Source: Asterias rubens
Lineage: Eukaryota
Direction of reading: 5' to 3'
Length of the DNA stretch: 64,000 nucleotides
Assembly (NCBI RefSeq): GCF_902459465.1
Contig: NC_047080.1
Span: 186,001 to 250,000, forward strand
In this document: positions 1 to 64,000 of the stretch, in pieces
How positions within the stretch are numbered: position 1 is the first letter of the stretch
How the letters are laid out: each line of letters begins with the position of its first letter
Translations under genes and position numbers: made by a program
Notes under the pieces: generated by a model
Databases searched by the model: none
What the model was told of the DNA's origin: nothing
Seen by the model: only the letters and a program-made list of their open reading frames with translations

Positions 1-33
1 CAAATCTGCCAAACATTGAAAGTGTAACCTCAC

Positions 34-1974
34 CTCATAGCCTCTGTAGTCAACTTCTACATCGTCCCCATACACATTGATATGCTGATTGGCGTTGTTG
101 AAAACAGTCGCTGTACATAACAAAACCATTCATATACAGAAATAAACAAAGAAATCATAGTCTACTGCCAAGCTTCTTGAAAATAAAACACACAGAAACA
201 CCAGGGCAAACCCCCTACGGCTTAACGTCCCAACTGAAGAATGAAGTAATAATTGGTCTTGCTTTTATAAGGGCCCACAAGTGTCACAACGGGAACTTAA
301 GCCCATACTCTGCTGATCAGAAACACCAGAGCTTGAATCCACCAGTGCTCTTATAATACCAATAACAATAACAAGTTCTAAAATAGGGCAATTCTCAATG
401 ATAACAACAATTATAATGAAGATATTTATGGCCCACTTATCCATAAAACTTGATAAAGGCGCCTACATACAAAAGGAAAGCAATAACCGTCTCAATGCGC
501 TTTACATTAGTGCCTTAAGCATTGGGCCACTAACATTCCTTTAATCTTTCTCAGCTCCCTGGGGAGTATACAACCACAGTGCTCCAAAGGCTTTTTCTTG
601 CACAATATCATTCTCTACCCTCGCAGGTACCCATTTATACCCCTAGGTGAAGAAAAGCAAGTATAGTTAAAAAACATCTTGCTCATGGACACACCTGTCA
701 CAGCCGGGACCCAAACTCACACTCTGATGACTTAATCACCAGAGAATGAGTCCAGTTTTCTTAACGGCTCAGCCGTGACACACTAATCATTTGATGCTCA
801 CCTGGTCTTGGGTTCCGTGCATTGCAAGCCATATCATCAGCTAACATTAGAATGATTTGACTGTCTGGTATACCGAGTCGCTTCACACTGCGATAGATGG
901 ATAAGGTGTTTGCAACATGGCGATAATTGAACCAGAAACGCGACGTGCACACCTGGAACAAGAAGAAATATTCTTTCCATAAAATATACAGGATTAGTAG
1001 AGCCATGGTAGAGCTGCCAAAAATAGTTGCAGTTTTCTTTTTGTTCAGACAAGTTTGGAGGGAACGATTAGCGGGCTCCAACGGCACATAAAAACAGATT
1101 TTCTCATACTTCAACGAATGTTTGAATACCCAGATTGAGCTCTGGGCAGAATTCAATAGGGACAACAATATTGATACATGTCAGTAACTTGAAATTATAA
1201 GCTGCAAGTACTTACCAATACAGCCCAATTATTTGTATGTCCACTTTTAAAGAAACCTTTGACGTTTTGCTCCTGCTGATGATGAAATAAAAAAGCACAC
1301 ATTATCAGCAATATCTTAAATTAAACAAATTACTTTTGAACAATCAACTAGAAAAGGATAGAGTAGGCCAAATATAAAAAAATACCAGTTGATCGTTCCC
1401 GCCCGCATCCTTTTTTGGGGCCGCATTCTTTTTTTTATTATTTACTATTTTCTGCATCTTTTTTTTTTAAATCCATCTTTTCAAAAGGACTTTACTAAGT
1501 CTTCATGCTCTCAAACACTTGTAACCGTCTGTTTCATAAAACAATATTAGTGAATGCCTACCAGCAAATCTTTCTGTAAGTTATTTGTAAATCTGTGATT
1601 TTTTTTTTTTTTTTCTGTACCGAAAGGGTCCAATGGCTTTAAAAGAAAAAATTATTTCCCATAAGAGTTTGCGCGGTGCATACAGTTTGCGCCCGAGCTT
1701 CCTGCGCAAAAGGTTTGCAGCGTAGCCGTAAAAATGGCACACCGCGCAATTTCAAAATGTTCATTTTCAAGAGCGGATTTAGGACTATAATTTTTCGACC
1801 CGTAAATTCACCAACCCTAGATTTTTAAAACAACACTTTATAGAGCATATTACAACCAAATTAATTCCACATTCAAGGCTCCGTAACACTTACCTCTACA
1901 GAGGTAGCACAAGGTGAAACCATTAAAAACACGAAAGCTGCGGCTTTCAAAACATCTCGAACGGAGGCCGCCAT
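34..1974 (-). CDS. PIGK: GPI-anchor transamidase catalytic subunit (C13 peptidase), 5' part; the gene continues beyond the left edge
   Basis: Phase-compatible GT-AG exons 1894-1974 ([27 protein letters not shown], signal-peptide-like), 1216-1275 (or 1272, NAGNAG acceptor; ..[14 protein letters not shown]), 802-952 ([50 protein letters not shown]), 34-110 ([26 protein letters not shown]). These are the diagnostic GPI8/PIGK motifs. Confidence 0.97.
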
Positions 1975-2200
1975 GATTGTTTTATTTTTTATTTTTTGGG
2001 GTGGGGGTATAGCGCCACCAACGGGAGACTATTTCCATCATGCACTTTTCCCGATCGTCCTCCTGCACTGTAAAAAAATATCGACAACAAGCAGCTGATT
2101 CATTGTGCAACAACCAAATCTGATCGTCAAAAACAAGTGCGTATTACACTAATTAAAGTTCCCTTTCTTTGAAATTATGTTTTTCTTTAAAGGTTAGACC
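1975..2200. promoter_or_regulatory. Bidirectional promoter between PIGK and GTF2B
   Basis: Head-to-head genes. CpG-enriched, with ATAGCGCCACC (CTCF-like on the - strand) and a degenerate ZNF143-like ACTATTTCCATCATGCA near 2027. Confidence 0.6.
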
Positions 2201-2234
2201 GTGTGGAACAAAAGAATAGTGTTACTGTTTATTT

Positions 2235-2324
2235 TAGACCCAGTGATTGGGGCGCTAGATTCCTTTTTCGATAAATTTCGAAAAAGAACCTAGCGCCCCA
2301 CCAGTCACTTGACTGGGTCAAGTA
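2235..2324. mobile_element. Small hairpin MITE with TAG terminus and 9-bp TSD
   Basis: TAGACCCAGT..ACTGGGTC palindrome flanked by a perfect TGTTTATTT direct repeat (2226-2234, 2325-2333). Confidence 0.7.
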
Positions 2325-2484
2325 TGTTTATTTATAATAATATTAATATTGAGAAATATTTATTATTGATATTGATTGAGAAAAAAATGTAAAACTAGAA
2401 AAAATAGAATGAAACATTGAAATGTGTATGTTCGCATTGTTGGTTGGTTTATTTTTGACTGGGTTTGTTTAGATTTGTTAGAAC

Positions 2485-3031
2485 TAGACCCAGTAACTGG
2501 GTAGCCTTTCGTGAAGAAGGCGCACGCGGCACACCGGATGGCACGCACAACCCACAAAATTTAACGCACGAAAAAAGACTATCACCGCGAGCGGCGAAGC
2601 CGCGAAGCGCCTTTACCAACTCGTTTTGGGGCCTTATGTTTTTCTTTACATTTGCCAACAATTTTGGTGGGAGAAAATGTAATGCATAATGCATTAGCGT
2701 GGCGAGTTGCTGGCCAATAAGAAGCCACAGTTACTTGCATGACGTCACAAGAACGTTCGATGCAAATTCGTTACATTTTCTCCCACCAAAATCGTTGGCA
2801 AATGTAAAGAAAAACATAAGGCCCCCAAAATGAGTTGGTAAAGACGCTTCGCCGCTCGCAGTGATAGTCTTTTTTCATGCATTACATTTTTGGGGCTGTG
2901 CGTGCTATCCGGTGTGACGCGTGCTATCCGGTGTGCCGCGTGCGCCTTGACTAAAGGCTAGTAACTGGGGTGCTGTACTCCTTTTTTCGAACTGTTGAAA
3001 AAGGAGTACAGTGCTCCAGTTACTGGGTCTA
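2485..3031. mobile_element. Hairpin MITE (TAGACCCAGTAACTGG..CCAGTTACTGGGTCTA) interrupted by a nested element
   Basis: Removing 2502-2969 restores a palindrome of about 80 bp. Flanks TGTTAGAAC / GTTTAGAAC match at 7 of 9 positions. Confidence 0.7.
2502..2960. mobile_element. Foldback MITE with long inverted arms, TAG..CTA ends and perfect 9-bp TSD
   Basis: Inverted arms of roughly 190 bp (TAGCCTTT..AAAGGCTA). TSD GTAACTGGG at 2493-2501 and 2961-2969. Confidence 0.85.
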
Positions 3032-3389
3032 GTTTAGAACAGAACTAGGTACACTAACATCTGATCATTTTATTTAGGACTTAAATATAATTATAGAAAG
3101 CTGTACCCTAACCCGCCCTGAATCATCATCATGGGCTAGTTTATAACATATTTCTACCTTCAAGTCATTGGTTATAATTTAAATAATAATAAAACTCTTA
3201 AGGCCCAGTATTAGTATTACTAATAATGAAAAATAATAATAGTGTTTATATAAAGCACCTTTTACACAAAATGTCAAGGCCCTGTACAAAAACGCCAACG
3301 AAATATTAAAACTAGAGACAATTCATACACGACTGGTAAGAAATAAATGAAGGTTCTTCTGTTTTGTTTTCTCAAATTTCAGATTGAAA

Positions 3390-6300
3390 ATGAATCGAAT
3401 AAGCTGTCCTAAACATCCTGATGCCAACTTAATCGAGGACTATCATGCTGGAGATATGATCTGCCCACAGTGTGGTCTGGTGGTTGTCGATAGGTATGTT
3501 TCGTCCCAACTTGACCACTGGCCCAACACTAGTTGAGACTGGTCCGCTCTTGAGTGTTGAAGTTGGGCAGTCTGTCCCAACTACAGTTGGGACTGGTCCC
3601 AACTTGAGTGTTGAAGTTGGGGTATTCCAACTAGAGTTGGGACTGGTCCCAACTTGAGTGTTGAAGTGGGGGTATTCCAACTAGAGTTGGGACTGGTCCC
3701 AACTTGAGTGTTGAAGTTGGGGTATTCCAACTAGAGTTGGGACTGATCACAACTTGAGTGTTGAAGTGGGGGTATTCCAACTAGAGTTGGGACTGGTCCC
3801 AACTTGAGTGTTGAAGTTGGGGTATTCCAACTAGAGTTGGGACTGGTCCCAACTTGAGTGTTGAAGTTGGGGTATTCCAACTAGAGTTGGGACTGATCAC
3901 AACTTGAGTGTTGAAGTTAGGGGGTCCCAACTAGAGTTGGGACTGATCCCATACCATCTGATGATTTAGTTACAATGATTTATTTTATTTATGTTCATTC
4001 CAAAATTTAAAAAATCACACTGTATTTTTTTATGAATTTATTAAAGAACCATCACCTTTTGTTCCCTGTAGATGTATTGATGTTGGATCAGAGTGGCGTA
4101 CATTCAGTAATGACAAAGCCAACGCTGATCCATCACGTGTTGGTGCTGCAGAGAATCCTCTACTCAGCGGTGGAGACCTATCAACCATCATCGGCCAGCC
4201 GTCTGGATCGGCAGGGTTTGGAGAAGACGGCGCCGCAAAATACCAAAATAGAAAACAAGTGAGAGGGACTGATTGTTTTTGTGTGAATACGTGTGATGAA
4301 TAAAAAAACAGTGATTTCAACTTTAAACCCATTTTTCTCATGATGGGCTTTTTTCTAACACCAAAACAGGGCCGCGCCTGACTAAACCTTTAAACGTTCC
4401 TTTCTCACACCAGGTCAGCAGTTCAGACAGAGCCCTCATAAGTGCATTCAGAGAGATATCGCACATGTCGGATCGAATCAATTTACCAAGAACCATACTG
4501 GTAGGTCAAATACAAACAACATGTGAACCATTGTTTCAACAATATTTCTCAGATTTGTTCATGATGATTTTCAGTGCTTACCTTCTAATGGTAACGAGGC
4601 TATGTACTCGTTGCACCAGAATGAGCCAATAAGCATCCTTCATTTGACCTCCATTGTTGGCCAAATGCGCAGAGTTTACAGTGAAAACAGCAAGTGAGCT
4701 AATTATTAAAGGAATCATAGCTCAAGTCTCCGGAAGCAAACTAATCAAAACTTAAGAACTCACTCTTTAGTAATGAAGTTAATAATGAGGAGTCCCCTGA
4801 ATCCACTAAGTGAAAGCAACAGTCCAAGCCAATTTCCTACTTTCTGCCCTGGTAATAGCAGGACACCGAGTTCTTTGTAGAACTGAGAAGTCTCCCGCAT
4901 TCTGAAAAGTCTACTGTCGAAGTAGCATTTTGTATAGCAAGACAAGTTCTCAGAAAAACATAATCTACCCAGCAAATAGATACACGGTGTTACTGCAAAC
5001 CAAAAATGCAAGGAAAAATAATAATTTTCAACTTTGTTGTCTGACTAGGATCGAACCAATGGATTGTTCAAGCAAGTTCATGAGCAGCGCAGCTTGAGGG
5101 GACGAAGCAATGATGCCATCGCTGCAGCATGTCTGTACATAGCATGTAGACAAGAGGGTGTTCCAAGGACATTCAAAGGTAAGTCATTATTAGTCATGTC
5201 CAAACTTTCACTTTCAGCCAGATAACAAATAAGCAGCTTCAAACAATTGAGTTTTTAACAGAGACTTAAAAAACCAAAAAGATTACCCATACCCATACAC
5301 TGCCGGCCGTACAGATCACCCAGAAATATATCTCACAACTAAAAATCTGATGAATTAAAAAAAAAAACATTTGGATCGAAATAAGCCGGGCTGAATTTGG
5401 ACAGAATCCCTCCCAAAACAAAACAATCAATATTCCTTGGAAAACCATTTCAGAGAGATTTGTATATTGAGTCCTCCCAAATATTAACTTCTAGACTGAC
5501 TATCCAATTCCTCATTTGTTTGTCTGTTTCAGAAATCTGCGCTGTATCCAGAGTCAGTAAGAAAGAGATTGGCCGTTGTTTCAAGCTGATACTGCGTGCA
5601 ATAGAAGCTAATGTGAGCCTCATCAACAGTGGTGACTTCATGGTAAACTCTTTATGTATATTTATTACAAGTAACAGTTAAATTAGAAATAAACAATGGC
5701 TGCATTATGGGAAAGTTCCTTTAAAGAGTTTCCCAGTTTGGCCAACAAAATTTATGAACTAGACAGCCATTTCTCAGTGAGCGAATGTGTTTTCATTGCT
5801 TAGGTCATTACACTTGGGTCATTCAACTTATGGATAGGTAAATTGTGGGCTGAACAAAGACAAATTTACTGCAATGGGATTTGAACCTGCACCCTCTGGC
5901 TAATGTGCCAGTTTCTCTAACAACTGAGCTCTCTAGCCATAATTGTTGGCCGTTTCCTTATGGTGTCAATATCCTTATTCTCAAATTGAATATACTTGGT
6001 TTTTTTTTAAACTGTTAAGGTAACTACCAAGGCAAACTCTTTGTGATAGTAATTATTTTTAATCATCCATTTTCTATGTTTCAGTCTCGCTTTTGCTCCA
6101 ACCTCACCCTTCCTACATCAGTTCAGAAGGCAGCGACCCATGTTGCTAACCAAGCAATGAAATTGGATCTTGTACCTGGGTGAGAAATTTATGACATTTC
6201 ATTTTTTAATTTAGCCTTTTGTAAATGCTTAGTCAGAGTCTTTTTCTGTGCTGCCAGTAAGCAAGCTGTGTGTCTGATTGTTAAATTCTTGTTATTCATA

Positions 6301-7254
6301 TTTAGGCGCAGCCCAATCTCGGTTGCTGCTGCCGCAATTTACATGGCATCTCAGGCCTCAAGCGACAAACGCTCTCAAAAAGGTAAGTTGTCACTTCATT
6401 AAAGGTTACAGAAACGCTAAATGTAAGGGCCTTGTCACTTGAGGTTACCTTACAGGCAACTTGGTGGGCAACCAATTGCAGTGCATGCTAGAGGACCACT
6501 TTGGTAGCACATAAGTAATTCTTCAAACAATGTTTTACAAATCCCAAGAAAAATGTGTGAACATTAAAATGTGAAAAGATTCTCTTCTTTGACATTGCCT
6601 GGAACTGGTTGCCTGTAAATTGCCTTAAGTGACATGACCCTAACACTGGTGAAGTGGAAGGCATGACAGCCACATTGGGATGCAATATTCCTTCCAACTA
6701 CGCACAATGGCCCTAACACTGGTGAAGTGGAAGGCATGACAGCCATAATTGGGATGCAATATTCCTTCCAACTACGCACAGCCATTTGCAGTGAGAGCCT
6801 ATGGCTAAATTCCTGAAGATGTTAAGCAGAGAAACTTGCTTATCAAAGTAAGTTGCGAATCGAATCTTAGCAAGGTACCAGTGACAACTATTGGTTTGGC
6901 TAATGGCTATGTACTGTTTTGAAATGTTCATGAAGTATGGAAATAAATGCAATTTTGAATTGAATCAAACGTTAAAATAGTTTGTTTTTAAAGTAGCTAA
7001 CATTACACAACTTTTTAACCCATAATCTTGTTTTCTTTCTGTCCCAAATAATTGTCTGTGCTCAAGACTTTTTCAAAGCTTACAGTGTGAATAATTTTAT
7101 TTTTTGATTTGTTCACACAGAAATTGGAGATATTGCCGGTACAGCTGAGGTGACCATTCGACAATCATATAAGTTAATGTATCCAAAGGCATTAGAACTA
7201 TTTCCAGAGGACTTTAAATTTGCTACTAAAGTGGAGGATTTACCGGCGCCATAA
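3390..7254 (+). CDS. GTF2B: General transcription factor IIB, 307 aa
   Basis: Coding exons 3390-3493, 4072-4258, 4414-4500, 5049-5178, 5533-5642, 6085-6179, 6306-6382, 7121-7254 (924 nt, all GT-AG, phases match). Zn ribbon CPKH..CPQC, B-reader SEWRTFSND, cyclin repeats [18 protein letters not shown] and [19 protein letters not shown]. The exon-2 acceptor is at 3383; the upstream exon appears non-coding, so the ATG at 3390 is inferred. Confidence 0.97.
3505..3950. repeat. 50-bp minisatellite in a GTF2B intron
   Basis: Unit AACTTGAGTGTTGAAGTTGGGGTATTCCAACTAGAGTTGGGACTGGTCCC recurs at 3601, 3651, 3701 and onward; about 7-8 copies, decayed at the left. Confidence 0.95.
6638..6780. repeat. 73-bp tandem duplication
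   Basis: CCCTAACACTGGTGAAGTGG..CTACGCACA at 6638 and 6711. Confidence 0.9.
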
Positions 7255-10200
7255 AACCATCTCCCTTCCCCTTTACCCATACCTCTTTAGTTGAAGTTAA
7301 CAACGGGAACTTTATAACAATCAATGATTGTATGTTGATATATTGTGTCATTGCCAAGCAGTTAAGTGGATTCAAGCTTATGGCCCAGTTTCATACAGTT
7401 GCTTTGAAAGCATAAAAAGTAGCTGAGCACAACAAAGTTATGCTAAAAGGGACCAATGCCTTGGATTGGACGAGCTGGTCTTTGAAAAGCGTTTGGAACC
7501 ACTTGTTATAAAATGCATATGGTTGGAAAGATGTTTTAAAAGTAGAATAAACTGATCCACACAAACATGCCTTGAAATTGCAGGGTTTTCCTTTACAGTC
7601 GCGAAGTAACATTTAGTATGAAGAATGGTTCCATTTCAACAATTTTCATTTGAAAACCAAGCGTTTATTAATTTGATGATTCAGGTTTAGACAACATATA
7701 ACTGTAATAACATAACATGAAATTGTACTTAATAAACTACACACCATGAATATTTCAAGTATGGCAAATAAGAGGGGTTCGAAATACTATCTGTAAATCC
7801 GAGTATAAACAACCTTTAAGTTAGACATGTGGTCAAGTCGTAAAATAGTTGTTCGTTGATAGCGTACTGACACTCTCTGCAAATCTGGCTTGCAAGACTG
7901 CTGGTTACATCAAGATTACTGCTCTTGTACCTACGGTAGTCAGGAGCCATTGTTCTCGCGAGAGCAGTCTTCGATCATGGCAGAGCAGAGTGTGACGTTA
8001 TCACTGCGACAAACAAGGCCTTGTCCACAAGTCTAACTCTTAACTTAAACAACTTTGTACACAATGTAAATGTGTACTAAAGAACACGGTATACCTATGT
8101 TCTTGCCAAAAGATGTTGCGCTTCTGAGTCTATTTATTTCGAAAAGCCCATTTAAAAAAGCTTAGCAGTTATTGTTTTGTGGTGTTTTGTATTGTTTGTG
8201 GTTTGCTCCAAAGGAAACACCTTCATGATGTGAACAACATCTTACTTTAATCACTATCTGATTGGTCTAAATAAACAACACACCATTGCTTTGTAAAATC
8301 TGTCCGAAGTTATATTGCTTGTGTGTCCATTGAAATAAAAGATTCAAATTAAAAAAGCTTTGCCATTTTGTCTCAATTTTTTTTTTTTTTTTTACATTTT
8401 ATTTATAACTTGTTTATGGAAACCAACTTACTTCAGTACAATTCCGTCTGGAAATCTGAGTATATAAACAATGTAAATAAGTAACACACTAGATGAAACA
8501 TTGCACACACATGTCAGACATGCAATTTCAATCTGATATGTCATGTGACCTAAAATCCACCAATCATATGTCAAGGATCTATTTAGTCTGCAAATCCGAG
8601 TATAGACAACAATATGAAACTTTAATCATTACGGTACATTACAGTTGCTTAACAACGTCTACATTTAAGGTAAAACCTGCCAAATAATGCATTGCTTGGA
8701 AATTAAACTATATTTTACATTTGATTTTGCATGTTTTAATGGAGAAAAAACAACAACTTCACTTTGGTCAGAACCAGTAAAACACTTCTGGTCAAAATCC
8801 ATGTACATAAATGTACTGCACATTCAAGATTAAAGTTCAAAAAAAGTACTCATCTTGGCGTTTGAGAAAAACCCGTAACTTTTCAAGTGAGATTTGAACC
8901 CAAGATCCCTGAATTCAAGAGCAGATATCTTAGCCAGGCATGCTCGGTGGTCTACTAGTGATTGAGATATCTGCTTCAGAAAGCATGGGATTAGGGTTCG
9001 AATCTCTCTCAACACCAGTACCCATGTGGAATAGTTTTCAGGTGAATTTTCTTTTCTCCTTGGGGAAAGTGAATGATTCACAGCGCTTTATCACACATAG
9101 TTATGATGGGTATTATCAGGTAATTTGACTGGACGATTGGAAGTCACACGATATACATTATTGACAATATTTCGTGCATTTTTGTACTATTCAACATGCA
9201 TTGTCGATCAATCATTTTTGCACTAAAAATATTGCATGCTAGATGACTGCACGCATACAAGCGTAGGCCAATTTGACATCGTGACTAATTGTTTTTTCCT
9301 CCACAAAATGACAAAGATCTACTTGGGCGCTATATAAAACAAATTGTAAATGTTTTGCATCCATGCAGTATTGAGGAGATTTTCATTCGTTGAAAGATTT
9401 AATGTTCCGTTCAACTTGCCTTCGACTAGGTGAATGGAACATTCCCTCTATCAACTTGCGAAAATATTCTCGCCATAGCACAAACAACAATTTATTATTC
9501 ATAAAATTAGTATTCAAATAAGTGTACGGCTAAAAACATTTTTATAAAATTCATCTGTAATGTGTGATCAACAAAACGGTCCAGGCTCTGTACAAGCCTA
9601 GGGTTTTTCCTGGTGCCCTCCTCGTATCACCCTTTGTTCTTTGTCTTGTATGTTTTATGATTATTTATTGTGATATTTGGAAATGAAAAAAATAAAAAAA
9701 TAAAGAAACATACAATTAAACAATTTTTTTTCTTTTCAAGATTATTTCAAAGTTTTAACACCATGTTAGGGTTTATATAACTCTAATTTAAAAACTGTTG
9801 ACATCACATTCATAATTAGTTCATTTCCAAAAAATATGTTATTTTTTTTTTTTTTTTTTTAAATTTCCAATATTGGTAAAATCTGAAGTAAAATAACACT
9901 GAAACTATAAAGCTGCAAGGAAAACATTTTGTTTTTTAAAAACTTACTTCACACTTTGACATCGATGCAGGCTGAGTTAATTTCATAAAAATATTTGGGG
10001 TTTTTTACCTAAAAAGTCCTATAGTATGCTTATAAATTGGTAAAATCTGATTAAAAACACTTTTTTAAAGTGAAACTATTATAAGTTGCAAAAGTAAAAA
10101 ATTACACGATTAAACTGCAAGGAAAATATTTCGTTTTTAAAAACTTTACTATTCACATGATTTTAAGTTGTATTAATATTTGTTAAGAAAAATAAACCTT

Positions 10201-10672
10201 TAAAAAGCTTCCGAGTTTGCGTGCTGCTGCTGCTGCAGCTTTCAAGTGAATGCTGGTGGCACTCTTGGCGCTCTGAAGCAACTGGTCAATATGGAATACA
10301 GAACAAATTCATAGTTCAGAATACAGCATGATTTTGGTAATGGTTCTCCCAAAATTGGAATGGTTTAATAGTGGTAGGCCTATTTACCCCCCCCCCCCTT
10401 AAAAAAAAAACCTTGAGATTTTCATGCTAGTCTTAGGGGTTGGGTTAGGTTAGGGTTAGAAAAATTCAATAGGGGTTAGGGTTAGAGTTAGGATTAGAAG
10501 AATACACTAGGGGTGTCAGAACCTAATGTAACCTGACCATTCAGGAAAAAGCAACAGCCTTTTGTTATATATTAAAATTCCCACACTTATATGGAAAAAG
10601 AAAGTACTGAACGGGGCTATCAGGAATAATGAGCAGGCCTCATATTAATTTCATTTAGTGGATGTTAAACAC

Positions 10673-13600
10673 TCATCTGGTCAGCCAGTATTCTTTGGTC
10701 AGTGTGGAGATCTGGCAAGGCATCTGTTTGGCGCCATCTTCGGTACTTTCCCGAAGCGATATGGCATGATTGACACGCACCAAAATATCCAGAAGATGCT
10801 TCTGTCTGGAATACTTCTTGATTCCTTCGCACAGCTCAGAAATGTACCACGTCCCATCATCATTTCGCCAAGCCTTGGTGCCTTTGTGTTAAACAATAAA
10901 AAAAACGAAATTTACTGGGGGCCAGTTTAGGATTTGTAATCATTTGTAAAAAAATAGACATACGGCCCAATTCATTGCTCTGCTTATTTACCCGCTGCAT
11001 TCCGCGCTTCAGATCACCAGTCTTCGTTTACTGTGCAAGCGCCAAACTTCTGCACTAGCTGTAAACAAAGAATGCCTAGTATGTGGATTACGCACAAGCA
11101 CATGTTGAAATTTCCTTCTAACCTGTGAATTAGCAAAACCATGAAATTAGGGCCCTGGCAATGCAAGTGTCTTGAGTTCAAATTCCATCCGAGAGATTTG
11201 CCTGTGAACATTGTTCACAGATCTCAGGAAACTAAGTAAACAGTGCTAATACACATCAGTGCAATGGTAAAAAGCAAATTATATTCTCAACTAATGTAGG
11301 GGTAAGGATTTTGAGGTCACAAGATCTGATTGGAGAAACAAATGCAAAAAAAAACAGTTAAAGGGTAGAGGTTTACCTTTAGATGTAGCATATGAGATAA
11401 GCATATCTGCATTGACAGGCTTTTTGAAAGTTGCTTGGGTAGCTTCATCTGGAGTTTCTTCCCTAGAGCTAGTCTCCATATCATCCGCTTTGTCACGACG
11501 AGGAGCTCTACATGCCTGAATGATAAACACTTTGGGTTTGTCTGTCCACACAAAAGATGCAGAAATGTACATAATTGGAGGCAAGTTCAAGATTCAAGCA
11601 TACAGTGGCAGATTATCGGCCATGGCTAAGTACGCCACAGTTCGTTCTTATTCCCAGCAAACTCATTCAATAAATTCTTGCAAAAATGCACAAAAATCCC
11701 TTTTATATAATGTTACAATATTATCACATATAAAAAAACTACTGCAGAGGCACAGTATATGTCCCTTAATGTGATTAACAAGGGCTAAAACAGGGTTACC
11801 CCTTCACGGTCCATAAGGAAGTAGGCTGGGTATCTGACACCATATGCCTTTGGAATTTACTGCCTAAGCAAGTTAATGAGTCACCAACTCTAGATGTCTT
11901 CAAGAACAAACTAAATGGGGTCACCTTCAGCTAATAATACCCCTCACAAGATACTACAATAAATAACTGCATACTTGCACATATTGATTTTGTTCATGCT
12001 AGTTTGCACTTCAACCAATGTGTGAGTATACTCAATAGGAGGTTTCTGCACAGTATATGAAGATGATGATGATGATGGAAACAAATGTCAAATTGACTTG
12101 AATTGAATCATTCTAATAATAACAACCTACCATTGAGTGCTTTGAGTTCGTCTCCCAAGAAGGGTTTAGTGAGTTCCTCCTCTGTGATGAACTTTTGATC
12201 AATTGTAACAATTCCTTCCTGCAATAATCAACAAGTGTAATTGAAACATTACTTATAATTAATAGGTATATGAGTTTGGTTAAAGGTACCGCACTATTGG
12301 TAGTTACTCAAACTAACTGTTAGCATTAAAAGTTACAATGGAGAGCAATAGAGAGCTGTTGATAGAAAAAATGGCTCCCGCCGAAGGAACATAGTTTTGG
12401 AAAAAAAAGTAATTTCTCATCGAAATGCCTGATGAAGCATTTAATTAGGCATCTAAAAACACACACATCTGGGCGACAAGGGTGTTTCTTCTTTCATTAT
12501 TCTCTTCAAACTTCGATGACCAATCAAGTCCAAATTTTCACAGATTTATTATTTTATGCAAATATGTTGAGATACACCAAGTGAGAATGCTGGTCTTTGA
12601 CATTAACCGAAGGTGTCTAGTGGCTTTCAAGCATAGAGATAACATTGGTACTCACCACAGTAGCTTCTTTTCCCTCGTTGTCTTTCACCACCTCCTGCTT
12701 ACCATGACTACCAAGGATAAAGACAAAACTAGAGTACTTCCCCGTTGCTAGTTTATCTCTTGTTTTGTGAAGAACTTTCAACAGCTGCGTTTTGGTCAAA
12801 TCCTTCTCATAATTACATTTAAAATTCAAGTCAACGCTACCGTCTTCCTCAAACAACGTTTCAATTTTGTCCTTGTCTTTTTCACTTCCTATACAAGACA
12901 AAAATTTTTAAATGTTTTACCACAAATTGACTTTAATTTCAAGCGATTCTTATAAAATATGATAATAATAATTTGTTCTTAAATAGTAAATTTTACAATA
13001 ATGTATCAATGCGCTCAACATTAGTGGTCATTGGGCCAAAAACTTTCCTATAATCTTTCTCAGCTTCCTAAAGACTGAAGATTCTACATCTCTGGGCTGC
13101 CAGCGGGCTGCCATGTCACTCCAGATGTTTTCATACACATTGTCAACCTATACCCTCACAGGTACCCATAATTATACCCCTGGGTGAAGAGAAGCAATTA
13201 TACTCAAGTATCATGTACATAAGTGTCAAGATCAGGTTTTCTTTGAAATACTACTTTACAATCCAAGCTTTAGTGGCCTCAAGGAAGCTGAATTCATAAA
13301 CAAAAATAATAATAGTGGCTTCTTATATAGCGAGCATATCCGTCAGTCAGTGATGCTCAAGCAGTTTTTCCTGCAAGGTGTGACACTACATTTGAAGCAT
13401 AAGACCTACTCCTTTTACATACATTATCATTTACCTTTTCGTCGTGGTTCGCCAGAATTTTCAAAGTTATTTATAAACAATAAATATCCTTTGCCTTTGT
13501 TATAGCATTCTTCTGGATTTAAAACTTTATCACCAGATTCCGAAAGACTAATACCAGATGGCACTGCATCACCTGAAATATACAGGAAATTGTAAGAATA

Positions 13601-15758
13601 AAAGATATTAAATAAATCATAATAAACAACTCATGCACCATCTTTGTCATGCCCCATGTTATCAAAATAAAGTTATTAATAATTACAACATAACTCTGAA
13701 CAGATGTTAAATTTTCATCGGGGGATACTGCATGTTATTTGTTTTTACCCTTGAATATAACAATAATAACAATAATAACCGTATTTATAACGCGCCTTTT
13801 GCCAGAGGATACAAAGCGCCAGGTATTATTACTGCAAGGAGTGGGGTGAATTTTGAGATATGACCTAATCCTTAAGCACCATGTAATGGTTTACAAGGTG
13901 CTGTGGCGCAATATGCTGCCAATCCAGCCAGGAACACCGGGGCGAACCCCTTCTCTTTTCGATAAGTGCACTGGGTTATTTTACATGCGTTTACACAACA
14001 CATTGGACCAACGGCTTTATGTCCCATCCGAAGGACGAAGCAATGGTTATGTGTCTTGCTTAAGGACACAAGTGCCATGGCTGGGGAATTGAACCCACAC
14101 TCTGCTGATCAGAAACACCAGAGTTTGAATTCGGTGCTCTTAACCGCTCGGCCACGACACTCCCTCAACACAATTGAAAGATATTTAGTGGACTCAAACG
14201 TCATCATTTGAACTTTCGTTTCCTTTTTTTTCTTTACAAAGTGAATCTTTCAGTCAATTAAAAAAAATCCCAAGACCACCGAAATTGTTCAGTCCTAAAT
14301 TTACTGGCTCCAGGTCATCCTGGTCAGAACCCTGGTCCAATGTTAAATTATTAAGTAGGATTTGAAACTTTGCATGGTGGAAATACGATATAGAAAGGTT
14401 TGCGGTAACACCATGTAATGACTATCTCTAATGAGTAGGATTTGAAACTTTGCATGGTGGAAATACGATATAGAAAGGTTTGCGCTAACACCATGTAATG
14501 ACTATCTCTAATGAGTAGGATTTGAAACTTTGCATGGTGGAAATACGATATAGAAAGGTTTGCGCTAACACCATGTAATGACTATCTCTAATGAGTAGGA
14601 TTTGAAACTTTGCATGGTGGAAATACGATATAGAAAGGTTTGCGCTAACACCATGTAATGCCTATCTCTAATGAGTAGGATTTGAAACTTTGCATGGTGG
14701 AAATACGATATAGAAAGGTTTGCGCTAACACCATGTAATGACTATCTCTAATGAGTAGGATTTGAAACTTTGCATGGTGGAAATACGATATAGAAAGGTT
14801 TGCGCTAACACCATGTAATGACTATCTCTAATGAGTAGGATTTGAAACTTTGCATGGTGGAAATACGATATAGAAAGGTTTGCGGTAACACCATGTAATG
14901 ACTATCTCTAATGAGTAGGATTTGAAACTTTGCATGGTGGAAATACGATATAGAAAGGTTTGCGGTAACACCATGTAATGACTATCTCTAATGAGTTGGG
15001 GTGGTTCTGAAAAAAACCGTTGGTTTCAACTCACCGTTTCGATCAGTTTGCTCTGATCGTTAAATTGTGAGTTGGGCTACATGATTAACTTGACTTACTT
15101 CTGTCACTCCGGGAATTGTTCACGTTGAGCGGACGGTTTGTTTCCATTACACTTACTGAAGTACATCCAGCGTCTGCTTGGTCTCCTCTCTCCACATAAA
15201 AACCTAGAGATGCAAAAATTAAGAACATTTCTCAGACGCTAAGATTGAAAAATGCATCTCTTTTTAATAATAATATGGATTTATAAAGCACTTCTCTATA
15301 AAACCAAAGCATTGTACATTTGAAAATTGCTCTTTACAAAGTAACTTTCTTTGCTATCAACTATTTTAAGTAACTACCAATAGTGTTCAGCCCCTTTATT
15401 GGGTGATTTTCATATCACATATTTGTTTTTGTAACCTACCTTCTTTTTCCAACTCAGCCTCGGTTGATTCTATTTTAGTCAGAATTTCATCATTTTCACA
15501 TTGCTCAAGGACCTTCTTCAGATTTCTATAATCCACTGTATGTGAGGGGTGAGTTTTCACTTTGAACACCCCTTTGTGCTCCATTTTGTCAAGTAATTTT
15601 TGTGGTGTGTCCAATTTTTCCAATTCTCCAGCCAGGAATCCACCATACTCCTTTGTTTTGACGGTGTTCTTCATTTGATTAAACAGATCTCTATCTATGG
15701 CTTTGGTCAAGTAGACAAGCAAAGCCGAGTGAGCTTTGGGTTTTCCTGTTCGAGACAT
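10673..15758 (-). CDS. Initiator-type caspase with N-terminal death-effector-domain-like prodomain, about 418 aa
   Basis: Exons 15440-15758, 15099-15203, 13435-13572, 12656-12888, 12131-12218, 11377-11541, 10673-10881 (1257 nt, phases match). Motifs GYLLFINNF..RRKG, FVFILGSHG (catalytic His), KPKVFIIQACRA (catalytic Cys), ADMLISYAT, KAWR..GTWYI, KQMP. The acceptor at 15807 implies an upstream 5' UTR exon. The 15099-15203 exon is the least certain. Confidence 0.9.
11851..12077 (+). mobile_element. 5'-truncated CR1/L2-type LINE 3' end
   Basis: Translates as WNLLPKQVNESPTLDVFKNKL, the typical ORF2 C-terminal motif. It is followed by a UTR and a (GAT)n tail at 12062-12077. Confidence 0.65.
12280..12630. 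mobile_element. MITE with TTAAAGG..CTTT(C)AA ends (Kolobok/piggyBac-like TTAA target)
   Basis: Degenerate TIRs TTAAAGGTACCGCAC / GTGTCTAGTGGCTTTCAA. Related fragments near 16260-16313, 26500-26610, 42457-42900 and 46190-46462. Confidence 0.65.
13757..14160 (-). mobile_element. tRNA-derived SINE
   Basis: Minus-strand head GTGTCGTGGCCGAGCGG (A box) and GGTTCAATTCC (B box), a central GTGTCCTTAAGCAAGACAC motif and a (TTA)n-type tail. Related copies at about 210-345, 49080-49340 and 50640-50870; a second SINE type with CAGGTACCCAT..TACCCCT at about 540-750 and 13020-13240. Confidence 0.8.
14355..14997. repeat. 80-bp minisatellite, 8 near-identical copies, in a caspase intron
   Basis: TTTGAAACTT recurs at 14361, 14441, 14521, 14601, 14681, 14761, 14841 and 14921. 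Confidence 0.97.
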
Positions 15759-16400
15759 TTTAGAAGATCACTCCCTCGCAGTTTGGCAGAACTTCAATAA
15801 CAGTGAGCTGTTTAGGAAGAAAAAAAAGATGTCATTATATTTATACATCAAAACAACTACTCAAGCTATCTAGCCCTAACTAAAAGATAGCTTCATTGTT
15901 TTTTGTAAAAATCTTGTTAAAGTGCAAGTCAGAAGCGATCTTGTGTCTTTGGCTGATTGCTTGCATGTCAACGAGGTAACCCCATCAATAGTGGCGATAC
16001 GCTCGACTCCCTCCGCACTTTGGCCCTATACCCGGCCCATGTAGCTTCAGGGTGTTAAAACAATATTTGAATAGAAACCCTAAATTTTAAACCTATTTTT
16101 TTCCCTAAAACTAAAAGACAAAAAGAGGGTGCTCTAGATCTAGCTAGGACTTAAAAAAAAAAATCTTCAGGAAATGAGTCCGGGGGAAAAAATTACTATT
16201 TGTTATTCCAATCTTGCTCTTTGGTTATTCTATGCATGTATGTTTGGACACACCAACCACCAACCAAGTGAGAATCTGGTCTTTGAAAATTACCAAACAG
16301 GTGTCCAGTGCCTTGTTTAGGCATGTTAGGCCTGACATACCAACACTTGACTTGTTAGGGGATGGCACTGGCTGTGACAGTCGAGTCACTCAACATATAC

Positions 16401-16762
16401 CAGACCTACCAAGTCTCACGCATTAGGCGTGAGAGTCACGCATTTGGGCTCTGTGTCACGCTCACACGCACAGCAACCATTTTCTCACGCACTGGGGCCA
16501 GACAGGGAAACAAATAAAAATTAACGACAATGCATTGCCAAATCGCGCTTGTGTGTACAAAAAACGCAATCTACAATGTTTGCACAATCTTCAGATTGCA
16601 CGCAGTTTTTATCAGAATCATCAACTTGCTGCCGTACAAACAGAGCGCAAATTTGCAGATTGCGCACGCTTTTGCTCTCCCAGCAGGTTCGGGGGGGGGG
16701 GGGGGGGGGGGTGAGCTTTGAAAAATCTCACGCAAAGCTGGCCTCTGGACTTGGCATCTTTG
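16401..16762. mobile_element. Degenerate hAT-like MITE containing a 21-G tract
   Basis: CAGACCTACCAAGTC / GACTTGGCATCTTTG imperfect TIRs, CTCACGC subterminal repeats, poly-G at 16691-16711. No TSD seen. Confidence 0.5.
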
Positions 16763-17057
16763 CATTCAACTTAGACTCGATGACAAACTCAGGAAAGTGA
16801 AATTGACCACTCTGGAGTGCAGGAGGCTGCGAGGAGATCTTAAATCGAGACCTTTATGATACTCAGGGGCCTCGAGGGCTTAAACCCTGAACACTGATTT
16901 GTCAACCATGCAGCACAGACAGGGGCCACCAACTAACTGTACAAATAAAGATCAAACCTCAACCTCAGGAAGTTCTGGTTTAGCCAGAGTGGTAAATTAG
17001 TGGAATACTCCATAGAGAGGCAATTGAAGCTACTACTAACACTTTCAAAGGAATTAT

Positions 17058-18065
17058 GGTCATCTCGCCACCTGACAAGCTCGCCCCCAACAAAGTCACC
17101 CCCTGCAAAGTCACCCCCTACCCAGCTAGCCCTGGGTTGAAACAAAGTCACCCCCTGCAAAGTCACCCCCTACCCAGCTAGCCCTGGGTTGAAACAAAGT
17201 CACCCCCTGCAAAGTCACCCCCTACCCAGCTAGCCCTGGGTTGAAACAAAGTCACCCCCTGCAAAGTCACCCCCTACCCAGCTAGCCCTGGGTTGAAACA
17301 AAGTCACCCCCTGCAAAGTCACCCCCTACCCAGCTAGCCCTGGGTTGAAACAAAGTCACCCCCTGCAAAGTCACCCCCTACCCAGCTAGCCCTGGGTTGA
17401 AACAAAGTCACCCCCTGCAAAGTCACCCCCTACCCAGCTAGCCCTGGGTTGAAACAAAGTCACCCCCTGCAAAGTCACCCCCTACCCAGCTAGCCCTGGG
17501 TTGAAACAAAGTCACCCCCTGCAAAGTCACCCCCTACCCAGCTAGCCCTGGGTTGAAACAAAGTCACCCCCTGCAAAGTCACCCCCTACCCAGCTAGCCC
17601 TGGGTTGAAACAAAGTCGCCCCCTGGCAATGTCGCCCCCAAACAATGTCGCTCCCTAGCAAAGTCACCCCCACTGACAATGTCGCCCCCAGCCAATGTCG
17701 CCCCCTACCAAAATCGCCCCCAGATGTTGTTCGGAAAATATTAATTAAGGCTACAATACTTAATGGTAAAAAAATATAGTTAATACATTAACCCTAACCC
17801 TAACCCTAACCCTAACCAATACAATAATAAGCCATTATTACCGAAAGAATCCTTAATTATTTTCCGGGGGCAACTTTGCTGGGGCGATATTGGCTTGGGG
17901 CAACATTGTCAGGGGGCGCCTTTGCTAGGGGGCGACATTGTTTTGGGGCGACATTGTCAGGCCCTCAGGGGGCGACTTTTGTAACAACTCCGGGCGAGCC
18001 AGTTAGGGGTCGACTTTGCGGGGGCGACTTTATTGGTAGCGAGCTTGCTAGGTGGCGAGATGACC
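17058..18065. mobile_element. 1-kb foldback element with GTCGCCCC subterminal repeats, an internal 52-bp minisatellite and a central (TAACCC)n tract
   Basis: TIR GGTCATCTCGCCACC at 17058 and its reverse complement ending at 18065. 52-bp array 17091-17620, about 10 copies. TAACCC x4.8 at 17789-17817. Confidence 0.85.
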
Positions 18066-19114
18066 AGCCTACTTTCAAGGCCAAGGGACATCGAGAAAAA
18101 TTCCTAAGCTTATTCATTCGATATGAATGAAATATCCTGGTGTCATGTGTTTTCAGTAGGATAACAGGAAAATTGTACACAATCAAAAACTAAATATTTT
18201 TTTTTCAAATCATCTATCAAATTTTTTAACAATAACACTTTCACTTCATGGTGTGTTGAAATTTTTAAAGTTTTGGTTTTACGTTGCGAGAGACAGTCCG
18301 CCATTAACAGTGCTTGTGCATGCACGACATTGGAGCAACGTCATATGTTTTCACACCTTTCATTGGTTGGTATTTTATTGAATATTCAGAAGCTAGTATG
18401 GCGGGCAAAGTAAATCAAAAATACTATTCAATTAGTACTTAACAAATTTAATTACATTTTTGTCCTAAGGCATTATGGCTACTATATTAGAATCCAGAGA
18501 TATCATAAGGCATGAAAGTAAAACACCCCACCCCCCCCTTGATGCACTCACACTTCATAACAATCCGTTTTCCCCCATTTCAGACCAGTAATGTTTGGTT
18601 TCAGGAGATAAGAAACCAATCTATGATATTTTCTCTTAAATGTAGACTTAATATTTATTACGCTTATCGGAATTTATAACAGTTATGCAGTAAATAAATA
18701 AAAAATATTGTTGTCATTTTCACTTAAAATATTTTAATATTTTCCCCACATTTGCACACCATAGAATCCCAAATAGTAACCACCTCACGTGATCCATCTA
18801 GTGACTAAAGCAGAATGAAACTCAATCCTAGCAGATAGTAATTTTGTTTTGAACTTTCGAGGTTGGATGATGTTTCTTTGACTCACTTGAATGTTGGCAT
18901 AATAATGCACTAGTGATTAGTACCAAAAATCAATCATTTTATAAATGTTTGAGCATAACCAACGAACGGAAACTTTATTCTCAGCATGATTAAGCCTGAT
19001 GAAAATACAGACCGTAAGTAAACTGCATAGCTTCTGTCACCGGTGCAGCTTGCACAATTTCGCGGTAAACGGGAATCAAAGTTGGGGACCGAAACCATGC
19101 CATATGAGGGTCGA

Positions 19115-19431
19115 TAAGGCCGAGTAAAAAAAAAAACATGTTTCACGTCCGGGTTTTTCAAAAAAAGGAGGAAGAGGGGCTTTTTATTTTTTATTTCAAG
19201 ATGGCCGCCATTCTTTGTTAAAATGTCAAATATCCATTGTTTTTTCTACTGCTGAAATACACAAAACATAAATGAAACAATTGAGTTGAGGCATTCACTG
19301 AGATCATTTAAAATAACCCTATTTAAAAAGAAGAAAAAAAATGTGCATAAAAAATAAAATAAAAAAGGAGGCGGCCTGTAAAAAGGAAGCGGGCGGGGAC
19401 GCGAAACATGTTTTTTTTTTACTTGGTCTAA
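19115..19431. mobile_element. MITE with about 35-bp TIRs
   Basis: TAAGGCCGAGTAAAAAAAAAAACATGTTTCACGTCC versus the reverse complement of GGACGCGAAACATGTTTTTTTTTTACTTGGTCTAA. Confidence 0.7.
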
Positions 19432-19685
19432 CGTATGACGCTACGAATTTACCTCAATGAGAGATATCCCTTTTTGTAAAAATGAGTGAAAAAGTGGTGG
19501 CGCCATACGTAAAGTTATCCACACCCCAAGCACATACTGTGTTTTTTTTTTACATTGATGATGAAAATTGTGAAAACAAGCACATTTTACTTACTATCTT
19601 AATGTTGATGTTTTGGGACGTCAGCACTCTCCACAATCGGGTGATAATCAGAACCAGGAATTAACTAAAATCACCAGGGACTTTC

Positions 19686-19770
19686 CATAGACCTTATTGC
19701 AGATAGCAATTTTGAACAACTGCGCATGTGCGCGCAAAGGACTGTGGGAAAAATTTGGCACCTCGCTCAA
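19686..19770 (+). promoter_or_regulatory. Promoter-like module, copy 1 (ZNF143/Staf site plus NRF1-like motif)
   Basis: CATAGACCTTATTGCAGATAGCA, then TGCGCATGTGCGCGCA, then CGCAAAGGACTGTGGGAAA (reverse complement close to the Staf consensus). CpG-rich. Confidence 0.65.
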
Positions 19771-19818
19771 AAAAGTAAACAACGTTCAACGTTCGTACAC
19801 GATCGATCGGTTTGCAAA

Positions 19819-22087
19819 ATGGATGTGGCAGGAGTGACCGAGAAAGAGCTGGTTGATAGAATAAATAGTTCTGGCATAGACAAACTAAGGTAATCTTTAG
19901 CTAAAGTGAATGTGACAAGACACAGTAGTTAAAGACAAACTCCAAAGGCGACATTTTTTCGCGATAAAATTACTGTTTTTAGGTTTGCCCGTCTACGTCT
20001 GTAGGGCGTCGGAAGACTGACATTGACAAGGTCAATGGCGAGAAGTTGCAACACGGATCAGTGACCCTCCCGCAACCATCAGTCACCCTCGAAGGATCGG
20101 AAATAACAACCAAAACTTCCCACCAGTGACTCCGATTTGTGCTGATAAATACTTCGACAAAAGCATGGACGACCTCCATGACAAAAGTAAGACATTTTTT
20201 TCTGTTACAAAACAGAGAAACATTGCCAAGGTCATGATGATCGAGGACTGTCATGACTGTTTTACAAAAAATAAAAACATTTCTTATTCCTGGTCTAGAT
20301 AGAGTCTAGATATAGCTCTATGGATAAAGCCCATCAATGGTTACATTGTCTTGATTCGATTGTATCTGTAATACTGATCAGCAATGACGTGGACGTAAAT
20401 AGAATAGCTTTCAATCATGGTAGTTGTACATTTTTAAAACTTTATGTGGCAGATGATACTTTTTCCTTATTTCTCACACCATCAACTTTTTAGGTCTACC
20501 ACTGATATGGTTCAAAATTAAAGTGACCAAAAGTGACTAAGTAATTGTGGTTTATGTTTATATTTATTAATATAAATCTATTTCTACCTCCATGGTTATA
20601 CCGTAGATCATGACATGACAAGTACGACAAGTGTAGGTCCTAGCATACTTCTAGTTTCTAGAACTTACAAGTAGTCCTAGCATAAACATGTTTTTATCAA
20701 GGGTTCAGTTTATACAAGTTTGATGTACACGTATTGTACGAACATGATTCTGTGTATAATATAATTACATACTTTGTGCTTTGTTTTGTGCATGTATTAC
20801 AAAAATGATACTTTTAGTACACTGTACCATAAAGCATCAAGTTGTAAGCTTTATTGTTAGACCCTACTGGTACTGTAATAATGGTATGTTTGTTATGCCT
20901 ATAATTTTATCATATGATATGAGACTATGAGTTTTTGTAGGTTTGTAATTCGAAAAGCAAGGACTAGGTCACATGAGCGAAACCCTTCTTAAGGTAGGAA
21001 TTTGAAAAAAGAATATAATTTCTTTTTAATTTTTGTTTTCAAATAAGTTTGATTTATTCAACAACAAAAATAGATTCTGCATTGGGCATCCTCAAAAAAT
21101 AAATCCTTTTGGTTTTACTTGGAAATTGTTACCATTTAACTTTATTATTTTGGGGGCAACTATCCCAATTAATACATTTTTGATTCTAAACGATTCTAAA
21201 CTAATTATACTGATAGGTCTCATTTTGTAGTTTGGTGAAAAGTCATTTCAAACCTTGCCATCAAAGAAGAAGTATTGTGAGCACTTAAATGTGATTCTCT
21301 GCAAACTCTGCATCTTAAAAATTTGGATTTAAATTAACAAGTAAGTTGACTGGCACTGTGGTCAGGTGGTTCAGGGCCCACTAATAATGGGTTCAGTACT
21401 GCCAGAGGCAATTTGTAATGTATTAAGCTGTCTCATGACTTCACAAAGCCATTAAAACAATTGATATTTATTAAGCTGCAGCCACCTTTGGCAAACACGG
21501 CATGCATGTCAGAGTCCTTGTTCACAAAAAGACTCTAGAAGAGGGATCAGACTATCTTCTACACCCACAGGTTGGAATGGAATCTAAAGATGACAGTGCC
21601 ATGATAAAACTGCAGCTTTGTATAAAACCTGTGACAAATTCTTGTTTGTGAATGCTATATCATGCATGTTGTGAGTTTAACTCCCGAGGTTGGTGTGAAA
21701 ACAATTGTTCACAATCTAACCAGCATCTGTAATTATTTGACCCATTTTATGGTGAGAGTTTAAAGGTTTCATTGATAACTGTGGGTACACATAATTTAAC
21801 TCTTGCTGAAAATAAATCCAAACCTGTCACACTTTTTGTTCAATATATTTGTTTACAAACACTTTTATTTTATAATTTCCATCCTTTAATTTTTTTCTTC
21901 AAATATCTAAATTGGTAATATTAACTTTATAACACACTTGGTATTTTCATGGCCCCTTAAAAACACTTACATTGCAGTTTACTTCACTCAATTATTATCT
22001 ACCCTTGTTTGCCTCAGGTATTGTTCATGTTGACTGTACTGAGGCAGTTAACTACAACCCTCTAGATCTTTGCAATTGCAACCCTTG
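19819..22087 (+). ncRNA. Putative multi-exon transcription unit without a long ORF (lncRNA, micropeptide gene or decayed gene)
   Basis: Co-oriented candidate exons 19819-19889, 19983-20186, 20861-20883, 20941-20993, 21231-21340, 21571-21670, 22018-22087, with pyrimidine-rich AG acceptors and donors GTAAGA, GTATGT, GTAGGA, GTAAGT, GTGAGT. The spliced ORF is only 30 aa. Confidence 0.4.
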
Positions 22088-23696
22088 GTATTATTTAAAT
22101 CTTTGCATTATGAAGTATTATTGTATGATTTAAGTAACCAGAATAAATGAAGCTTTAAACTCTTTAAGACAGTGGAAATGGACGTTTGGACAGTGTTATT
22201 GTTTGTATTGTATTGTATTATTCTACTTTCTCTGAGAATTGTAGCCTACAACCGCAGGACGCCACGCACAGGCATATTAAGAAGCATTTGCGATACCTTC
22301 GCTTGCGTCACAGTTCACTCTGCAATTAACATTTATCTTTTCATCGCCAATTTACGTGTCATCAGTCAAAAATGGCCTCAAGAGCATGAAGACACACACA
22401 CACACACACAGCCTTTAGTCAATTCAGAAGATGGTCAATGAGCTCTCCTGCAGCAAAAGAAGTAGGATGTGGTTGGTCGAGTCCACAAAACAACAGTACA
22501 GATCACATCTTTGGAGTGAACACAGAACTGGGAGAATAACTGCTTCCAATATGAGTCCTGTCACGAAGCATGTTGATGCACAAGTAATTATCTGAAAGAT
22601 AAAGCAGACAAAAACTAAGGGAATAAATGAGTGGTTACAAGTTCTTAAAAAGGCGTTTAAAACAGGCAGGGTCGTGGTCGTTCAGCCCTTGTTTCCTCTT
22701 TTACGTGTCTTATTTGATGACCTGACATGTGTTGCATTTTAATGACTGAGACAGTTTTCGGATGCATTGTGTGGTGTGTGCGTAGTTAGTCTTGGTGCAA
22801 GACGTTTCTTGTTTTGCTTTCACACCCAGCGCGGCCAACTCACAAACATCACCCGTATCGGTGAAACATCTAGCACCAAGACCAGCACATATTATGCATA
22901 AACATATCCGAAAACAACCGGTTATAAACAGCTCCAGCTGGTCTTTATCACTCGTTAACTTTAAACACCCTGACCCCACGTGAAGCGCTTTCCACCACAA
23001 CAGGAATGCAGATAGCGAAACTGATTGAGGCATTTATGAATGATCTTTTGCCTTGTAAATCATAACCAAACACTCTGCCCTGAAAGTCAGTCATGACTAA
23101 TATGACTATGAGCTAATTAATGAGCAGTATCATTATCAGAATATTGATATTATATTCTGAATATAATATCAATATCTGTTATTATCTCTAAAAAATGTTG
23201 AGGAATATATAATTGAATAGGCCTATGTTTCTTTTTTAGTTTCTACCACCAATCACACATAAATCTAGCCTATACAATACTCAAACTGTAGCCTACAGCT
23301 TGCTGGGTTTGACATGCTTGATGATTTAATCATGACCCGGTCATGATTAAATCATCAACAAGCTTTATTGATATTTTATTAAACTATTTTGTGTTCATTC
23401 AAAGTCAAAAGAACATGCATGGACCTACCTACGTATGTACATACATGTACACTCCCTCGTTCTTCCGTTGAGTCGCAAAGCACACACACTGGTCCGATGG
23501 CATTATTGTCGTAGTTTTTTATATTAATAATACACATCTGACATGGCTAAATAAAGCATGGAGGTACACCCATTCGTGGGTGAAACTGTCTTCCGCCACA
23601 GAAGCATAACCGTCCACCACAAACAATGTCAATGTTTACAAACTTATTGTTTACAAAAAAACTTTGTAGAACACGTTACGTGACGACCGTATAACT

Positions 23697-23766
23697 GGAG
23701 GTGCAAAATATTTCCCACAATCCTTTGCGGGAAGTCGGATTTATGCTATCTGCAATAAGGTCTATG
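23697..23766 (-). promoter_or_regulatory. Promoter-like module, copy 2 (inverted), 140 bp upstream of the CaRF-MULE ATG
   Basis: TTTCCCACAATCCTTTGCG matches the Staf/ZNF143 consensus with one mismatch. The terminal 23-bp block is identical to copy 1. Confidence 0.65.
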
Positions 23767-23906
23767 CTAGTATGGTACCGCCGTCGTCGAAGAGGGCGTT
23801 CTATAGTGACCCGGCGACCGTTTGCGGTTTATGTATTTGCGGCAGAGAGAGTAGAGAGAGAGCACGAAACAGTCGCCGTCGTTTGATTGCCGCATTTGCA
23901 AACAAA

Positions 23907-26900
23907 ATGGAGGGAGAAGATGGCGATCTCGTTGCTGCTGCCATAATGGCGATGCAAACAGACGTCGATCCTGGCGACGAAACCACCATCCTTCAAGTCG
24001 TTACCCAGTCTGAATGTGCCGGAGACGAACAGGTCGGTAACCAGATTATGGTTCATTCTTCCGACGGAGAGATAATTGTCCACGAGCATTCGGCAGCGCT
24101 GCAGCAGCATTTGCAAGAAGTGCAGCAACTTCAACATCACCACCACCACCACCACCACCAACAACAACAACCCAATGACCAACAACAACATCAGCATCAA
24201 TCCCTCCACCCCAGTGGAACTGTTGCCCTGAATGAATCTTCTATGACAATAGACACGACATCTATGGGTGTTGATCTTCAGGAAGTCAATGTGATTGAGA
24301 TGCCACTTGCGCAAAGTTCACAGCAGGTTGAGACTTCAGTGGTGCATGATCAACAAGGCTTTACAAAAAGGGTTTTCCCAGTCTCGGTATGAAAAAAATG
24401 ATTTAGTCATGAATTTTAACATTATAAAACACAGCAATAGGCATCGCATAACAATATATAACGGTTTCTGCATCCTGCCACCACTTTTTTTATTCACTAT
24501 GAAATAAATTGTTATCTAATTTACTCAGTCTCAAAAATAGATTTTCCGTTATGGACTTATGGTAAATTAAGTGGTGGCCAGATTGGATGTGGAAATATTT
24601 CCTTATTAATTTAGTAATGATTGATCCTTACACAGTGACATTGTGTTCTTTGACTCCAGGTTACTCAAGCGACACCATTGGAAATCGCGACGGAAGTCCC
24701 AGAGGTTGATGTTTCAGGCATCGATGAGAATGTGTCAAAACTCTGCCTGCAATTTCTCAATGATGTTGAGGAGGTAGGAAAAGACAAGTCATGGCCCAAG
24801 ACGTTAGTGATCGATAGTGAAATTGTACATTATCCACTGTCATGCTATTTATTGCTATCGACTAGCCCAAGTTGGACTCCTCCGTTGGGCACTGACTGAT
24901 GTCCTACACCAGGGCTAGCTATCGACCAGAGTGTACACTAAACCAACTATCAATTATTAAAGTGTACACTATCCACTGACAATCACTGACCTCTTGGGCC
25001 AAGACTAGGAAAAGACCAACATCTGCACTTTTTGTGACCCAACAAAAACATGAAATAACAACCAAAAATTAAAGGTTAATCCATCAATCTGAGTTGCGAA
25101 AAATAGCGAGGGAAAAACAGATATTGTATGCGCTTGTTTTTTTTTATTAGAATAAGATGACCATGCATTCAGACACTGTATTCAGTTGATACTGAAAATT
25201 TGTCTTGCAATGAATTTTATTGCTTTGAGAAATCGCCCCCAGGATTGGTTAAGCTGCACTATCGGTCGAACGCGTGAACCCATTTCTGCACGATCAGTCG
25301 ATCGCGCAAAACTTTTCCTGCACGATCGGTTGATTGTGCAAACCCCATTCCTGCACGATCGGTAGATTGCGCAAAGCCTTTCCTGCACGATCGGCTGATC
25401 ACGTAAAAAAAACTCGTAGCACGATCGGTCAATCGCGCAAAGATGTTCATTGCGCGATCGACCGATTGTTGCCTGATCGACCAGTTGTTGCGCGTTTGAC
25501 CGATTGCTGAGCGACCAATTGATCTATAATAGCTCAGCGCGATCAACAGATCGCGCAGATTGACTGATCGCGCCCAACATAAACACCAAACAGCAAACCT
25601 CTCGCGTACAAACATTGGTTGAACATCTATGATAATGAATTGTACAAATCAAGAAATTGTGATGCAGTAGCTAGCTGACAATACTTACAAATTCTATTCA
25701 CTGTGAAATCAGCAGTTAGCTTGATAGGATTCAAACCCACAACCTGGTAACTGCAAGTCCTACAGTCTTACCAATGGACCTGCAGTGACCACACAACATT
25801 ACTTTGAAGAAAAATGGTTGTTTTTTCTCCAATCTTAAAAATTGTAACCAAACTGGAAGAAAATAGAATTAGCTGGATTGCAAACAACTTACCAACCAAA
25901 ATGGACCGAGGTAATAAATGCAAAAAACTGGAAGAAGAAGTAGTCTGGTTCCTTTTTGGGGAAATCAATGTTTGCATTATAATTACTGCTATGAGATACA
26001 GAAAACAACACCAAGATGTTGGCATTATGCTTAAAGTCCTATTATTTTGTATGTACAGGTAGACGGCAACTACTTGAGAGGTTCTCATGAGGGACCTGGT
26101 ATTAGCTTTGAGGAGTTTCTAAGCAAGTACTTCTGCATCACAGGCACATCATTCGTTGCCGTCAGTAATAGAAGTAGGACCATGCCGTTAACTGGCCAGC
26201 AACGCCAGTCTCGCTACTATGGAAACTGTGAAGGTGAGGAAATGAACAATAAAAGCAGTGTTTATTATGTTGTTTTCATTGTCGACGCTTTTTGTTTAAA
26301 GGGAAGGTATCTGTTGTAATCAATCTTAAAATGTATAACATCGAAAAAACTTTGGTTAGAAGCCTACAGCAGCTTTTTATATTATCTACATTTATATAGG
26401 ATTAAAACTATAAAACCGTTTTAATATCGAACAGTTCCAAAAACCAAAGGTATACTTTGCCTTTCAAGGCAGAATATACTCTTTTTTTTAGTACTTACTC
26501 CACAAGTAAACTACCATTAAAACTTATATGATAAACATCATTGGAGAGCTACTGGTAGTATAAAACATTGTTATAAATGACCTCTTTAAAGAAATGTTGT
26601 TTTAGGGGGTTATTTGTTCACCCACAAATTTTCACTTTATTTTTCTAAAAAACTTGACGACTAATGAAGCTGAAACTTCTACAGGTTAATAGTTTTCAAT
26701 ATAAACCACATAGGAAACTGACTGGGTAAATTTTGAAATGATTTTTGGGGTTGAACAAAGAATTGACCAGAGTGGGATTCGAACCAACGACCTCCGGATT
26801 AACGGCCGGCACGTTAATCCGGATGTCGTTGGTTCGGCACGTTAATCCAGAGGTCGTTGGTTTGAATCCCACTCTAGTCAATTCTTTGTTCAACCCCGAA

Positions 26901-29900
26901 AATCGGTTAATAGTTTTATATACATCTTCATACACAGTGAGTATGGATTTATATCATGGCTAACATTTTATCTGCAAAAGGTATCCAAACCCATATGGGA
27001 ACATCAGGGGGTACCCTCTACCCCCATATTGGACATGGTGTATTTTATATATAACTGCATGGTCGTACTTCTACAACTTACCCAGTCAGTTAATGTTATA
27101 TTACTGATGTCTGTGGATGTGCTTTCTCAGAATAATTGTTTTGTTCAATGATTTTTACAAAACTATGTTCAGGTCGTATACGCTGGGAGGCAAAAGGTGG
27201 CACACTTCCCATTGAGTTTTGTGGGTACCCGTTTAAGATAGAGAGCTCCATGTACCTACATTGCTTACATGGCCCAAAAAGAGTAAGTCTAGTTATGTGC
27301 TAGGGAGTTTTTGGTGTTTTTTAAATTTCTACCTATCTTTTTTCTTTTTTCTTTTTTTTGAAGAGGGGGGGGGAGGCGGTCATTACTACAAATTTTGAAT
27401 TGGAAAGTAGTTCAAAAACCTTCATTCAAAAAATACCCCCCATAAACCATTTGGGGTCAAAGAGTGAACCAATAAACAAGAAAACTGCTAATGATAAAGA
27501 ACTTGTACTCGGATGGAACCAGTGACTTCAGCGTGCTGAACATGATGTTGGTAGGTGATGATACCCTGACTGGACACACCCAAGCCACAAGAAAGTCCAT
27601 TGATCTTATAAAAGCTGGGTTGAGTTTTAATATTTTTATTTGTATTCACTCATGAGATTTTAATAATGGTCAAACACACAAACAAAAGCAACACTTGTTA
27701 CACAATTGTTATTGCACATTGCACTTACTTAACTTAAATTCTTTTTTCTCTGAAGGATCTTCGTCCGAAGGAACCCAAACCTCCCAAAGTTAGTCGAAGA
27801 GGGCGCCCGAGAAGTGCATTGAATAGGAAGTTGGAATGCCCCGCAGTGATCCAAGTGAGAGAGATCAGTGTATACACAAATGAAGGCTACTTCGTTGACA
27901 AGAAAGAGTTCAAGAACTCGAGCAAGCTTCGCTGGGAGAAGCAGAGAATCTTGAAGAAGATCCGAGACGACGAAGGTAACGGTAAGGAAGTAACCACAAC
28001 AAGGAGGCTGTATATTAAGATGCCATATGTGAGAGTTCACTCATCGCTTCATCCGGTCGGCGAAAACTCAGCAGCAAACCAGACCATGGATCAACGAGTC
28101 CTGCAAAAACTGAAGCAGTTGATCTCCAACAATGTGACTAACATCAATGAGATCAAGAAATGCTTGAAGGTGTATGTTGACGACGTCCTCTTCAAGCACA
28201 ACCCTATCGAGAAGAAGCCAAAGCCGTTTAATCGGAAGTTCTATCCTTCCCCGTCTGATGTCCAGCGACAGATTGCTGCGTCTCTGTCGACTAAGTCAGA
28301 GAATACCGACATGTTGGCTCAAAACGTGAAGGCTTGGCAAGCAAGAGGGACTGGGAAATTCTTTTATCGATCTCACCAGTCTGGTTCAGAAGAATCCTTT
28401 TTGTTTGTTCAACAGGAGAGGTGGCAGCAGAGGTTGCTGGAAAGGTACGGAAGCGACTTAGTGATTCTTGATGCAACCTCAAAGTCAAACACCATCCTGA
28501 CCATGGCGACTCCGTTGTACTGCCTCTGCATTCATACCAATGTCAACTACATTGTTGTAGCTGTTTTTCTAGTAGAGAAGGAGACAGTGGCCAACATCAA
28601 GGAAGCTTTAGGTGTTATCCAAAGCTGGAACACCTGGTGGAATCCAAGCTCTTTCATGGTGGACAAGTGCAACATTGAGGTAGCCGCAGTCAAAGAACTA
28701 TTCCCAAATGTGCGCATCTACATAAGTGACTACCACAGGAAACAGTCACTGAACAGGTGGGTCAGTCGGAAGGAGTGTGGTCTGGACTCGGACCAGCAGA
28801 AGAGAGTTCTGGCCATGTTTGACAGAATTGCCTTGGAGCAGAATAATACGTTGTACCAGAGCGCCAAGAAGGAATTCATGAGTGACGAGACAGTAGCCGA
28901 GAACATCGAGTTTCTTGACTACTTGCAGTCAGAATGGTTCTCCTGTCCAGAAACTTGGGCTCATGGATTCCGTGACTATGCCATAGACAACCTCATCAAT
29001 GTAAACAATGGGGAGCTTGCCATGGATCGCTTCTTTCGCTACTCCACGATACCCAAGAGCAGAGACAAGGGTGTCCTCGGCATAGTGACACTCATCGTTG
29101 AGTCCTACATACCGGATGCCTTTCACAAATATCGCAAGAAGAATGCAGCGTGGAAGTACACGAAATTCCCAACAGCAGTCCAGAATGTGCCTGAATATTT
29201 GCGGGAGCGACCGTCACACTTTGTCCGCGAGTGTTTAAAGAACCAGGAAGACGCTGTCACGTACAACAACGTCGACGTTCAGTTGATGGACCCCACACAT
29301 GGAGTATTTCACGTCAGGTCCAAGAAAGGTTTCCACATAACAAGCTTTCTCGGACCGAGCTGCACTTGCAACATGTGGAAGAAGTTCCGCTTCCCCTGCA
29401 AGCATTTCTTTGCGATTTTCCTGCATTTCTACGAATGGGGTTTCCACCGTCTGCCGGAGCTATACATCAACAGTGTTTTCCTGACGCGGGACATCGGAGT
29501 TTTACAAGACCCCAATGCTGAAGCAGCCAGAGTCTCCCAAGAGTACACACCGCTTGAGATCCAAGTGATGATACCAGGAGGTCCAGAGCCTTGCTCGACG
29601 GAGACAGTCGTCAGCACAGCGGAAACCGTTTCAAGCTTCAATCCAATCACCTCCAATCCAGTCAACTTGATCTCCATTCCTGAACTTGAAGACCCTTCTG
29701 CGAAGAGCGCAGAAACCGTCCCTGCCGAAGTTGAAGTTGATCCTCTCCTCGATGGCAAGCAGAGGAATATAGTGAACATTTTTAAGCGAGGTATGGACTT
29801 GATTAATGACATCTCAGACCAGGAGCTCATATCGGAGACAGAGCAGGTTCTAACCCTCATGGTGACGAAGCTACAGCGACGGGTAGTGCACAATCATTAC

Positions 29901-30035
29901 ATGCAGAGTGCATTGCCCTCAATCAAGAGACTTAAACCCAACCCTCCTCAGGAGCCTCAGCAGCTGCCACAAGTTGACCCTAACCAGCAACAAGAACAAG
30001 TAACTATCGATTGCGTAACCAGTTCCTACTGGTGA
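23907..30035 (+). CDS. CaRF-like DNA-binding domain + MULE (Mutator) transposase domain + SWIM zinc finger, about 1052 aa; probable domesticated transposase
   Basis: Exons 23907-24386, 24660-24773, 26059-26233, 27173-27282, 27756-30035 (3159 nt, phases match). His/Gln-rich N-terminus. CaRF-type motifs FCGYPF..HCLHGPKR, KLECPAVI, YIKMPYVRVHSSLH, NRKFYPSPSDV. AT-hook RRGRPR. MULE motifs VILDATSK, FMVD, ISDYH, NVNNGEL. SWIM CTC..WKKFRFPCKHFFA. Confidence 0.88.
25258..25575. repeat. Degenerate CpG-rich repeat (about 31 bp) that flips orientation mid-array
   Basis: CTGCACGATCGG..GATCGCGCAAA units on the + strand up to about 25440, then TTGCGCGATCGACCGAT-type inverted units. Confidence 0.7.
26745..26903. 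repeat. Palindrome made from the tRNA-like part of a dispersed repeat
   Basis: GTTGAACAAAGAATTGACCAGAGTGGGATTCGAACC mirrored by GGTTTGAATCCCACTCTAGTCAATTCTTTGTTCAAC. Linear relatives at about 5850-5980 and 49690-49965. Confidence 0.8.
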
Positions 30036-30540
30036 AAAGAGCTCCCATCATAAGTTGACCCTAACCAGCAACAAGAACAGGTAACTATCGATTGCGTAAC
30101 CAGTTCCTACTGGTGAAAAGTGCCCCCAACCACAAGTGGACTCTAACCAGCAACAAGAACAAGTAACCATCGATTGCGTAACCAGTTCCTACTGGTGAAA
30201 AGTGCCCCCAATCACAAGTGGACCCTAACCAGCAACAAGAACAAGTAACTATCGATTGCGTAACCAGTTCCTACTGGTGAAAAGTGCCCCCAATCACAAG
30301 TGGACCCTAACCAGCAACAAGAACAAGTAACTATCGATTGCGTAACCAGTTCCTACTGGTGAAAAGTGCCCCTAACCACAAGTGGACCCTAACCAGCAAC
30401 AAGAACAAGTAACTATCGATTGAGTAACCAGTTCCTACTGGTGAAAAGTGCCCCCAATCACAAGTGGACCCTAACCAGCAACAAGAACAAGTAACTATCG
30501 ATTGCGTAACCAGTTCCTACTGGTGAAAAGTGCCCCTAAC
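29967..30540 (+). repeat. 82-bp tandem array, 7 copies, spanning the stop codon of the CaRF-MULE gene
   Basis: TAACCAGCAAC recurs at 29981, 30062, 30144, 30226, 30308, 30390 and 30472. Each unit carries TACTGGTGA (Y-W-stop). Confidence 0.97.
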
Positions 30541-33500
30541 CAGAAACTTACTAGGACAAGTATGCCTGGAGAAAAAAAAGGTTTTGCCGTAATGATAAGT
30601 ACAGGGTTAATCACAAAAACTTGTTCTTCATTTATTGATAAACCGCATGTTTTTATACAAAAAAAGATAGTTGTACTGTTTGGCAACCCCAACAATTGTT
30701 TTCTGGATGAAATGATTACTGAATGGTTTTCAGAAATGAGTGAAGTTCATACAAATTTAAACCAAATCAAACTTACATTTTGGTGATGATACATGTAAAT
30801 ATTGGTTAATCACAATTTCCTCGGTAAAATAATGTTTTATTTTTAAGTTATTAATTTTTTTTTAAGTTATTTTTTTTTAGTCAGTTGATTTTTAAAGGGA
30901 ATGCCCCAATTTGTTGACATTTTGTGGACCAGTTGATATTCATTGAAACATTTCACGTCTAATTTTCTCAAGGTACTCAACCCGTGTTGTCTTTCCTTTG
31001 ACAAGTCCGGGTTGCATTGTGGCAATATTTTCAAAAGAAAATAATCACTCTTGAAGCTTCAAAAATTCCTTCCTCCAATTATTCAATGAATTCCCTATCA
31101 TAGTGCATAAGTTTCATATACAAAACATTTGAATCCAAGAAACGATTCATACATGAATCAGTTTCTCGGATTTCTAAGGGTTGGTGACAATTTGCGATTG
31201 CTGCGGCCAGATGCAGTTGGCACCTTTCGTCAACACTAAAAATGGTAGTCTTTGTTCTTGTGACCCGGATAGTTTTTGGCTGTTTCTCAATCAGTAGACA
31301 CTAGAGGGTGTGTTGAGCTGAAACTTTCACAGGTGACTTTTATTGTATCTTTCTTTTAGTGCATCTTAATCAACACTACGATGACACAAACCAAATCAAT
31401 ACCCTCCCTAAAATATGTGGATTTTGAAGCACAAGACTAAACATTTTGCAGCGTAAACTATCGGGTTGCTGATTTTTTTTTATTACAAACAAAAAACTAC
31501 AAAGAACAAGAATTACAATGATTCTTTGTGTAAACAATCAATATAAATCTGCAACAAAGGATTTAAACCACAGCTAAATATAAAATTAAAAACATCAAAG
31601 TCACTAAAACTAAAGGACAAATAATGAAAATTACAAAAAGGCAAAGCTATGTCTCCTTAATGTTTCATATCAGATAGAAATAAATAAGTATTTAGTCAAG
31701 TTTTGCACACAAGTTGAAGATTTGCACAGAAGACTGCTCTATAAATTCTAACACCCCCATGTTCTGACAACCCTATGTACCGACAACCTATGTTCCTAAA
31801 AACTCTTGATGATTTACATGTTAGGGTTAGGTTTCATCGGGGTCTAACCATTTCCACAATTACATGGTATAAAGATGGACATGGTAAACTTCCCCTGATA
31901 TCTTTTTGCCTGAAATACTATAGTTTTTGTAGAGAAAGCAAGATGCTTAGTTTTGGTTTGGGAAAACAGTTAAAACATACATGGGGATTCCAACTGTTTT
32001 CTTCATACTCCGATGATCGATTGAGTTTTTAATTTTAACAGGCTTGTCATTTCATGTACTTGTTGGGTCATAAAGTGTAGATCCTGGTATTTTACAGTTT
32101 AATTACATGCTGCAGAAAATATTTGTGGGTACAACCATGTGTATAAACTTCTTTTGGAGGAGTGGGGTCTCAGCGTTTCAGTATACTCTGCTCTCTTTCC
32201 CTTTAACTCAATGAAGCGTAAAGGCAGTACAAAGTCTATTCCCATTTGATTTCTGCGATGTTTCTATTTTTTAACAGGAAAGTTGTGATGTTCCATGGCA
32301 TATTGTTTGTTATAGGACAGTAGTTCATTGTTATCTCCAATTCTCCTATCAATATGACGAAACCGAGGCTGAGAACACATTGTCTGGTCCCATCTTTCAG
32401 AAATGGCATTATGAACTTTGTCTTTTATGAATGTTGGTGGTCATTACTCCCAAGATGTTACCAGTTTTAACCCCTTAAATTAGTCTGTAAAATATCAAGT
32501 GTTTTTTTATTTGTTGTTTGTTTGTTATTGTGTACCTGTATTTGAATAAAAATACAAATTAATGAGAAAAATTATATACATGACCATCATATTGTAGCAT
32601 TTGTCCTTTCCCGTCCAATTGTGTGAAGGACCCAATATCATGGCTCTGCTTGCTGTAAAGGAAATAATTCCATGCTTGTGCACACTCACTCCAGCGCCCA
32701 AATTCATATAGCTGCTTCAGCAGAAAACACTGCTTTAAAAAAAATCTATGCTTAGCAATAATGAGTAGGATACCAGTGACGAGTTGTACATAATATGACT
32801 TAGTAATTTGGCTGGTAGCCTTGTTCTGGTGAGCATAATCTTGTTTTGCTTAGGTTATTTCTTGAAATAAGCAGCTCTATCAAATTGGGCGCATGTAATA
32901 AGCATCCTTCACTTATACACGTAGTGTAGACATTCAGCCTCTGTCTTGTAAGCGAAGAATGGTGTTGGTTAGCACATAATTAAGCAGTTGGCAGAGCCAG
33001 GAGTTTAAAGCAAAGTTTCTCTACAAACTTTAGTATCAGAAACATCAACACTTATCATTGGTCAGATTGGTATACATGTAACATCACTATGTTCCGACAC
33101 TCCAATGTTCCTTATGTGTTTTCCCAACTCTAACCAAAGCATATAACGTAAATGATCAGGGGTTTTACTTTTGGAACATAGTGTTTTCGAAATAATTAGA
33201 GCAACACAAGATCCTATCAAAACAAAATTGCAAAAAAAACTAAGAATTAAAAAGAAATCAGAATAATCGTCAAACTAATATTTATAATACATGTACATAG
33301 ATACTGTCATTATGAAAATCTTTTCATATGTTGTTGGTTTTTATTGCATTTTTTGTATAAAAGATGAGCAAAGTTTGTTCTTACAAAAGGATTTTTCTTA
33401 ATCTTTTGAAAAAGAAATCTGCATTTTAAATTTGTTTTGTACAATTATGGTGTTGCCATTATTGTCACACTAGCTTGGAACAAAAATTCAGCTCATTATC

Positions 33501-34160
33501 TCACAATCCAATACACAAAAAAAATAAATTAAAACCACTTTGATTTCATCTTCAACTGCTTATGAAAAAAAAAACAATTATAACAATGAATTAAAAGAAA
33601 ATGTTTATGGGCGAAATTATTTGCTACAAATTACTCTAACTTAAGCAAGGAGTTTGACACTGTATCTGACCATGATCTGACAACCACTTTTCAAATGACC
33701 ATTAACTTAATCTAATAATTGGGTAAACAATATGCTTTTTTTTTGGGGGGGGGGGGTAATCAAATCAAGCAACCGTTTAAAATTCATCCATAGATTAGTT
33801 TGAGTCACTTGTTCCTTTCTTTTGAACGAAGACTACATGATTGGATGATTAGGCACGGAGGCCAGCCTTTAAAGTCTTGAACTGCACAGACAGTTTTTCT
33901 CTTTAATTTAAGTTGAAAATTTGTTTTCAATAATTTTAATTCACCCAGCCACCCAAAATTTCTGGGGAAAAAACCCTTTTTATTTCATCAAATAAGGCAG
34001 TTATTTTTGGACTCTAATAGTATTGGCTCAGTGATTGGTTTTGATCCCCAGATCCTCTCGTCCAACAAACCCATGAGAAGCTAAAGGACTTGAGAGGAGT
34101 TACGAGGAGTTACACTCTATGGGTGAAGCTGAGCCTCCACACAAAAAGCAGCAACATGTT

Positions 34161-37100
34161 CTAATCCGAGTCTGTTATGCAGATGACGTCGGTTGATTCT
34201 GGCTGAAGATCAGTCATGTCTTCAATCTCTGAGTCCGAGTCACTAATGATGATGATAGTCTTTGAGTCCTCTTTATTGTTACTCGCTGGCCTTGGACAAG
34301 TTAGTGACCCCGTACTCTGTGCACTGTTCCTTTGCCACTTTGGTGAGCATTTTATTTTGAGTGGGATTGTACGCTTTTGGGGGGTAATTGGTCGCTTTAT
34401 TTGGGCTTTGTTTCCAGATGCGTCTTGAAACAAGGCTGTAGGCTTGAAAGGCTTCAACGGACTAATTTGAGTTTGCAAGTTAGTAGCTGGGGAGGATTTC
34501 TTAAGGTAGGAGCTGCTGTTACTGACGAGAGTCGATTGGATGCAGATCGGTTTACAACCATCTCTGGTGACTCCACTTCTTATCTGCGGGCCGGGGCTAC
34601 ACTGGACAGAGTTACAAGTACTCCTGGTTTTGGAGACTAACACTTGCCCTGCCTGTGTCGTCTCAGTGCTAGATTTATAGCGCGGATAACGCGATATGAA
34701 GACCTTCCGCACAGGTGGGTCATTTGTGATTGTCTTTTTAAGTTCTGTGCTCCCTTTAAGCGACTGTCCTTGAGTGGAAGCTACTGTGACTTCATGTATG
34801 TCTGGATTAAGATGTACATCAAGGTCTGGCTGGGTGCTGGTAGGGCTGCATGACCCAGTCTCCCTGGGGAGGTTGGCAAGGTTGGTCTCCTTTTCAGGAT
34901 TCTCAGAGCTTAGCTCCGTCTCCGAGTCATCGATGCTCAGTGTGATAGGTGCAGAGGTCTGAAGTTTAACTAGAAAGGTAAATTGTGCAAAGACAAGAGA
35001 TGATATAAGGATACAATTTTATATGTTTGGATCATATAATGCATTTTAAGAAACTTTAAGTTCAAAGTACTGCAGTGACAGAAAAATATTTTACTTTTTA
35101 TACCTCAAAATTGAATATGAGAAGCGTTACTGGATTGTGTATTGTAGACTATTCTTCTTAAAACCGCTCCACATTTTTGATAATATTTTAAAAAATGCTA
35201 TCACCTACTGAAATTAAATGTTCCAGCTTAGTTTTGTTGGTATACAATACAATGTATATTTACAACTAGGATTGAAAGCAACAGCAGCTTGTACAAGATA
35301 CAAAAAATGAATAACATCTGCTGCATTGTCAGAATTAAACAAAGTAGTTAAAGTCCAAATTTAAGACCACTTGGACATCCGTGTAGCCTATCTTGTTTGG
35401 CTGTTATATGGCTCTTGTTTGACATTGGTCTTGCAATAGTCGCCACTACATTTCATTCAATTTTGTTTTAAAGCTCACATGATTTTGTTAGTCTCATTTA
35501 AATTTGTTTCGGTCATTTTGTTTAATTAATATGCACTCTAGACTACACTTTGACCATTCTTAAGTTGAATTTCTACTACTTATTGACCCTTGATAAAATT
35601 GGACGGTTGACCAGCTCTTGCTGCAGGCTGTTACTTTTGCGAAAGTGAATAAGTCTTGCAGCCTAATGAAAACTGAATGATCTTATTTGACCAGTGAATG
35701 CTTAACTGGTGTAATTGAGTTATTCATTTTGATTGTTGAATGATGATTCAATGTAACATTAATTTTCAAACCCATTTGAATGAGCTGGGCATTGAAATTA
35801 ATAGATTTTTGTTGCAATTAGCAGGGAAAACAAACAATAAGATTTATGCCCACCATTCTTTACTCCTGACTGAACCGCTATGATCTTCTGCCGTTTTGGT
35901 TGACTGATAACGAATCCTTCATGTTCATCCTCAAACGCTATGGTCTCTCCCTGAGTCCAAGCTACCTTATGAGGCTTGTGCTGATGTTTGTAGTCTGGTG
36001 ACAAGCTACATACATTTGTTATTAAGAAGGGGGCATGTTTAAGGGCTCTTACAGCTTGCTCAGCAGTGTTGTAGTGAAGGGAAGGTTGCAAGTCTGGTTT
36101 GATGGGAAGTAGTTGTGGTGATTTGATGGAATGTGTTGTGGCTACCTTCACTGCTGCGCCATCATCGTAACAAGTAAACAATCCATTACCAGTTACATCA
36201 ATGGCAGATTTGTAGGGTTTGATGATATCTGAAACATTAGAATGGTCAAGGTTATCGCTGACGACACCACTGTGAAAAGTGGATACCCTTCTAGACAGCA
36301 CACTGCCATTGGAAGAGCCCATGTCCTGGGCATGGACTTGGAAATGCTGTTGCTGACTTAAAGGGTCTGCCAAATTTGGCTGGAGCTCCCCATGAGAAGG
36401 TGCGGTGATGAAGGAATTCACAGTCTGATGGGGAGTTCCTTCTGTTTCCTTAGCGTTTCCTTTGTTCTCATTCTCACTCATTTTCTGCTCCTCTTCGTCA
36501 CTACAATCATTCTTTTGTCTCTTCGATGGCGGTTCGTCTGCTTCGTCGTCGGTGGGAACATCTGATGCCACATCCGATTCGGAATTTTCCGCTGCTTCCA
36601 GGACGATGCCGTTCTTTTCATACTCCTCCTGTCGTTTCACAAACGGCTCGTCGACTTCCTTGAGCTTCTGCAAAGCAACATTTTTATTCTCCAGCAACTT
36701 CTTTTTGAGCTCTGGATCTCTGTCGGAGGGGTCTCTTGCAGTGCTGAAGTCGATCGTAGAGTGAGCACTGAAGTTGAGAATAAAGTCTTGCTGGCGTCTC
36801 TTCTGCAACTTCCGACCAACATCCTCAAAAGCTTCCTGAGCAATGCTGTTGATTTTTCTCCTGTTCAAACCCAAATCTTTCTTTTTATTTGTCTTATAAA
36901 CAGCCTTGTAAACATCAGGGAAGTCTGGAAAGAAATCCTTCTTGTTGATTAGTCTCTCCAACTTCTTGTTGATCTCTGGGAAACGCGTTCCTTCGTAGTG
37001 GATCTTCTGCTCGATCACACGCCCGGTTGATGGGGAACATTCGTTCAACTTACAATACATATTGTACACCTTCATGAAGCGCTTCCTGAGTTGATATTCC

Positions 37101-38865
37101 TGGATGTGGACGGAGTCTTCCTCATCCATCTCATCTAAGGTCAGTTCGCGTTCTTCAAGTTTCTTAATAGCCCTACCAATTCTCTTCAGTATCAACTCTA
37201 GTTTGTTTATCTGTCTCTGTGAGCCTTTTCCTTTATCCTTTTTCTTCTCTTTCCGATCACTTTCTACACTTTTCATCGTCTTTCCATTTCTCTCATCTAG
37301 AGCTATAGTTGCAGGGGTATTAACACTTAGTGACGGCCCCGCCCCTTGATCAATATGTTCTTTCGCTGCATCATCATCATGCATCTCCTCAACCTCAGGT
37401 TGAGGTATGCGATCAGTTTTTAAATATTCAATTAAACTTCCACTGCTGATGGTTTCACAAGTCATCTCAAGATCAGCGGAGCCACCTTCTTCCTCTACTC
37501 TCCTGCATTGCTCCTTCTTGACTATCTGTGCATCATTCTGAGACTCATCATCCGAAACATTTGCTTCCTTCACCGCCTCTTTTCTTAAGTTGTCCGAGGC
37601 TTTCATTAACAAAGTCTTCACATCTTGAATGTGAACGTACACAGATTTCTTTTTGGATTGCAGGTCGGAGATGTGCTGCTCCAGAAGGTTGTGGAATTTT
37701 TCTGACTTGGTGTACTCCTTCCTTGCTTGAACAAATTTGTCCTTAAGAAGCTTGGTGATAGCATTCTGTTGGTTGGTCTTGAGAAGTGGCCTACACACAT
37801 CGATAAACTGAAAAGAGAGAACAATAAATCCTAATGTAAGTTATAAAACAGTATGAGGAAGTGTAACAATAAATTGAACCGTAACGCATACAAGTTGTTT
37901 TACAAATGTCCCACATGGCAGTCCTCTTTTCTATAGAATTTAGAATTTTTAGAATTTGTTAAGCTCTTTCCTGAGTGAGCTGAGGAGGTATATGTGAAAC
38001 ATCTTACTTTCACAGCCAGGTCGGAATGCCAATACGGTAACTTTCTGGAAAGTGACTGGAAAATATTTTGGCATACAGTACAAAAGTGCACAAAATGATA
38101 CAATACACCAATACAAACCTCGCTAGCTTGAGGGGAAAACTTCTTTACTTCTCGAAACATGTCCCAATTATTGTCCAACATTTTATGTCCAATATGTTTG
38201 GTTTTGTTATAGGCTAATTACTTTGCGCTTGTTTGGACAGTGGAAAAAAGAAATGATTGCTCAAAACTGTATTAAGACAATATGGTAGCCATCTTGCCTT
38301 GATTGAACAATAGAAATTTCTATAAATAGAAAATTCTATAAAACAATAGAAATTTTGGAATTTTGTCTTTTAAAAACCCAACAAAAGAACAAGCCAAGCA
38401 CCTGCTTGAAAAGTGAAATTATGTTTTATATTTCACTCGTTATTTTTGCTGTTGAAATCAATACATGTACTTTCATCTTTTAGTAGTTTAGTCAAAATTA
38501 GACATACGCAAAATGTGCATGTTGCTTGAAAAGTCCAAACAACGTTTTTGTATATAACTATTTTTGCTAACTTATATTATAAATAATAACATATAACTAG
38601 AACTACCTCCATCCATCCATTCCATGCTTCTAATTTTAATAATAAAAACTAAACTTTAAAATAAATCCCGTTGCGAGTTTTGACGAAATTCAAATCAATT
38701 CATATCCCCCATTTTCTTTTTAACAATTTCACTCTTAACCGATAAGAAACGTACCTTTTTCAATACATCTTTGTTTGCGATACTTGGAGGTTCAATTTCA
38801 TAAGATACTTCTTCGTCCGAACTACTCATTATTTCAATCACTTCTTCCTCAATTTTAAGCGCCAT
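34161..38865 (-). CDS. DAXX: Death domain-associated protein 6 (H3.3 chaperone), about 957 aa
   Basis: Exons 38755-38865, 35854-37807, 34161-34969 (2874 nt, phases match). N-terminal SIM-like VIEIMSSSDEE, helical bundle FIDVC..SEKFHNLL..VYVHIQDV, histone-binding domain GSQRQINKLE..ELTLDEM..TGRVIEQKIHYEGTRFPEINKKLER..FPDFPDV..VGRKLQKRRQQD, C-terminal VICITDSD-stop. Confidence 0.95.
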
Positions 38866-39891
38866 CTTGATATTAAGAAGGATGAGCAACCAACAAGTGG
38901 GGGCGCTATTGCCGCCTGCTCTTTTTTCTCTGTATAATCAAAATCATACCAGCCGGTTGCCAGTGCTCATCATAGGAATTTTTTCTTCATCTATTTATTT
39001 TGGTAGAACGGTAACTTTGATACCAGCCTACATTTTTGGGTGGGGAATTTCAGCGTTGCTACCATTTGAACAGACCAGTCGCTACTTTCAAAAAGAGTGT
39101 GATGGCAGATATTTTGTCCTGCCTCATTCTATCAAACCCTTTTTGATTGCACCCCTTTAGGACGTGTGGCATGGTCCAGCTAGGATATCATGGCATTATG
39201 GTGGAGCTGACCATGTGTGTGCATGTGGTGGCTAAGACATTGGGATATTAAAATTAAGTCAACGTGTGATAACAACGGCTAATGTTTATGGTTATTCAAT
39301 ATTCAAAGCTCACCTTACTGTTTTGTCCACACTTCATGCAAATTTCTCAACATAGTTGTACAGCACAACCGTACGGTATGTCAATCCATAGAAACCGGGA
39401 CTGAGATAGGGGGGCCTAACATCACACAGATTCCCTATGCTATGACACTGGGGAGGAAGATTATTATAATCTGAGCCCAACCATGGAGGAAAATTTATGG
39501 TCCAACCATGGAGGAAGAAAACCATGGTTCAACTGAAAAATTTTGGACCCCATAACTGTGACTGCACGAGGACTATTTTATGCGTTTTATTCCTCCATGA
39601 TGTCCTCTTTATGCAATAAACAGACTGTCTGCCATTCCAGCTCAATGATGATCTGATCAATTTTAAACTGGTTACGAATCATCACCAACGGGGAACATTC
39701 TTTGTCTGAGCTGCTGATAGGGTGTAAGCATGGTGTAAGGAAGCGTTTTGTGCCTCATTTCACATGACTTTACCTATGGGAGGTTCGACAGTGTGTACTA
39801 TTGTTCCTGACATACAAAGGTTAATCCTTCCATAGGCAAAGTCTCTGGAAGTTTTCAATGGGGTGGGTTTTGCCGGACCCTTGCTTGTTTT

Positions 39892-39899
39892 TTCCCACG
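39892..39899 (-). promoter_or_regulatory. CSL/Su(H) binding site upstream of NRARP
   Basis: TTCCCACG is the reverse complement of the high-affinity CGTGGGAA site, about 690 bp upstream of the NRARP ATG. Confidence 0.55.
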
Positions 39900-40586
39900 G
39901 TATTGAAAAGGCGGTGATAAGCCCCTATCATCGCCCAATGTGTTTTGGCGTGCGTTCCGCTCATGACTATGGTGCAGCAACTGTGTGTCCCCACCACGGT
40001 GTGGTGCACTTGTAGTTCAATTTGTAGTTCGCTCCCTATCCCTACAAACTGATGCACGCCCTATGGTCCACGTGCGTTCTCGATGGTTTTCTAAGGTAAA
40101 AAATGAACACACGGGGTATAGGAAAATCACGGAGCCTCTGCATACAATCACTTGATCTCTGTGAGTGCGAACAGTTTGCAATTCACGCAATTGAAAGTCC
40201 TCTTTTATCATGTTAATACCCGACCTTTCGCTGAAGCTTAAATAATTCTTTTACAGGCCACGTGAGTGGAGCTGTAAGTGCGATATTGCAGGCACTGGGC
40301 GATCGCATGCACGGTCCACCGAATCTATCGCAGGGGACCATAGAACAGTTCTGGACCCGTGCGCCGGGCTGGCCGTCTGTCAACCAACACCAGTAGGATA
40401 TTCTCGTACATTTTGAGACGAAATTGAAGCCAGGATCAGCGTTAAAGTTCCACCATGTGTTGGGAAAGTATCGAATGAGCATGAAGGCTTTCACTATCCG
40501 GATGAAAAGGCTATAGATCGCTCGTTTTCGTTGGACTTGGAAGTATTTTGTTGGCCGTTCCGTCCGATGTGCTCGTGTGCAATAAC

Positions 40587-40916
40587 ATGTCATCAACTGC
40601 AATACACAGCAACCAGCAACGAAGTTTTCACGAAGCCGTAAAGAGGGGGGACCCAAACGAGCTGACCCGGCTTCTACGGAGTAATATTTCAGGTACGGTA
40701 AACGTGAATGTATTCGATGGAGACGGCCAGACCCCGCTTCATCAGAGCGTTCTGGTCGGCAACTTGGAACTTGTCAAACTCCTCGTGCAGTTTGGAGCTG
40801 ATGTACGGCTCGCGAACAGAGATGGGTGGAATGCACTACACATAGCAGCCTACGGTGGCCACGACGATATAGTACTCTACCTCATCCGACGGCGTGGGGG
40901 CGATCGGAAGCGGTGA
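40587..40916 (+). CDS. NRARP: Notch-regulated ankyrin repeat protein, intronless, 109 aa
   Basis: Single exon. FHEAVKRGD.., VNVNVFDGDGQTPLHQSVLVGNLELVKLLVQFGADVRLANRDGWNALHIAAYGGHDDIVLYLI matches the NRARP ankyrin signature and size. ATG at 40587 chosen over the upstream non-ATG start in the ORF track. Confidence 0.93.
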   Translation: MSSTAIHSNQQRSFHEAVKRGDPNELTRLLRSNISGTVNVNVFDGDGQTPLHQSVLVGNLELVKLLVQFGADVRLANRDGWNALHIAAYGGHDDIVLYLIRRRGGDRKR

Positions 40917-41356
40917 CGGCACGAGAATGTCTCCGCTCAACGCCAAGAATCCTCCTTGTTTTATTCCCATTTCCACCACCGTTTGAGAGTGTCTTCTTGT
41001 TCTTCATATATGGAGGAATAAAATATAGCGTTACGGATGTTAGCTGTTAACCTCCTCCACAATAGAGGAAGATTAATCACAACGCAAAGGAAAAGACACA
41101 TCGACAACAACAATACAACCACAACAACAACAACAACAACAACACTTGCGTTATGGTGCTGTGAATCCAAGTTCTGCAAGAAGGTGTATAATCAAACTGT
41201 GTGACTTCCATACTAATCGGCATACACTCTGCCAGAACAGATATCAACTTGGCCTCTAAAATGTTGTTTGCAAACAACCTCAGATTGGGCGTTCTGTTTT
41301 TTAAGCATGGAGGAAGAGAACGAGATGTGTGTAGGCTTACAAAAGGCGACAGTCCC

Positions 41357-41492
41357 GAGCCCAATTTCATAACAGCTGCTAAAGCAGAAAATACTCCTTT
41401 AACGTTTTCTGCTACCAAAATAATTCTGGTAAGCAAAATTTTGTTTTGCTGAGCTACTTTTTGTGCCTAAGCAGCACTATGAAATTGGGCCC
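41357..41492. mobile_element. PIF/Harbinger-like MITE family
   Basis: G(A/G)GCCCAATTTCAT..ATGAAATTGGGCC TIRs. Other copies at 10964-11155 and 53719-53894, and a partial copy at 7382. Confidence 0.7.
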
Positions 41493-42467
41493 AGTTTAAA
41501 ACATGAACTGCTCTTAAGACGTTTTCATAAGTCATCACTTCAAGACGCTCTTTTGATTGTCTAAAATTGTGTTTTTTTTATGAAAAGGGAACAATTTATC
41601 ATAATGGAAGAGATTATAATAATTAAACACAACTGCCTTTCTGTATTATTATTATTATTATTATTTTGATTAGCCATACTATAATATTGGTCATTTAAAA
41701 TTTTCAAGGAAGTGGTACATTTACAGAAAGTTTTAATTCTGAAATCATCATATTATGCAACTTTGTGAAAATGTTGTCTGAATTTGTCACTATTTTGATG
41801 CAACATCAAGCACGAATGTTTAACCAAAGATTTCATGCATTTGGTTTGGGGTTTTCTTGTTTTTTCTATTTCATTTGAAGATGGGGGCAAGTCTCTTCAA
41901 ATGTTTCTTCAACTTTTCAAATGTCAAGACAGATATTGCCAGGGAGATTGGATCTGCGGGCTGACCAATGGGCTTCCTGTTTTTAAAAATGATGAGGGTG
42001 TAGACCATTTTAAAACTTTTTAAATTAAATTTCGCAGTTTTCAAATTGCTGGTGACTGTAATACTCTGGAGTGATGTTGTATTTGAAAACACACCATTTT
42101 ACTACGATATTCACATCTATTCCAAAGAGTGGTTTCGTGGTTCAAAGATTCTTTTAAAAGGAATACTCATTCAACAACATAATGATTTACAACAGAAAAT
42201 TATTTTGTAATGTCATCCTGATGTTTGTAACCACTAAAGGGACTCAAATTCCTTTTGATAACTTATTTGATGTGATCAAAACAGTTAGATATGATTTAAG
42301 AAAATGGAAAACCCTGTAAATCTATGAGATAATGGAGCCGTGCGTCATTGATGCCTGGTAAATAATTGTTGTTGAACAGTGTTTCCAATGAAAGTTCAAA
42401 CATGCAAAAAGTTTGAATACTGAAAAAATGGTCAACACCCACACGCCAGAGTAATTTTAAAGGCACC

Positions 42468-42603
42468 GGGGTCGATTTCACAAAGAGTTAGGACTAGTCC
42501 TAACTTAGGACTAGTCCTAGGAGATATACAAACTGCATGGATAGTCCTAAGTTAGGACGAGTAACTGGTCCTAACGCGACTAACTCTTTGTGAAATCCAC
42601 CCC
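42468..42603. mobile_element. Palindromic MITE nested in the left TIR of a TTAAAGG-type MITE
   Basis: GGGGTCGATTTCACAAAGAGTTAG..CTAACTCTTTGTGAAATCCACCC splits the host sequence TTAAAGGCAC|TGGACAC. Confidence 0.75.
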
Positions 42604-45237
42604 CTGGACACGATTGGTAGTTACTCAAAAATAGTTGTAAGCACAACAATTTACTTGGTAACGAGCAATGAAAACTGTTGATATATTTTTTTTAGTATAA
42701 AACATTGTGAGAAACGGCTCCCTCTGACTCTGAAGTAACGTAGTTTTTGAGAAAGAGGAAATTTCTCATCAATTTAAGACTTTAGCTAAAGCCTTTTATT
42801 ATGCGTCTGATAGCACACAAAGTAATGCAGCAGTTATGGTGTATTATTTTGCCCACTTTGTTGGTGATGACTTCAATAGAGACTCAGTGGTCGAAAAATC
42901 TGGCCAGTAACTGTTTGTGAAGGTTTAAACAGGGTATAGTTTTAATGTCACAATCATTTTATTGTCATTATTGGTATGTTCGAAAGAAGTTGGTCTTTTA
43001 CACAAAGTTACAATGTGTAGGCCTACCCTGCATGCCCAAAATGTACATGTACTGTAGTTTTTACCCTTAATCCGCCATATGCCTCTTCGTTTACCCTTTG
43101 TGTCCCTCCAGTGCACCTTCCATGTACCCCTTGTGTACCCTTCATGTACCTTTACCTGTTGTTGACATAACATCACAGCCAGGTATTTTGTTAAATTTCT
43201 TGAATACCGCAAGACGAAAAGAAATCCGCGGTAGCAGCAAGTCCAGGGTCACCTGCCATTGTTAGGCCCCATCGGATCTTCTGTTTGCCAAGTCACGGCA
43301 CCAGAAAAGAGCAGAAATTTCTTTCAAAGGGTCACACCAGTGTGCAAGGAAGCGTGTTCTTGCTAAAAAGGCCCTGTTGTTTATCTAACGAATAGCAGGG
43401 TTAACCAGGTCTTCGGTTCTTGGTGGTAGGCCATTTGCTTTGGCGCCTTAACCTTTCGTGATTTGCAGGGTTTTTTTTCTTGCTAGATTCTACTCTGGCA
43501 TTTGAAACTTGAATGCAACCTCTGGGTCACAAAATTCAAGACCTTTCCCACATTTTATTATTATTATCGTTTTGTGTGGCCTTTGTGAAGTTAAAAAAGA
43601 ACATGTAAAGGTGACCCTTTCAATTTGTCTTTTTATAAAGGTATGAGCCGCCCCTAGAATTATATCGTGTAGATTAATTCGATTAACATTCGATACTTTT
43701 ACACACTTTGAAGTTTTGGATCCTACACTTCATGTTTGCTAAACACGAAGTTTGACATTTACAGCAAATCAACACCCCAAAAAAGCATATCAAGATTTTA
43801 AGTTTAAAACCTATAAAATGTGTACCACTTCCTTAATAAAAGAACTGTATATCAATATGTTGATGTGACGTGTTCAAAATCGAATGACCTATTTTGTGAG
43901 TATTTAAATAATTATGTGTTATCATTGCAGTATATACTGTACACATTGGCATAGCCGAATGTATATTTTGGCATTATGAATATTAAAAAAGGCATTTTAT
44001 ACTTTTCATAACCTTTTCAGTATTGTATTTGAATTAAACAAAATAGTTGTTAATAATCATTCAAGTATATGTATCACTGCCATGTATTACCTTAATCACC
44101 AGTTATTATTGTAATCAAATGTTATGTATAATAATTTATCAAATATTCTTGAAGTGTTGTCGAAACTGGTACAGGGGTCCGGCTCCAGCTCTTATCGTTT
44201 CGCGAGCTTGGCTACAAACTTCAACTCATGAGCCTGATGGTTTCTGATTTCGAAAACGCACCATAAAAAAATAACCCAACGCCATACCAAGGCCGTCTAG
44301 TTGTTGGGACACCTTGACTTTGTGTCTAACCAAAAATAAACCAGCCATGCATGATATTATTATTAAAAAAAGCAATGATTGTATTCATCACGTGATGTTA
44401 AATAAACTGTTATGGACAAAGATTCATGTCTCTTTGCTAAAATTAGTTACTGTGTGTCGTACGATCGTTGTTTGTCTTCTAAACACGACTCTATAGTTAC
44501 ACCAAGGTCGCTGGGGGACTGTCCAAAATGTATCTCTTTATAGCATAAACGCTGTGTAATAAGAGGACTGCAAAACAAAGAACCACAAACCAGAAATTGG
44601 ATTCAGCAGGAGAGGACTTCGGAATCTATTCTTTATAAGCAAACATAACTGCTCTTTGTAACGAAGGCGACTGTATACCAGTGACAACAATGATATGGTC
44701 CACATTGTGTAGTTGCAATTGAGTACACGAGGCAATATTGCTTCCAGACTATCTTTTCTATGAAGAACTCTCACAAACTTTGTTCTTATGTTTTAAAAAC
44801 ACAAAATCACTGTGATTGCAAACTCAGTGCAGTTTGGTTTACCTCCAAGTTGATTGCTATGTGACCGTGTAACACCTTCAATATTATATTGTGATTGGAA
44901 CCACAAACTTTCAATTCAATTCAATTCAATTAATTTATTTCATCACAGATTACATGTAAAAAGTGAAAATTGTTTTTCATGTGTGCACTAAACAGACTCA
45001 AATTTGGCACTTATAGAAAAACAAAAACATAACATTTTAAAAACACAAAATCTGCGTTTCACTTCGAGTATCCTTTCCCTCATTAAGTTTAGGCTCAGAG
45101 CAGTAGGCTAGATTAGAAACAGGTTCTGGTGTGTAATTGATTGGTTATTGGTTCAATGACGTAAAAGCCCCGTCCCAAAAGCAGTGTTTTGATTGGCTAA
45201 ACAAAATTGCCAAAATCGAGGAGGGCAAGGTCCAGTG

Positions 45238-45353
45238 TAGACTTGACTCAAGTCCCTGTAACGTCAGAAAACTTTTGTAAAGCCGGTCCCTCAACCATTA
45301 GTAGGCTTTTGATTCAAAAGAGGGCGCTATCGGAGGAAGTTGAATCAAGTCTA
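45238..45353. mobile_element. TAG..CTA hairpin MITE in the PHYHD1 promoter
   Basis: TAGACTTGACTCAA / TTGAATCAAGTCTA TIRs. No TSD seen. Confidence 0.55.
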
Positions 45354-45515
45354 GGCGTCCGGTTGCGCACGTGCGCATCTTTCTAGTGTGTGTATACATA
45401 ACAATGTTTTCACGGACGACAACAACTTAACTGGAACCAACAGGCGGTCTTTTGAGATCTCTTAAGAAATAGAATACGCCATAATTATCCGAAAACGTGT
45501 GCGAACAAAATAATT

Positions 45516-52369
<6,854 letters not shown>

Positions 52370-55300
52370 ACATCTGTATGTATGATCCTTCACCTTTGAC
52401 CCAGTTCAGATCAACAGCTGAGTGTGTGTGAGTACAGCAGGCGTTGAGTTTCGTTGAGTTACTGTTCAATCATCCATTCATACATCTGTTGTTATTGATC
52501 ACAATTGAACCATTAAGTTAGAGATGTTTGCAGTGGCAACGTATCGTTGGTTGTAAATATGTCTGAAAGAGCATTTCTGGAGATGATCAGTGCATTCTGA
52601 GTTGGTTCAGCACCAACTCTTTTTAGAGGCACCAAGTCTCTATTAGGGGAAAGCTCCATTAAAGAAAGAGGCCAGAACATTACATCCTTTTCATCTTTAC
52701 CAAATCACACCATGTAATGCCCCTGGCAGATTAATCCTGCATCCATTAAGTTTAAAGACCCAAGTAATAACAATGTAAACACACTCACGCACTGAATAGG
52801 ATGTACAGATTCCAGGTTTTGGTGGCCAAACTTCTTTAATTCTTCAATGGAGCTTACCCGTAATAATGCTAAGGATAGACTTCCATGATGCTGCAGCAAA
52901 CTTCTCTAGCTTGTATTTCCACCAACTTTTAAGTTCTACTAACCAAAAGCCATATAAAGGGATGGTCGATCAGAAAATGTTCATCTTATGTTTCAAGAAA
53001 ATGTTTGAGAAAGACAGATGGATTTCAAAATGAGCTATGGTAGCTATTGAAATGTTCATTTTTTTAAGACAGAATTGTAAACAAGGGACCTTCACTTTGG
53101 CGTTTTGAAGTAGTAATTTTTTTCAAAGAGGTGATGGTTTATAATTCATTGAATAACTCATTTGTTACTTACTGATTCGTTACTTTAAATTTAAATTTGT
53201 AAATTTAACTTTTAACGTTCAAACATTAAATCTTATAGGCTCAATATTCCATGCATGTTACTTCTACGATAATTTGTAACAAATTGCTTGATTGTATTAA
53301 TGTGATTCATTATTTTATGTTTTATGTTGTGCATATATGCTCCTGCACTTTATGTTATATAAGTGTTAACATTATTATTATTTTGCGATCAAAATATTAT
53401 TTTTTATTTTTTTAAAATTCTTTTATTCCTCTTTCAATTGATGCAGATGAAAATAACATTATTAATATTAAACGGGTTATATAAAACAATGAAATATATT
53501 TTGTTACCAATTTGTATATACCTATGACACTGGAGAGAACAAGTACGGACAATTTCTACTATGTTGCACCCTTGCTATTTTTGGGGTATATCTTAGCAGA
53601 TGAGAAATATTGCTACTATTAAAGTTACCCATCAATTATTACTGACATTGGGACCAAACAGTGACTCACATCCAGTAATGTACTCAAGAACTACATGTAC
53701 AGAACTATAGAGCACCTTGGACCAATTTTATAAAGTTGCTTGAGCAGAAAACAATGCTTTTGTCTGCTGAGCAGAAATGAGCAGGATATCAGTCACAAAT
53801 TGTACATGTGACATGGTAGTTTGGTTGGTAACTTCATTCTGGTAGGCCTGTGCTAAGCTAATTGTTGTGCTTAAGCAGCTATTGAAATTGGGCCTAGGAA
53901 GCAGTGTGGCCCAAAATATGTATTTAAAAAAAAAAAATCTCTGAATATATGATATTATGGTATAAGAAAATAAATTTGTGTAAATGGTGAGTTTCTCGGC
54001 CAGGTTCCACCTTGTTCTCAAACCTCCATGAATATTTAGAAGTGGAAAATAATGTGTTTTGTTGACACCATCCTAATTCTGTTCATGCTTGCTAAGGTTA
54101 AACCCTGACAACCCCATGATCATTTGGTTTGATATCGTAGTTTGTCTTTCATATCTTGGAACCAGTCATTCGTATCCAAGCTGCATCCAAGTGGTAACTT
54201 GTTGGGCATCAAGATACCATCATCTGGAGGCATATTGATAACAGGACCTTTCCTAGGTCTTGACTGAGTTTGATTGACTCAGTATTGCAGAAAACCAACA
54301 CCCTCATATTCTTTTAGGGACAGGCTCTCGAGTTTGCAATAGTCTAGAGGAGTTTTACTTTCAGAGTGTGACCTAGTTGATATTGATGCAGTTTATCTCA
54401 CACTTCGGACAGTTTTATTTCCCATTTCTAAGAATTGTCAAAGTTTGCAAGAAAGAACATGTCATACTGCAATTTGAGGGACAATATATTCTTTGATCGT
54501 AGAAAAAAATTTCTTGACGAAGCCGTGTTTGATCTGGGACACAGAGCACTGTTTATATCTTTTCCATATTCCATGAGCCCGTTTGTGATAAATAATAATC
54601 TTCAAGCAAACATTGATTTTTGCTGTATTTTTGACCGCGTGAGGGCGTATACGACCCGAATTTACGTGACGTAAATCAAGTAAACAAACTGCGGTTTATT
54701 TCATTGTTGATATTATATTCATATATTTCGTCATCGGTTCAAGAAAACGGTATACAGACAACTCAGATAAGATGGAACTGTAATATTTTGACGCAAGAAA
54801 ATTTCCCGATGAAAGCGCCCCCATGCGGTCAAAACAATGTAATAATTAGGGCTGTGGGTGACGCTTTACAATCCTGATATTGTAACTTAAACAGTAACTT
54901 AAACAGCGCGCTTTAATGGTTGTGAGTTGAGTTTCAAATGTTTTTTATGAGGAATGGGTCTAAGTTAATAACACAAGGGAGTTAAATGAACAACAACAGA
55001 GACACACAGTCATTGTTCTGGTAGGAGTGTTAGGAATTTTAATTAACACCTGTTGGCTTGTTAATTAATTACCAAAAGCATAATCTGCCTGTAAACTGGC
55101 AGGGAAAATACACACAAGTAAATATACAGATCTATGTCAATCCTACGTAAAAGTTGTTCAATGCTCACGTGTTGAATATTCATGAAGCAGATTAGGTAAT
55201 GAATAAATTAGTGAAAGTACAATAACAGAGAGCACAGAAAAAACATCTAATATATATACATTAATAATAAACTTTGTATAAATGGCTCATCAGCCTTTTT

Positions 55301-56690
55301 TAAACAATAAATAGGTCCTTGTGGAATACTTTTTCTCTTTTTAAAAAATCTTTAAGATAAATAATTATGTTAATTAATCAAGAAAGCAAAACATTTTTGT
55401 CTGACCGAACAATGGGCGCAGGGTTTAAGCAAATTGTTAAAATTAAGAAAGTCAAATTTAACATAAGAACAGACTGGCAGTGTATATCTGAACTTAATTT
55501 ATTCCTCCATGTTTAAGCCAAAAAGGGAAGAATAATTCACAAAGGTAAAAGCTCCATTATTGGTATAAACAGAACACTATTATTAATATCGGTAATATGT
55601 AGGCCTAACTTTGAATTTGTTTTCAATAAATTAACTTCCCAACTTGTCTGCTTGTTTGGAAAAGAAATTGTTTTCCATAAATATTGGTACTCTTAAAGTG
55701 TGCTGTTAAACTTTTGAAAAGTTCAAAAAATATACACTACAACATATCTGAAGAGATTTTTGAAGCTTTCAAGACGATCTAAAAAAAAAAAAAAACTTAA
55801 CAAAAACAAACTTGCTTGATCAAACGTTTTTTTATGTATATGTGCGCCAAAAAAAAGATCGTCTTTTGCACAGCAAATTGTGGAATATTCTACTAAGACA
55901 TTAAATCCCTATGGTTTGAAAGATTTATAATAAAGAATCATTCTATTTGCATAGGCCTACACATTCACAGAGACTGAGAAAGAAAAATATGACAGAGTGA
56001 TTTTAAAAATTAGTACAATATCTAGCCCGTTGGGGCTGCCTTGTTTTTAAACATTAATACAAACTTTAAAGGATGACGCTGTGATTGTGCGCACTGTCTC
56101 TCTCTACCTCCCTCTTGTGCCCGATTATGTTCAACTTGTCTTTGTATGAAGCTTGTCGAAATTTAGACTGGTCCCTTGTCCTAATCCGCAATGTTAATGA
56201 CGGATGTTTTTTTATGTATATGCCTACACATGTACGGCGGATTTAGCTGCGAAATTCCAGAACCATAATGGCCATGCGAGGTCAAAGGTGATTATGGACG
56301 TCACTCGACGGCAGATCTCTGGCGTAATTTACGATCCTCGAAGTGTGACGTCAGATGGTCAGGCTAGTATGTAGTGATACTGTGTATATCTACCTTTGGT
56401 TGATGTTGAGTGTTACCAGTGGCTTGGTTTTCTGCTGTCTTTTGAAATGGCAGGTTCTGTTGTAATATTTACAGTTTTTTTTTTATAGAGATGAGTTGGA
56501 CGCATTCTTTATGTTGTAAATCGGGGGAAGTGTTACTCCAACTTTGAATCCTTGAGAACAGCTTGTGGAATGGGTTGAGGAGGAAAACTGTCCACAACAA
56601 ATAAATAAATAAATAAGTAGTCCATGCAAATATACTGTATACCTATATTACAAGAGGATTGTTATTGGTTTGAGTTGAGGCACTCAGAGT

Positions 56691-59600
56691 TCATTCAATT
56701 GCATTGAAGTAGGAATCCTGCATTGAATACAGTTTGTCGATAGGATTACTGATGCCGAGCCTGTGGTGCACCATACCATTTCCCTCGCACTCGCTACCGC
56801 TACTGTGCAGAGAGGTACCCTGACTCGTCGATATTAAGTCATCGTCGATACCGCTGTCTGTGGGTGGGGGTCCGTCAGCCATGAACATGTGCTCGTGGTG
56901 GTACATCGGTGAGGTGGAGGTCATCCCCTGGGGTGGTGGGATGGTGAGTGACATGGAGGACTCTGGGTACGGGGGAGGGTCGATCATTGGTGGGGTCATG
57001 TGTGGGGTCATGCCCTGACCCATGTCAAATTCATGGTTGCTGAGGTCATCGAATGAGAAATCATCATCGTCGTCATCCATCTTGACACATGTGCTGTCAT
57101 CACTGTCTGAATCGTCTGCAAAGTTGAAAAGAAATTATCTCATCAATACAATGATTTAAAGAATTTGACCTACTGGTGCCATTAGCCTTTTTGAGATGGT
57201 GGATATCCATAGGTGTGCACTGGCTTATAAATAAAGTTTACTCAAATCCAATGATATCATAGTGCTGTGTCTAATAGGAAACTTTCCAACGCTAGGTGGC
57301 AGCAGACATACCGGGTAAATTTCCATTGTTTACGTAGTTCTGAACATGCGCATAATTCTGAGAACAATGGATTTACCCGGTAAGTCTGCTGCCCTCTATC
57401 GTCCCAGAAAGTCTCCCATTACAGAATACAGTCGTTGTGGCAGGAGATTCTGCCCACGTACGGCAAACTTCTTCGGATGGCGCCCTCTTTTGAATCACAC
57501 TGTAGCTTCTGCAGCGCTTGTTTGACTTCTTGCCATTCGGGGGGACGTACACGATTTCCCTATGAAACTGCATTACTTGTTCAGGCCTGGAATTCAACGG
57601 ATATATCTTAGTTGGCCTTGGTGCCCCTTCAAAAGCTGCTGATACACTGGGTCTGCTTCTCTGCACTAGTAGACTGACAGTGGTCTTGTAACACACCCAT
57701 CTTGTTATAAAACAGCTTAGGATCTACCAGGTGTTTTTTGTCATCGGGCAATTGAGGAGATGCATCGAAAATGTGTTAATTTAGTTATTGTGTAAAGATC
57801 GTCTTACCATCATTCTTGTCCTTGTTGCGTCTCCGACTCTGGCCACTCCTTCTCTGAGCTGCCGCTTCCTGCTCCGTCATATTCTTCCGGGCTAATTTCT
57901 TCATCTTTAAGACAAGAGAAAACATTTTCATTAGTCTTTAGACAATCACACATCCTATCACTTTATGTCACACAAAATGTTGCCGATAACAGGTATGATT
58001 TCCTTCCTATACTTGAGTCTGATTTACCTCAGAAAAATCAGCAATTTTGTTGTGGTCTGAAAAGTCCATATGTCTACCATACTTGTAGGTCTGTAGGTCA
58101 ACCCTTTATAATAAATATTGTGAAATTCGGATCATGCCTTTGATAAGTAGTTATTGTTTTCATTATTATAACTTGCATGTTTATCACGTCGGGAAAGTTG
58201 TGGAGGTGATCGCATTTAAGTTGACCTCACAAAATATTGAAATTGGATAACAATCTCATATCTGGCTCTTAGCAATATAACAAATAAAGGTTGCTAATAT
58301 GCGTTAATTCTAAAGAAAACCTAGTTTGCAGAATTTTTACACAACGTGCGAACTTGCAGTACAGAAAGTGCTAATAAAGCAAAACAAACGAAACTAAGAA
58401 ACAAGCTCGAAAAACACACACATTCTAAGGCTTTCACTCAACAGTTCTCCACCGTTGCCAAAAACACTGGACTACCATAGCCTCTTGTACTTATTATTGA
58501 TATCAATGTATATAATTTAAAAACCTTACTGAATATACTAGCAAGTTTCAAAAGTAAGAGCAGACAAACCACTTTGTGGTTGAGACACACAAATTTTGCA
58601 TTGAGTTTATCGTCAGCAGCCTATCTGTCAATTGTACTGGGATGTTTTTTCAGACGAATTTCTCGTCAAGGGAACTCGGCAAACTACCATATAAATGCCA
58701 AGCTGGCAACAGCCAATCTGTCTCAAAATCATACGCACATTGGTAATATTTGCACCAATCAAGAAATTGTGATTCAGTTACTGGACCAAAATACTTATCT
58801 AGTCATTTTAGGAGTGTTTTTGATCAAGACAAAGGAAGAAAGAAATAGCAGCAGTGTTTAAAGAGAAGTAGATGATTCAGAATCTGATTCTGAGTTTAAT
58901 AGTTTCCTAGTTGATAGTTTTCAGAGGTGAAAGGTTCAGAGTTTCCTGCGTAACATGTAGCGAGACAAGAGGCTGGATGGGAACCCACTAATAGATGATG
59001 ATTGGACAATAATGTTTGTCAACACCAAATGCATACATACTTCAAATCTGATTTCAGTCAAAATAGTTTTGAAAGTAGACGCTCAAATCTATTAGTTTCA
59101 AGAAACTCAATAGCTATGAGCCAAAAGCTTCAAATTGGCATAGTTGTCAATCATAAAAGTGTGCCCACTGCTTTATTTTTCATGAGGTGTTGTCTAAACA
59201 TCACTATCCCTACATCAGAAGTCTGGGAACCCATCTCGTTTTTAATTTTTTTTAGAAAGCTTGAATTAATGTGTGAATTAAAATTACTTTTTGTATTCAG
59301 GATGTCTCCTGTCTCGCCCCTCACCTTAGCTCTTTGGTTCTGGAACCATACTTGTACAACACGGACACTGAGTCCTGTTTCAGCTGCAAGGGACTCACGT
59401 ACCTATAGGGTGAACAAAGACAAACCATTAATTAAAACAATGTCTGTTTACTTTTATCCGTTCACTGAAGCTGCCTTGTCTTGGTTCGCGTTTTTATAAA
59501 AGCAAATTTTGAACCTGTTCGGCGAGATCTGGTGACAATAGCATATAGTTATCTACCGCCCTCTATTGAGTTAATGGCAACACAAGAAGATCTGTTTTTA

Positions 59601-60529
59601 GCCTTAAAAATTCATACACCAAAGAATAACACTTTTTGAGAGCATCTCAAACAATATTTTATGTTGTCCATAAATAAAAATAATAGAAAAATTGAGGGAT
59701 CAGCTGAAAGCATTTTTTTCACAGGGATATTTGCTTCATTCTGGATTGTATGATGTATTAAAGATGATGTGAACAATTACAGAGACTGAACAAAAAACTT
59801 GTCTTACTTTTCTGCAAGGTTTGGATGAGACTTCAAAGGATGCCTTGAAAGCTCTTCTCTGTTGTGTTGTGAGAATCGTTCTTGGTCTCTTGGGTCCCTT
59901 TCTACCATCAGAACTTTCTTTACGTGAAACTGAAATAAAGAAAATACAGTTCCAATTAGTTTTGTTGAACCTTTTGGTGACTTCATTCATTCCTACAACA
60001 ACGTTCATGTTTAAAAAGAGGTAGTTTGACCAGTCCCAGCAATCTTGACCAGTCCCAGCAATCTTGACGAGTGTCGACTATGAGGGCAGCAGACATATTT
60101 CATGTTTTTTACATAAAAATATCAAAGTCAATTGAAGAAATAGTTTTAGTGTTTTGTGTACTTGATTGGTGAACTCTTTTCATGTAGGCCTATATTTGGT
60201 TTGTGGTAACACAATGTGTATACTTCCTTGCTGGGTGGATTATGTTCTTTTGAGAACTTGCTTTACTATATTATTATATTCTTCGATTCTTCGACTTTTT
60301 TCGGAATTTCATCTTACCTTTTTGCTCAATAGTGCTCTGTTCTTTTGTGTAGTCTTCCTTGCAGTAGAGACGATTCTCTTTCAGTACAAACTCATCTCCT
60401 TTCTTGAGTTGTTGCCTACAGATGACACACGTGAAGCATCTTAGGTGATACACGTTGCTAAGTGCCCGCATCACTAGTTCACTAGAGGGAATGGATTGCA
60501 AACAGCCATTGCACTTTGTTCCAAATAAC
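56691..60529 (-). CDS. LMX1: LMX1-type LIM-homeobox transcription factor, 3' part (LIM2, homeodomain, C-terminus); the LIM1 exon was not found in the window
   Basis: Exons 60318-60529 ([40 protein letters not shown]), 59808-59929 ([31 protein letters not shown]), 59325-59402 ([26 protein letters not shown]), 57808-57904, 56691-57115 ([14 protein letters not shown], the LMX1 terminal motif). Phases match. Confidence 0.96.
57272..57421. mobile_element. Palindromic MITE in the last LMX1 intron carrying CTCF-like motifs
   Basis: Arms AATAGGAAACTTTCC..CTAGGTGGCAGCAGACATACCGGGTAAAT mirrored by ATTTACCCGGTAAGTCTGCTGCCCTCTA..AGAAAGTCTCCCATT. Confidence 0.8.
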
Positions 60530-63500
60530 CTACGTCAAAAGAAAGAAGATAAAGACAAACAGGGGGTTATTAGAATTGTTCATCAACTGGATATTTTGGT
60601 CAGCAAGAAGTGGTTAGGAATGGTAGTATTTTTATTAGTAATACACAGTGGATAAAGTTTTTACAATACCACGCGCACCACCCAGATACCTTGATAATAA
60701 TATTTAAACAAAACGTGATAAATTTAAAGGATATTCATCTTAATAACTCAAAATGTAATAACATTTGAAAAAAACTTTTAACAAACAATGGCCAGATTGT
60801 TTTAACAACCACGTTCTATGATACAAACAAAATATCGTTTTAAGGCATACGTGTACGCTACTCTGTTGTGATTTTTTACCCAGTATTAATACGTTTATGC
60901 CTGTGTCGTGTGTCAACTCTTTTAGCCTCACATGCGACGTGAGATTTGTTGTTGTTCCGCACAGAGCAAAATAGCTCTTAAAACAGTTCATGTGTAATTA
61001 TTCTATTCACGCTCCAAGAATTAAGCCTTCCCACCCAAACAAAAGATATATCGGCTGGGTTTAGAAGGGATCCTACAGGGGTGTCTTAAGGGGTCACAAA
61101 GACACAAGGGAGGTGCTGAACAATAGACGAGGTTTTGTCTCAGCCCTCAGGGGGAGCGTTACTTAATACCCAGTGAGCCATTATTTGCTGTTGGGCCTAA
61201 GCGGATTGTTGCGTGAGCATGAATATATCAGATGTTGCACAGTTCGATCATGGTGGGGCAGGTTTATATAATGATGATGCCGTCTTGAAACAAAGAAGGG
61301 AGGACTTTGGGGTTTAAGAGTGGGTTCTTTTCTTCTTGCTTTCTTTGTCTTACTGTTTGGGAGTTGATCCTATTTACGGATTGCCTTATTTGTTTCACTA
61401 GTTTTAAATACAAAACGACTTTGAATTCAGCTAATGCTCAATTCGCAGTGTTTTTCTTGCAGTACAGGTTGAACATGAAGATCGCGCATAACTTTATTTC
61501 GAGATATCGGAGCATGCAGGGACAATTAAGTTGTATTGTATTGTATTTGAATTTAATTGGAAACGGGTAGTCCTATTTACAATTTGAATAAATATAATTC
61601 TACTTTATTGTGAGTTAAACAGTCACAAGTAACCAACTTCTGTTCACATGATACCCCGATGTTTTAATGGCAAGCAATTCCCATCTATTGAGAGCATTTA
61701 ATGAATTTCCCAGTCTCCCTGTTCCAATATTCCCTGACTGTTCATTCTGCGTGACTTCCTGTAGCCAGACAGCGCAAGATGTACAGATCACGTGGCGCTT
61801 TAATGTCTTTATAATCTAGTAAGAACGCTACCTTTCAAGTCACACGGCGCGCTGCTGAGGCAGAATCCATGCTTGCCCATTGTTCATGCAATTAGAACCC
61901 ATTGTGGGCCTAGAATGCAGTAAGTTGTCCTGCTTGATTCTCAGAGCAGCACCAATGATCATACCAGCATGCTTGATTTGACATTCATTTGGGTTCAGTG
62001 TCCACTAAAGCCCTCTTAAATTGGCAAGATGCTGCAAGTGTCTTAATACCGCAGGCAGTGTGTGAGAGCAACAGTGATTTTTGTTTCTTCTTCTCAGTGC
62101 AAATGAGTAATTAAGGATCCCTTTATTGTTGCAATTGTTGTCAAACAAGACTTTTGCCGTGTCCTTGTGTCTTTGGCAATAACAGATCGTCAAGATTGTG
62201 CGAAAGCAATATGTGGGAATAATTGAGCAATTAACATCACCTTTGTTGTTATTTATTGATTGCCTCTTTTGTTTCGCCTTGTGTGTAATTATCTTGTGGT
62301 CATCTCTCGCCAGCCAGTGATTGATGTTAAATTGAACCATTGTCTGTAAAAGACCATGGAATTGGTCTCGTACCAATACGAGGGCTCAATCACAGGCTTG
62401 GTGTCAGATTAACGTGGAGTAATAGCTTAATTGAATCTTATGGTACATGATGTAAATCTGTTAATTGCCACCTTACAGAAGACTTCACAAATCATCAATC
62501 ATCATTATTTTTATTGACCAAAATACAAAATCCCTCCAATCTGAGGGAACCTATAGGCTCGAATACCAAATTTTCTCAAAAATATAACATGCCATTGTTG
62601 AGAAATTTGTGTACAAGAAATTATATGATAAATTCAAGATTGCCTTGTATAGATGTTGCCAAGCAAAAAACATGTTATACTAGTGAGATGTTCAAAGTGT
62701 TACATGATAATAAATTGTAGTCGAAGGTTCTCTTGAAGCAATATATCTCGCTAAAAAGCAGGTCCCTGAAAAATCCCCCCCTGTTATTGGATATGACGAA
62801 AACACAAGTTCAAAACTGGCAATAAACTCAAATATTTGTTCATATTGCTTGGAAGATGCTCTGTCCGTAGAGTTGTCAATAATCCACACTATTTTGCAGA
62901 GTGGCCATGCTTCTATGCCTCTTGCTTTAATACCAGCGATTCGGCAGGAAACGACACAAAGGTCATCTCCATGGTAACACATCTACCATAAGGCATTTAG
63001 TTACTTGTCCTGTCACAAAACCCTCGCAGAAATCTGCTTTATTGCACCGTTAATAACACATACTTGGAATTTTATGAAGGGATGGTGCAATAAGGCAGAT
63101 GTATGACAAAGATGGAACTGTAAAAAAACAGAACACTTTGAAATTGCAAACAAATGAAACATTTTTCACGATGCACAATGTTTATTTACTGATTCCAAAA
63201 TGTTACCGAAACACCAATTTATCTGCATACAATTTTACCCCTTCCAATGACAATTTACATGCTGTATTTATGAACATTCTTTGTTTGTGATACATTTTAT
63301 ATAAAAAACATGGAAACAAGCTTTTGCTGTGATTCGTCACAGCAACAAACATGGACACACGCTTTTGTTGTGACTCGTCACAGCTTTAAACGCATTCACT
63401 ACCCTTCTTGAACCCCCCCCTTTCCCCTTCTGCGTCACGCCCCTTTCCTGATATATGAATAACCTGTCCATATATTTGGTTATAACCTGTAGTTTTACAA

Positions 63501-64000
63501 GTTGATTGATGAGTTGTGTTTCGGGCCACAAGGCTCAGAATTCATAAGTGGAGACTGTCGGCTCTGTGTTCAAGTCTAATATATCTTGCTCAGTACGAAC
63601 TATATGGTACACATCATACCTGTTCTGTCATATTGCATTTCTTGTTGTCATTCGTAGTTCGTTCGAAAATTGCGGCCAACATAAAATGTTAACGTCGAAA
63701 GAGTGATGTATAGTGCAAGGTTTATTCTTGAGTCAAGACTTCGTCATTGTTAGCAGCGTTGATTTAAAGCCAATAAGAATGTGACCGTTCGTTGATCAAT
63801 AAAAACCAATATGAAAAATGGCTGTGATGGTTATAATAGTGAGTATGATATGTGGGTTTTTATAAAAAAGCCCAATTTGTGAGGTGCTCGGATTCCAGCA
63901 TAGCTATCATAAGGAAACATCTTGTTTGATTTATGCACAATCACGCTCGGTATATTGAGCATAGCCCCTGTGCTCTGTCGTCATCCATCTTAATTAATCC

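What the first reader, a model, noticed from the sequence alone, without database searches (positions are those of the whole stretch)
19686..23766. 4.08 kb cassette bounded by inverted copies of a promoter-like module, between the caspase and a transposase-derived gene
Seen: both ends begin with an identical 23-bp block (CATAGACCTTATTGCAGATAGCA), followed after a variable spacer by a second block matching at 29 of 32 positions (CGCAAAGGA[C/T]TGTGGGAAA..GCACCTC), in inverted orientation. Each copy is a solo arm and no TSD is visible. Knowledge: the second block fits the Staf/ZNF143 site typical of bidirectional promoters, the left spacer holds an NRF1-like TGCGCATGTGCG, and Mutator-type TIRs can carry promoters. 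Inference: this is an old TIR element (Pack-type or decayed) or an inverted promoter duplication whose arms now act as two bidirectional promoters. The right arm is 140 bp from the CaRF-MULE-SWIM ATG. The left arm sits beside a plausible caspase 5' UTR exon (minus-strand GTAAGT donor near 19595). Both arms may also drive inward transcripts, giving up to four transcription units from one TE-like module.
Basis: partly seen in the sequence, partly recalled or inferred. Interest (0 to 1): 0.75.

Follow-up and report, generated by a model that had tools for sequence, protein, structure and literature searches.

The report
Non-coding DNA transposon between two genes
The 4.08-kb stretch between a caspase gene and a transposase-derived gene of the starfish Asterias rubens is a decayed, non-coding jumping gene whose ends recur at other genomic sites, so it is an ordinary transposon copy, and no promoter role for its ends is shown.

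Summary
An exact 23-bp block (19686-19708 / 23744-23766) and a 32-bp block matching at 29 of 32 positions (19733-19764 / 23698-23729) lie inverted 4 kb apart. No other copy of either block is in the 64-kb window, and none is expected by chance.

The arms are the ends of a mobile element. Public contigs L006/L007, L008 and L009 are colinear with the interior at 93-98% identity. All stop matching the window at 19685-19687 and run on into three unrelated flanks. Contigs from RNA runs diverge the same way at 23765/6.

No copy has a long ORF. The only coding relic is the start of a YqaJ-type exonuclease domain (22431-22592). That domain marks the second gene of ISL2EU (PIF/Harbinger-related) transposons, but the superfamily remains unsettled. 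The window copy has no target-site duplication apart from a possible AT.

The inner block does fit the 18-bp ZNF143/Staf site. It is absent from the orthologous Acanthaster locus, and the RNA contigs show no splice of the proposed inward exon. The spacers between the two blocks are 24 and 14 nt, one helical turn apart. That suits a transposase-binding layout as in P elements.

The element probably landed in a short head-to-head promoter. Verdict: new member of a known kind, low to moderate interest.

The parts
19686..23766 (.). Whole element: a 4,081-bp non-autonomous DNA transposon copy with terminal inverted repeats
   Evidence: Exact 23-bp inverted termini. Other copies end at the same bases: 19685-19687 in L006-L009 and 23765/6 in X2 and X3 contigs. 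L006 is colinear from 19687 to 23377.
19686..19708 (+). Left terminal block (23 bp, CATAGACC...)
   Evidence: Kept at the end of L008 and L009. L006/L007 lack the first C and differ at 2 positions inside the block.
19709..19732 (+). Left spacer, 24 nt, containing TGCGCATGTGCG (19721-19732)
   Evidence: Kept in all four other copies (one base differs in L006/L007), so it is part of the element's left arm.
19733..19764 (+). Left subterminal block (32 bp). The minus strand of 19733-19750 reads as an 18-bp ZNF143/Staf-like site with 2 mismatches.
23698..23729 (-). Right subterminal block (29 of 32 identical to the left one). The plus strand of 23712-23729 reads as an 18-bp ZNF143/Staf-like site with 1 mismatch.
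23730..23743 (-). Right spacer, 14 nt, unalignable with the left spacer and 10 nt shorter
23744..23766 (-). Right terminal block (23 bp, exact inverted copy of the left one)
   Evidence: X3 record 21 and X2 record 16 run 47 and 62 letters beyond it into sequence unlike the window. The X2 flank letters are not found anywhere in the window.
22431..22592 (+). Relic of the first part of a YqaJ-type (lambda-exonuclease-like) domain, carrying the GRITASN motif. The rest of the domain is missing.
   Evidence: phmmer against 1.8 billion representatives: P0005 at 52% identity, E 8e-5; P0007 at 45%, E 6e-4. P0007 matches Pfam YqaJ at 3.8e-19 and P0005 matches Viral_alk_exo at 2.4e-6.
22763..22911 (.). 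Segment inside the element with much higher word depth, replaced by 29-39 other letters in some contigs. Probably a small nested repeat with inverted ends 22789-22808 / 22863-22882.
   Evidence: joints from 22763 to 22899-22911; depth 983-1884 in bin 22786-22979 in X1, X3 and X4, 51 in X2. pair I7.
19595..19685 (-). Left flank: plausible non-coding first exon of the caspase gene, ending at a GTAAGT donor (19594-19589)
   Evidence: Sequence. Six of 9 sampled words of 19560-19685 are held in runs X1 and X3 (X3 is shown to hold RNA by a spliced CaRF contig, X1's kind is only guessed). No splice or transcript start was seen directly.
23907..24385 (+). Right flank: first coding exon of the CaRF-MULE-SWIM gene (LOC117303538), followed by a GT..AG intron at 24386-24658
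   Evidence: a later exon of this gene, 27819-30032, is 100% identical to the A. rubens protein. (splice 24385 to 24659 in X3 and X4; contigs start at 23913-23922). (the Acanthaster ortholog aligns from 23900).

Best explanation
The cassette is one copy of a roughly 4-kb non-autonomous cut-and-paste DNA transposon family of Asterias. The two promoter-like arms are its bipartite terminal inverted repeats: a 23-bp terminal block where cleavage would occur, and a 32-bp subterminal block. The spacer between the blocks is 24 nt at one end and 14 nt at the other, a difference of one helical turn.

Shown: the same termini are joined to unrelated flanks at three or more other loci. The interior is colinear and non-coding in every copy. 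It carries a relic of a YqaJ-type exonuclease gene.

Inferred: the family descends from a two-gene element of the ISL2EU kind (PIF/Harbinger-related) and is moved in trans by a transposase encoded elsewhere. That transposase would recognise both blocks, the subterminal one perhaps through a THAP-type or other accessory DNA-binding domain. That would explain why both blocks, but not the spacers, are kept at both ends. The AT next to each end may be a 2-bp target duplication.

At this locus the element probably inserted into a short head-to-head promoter region. Removing it would put the putative caspase leader exon about 230 bp from the CaRF start codon.
For: The terminal inverted repeats are exact and unique in the window. 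L006/L007, L008 and L009 match the interior at 93-98% and diverge from the window at 19685-19687 into three mutually unlike flanks of 140-587 nt. L006 covers 19687-23377 colinearly. X3 and X2 contigs diverge at 19686/7 and 23765/6, and their flank letters are absent from the window. The variant pattern of the RNA-run contigs fits none of the five DNA contigs, so further copies or alleles exist. No ORF above 108 aa exists in the window copy, and none above 138 aa in L006 or L008. The YqaJ relic is documented. ISL2EU elements carry a YqaJ second ORF, have an AT TSD and average about 4.8 kb (PMC4482050). All observed ends read AT next to AGACC. The P element shows 9 versus 21 bp spacing between its terminal repeat and its THAP-binding site (PMC7776569). 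The CDS-to-CDS distance from caspase to CaRF is 4.85 kb in Acanthaster. Here it is about 8.15 kb, taking the ATG at 15758 of an unverified ORF as the caspase start; that leaves 4.07 kb without the element.
Against: The window copy has no target-site duplication other than the ambiguous palindromic AT. No paired ends of any other copy were obtained, so neither a TSD nor an empty site is shown. No transposase relic was found and no autonomous partner was identified. The terminal repeat does not start with GG, and the bases beside the AT are C/G rather than A/T as described for ISL2EU. The source organisms of L006-L009 are unknown (they are metagenome assemblies), so the number of copies per genome was not measured.
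Confidence: 0.82

Rival explanations
1. Exapted promoter arms. The element is a transposon, but its subterminal block is a working ZNF143/Staf site. The two arms would now act as upstream or bidirectional promoter elements for the caspase gene (left) and the CaRF-MULE-SWIM gene (right), and perhaps for inward transcripts. This is compatible with the transposon origin. It is a claim about present function.
For: The 18-bp site matches the recalled ZNF143 consensus with 1 and 2 mismatches. They are the only matches with 2 mismatches or fewer in 64 kb; one more with 3 mismatches lies at 31008-31025. A published SBS1 example has the same TTCCCA..AT.C...GCG frame, and human ZNF143 binds sites inside MLT1J retroelements (PMC3627581). 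The arms lie within about 200 bp of the first CaRF contig ends (23913-23922) and abut the putative caspase leader exon, whose words are held in RNA runs. The interior has high word depth (80-370) in the X1, X3 and X4 transcriptome runs.
Against: No transcript start or splice maps to either arm. The inward exon 19819-19889 is not spliced in any contig. Contigs read through the termini into other flanks, so that RNA comes from other copies or from read-through. The Acanthaster ortholog locus has neither block nor a good ZNF143-like site. Keeping the block at both ends at phased distances is what transposase binding requires.
Confidence: 0.15
2. Locus-specific inverted duplication of a promoter module. 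Two copies of a promoter were made in place, with no mobile element involved.
For: The similarity is limited to two short blocks with unrelated spacers. No TSD is present. Both arms sit next to gene starts.
Against: The left arm, with more than 1.5 to 3.7 kb of the same interior, is found joined to three other flanks. The right arm is joined to other flanks in RNA contigs.
Confidence: 0.02
3. A dispersed segmental duplicate or multi-copy non-coding RNA gene, not a cut-and-paste transposon. A transcribed 4-kb unit would have been copied to several places by another mechanism, with the inverted ends incidental.
For: There is unspliced, fairly high word depth over 19687-22300 in transcriptome runs. 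No TSD is seen. No transposase is present.
Against: The copies end at exactly the bases where the perfect inverted repeat ends, on both sides. The interior holds a transposon-type gene relic. No Rfam family matches.
Confidence: 0.06

Closest known systems
ISL2EU group of the PHIS (PIF/Harbinger-ISL2EU-Spy) superfamily of DNA transposons (PMC4482050)
   Same: It is the only group described as carrying a second ORF with a YqaJ exonuclease domain. Size is about 4-5 kb. The TSD is the dinucleotide AT, and here AT adjoins AGACC at every end seen. The elements have terminal inverted repeats.
   Different: No DDE, HTH or THAP transposase relic was found. The terminal repeat would start AG (or CA) rather than GG. 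The bases outside the AT are C/G, not the A and T of the A|AT|T target. Membership is not established.
Drosophila P element ends (PMC7776569)
   Same: A terminal inverted repeat plus an internal transposase-binding site at unequal distances at the two ends: 9 versus 21 bp there, 14 versus 24 nt here. The terminal repeat starts with CAT.
   Different: P elements make 8-bp TSDs and none is seen here. No P or THAP9-type transposase relic is present. The resemblance is one of architecture only.
Chapaev transposons with unequal bipartite ends noted elsewhere in this genome (scan notes s1-150171, s1-150105, s1-150189)
   Same: Two recognition blocks at both ends, set about 10 bp further apart at one end, in the same genome.
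   Different: Those elements encode a RAG1-like transposase and have heptamer-type ends. Nothing links this element to them, and their sequences were not compared here.
ZNF143/Staf-dependent bidirectional promoters, and ZNF143 sites carried by MLT1J retroelements in human (PMC3082894, PMC3627581)
   Same: An 18-bp SBS1-like sequence lies close to two head-to-head genes, and a repeat family carries the motif.
   Different: Binding and promoter activity are untested. The motif is not at the orthologous promoter in Acanthaster. There is no ACTACA extension.

Membership tests
Non-autonomous TIR (cut-and-paste) DNA transposon | Terminal inverted repeats at both ends | tested here: met
   23 of 23 exact inverted termini plus a 29 of 32 subterminal block
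Non-autonomous TIR (cut-and-paste) DNA transposon | Several copies at different loci that end at the same bases | tested here: met
   L006/L007, L008 and L009 diverge at 19685-19687 into three unlike flanks. X2 and X3 contigs diverge at 23765/6.
Non-autonomous TIR (cut-and-paste) DNA transposon | Target-site duplication flanking the copy | tested here: inconclusive
   No direct repeat of 3 bp or more in the window copy. Only a palindromic AT that could be a TSD or part of the terminal repeat. No paired ends of other copies were obtained.
Non-autonomous TIR (cut-and-paste) DNA transposon | No intact transposase gene (non-autonomous) | tested here: met
   Longest stop-free stretch is 108 aa. No Pfam transposase hit in 30 segments. 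No long ORF in L006 or L008.
ISL2EU (PHIS superfamily) | Second ORF with a YqaJ exonuclease domain | tested here: met
   A relic of the domain's start only, at 22431-22592. Family definition from PMC4482050.
ISL2EU (PHIS superfamily) | AT target-site duplication within an A|AT|T target | tested here: inconclusive
   AT is present at all ends seen. The outer bases are C, G, C, C or A on the left and G, G or A on the right, not A and T.
ISL2EU (PHIS superfamily) | DDE transposase with HTH and THAP domains | tested here: not met
   No relic found in the interior. An autonomous partner was not searched genome-wide.
ISL2EU (PHIS superfamily) | Terminal repeat usually starting with GG | tested here: not met
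   The ends read CATAGACC, or AGACC if the AT is a TSD
   Left flank ...GGGACTTTC versus right flank CTAGTATGG...
   The only recognisable coding relic is a transposon-type YqaJ start
ZNF143/Staf-dependent bidirectional promoter | 18-bp SBS motif | tested here: met
   1 and 2 mismatches to the consensus, which was recalled from memory. A published SBS1 example is in PMC3627581.
ZNF143/Staf-dependent bidirectional promoter | Transcript starts on both sides within a few hundred bp | tested here: inconclusive
   Assembled contigs only. CaRF contigs start at 23913-23922. The left flank is held in RNA runs. No transcript start is resolved.
ZNF143/Staf-dependent bidirectional promoter | Motif conserved at the orthologous promoter | tested here: not met
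   Absent from the 26.9-kb Acanthaster planci locus L003
ZNF143/Staf-dependent bidirectional promoter | Binding by ZNF143, and motif-dependent promoter activity | not testable with these tools
   Needs EMSA or ChIP and reporter assays

The most novel reading that the evidence does not exclude
The subterminal block would be a genuine ZNF143/Staf site carried by a mobile family with phase-locked, unequal ends. The family would then spread ready-made bidirectional promoter modules through the starfish genome. At this locus it would have replaced or supplemented the shared promoter of an apoptosis caspase and a domesticated MULE transposase gene.
Probability: 0.1. Interest if true: 0.6.

Novelty: new member of a known kind. 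Interest (0 to 1): 0.3.

Why it matters
The result turns an apparently special promoter cassette into an ordinary repeat copy, which should be masked or annotated as a transposon in Asterias rubens. Two points remain of modest interest. First, this is another transposon family in the same genome whose two recognition blocks sit one helical turn further apart at one end. That is the layout of P elements and of the 12/23 recombination signals, so starfish may be a good place to study how unequal ends are used. Second, the insertion sits between two head-to-head genes whose neighbourhood is also found in Acanthaster planci, a distantly related sea star, and it carries a near-perfect ZNF143-type site beside each. 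That gives a simple, testable case of whether a transposon splits or rewires a shared promoter.

Tried and rejected
- **Metagenome scan for the 23-mer.** It gave only two bacterial class II fumarase coding sequences (L001, L002). This is a chance identity (the 23-mer encodes SIDLIADS) with no bearing on the element.
- **Scans of genome contigs and viral contigs for the 31-nt subterminal block.** Nothing found.
- **Exact-protein look-ups.** Three interior ORFs, P0001, P0003 and P0005 are not on record. P0007 lies on a 1.6-kb contig with no context.
- **Orthologous empty site.** The Acanthaster locus keeps the caspase-CaRF neighbourhood, but the intergenic DNA cannot be aligned. This comparison neither shows nor excludes an empty site.
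- **Splicing explanation.** The idea that the divergence of RNA contigs at the ends was splicing or an inversion was dropped. The flank letters are not in the window and DNA contigs show the same breakpoints.
- **A third conserved block (ATG..TGTGGC) inside the arms.** It does not exceed shuffles.
- **Rfam and tRNA scans.** Nothing in the cassette.
- **Scan notes searched by sequence.** Blank.
- **Link to the neighbouring MULE-derived gene.** The orientation of the right arm puts that gene outside the element, and there is no third arm in the window.
Full report
**Observation.** The two arms exist exactly as described. The repeat finder reports a 23-nt perfectly complementary pair at 19686-19708 / 23744-23766 and a 32-nt pair at 19733-19764 / 23698-23729 with 29 of 32 matches. 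With up to three mismatches each block occurs only twice in the 64-kb window, against 0.00 and 0.02 expected from shuffles. The spacers between the blocks are 24 nt on the left and 14 nt on the right, and they cannot be aligned. Inward and outward of the blocks, the arms are no more alike than shuffled sequence. No direct repeat of 3 bp or more flanks the unit.

**Organism and neighbourhood.** The large exon at 27819-30032 is 100% identical to Asterias rubens LOC117303538, a protein with ALS2CR8/CaRF and ZSWIM1-3 RNaseH-like domains. Orthologs exist in Acanthaster planci (70% identity) and Patiria miniata (66%). In Acanthaster the same gene lies head to head with a caspase gene, 4.85 kb from coding start to coding start. 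So the gene neighbourhood is shared with a distantly related sea star. Neither block, nor any good ZNF143-like site, is present in that 26.9-kb locus. The intergenic DNA cannot be aligned between the two species.

**The arms are the ends of a mobile, multi-copy unit.**
- Contigs of four public runs were laid on 19100-24900. They match the interior continuously and then stop matching exactly at the outer ends of the 23-bp blocks.
- X3 record 17 covers 19686-21182 and has 27 unlike letters before it. X4 record 23 ends at 19687.
- X3 record 21 and X2 record 16 end at 23766 and 23765 and run on for 47 and 62 unlike letters.
- The printed flank letters are nowhere in the window.
- X3 and X4 do hold RNA, because they carry the GT..AG splice 24385 to 24659 of the CaRF gene.

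To see DNA copies, I searched the 91-aa ORF at 19982-20254 (minus strand). This found a small cluster of ORFs on public contigs, and the contigs were fetched.
- L006 is colinear with 19687-23377 at about 93-94% identity.
- L007 has an identical aligned left end and flank to L006 but comes from a second sample. L008 matches at 96% and L009 at 98%.
- All four lose the match at 19685-19687 and continue for 140-587 nt into three mutually unrelated flanks.
- The whole left arm, including its 24-nt spacer with TGCGCATGTGCG, is kept in all of them.
- The variant pattern of the RNA-run contigs fits none of these DNA contigs, so more copies or alleles exist.

A local promoter duplication cannot explain this. 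A transposon family does.

**Content of the element.**
- No copy has a long ORF.
- Thirty stop-free segments give no transposase domain in Pfam.
- One segment, 22431-22592 on the plus strand, carries the motif GRITASN. In a search of 1.8 billion representative proteins it hits P0005 (52% identity, E 8e-5) and P0007 (45%, E 6e-4), both at the start of their exonuclease domain. P0007 matches Pfam YqaJ at 3.8e-19 and P0005 matches Viral_alk_exo at 2.4e-6.
- The rest of the domain is gone.
- The interior also holds a higher-copy small repeat around 22763-22911. Relative to the other copies, the window copy differs by small indels at about 21182/21194 and at 22299/22300.

**Which kind of transposon.**
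- According to PMC4482050, ISL2EU elements of the PHIS superfamily are the group whose second ORF has a YqaJ domain. They average about 4.8 kb and make an AT duplication in an A|AT|T target. Their terminal repeats usually start with GG.
- Here every end seen reads AT next to AGACC (window, L006-L009, X2), so an AT duplication is possible. The AT is palindromic, though, and could equally belong to the terminal repeat.
- The outer bases are mostly C and G, the repeat does not start with GG, and no transposase relic remains.
- I therefore treat ISL2EU-like as the best guess only, at roughly one chance in three. Mutator or Pack-MULE features (8-10 bp TSD, captured host fragments) were tested and not met.

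**How the arms most likely work.**
- Both blocks are kept at both ends while the spacers are unrelated. The inner block lies 10 nt, one helical turn, further in at the left end.
- That is the layout expected of a cleavage site plus a second protein-binding site held on the same face of the helix.
- The P element has the same design, with 9 versus 21 bp between its terminal repeat and its THAP-binding site (PMC7776569).
- Earlier notes of this scan describe Chapaev elements of this genome with blocks set about 10 bp further apart at one end. I did not test those notes.
- This step is inference. No transposase was identified.

**The promoter reading.**
- The inner block fits the 18-bp ZNF143/Staf site with 1 and 2 mismatches. 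No other match with 2 or fewer mismatches occurs in the window. The consensus was recalled from memory; a published SBS1 example and transposon-borne ZNF143 sites are in PMC3627581.
- Nothing shows that the arms act as promoters. The proposed inward exon (19819-19889) is never spliced. Contigs run through the termini. CaRF contigs begin at 23913-23922, 147 nt or more beyond the arm.
- The left flank 19560-19685 is held in runs X1 and X3 (only X3 is shown to hold RNA) and ends at a GTAAGT donor on the minus strand. A caspase leader exon abutting the element is therefore plausible.
- Without the element, that exon would lie about 230 bp from the CaRF start codon.
- The coding-start distance would fall from about 8.15 kb to 4.07 kb, close to the 4.85 kb of Acanthaster. 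The 8.15-kb figure takes the ATG at 15758 of an ORF as the caspase start; that ORF was not checked against a caspase.
- The simplest reading is that the element landed in a short shared promoter. A scan note reports another 4-kb non-coding element in such a position (s1-172693; not tested, and not known to be the same family).

**Verdict.** The element is a new member of a known kind, with an unsettled superfamily. The main gaps are paired ends of other copies (for the TSD), an empty site, the autonomous partner, and mapped transcript starts.

Noticed in passing
window 19446-19521 (also 45681-45812, 46014-46170): A repeat of about 75 bp just left of the element has very high word depth in the runs laid (10^3 to 10^4 in X1, X3 and X4). 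Many contigs break at 19461 and 19520. Four further partial copies lie in the window. It is probably a SINE- or MITE-type high-copy repeat.
   Followed up: partly
window 19117-19429: A unit of about 310 bp bounded by 24-34-nt inverted ends (A-run plus CATGTTTCACGTCC; 96% complementary). It looks like a MITE inside the presumed caspase leader intron (pairs I3 and I8).
   Followed up: no
L001 1896-1918, L002 1208-1230: The exact 23-mer of the terminal block also occurs in two marine bacterial class II fumarase coding sequences, where it encodes SIDLIADS. This is a chance identity that could mislead k-mer searches in marine metagenomes.
   Followed up: yes
window 23318-23358 and 23141-23175: Two perfect palindromes inside the element, with 20-nt and 17-nt arms and a 1-nt centre (pairs I5, I9). 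Their role is unknown.
   Followed up: no
window 23907-30035; L003 10001-16911: The CaRF-MULE-SWIM gene has orthologs in three sea-star genera (66-70% identity). In Acanthaster it sits between a caspase gene and a Daxx-like gene, as expected of a long-domesticated transposase gene.
   Followed up: partly
window 21182-21194 and 22299/22300: The window copy lacks about 100 nt and 32 nt that the other copies and the RNA-run contigs carry at these points.
   Followed up: partly
window 51237-51309: A tRNA-Ser(AGA) gene, the only Rfam or ARAGORN hit in the window.
   Followed up: no
P0007 (L004 47-1177): The YqaJ protein closest to the relic has, upstream of its exonuclease domain, a CKH..A motif resembling the end of a SWIM zinc finger. 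This was judged by eye only.
   Followed up: no

What the first reader, a model, noticed from the sequence alone, without database searches (positions are those of the whole stretch)
23907..30035. Intron-containing CaRF + AT-hook + MULE DDE + SWIM fusion that looks like a domesticated Mutator transposase
Seen: four short host-like exons (acidic, His8/Gln-rich) splice to a 2.28 kb uninterrupted exon carrying most of a CaRF-like domain and a full MULE/SWIM module, with no TIRs enclosing the gene. The first two catalytic Asp positions look intact (ILDAT, MVD). The CxxH motif reads SDYH (Cys to Ser), and the NNxxE motif reads NNGEL, with Glu shifted from its usual position. Knowledge: vertebrate CaRF lacks a transposase domain and belongs to the WRKY/GCM1-like zinc-finger group linked to MULEs, and FHY3/FAR1 and ZSWIM genes are precedents for MULE domestication. 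Inference: a catalytically compromised transposase co-opted as a transcription factor, possibly representing the state from which CaRF arose.
Basis: partly seen in the sequence, partly recalled or inferred. Interest (0 to 1): 0.7.

Follow-up and report, generated by a model that had tools for sequence, protein, structure and literature searches.

The report
Starfish gene tamed from Mutator transposase
A single-copy, spliced and expressed starfish gene is a former Mutator-type "jumping gene" enzyme, kept for its DNA-binding parts while part of its cutting site has decayed. It shows that the DNA-binding domain of the vertebrate brain factor CaRF is the standard front end of a whole family of such transposases.

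Summary
Window 23907-30035 (+) is a five-exon gene of Asterias rubens (NCBI LOC117303538, "uncharacterized", 1052 aa). All four introns are GT-AG and confirmed by spliced RNA reads.

Domain order:
- a lineage-specific acidic, His8/Gln-rich N-terminus
- a CaRF (Pfam ALS2CR8) DNA-binding domain containing an AT-hook
- a MULE/IS256 RNase-H-like core
- a SWIM finger

Evidence for domestication:
- It is single-copy in the 418 Mb genome and has no terminal inverted repeats.
- It lies between a caspase and DAXX, as in Acanthaster, with the same exon layout.
- Orthologues occur in Acanthaster (71% identity) and Patiria (66-69%).
- Selection is strongly purifying: pN 0.17 against a saturated pS of 0.76. 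Within Asterias, codons 195-917 show 19 synonymous and 0 replacement differences.

The active site is partly degraded. D532, D596 and H620 remain, but the family's catalytic Glu column holds L/V (Glu sits one residue earlier) and CxxH reads SxxH.

The idea that this gene is the state from which CaRF arose is not supported. It is an asteroid-specific branch inside a large invertebrate CaRF-MULE-SWIM family, and the genome also holds CaRF-domain loci without a transposase.

Verdict: a new member of a known kind (FHY3/FAR1-like domestication). The wider CaRF-MULE link is the interesting part. The scan holds an unchecked note of a different (FLYWCH-MULE) candidate elsewhere in this genome.

The parts
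23907..24386 (+). Exon 1: start codon, conserved extreme N-terminus, acidic stretch, His8 (from residue 77) and Gln-rich low-complexity region. Lineage-specific.
   Evidence: No Pfam family and no paralogue in the genome. Four of the 5 within-genus differences in exons 1-2 are replacements, all in exon 1.
24660..24773 (+). Exon 2: acidic linker, residues 161-198.
   Evidence: GT-AG borders. Junctions 24386/24660 and 24773/26059 are seen in RNA reads.
26059..26233 (+). Exon 3: first beta strands and helix of the CaRF-type DNA-binding domain, residues 199-257. 91% identical to Acanthaster.
   Evidence: The structure model aligns to human CaRF from model residue 2.
27173..27282 (+). Exon 4: continuation of the CaRF-type domain, with the conserved Trp and the first putative zinc-ligand Cys287.
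   Evidence: Homologous upstream exons exist in relatives L032 and L033. The Pfam ALS2CR8 match starts at residue 257.
27756..30035 (+). Exon 5 (2280 nt, stop included): rest of the CaRF domain, the MULE core, the SWIM finger and the C-terminal tail.
   Evidence: Junction 27282/27756 is seen in RNA.
27795..27812 (+). AT-hook core RRGRPR (residues 307-312). It lies in the basic insert between the two putative zinc-ligand cysteines.
   Evidence: Read directly from the sequence. RGRP is kept in Acanthaster and Patiria. Relatives have basic residues here but no RGRP.
27828..28052 (+). Conserved core of the CaRF-type zinc module: K318, C321, H388 and H392, invariant in 25 aligned sequences.
   Evidence: invariant columns; numbering.
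28065..28316 (+). Three-helix, homeodomain/HTH-like subdomain at the end of the CaRF domain (residues 397-480).
   Evidence: VIA-align gives Z 5-6.5 to homeodomains and to the HTH domains of TnsB, IstA, Mu, Mos1 and Tc3 transposases. This is weak, at common-arrangement level.
28317..29066 (+). MULE/IS256-type RNase-H-like core with its helical insertion (residues 481-730). D532 (28470-28472), E569, D596 (28662-28664) and H620 are kept. S617 replaces the family Cys. E713-L714 (29013-29018) stands where the family has [VIL]-E.
   Evidence: Pfam; alignments. Model pLDDT 86, with TM 0.66-0.73 to FRS/FHY3/FAR1 and matches to ZSWIM3/1/9 and K. lactis alpha3. ISCth4 (named there only as a transposase) is the best solved match.
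29349..29426 (+). SWIM zinc finger, CxCx9CxH (C829, C831, C841, H843), all ligands intact.
   Evidence: Pfam SWIM 23.3 bits. The four ligand columns are invariant in 31 sequences. Numbering.
29457..30032 (+). C-terminal tail (residues 861-1052), 64% identical to Acanthaster over the aligned codons of the tail. The last residues (SSYW, NTYW in Patiria) and a KRLK motif are conserved among the starfish.
   Evidence: No Pfam family.
29967..30542 (+). 82-bp tandem array, 7 copies, 95% matches. Its first unit supplies the last 23 codons and the stop codon of the gene. The other six units lie downstream.
   Evidence: The repeated C-terminal matches are also seen (L005-L010).
11375..15767 (-). Upstream synteny anchor: caspase (Peptidase_C14) gene exons.
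   Evidence: tblastn of Acanthaster locus L012 against the window.
35864..37894 (-). Downstream synteny anchor: DAXX gene exon(s).

Best explanation
This is a domesticated Mutator-like (MULE) transposase gene, fixed before the living starfish orders split.

A transposase of the CaRF-MULE-SWIM family lost its terminal repeats and its mobility. It gained a roughly 200-residue acidic, Gln-rich N-terminal extension on two new exons. Since then it has been kept as a single-copy host gene between a caspase and DAXX.

The DNA-recognition parts are intact and the most strongly conserved: the CaRF-type zinc module with its AT-hook, the helix-turn-helix-like subdomain, and the SWIM finger. In the active site the third carboxylate has been swapped out of position (family [VIL]-E, starfish E-[LV]) and the neighbouring Cys has become Ser.

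The most likely function is a sequence-specific DNA-binding regulator, working like plant FHY3/FAR1 rather than as a cut-and-paste enzyme.

Shown here: gene structure, expression, copy number, synteny, purifying selection, domain homology and motif changes. Inferred: loss of catalysis, and a transcription-factor role.
For: - Gene model and splicing.
- One copy at both protein and DNA level in the 418 Mb assembly.
- No inverted repeats around the gene.
- Orthologues of 1037 and 1026 aa in Acanthaster and Patiria.
- Same caspase / gene / DAXX order and the same five-exon layout in Acanthaster.
- pN 0.168 against a saturated pS of 0.762 overall. pN is 0.08-0.09 in the CaRF, RNase-H-like and SWIM parts.
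- Among 24 listed differences between Asterias samples, 20 are synonymous. Codons 195-917 show 19 synonymous and 0 replacement differences; binomial P about 1.5e-13 against neutrality, computed on the site composition of codons 195-931.
- The CaRF region is the best-conserved part, 87% and 77% identity.
- Domain identification: Pfam; human, rat, cow and mouse CaRF are the top structural matches of the DNA-binding region at E about 1e-13; FRS/FHY3/FAR1, ZSWIM1/3/9, alpha3 and IS-element transposases match the core and ISCth4 is the best solved match.
- Catalytic columns.
- Long stem branch (1.07) followed by short within-starfish branches (0.07-0.15).
Against: - No binding site, target gene or phenotype is known.
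- Four of the five conserved active-site residues of this transposase class (D532, E569, D596, H620) are retained in all three species, and a Glu sits one residue before the canonical position. Residual metal binding or nuclease activity therefore cannot be excluded.
- The model's coordinates could not be inspected, so the active-site geometry is untested.
- dS between the two genomes compared is saturated, so omega is only bounded.
- The within-genus count rests on the differences the reads tool listed; 13 more were not shown.
- RNA depth is low (about 3-10x) and the tissue is unknown.
Confidence: 0.75

Rival explanations
1. The protein is a domesticated but still active nuclease or recombinase. 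It would use D532, D596 and the displaced E713 to cut or rearrange host DNA, as K. lactis alpha3 (a MULE-derived mating-type switching enzyme) or RAG1 do.
For: D532, E569, D596 and H620 are conserved in all three starfish despite saturated synonymous divergence. E713 is also conserved in all three. The RNase-H-like core is as constrained as the DNA-binding domain, with pN 0.087. K. lactis alpha3 is among the structural matches.
Against: - The Glu column (62/81 Glu in the family) holds Leu or Val, with no insertion or deletion nearby that could restore the register.
- The residue before it is hydrophobic in 62/81 relatives, so the starfish Glu occupies a normally buried position.
- Cys has become Ser in C/DxxH. 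Tyr has become Ser, with a three-residue insertion, right after the first Asp.
- Core conservation is also expected for a scaffold or dimerisation role. My recollection is that this is reported for FHY3/FAR1; it was not checked here.
Confidence: 0.12
2. The gene is the direct orthologue or living ancestral form of vertebrate CaRF, which later lost the transposase part.
For: The Pfam ALS2CR8 match is well over its cut-off. Mammalian CaRF proteins are the best structural matches across the whole 286-residue region. CaRF proteins were not among the 30 listed (best) matches to the MULE-SWIM model, which fits loss of that part.
Against: - The starfish clade nests with unnamed relatives, two of which (P0004, P0006) keep an intact DDE. 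It sits on a long private stem, apart from the amphioxus/fish clade.
- Orthologues were found only in asteroids; the next hit is 36-40% identical.
- Its CaRF domain fits the Pfam profile less well than those of mollusc and urchin family members.
- Asterias has about seven other ALS2CR8 loci, one ending without a MULE domain.
- No vertebrate CaRF sequence could be retrieved for a direct tree, so this remains indirect.
Confidence: 0.06
3. It is an immobilised transposon relic with no host function, whose open frame survives by chance or by recent insertion.
For: MULE-derived sequence, and an annotation of 'uncharacterized protein'.
Against: A reading frame of more than 1000 codons is kept in three species whose synonymous sites are saturated. 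Introns and flanking genes are shared. There are 19 synonymous and 0 replacement differences within the genus. Spliced transcripts exist.
Confidence: 0.02

Closest known systems
FHY3 / FAR1 / FRS proteins of plants (MULE-derived transcription factors)
   Same: Same overall plan: an N-terminal zinc-chelating DNA-binding domain, a MULE RNase-H-like core and a C-terminal SWIM finger. They are single-copy host genes without terminal repeats. The MULE-SWIM model superposes on FRS6/9/10/11, FHY3 and FAR1 at TM 0.66-0.73 and E about 1e-13.
   Different: Only 12-15% sequence identity, and an independent domestication in a different kingdom. The DNA-binding domain is of the CaRF (ALS2CR8) type, not the Pfam FAR1 type; a relative gave only E 0.14 against FAR1. 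The starfish protein also has an AT-hook inside the DNA-binding domain and a private N-terminal extension.
Vertebrate CaRF (ALS2CR8), calcium-responsive transcription factor
   Same: Homologous DNA-binding region. Pfam PF15299 scores 93.6 bits. Human CaRF residues 213-489 align to the whole modelled region at E 1.7e-13.
   Different: Mammalian CaRF proteins were not among the 30 listed matches to the MULE-SWIM model, whereas the starfish protein carries the complete MULE-SWIM part. About 18% identity. The evidence here points away from orthology.
ZSWIM1 / ZSWIM3 / ZSWIM9 of vertebrates
   Same: The Pfam ZSWIM1-3_RNaseH-like domain matches over its cut-off, with a SWIM finger and structural matches at E 1e-9 to 1e-13.
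   Different: Lower TM (0.42-0.54), and no ALS2CR8 match is known to me for these proteins. Asterias has its own ZSWIM1/3-like gene on contig C7, which sits at the end of a very long branch.
CaRF-MULE-SWIM proteins of invertebrates and fish (all 'uncharacterized' in NCBI: Pecten, Lottia, Pinctada, Branchiostoma, Oratosquilla, Diadema, Lytechinus, Engraulis)
   Same: Same three-domain architecture, 29-40% identity. 2601 cluster representatives at E <= 1e-3.
   Different: Most keep the D, D, E, C and H signature. The starfish gene has lost the canonical Glu and Cys, added two N-terminal exons and an RGRP AT-hook, and is single-copy and syntenic.
IS256-family bacterial transposases (ISCth4 structure 6xgx)
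   Same: ISCth4 is the best solved structural match of the catalytic core, at E 6e-5. From my own knowledge, ISCth4 belongs to the IS256 family.
   Different: Bacterial, with no CaRF domain or SWIM finger, and catalytically active.

Membership tests
Mutator-like (MULE) / IS256 transposase superfamily | RNase-H-like catalytic core with a helical insertion, of MULE/IS256 type | tested here: met
   PF21056 scores 36 bits (cut-off 27.2). PF10551 scores 19 bits, below its 27.6 cut-off. The model (pLDDT 86) matches FRS/FHY3 at TM about 0.7, IS-element transposases and ISCth4.
Mutator-like (MULE) / IS256 transposase superfamily | Complete D-D-E triad, with the Glu in the helix after the insertion (NNxxE) | tested here: not met
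   D532 and D596 are present. The Glu column (62/81 Glu) holds Leu in Asterias and Val in Acanthaster and Patiria; a Glu sits one residue earlier.
Mutator-like (MULE) / IS256 transposase superfamily | C/DxxH motif after the second Asp | tested here: not met
   It reads SDYH. His620 is kept, but Cys is replaced by Ser in all three starfish.
Mutator-like (MULE) / IS256 transposase superfamily | Mobile element: terminal inverted repeats, target-site duplication, several copies | tested here: not met
   No enclosing inverted repeats. One copy in the genome at protein and DNA level.
Domesticated transposase gene (FHY3/FAR1-like) | Single copy, with orthologues at a syntenic position in other species | tested here: met
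   Caspase / gene / DAXX order and the five-exon layout are shared with Acanthaster. A Patiria orthologue is known at protein level only.
Domesticated transposase gene (FHY3/FAR1-like) | Purifying selection on the coding sequence | tested here: met
   pN/pS 0.22 with saturated pS. 20 synonymous against 4 replacement differences within Asterias, and 19 against 0 across the CaRF-MULE-SWIM part.
Domesticated transposase gene (FHY3/FAR1-like) | Transcribed and correctly spliced | tested here: met
   All four junctions are seen in raw RNA-seq reads of a congener, and three of the four (not 26233/27173) in intron-less contigs of run X1.
Domesticated transposase gene (FHY3/FAR1-like) | Acts as a sequence-specific DNA-binding transcription factor | not testable with these tools
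   Needs binding and reporter assays.
CaRF / ALS2CR8 domain family (Pfam PF15299) | Match to the family profile over the curated cut-off | tested here: met
   93.6 bits against a cut-off of 28.9, profile positions 8-231 of 235. Structural match to four mammalian CaRF proteins at probability 1.00.
CaRF / ALS2CR8 domain family (Pfam PF15299) | Orthology to vertebrate CaRF (a CaRF-only protein) | tested here: inconclusive
   Indirect evidence is against it. No vertebrate CaRF sequence could be brought into a tree.
WRKY-GCM1 zinc-finger fold, insert-containing version (Babu et al. 2006, PMC1702500) | Four-stranded sheet with C...C...H...H ligands and an insert between the cysteines, N-terminal to a MULE core and SWIM finger | tested here: inconclusive
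   For: C287; C321, H388 and H392 invariant; a basic insert between the cysteines; and the architecture described in that paper. Structural support is weak: Aft2 Z 4.7 over 75 residues, FRS/FHY3 N-termini at probability 0.18-0.75, and no significant Foldseek match in PDB. The paper does not name CaRF.
SWIM zinc finger (PF04434) | CxCxnCxH ligands | tested here: met
   C829, C831, C841 and H843. The columns are invariant in 31 sequences, and the Pfam match is over its cut-off.
AT-hook | RGRP core flanked by basic residues | tested here: met
   SRRGRPRS in Asterias, GRRGRPRK in Acanthaster, GGRGRPSR in Patiria. Sequence pattern only; binding was not tested.

The most novel reading that the evidence does not exclude
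The CaRF DNA-binding domain is the ancestral N-terminal DNA-binding domain of one large metazoan MULE-SWIM transposon clade, and that clade has been domesticated repeatedly. The candidate events are the starfish gene, a second intron-rich Asterias gene on C17, an echinoid gene shared by Diadema and Lytechinus, and vertebrate CaRF itself by loss of the catalytic part. If so, CaRF, which I recall being described as a calcium-responsive regulator of BDNF expression in neurons, would be a transposase-derived transcription factor. The papers searched here do not say this.
Probability: 0.55. Interest if true: 0.65.

Novelty: new member of a known kind. Interest (0 to 1): 0.5.

Why it matters
- **A clean animal case.** Animal examples of MULE domestication are few and poorly documented compared with plant FHY3/FAR1. 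This one comes with synteny, splicing, selection and a defined pattern of active-site decay, in a clade (including Patiria) where embryos can be manipulated.
- **The origin of CaRF.** The DNA-binding domain of vertebrate CaRF has no origin stated in any paper found here. This work ties it to a living family of transposases, giving a concrete and testable origin for CaRF.
- **A comparative series.** The family supplies proteins with and without the catalytic part. These can be used to ask what the RNase-H-like core and the SWIM finger contribute once cutting is lost.

Tried and rejected
- **Reaching vertebrate CaRF by sequence.** Searches with the CaRF region of the starfish protein and of the Diadema relative returned only close kin. 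No CaRF tree could be built.
- **Patiria coding DNA.** It is not on record, so dN/dS is pairwise only. dS is saturated, and only bounds are given.
- **Solved-structure searches.** The sequence search hit only His-tag-like low-complexity stretches. Foldseek against PDB with the CaRF-region model gave nothing significant.
- **Genomic context of the nearest relatives** (P0004, P0005, P0007).
  - The four P0004 contigs are one collinear locus at about 99% identity, so they show neither several insertion sites nor terminal repeats.
  - There is no caspase or DAXX next to P0005 or P0007, and their organisms are unknown.
  - I therefore could not show an active element with terminal repeats from this clade.
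- **Origin of exons 1-2.** No paralogue in the genome and no Pfam family.
- **Literature.** No paper linking CaRF or ALS2CR8 with transposases was found. Mukherjee and Moroz 2023 report FHY3-like genes in animals but not this family. A ZSWIM family survey mentions MuDR only as a SWIM carrier.
- **Nearby scan note.** A note describes a cassette bounded by inverted modules at 19686-23766. My repeat scan of 18500-24500 found no inverted pair of 30 nt or more. Either way it does not enclose the gene.
Full report
**What is there.** The window is Asterias rubens contig C20:186001-250000.

On the + strand, five exons join in frame to 1052 codons: 23907-24386, 24660-24773, 26059-26233, 27173-27282 and 27756-30035. 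All have GT..AG borders. The product has the same length and reads the same as NCBI's LOC117303538 isoform X1, annotated "uncharacterized protein".

All four junctions appear in raw RNA-seq reads of a congeneric species (run X14). Three of the four (not 26233/27173) also appear in intron-less contigs of a run of the same organism (X1). Depth over the exons is modest, about 3-10x. The last exon is 2280 nt.

**Domains.** Pfam on the spliced protein gives:
- ALS2CR8/CaRF at residues 257-469 (E 2e-26, 93.6 bits, cut-off 28.9)
- ZSWIM1-3_RNaseH-like at 511-614 (36 bits, cut-off 27.2)
- SWIM at 825-850 (23.3 bits, cut-off 19.6)
- MULE at 529-620, below its cut-off (19 bits against 27.6)

*The DNA-binding region.* An AlphaFold model of residues 195-480 (pLDDT 78) has human, rat, cow and mouse CaRF as its only strong matches in Swiss-Prot. 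E is about 1e-13 and the whole region is covered, starting at model residue 2. Exons 3 and 4 are thus part of the CaRF-type domain, not "host-like" additions. An alignment with 24 relatives shows the same thing, and two relatives have an upstream exon homologous to exon 4.

Within this region:
- K318, C321, H388 and H392 are invariant.
- The AT-hook core RRGRPR (307-312) lies in the basic insert between C287 and C321. Its RGRP core is kept in all three starfish.
- The last 80 residues fold as a three-helix, homeodomain-like unit. The best matches are Z 5-6.5 to homeodomains and transposase HTH domains, which is weak.

*WRKY-GCM1 membership.* Evidence is suggestive only. The yeast factor Aft2 is the one beta-sheet match in PDB (Z 4.7). 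The N-termini of FRS and FHY3 proteins and of K. lactis alpha3 appear at low Foldseek probability. Foldseek against PDB gives nothing significant. Babu et al. 2006 describe exactly this architecture for MULE transposases: an insert-containing WRKY-GCM1 domain, then the catalytic core, then SWIM, sometimes with an AT-hook. They do not name CaRF.

*The catalytic part.* A model of residues 480-870 is confident (pLDDT 86, pTM 0.82). Its matches are:
- Arabidopsis FRS6/9/10/11, FHY3 and FAR1 at TM 0.66-0.73
- ZSWIM3, ZSWIM1 and ZSWIM9
- K. lactis alpha3
- insertion-sequence transposases

The best solved structure is the ISCth4 transposase.

**Active site.** I aligned 81 family proteins of at least 550 residues. 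The columns of the first Asp, second Asp, the His of C/DxxH and the Glu hold D 75/81, D 70/81, H 68/81 and E 62/81.

The three starfish proteins keep D532, D596 and H620. They also keep E569, the acidic residue after strand 3.

Three changes are shared by all three species, so they predate their split:
- The Glu column holds Leu (Asterias) or Val (Acanthaster, Patiria). A Glu sits one residue earlier, where 62/81 relatives have Val, Ile or Leu. The alignment is ungapped here, so this is a swap and not a register shift.
- The Cys of C/DxxH is Ser.
- The DATYKT motif reads DATSKS/T and is followed by a three-residue insertion.

The SWIM ligands C829, C831, C841 and H843 are intact. I could not inspect model coordinates, so loss of catalysis is inferred, not shown.

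**Not a mobile element.** The genome holds one copy, both by protein search and by DNA search. No inverted repeats enclose the gene, either close by or within 15-40 kb of the window.

In Acanthaster planci the orthologue (1037 aa, 71% identity) lies between a caspase gene and DAXX. The same two genes flank it here, in the same orientations, at window positions about 11375-15767 and 35864-37894. The Acanthaster gene also has five exons matching the Asterias ones one for one. Patiria miniata has a 1026-aa orthologue at 66-69% identity. In the family tree the three form a 100/100 clade with the species topology.

**Selection.** Between Asterias and Acanthaster, synonymous sites are saturated (pS 0.76) while pN is 0.168. 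By part:

| Part | pN |
|---|---|
| Exon 3 | 0.056 |
| Pfam CaRF span | 0.080 |
| RNase-H-like core | 0.087 |
| SWIM | 0.091 |
| N-terminal exons 1-2 | 0.31 |

A test free of saturation comes from the reads. Of 24 listed differences between the reference and other Asterias samples, 20 are synonymous. All four replacements fall in exon 1. Across codons 195-917 the count is 19 synonymous to 0 replacement. Synonymous sites make up only 21% of sites there, giving P about 1.5e-13 (site fraction and P computed over codons 195-931). Thirteen further differences were not listed by the tool.

Every transposase-derived part, including the decayed core, is under strong constraint. The new N-terminus evolves fast.

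**The wider family.** An exhaustive profile-free search found 2601 cluster representatives at E <= 1e-3 and 150 at E <= 1e-30. Many cover the query from its first 10-25 residues.

The named ones are all "uncharacterized" proteins. They come from Pecten, Lottia, Pinctada, Branchiostoma, Oratosquilla, Diadema, Lytechinus and the fish Engraulis. Their N-termini match ALS2CR8 at E 1e-28 to 1e-39, better than the starfish protein does. The CaRF-type domain is therefore the ordinary DNA-binding domain of a large MULE-SWIM family.

In the tree:
- The starfish clade sits on a long stem (1.07 changes per site) with short internal branches (0.07-0.15).
- Its sister group (99/96) is the unnamed set P0004/P0006/P0007. 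P0004 and P0006 keep the full signature.
- The urchin pair lies elsewhere, with the amphioxus and fish sequences.

The starfish gene is thus a lineage-specific domestication and not the stem of CaRF. Asterias also has about seven other ALS2CR8 loci. These include an open frame on C21 that ends without a MULE domain, and a second multi-exon CaRF-MULE-SWIM gene on C17.

I could not retrieve a vertebrate CaRF sequence, so the direct tree is missing.

**Mechanism.** I read the protein as a DNA-binding regulator built on a retired transposase. The zinc module, AT-hook and HTH-like unit would recognise DNA. The RNase-H-like core and SWIM finger would be kept as a scaffold; FHY3/FAR1 are, from my recollection, reported to need these parts for dimerisation and activation (not checked here). 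The acidic, Gln-rich N-terminus would be a candidate activation region.

Confidence is about 0.93 for domestication and about 0.75 for the full statement.

The main rival, at about 0.12, is that the retained D, E, D, H residues and the displaced Glu still support a nuclease activity used by the host.

**Novelty.** The gene is annotated but unnamed, and its kind (a MULE-derived host gene) is well known from plants. I found no paper linking CaRF or ALS2CR8 with transposases. One survey of transposon-derived factors in animals reports FHY3-like genes but not this family.

The gene itself is a new member of a known kind. The family-level link to CaRF is the more interesting lead.

Noticed in passing
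window 29967-30542: An 82-bp tandem array of 7 copies at 95% matches. Its first unit is the last 23 codons plus the stop codon of the gene, so the C-terminal coding end has been duplicated six more times into the 3' flank. Whether the array is in the transcript, or is polymorphic, was not examined.
   Followed up: partly
window 26728-26916 (intron 3): A hairpin with 77-nt arms (88% complementary) containing tRNA-like sequence. RNA and contig depth here is hundreds to tens of thousands of times that of the exons, with many joints and loose ends. It looks like a highly repeated SINE- or MITE-like element. Other repeats in introns 2-3 (about 24900-25900) also show very high depth.
   Followed up: partly
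G000:C17:477708-481067 (L026, L034, L035): A second, multi-exon CaRF-MULE-SWIM gene in Asterias, about 31% identical to this one. It decays in a different way: D and D kept, NNGIE kept, but C/DxxH reads SDIR (both Cys and His lost). SWIM ligands are intact. Possibly another domesticated copy.
   Followed up: partly
P0021 (Diadema) and P0171 (Lytechinus): Sea urchins of two orders share a CaRF-MULE-SWIM protein (56% identity overall, 73% in the CaRF region). It lacks the catalytic Glu (Arg or Lys there) and has an altered C/DxxH. It lies in a different clade from the starfish gene, so it looks like an independent domestication in echinoids.
   Followed up: partly
G000:C7:7981564-7983066 (L025:1321-2823): A 500-codon open frame with a strong ZSWIM1-3_RNaseH-like match (95.6 bits) and a SWIM-like CxC...CxH. 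It appears to be a starfish ZSWIM1/3-like gene, very distant from the gene studied here.
   Followed up: no
G000:C21:12611440-12612306 (L013:1480-2346): A 288-codon open frame with the best ALS2CR8 match in the genome (73 bits). It ends without any MULE domain and is a candidate CaRF-only gene. A reverse-transcriptase-like fragment lies just upstream.
   Followed up: no
L032 and L033 (metagenome-assembly contigs of unknown eukaryotes): The closest non-starfish relatives P0005 and P0007 also have an upstream exon homologous to starfish exon 4, so an intron near this position may predate the domestication. P0007 has itself lost the second Asp (Gly) and the Glu (Lys).
   Followed up: partly
window 17057-18066: A GC-rich block (49% GC in 16-18 kb) with several inverted repeats built from a short 'GTCGCCCCC'-type motif. 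It lies between the caspase and the gene studied.
   Followed up: no
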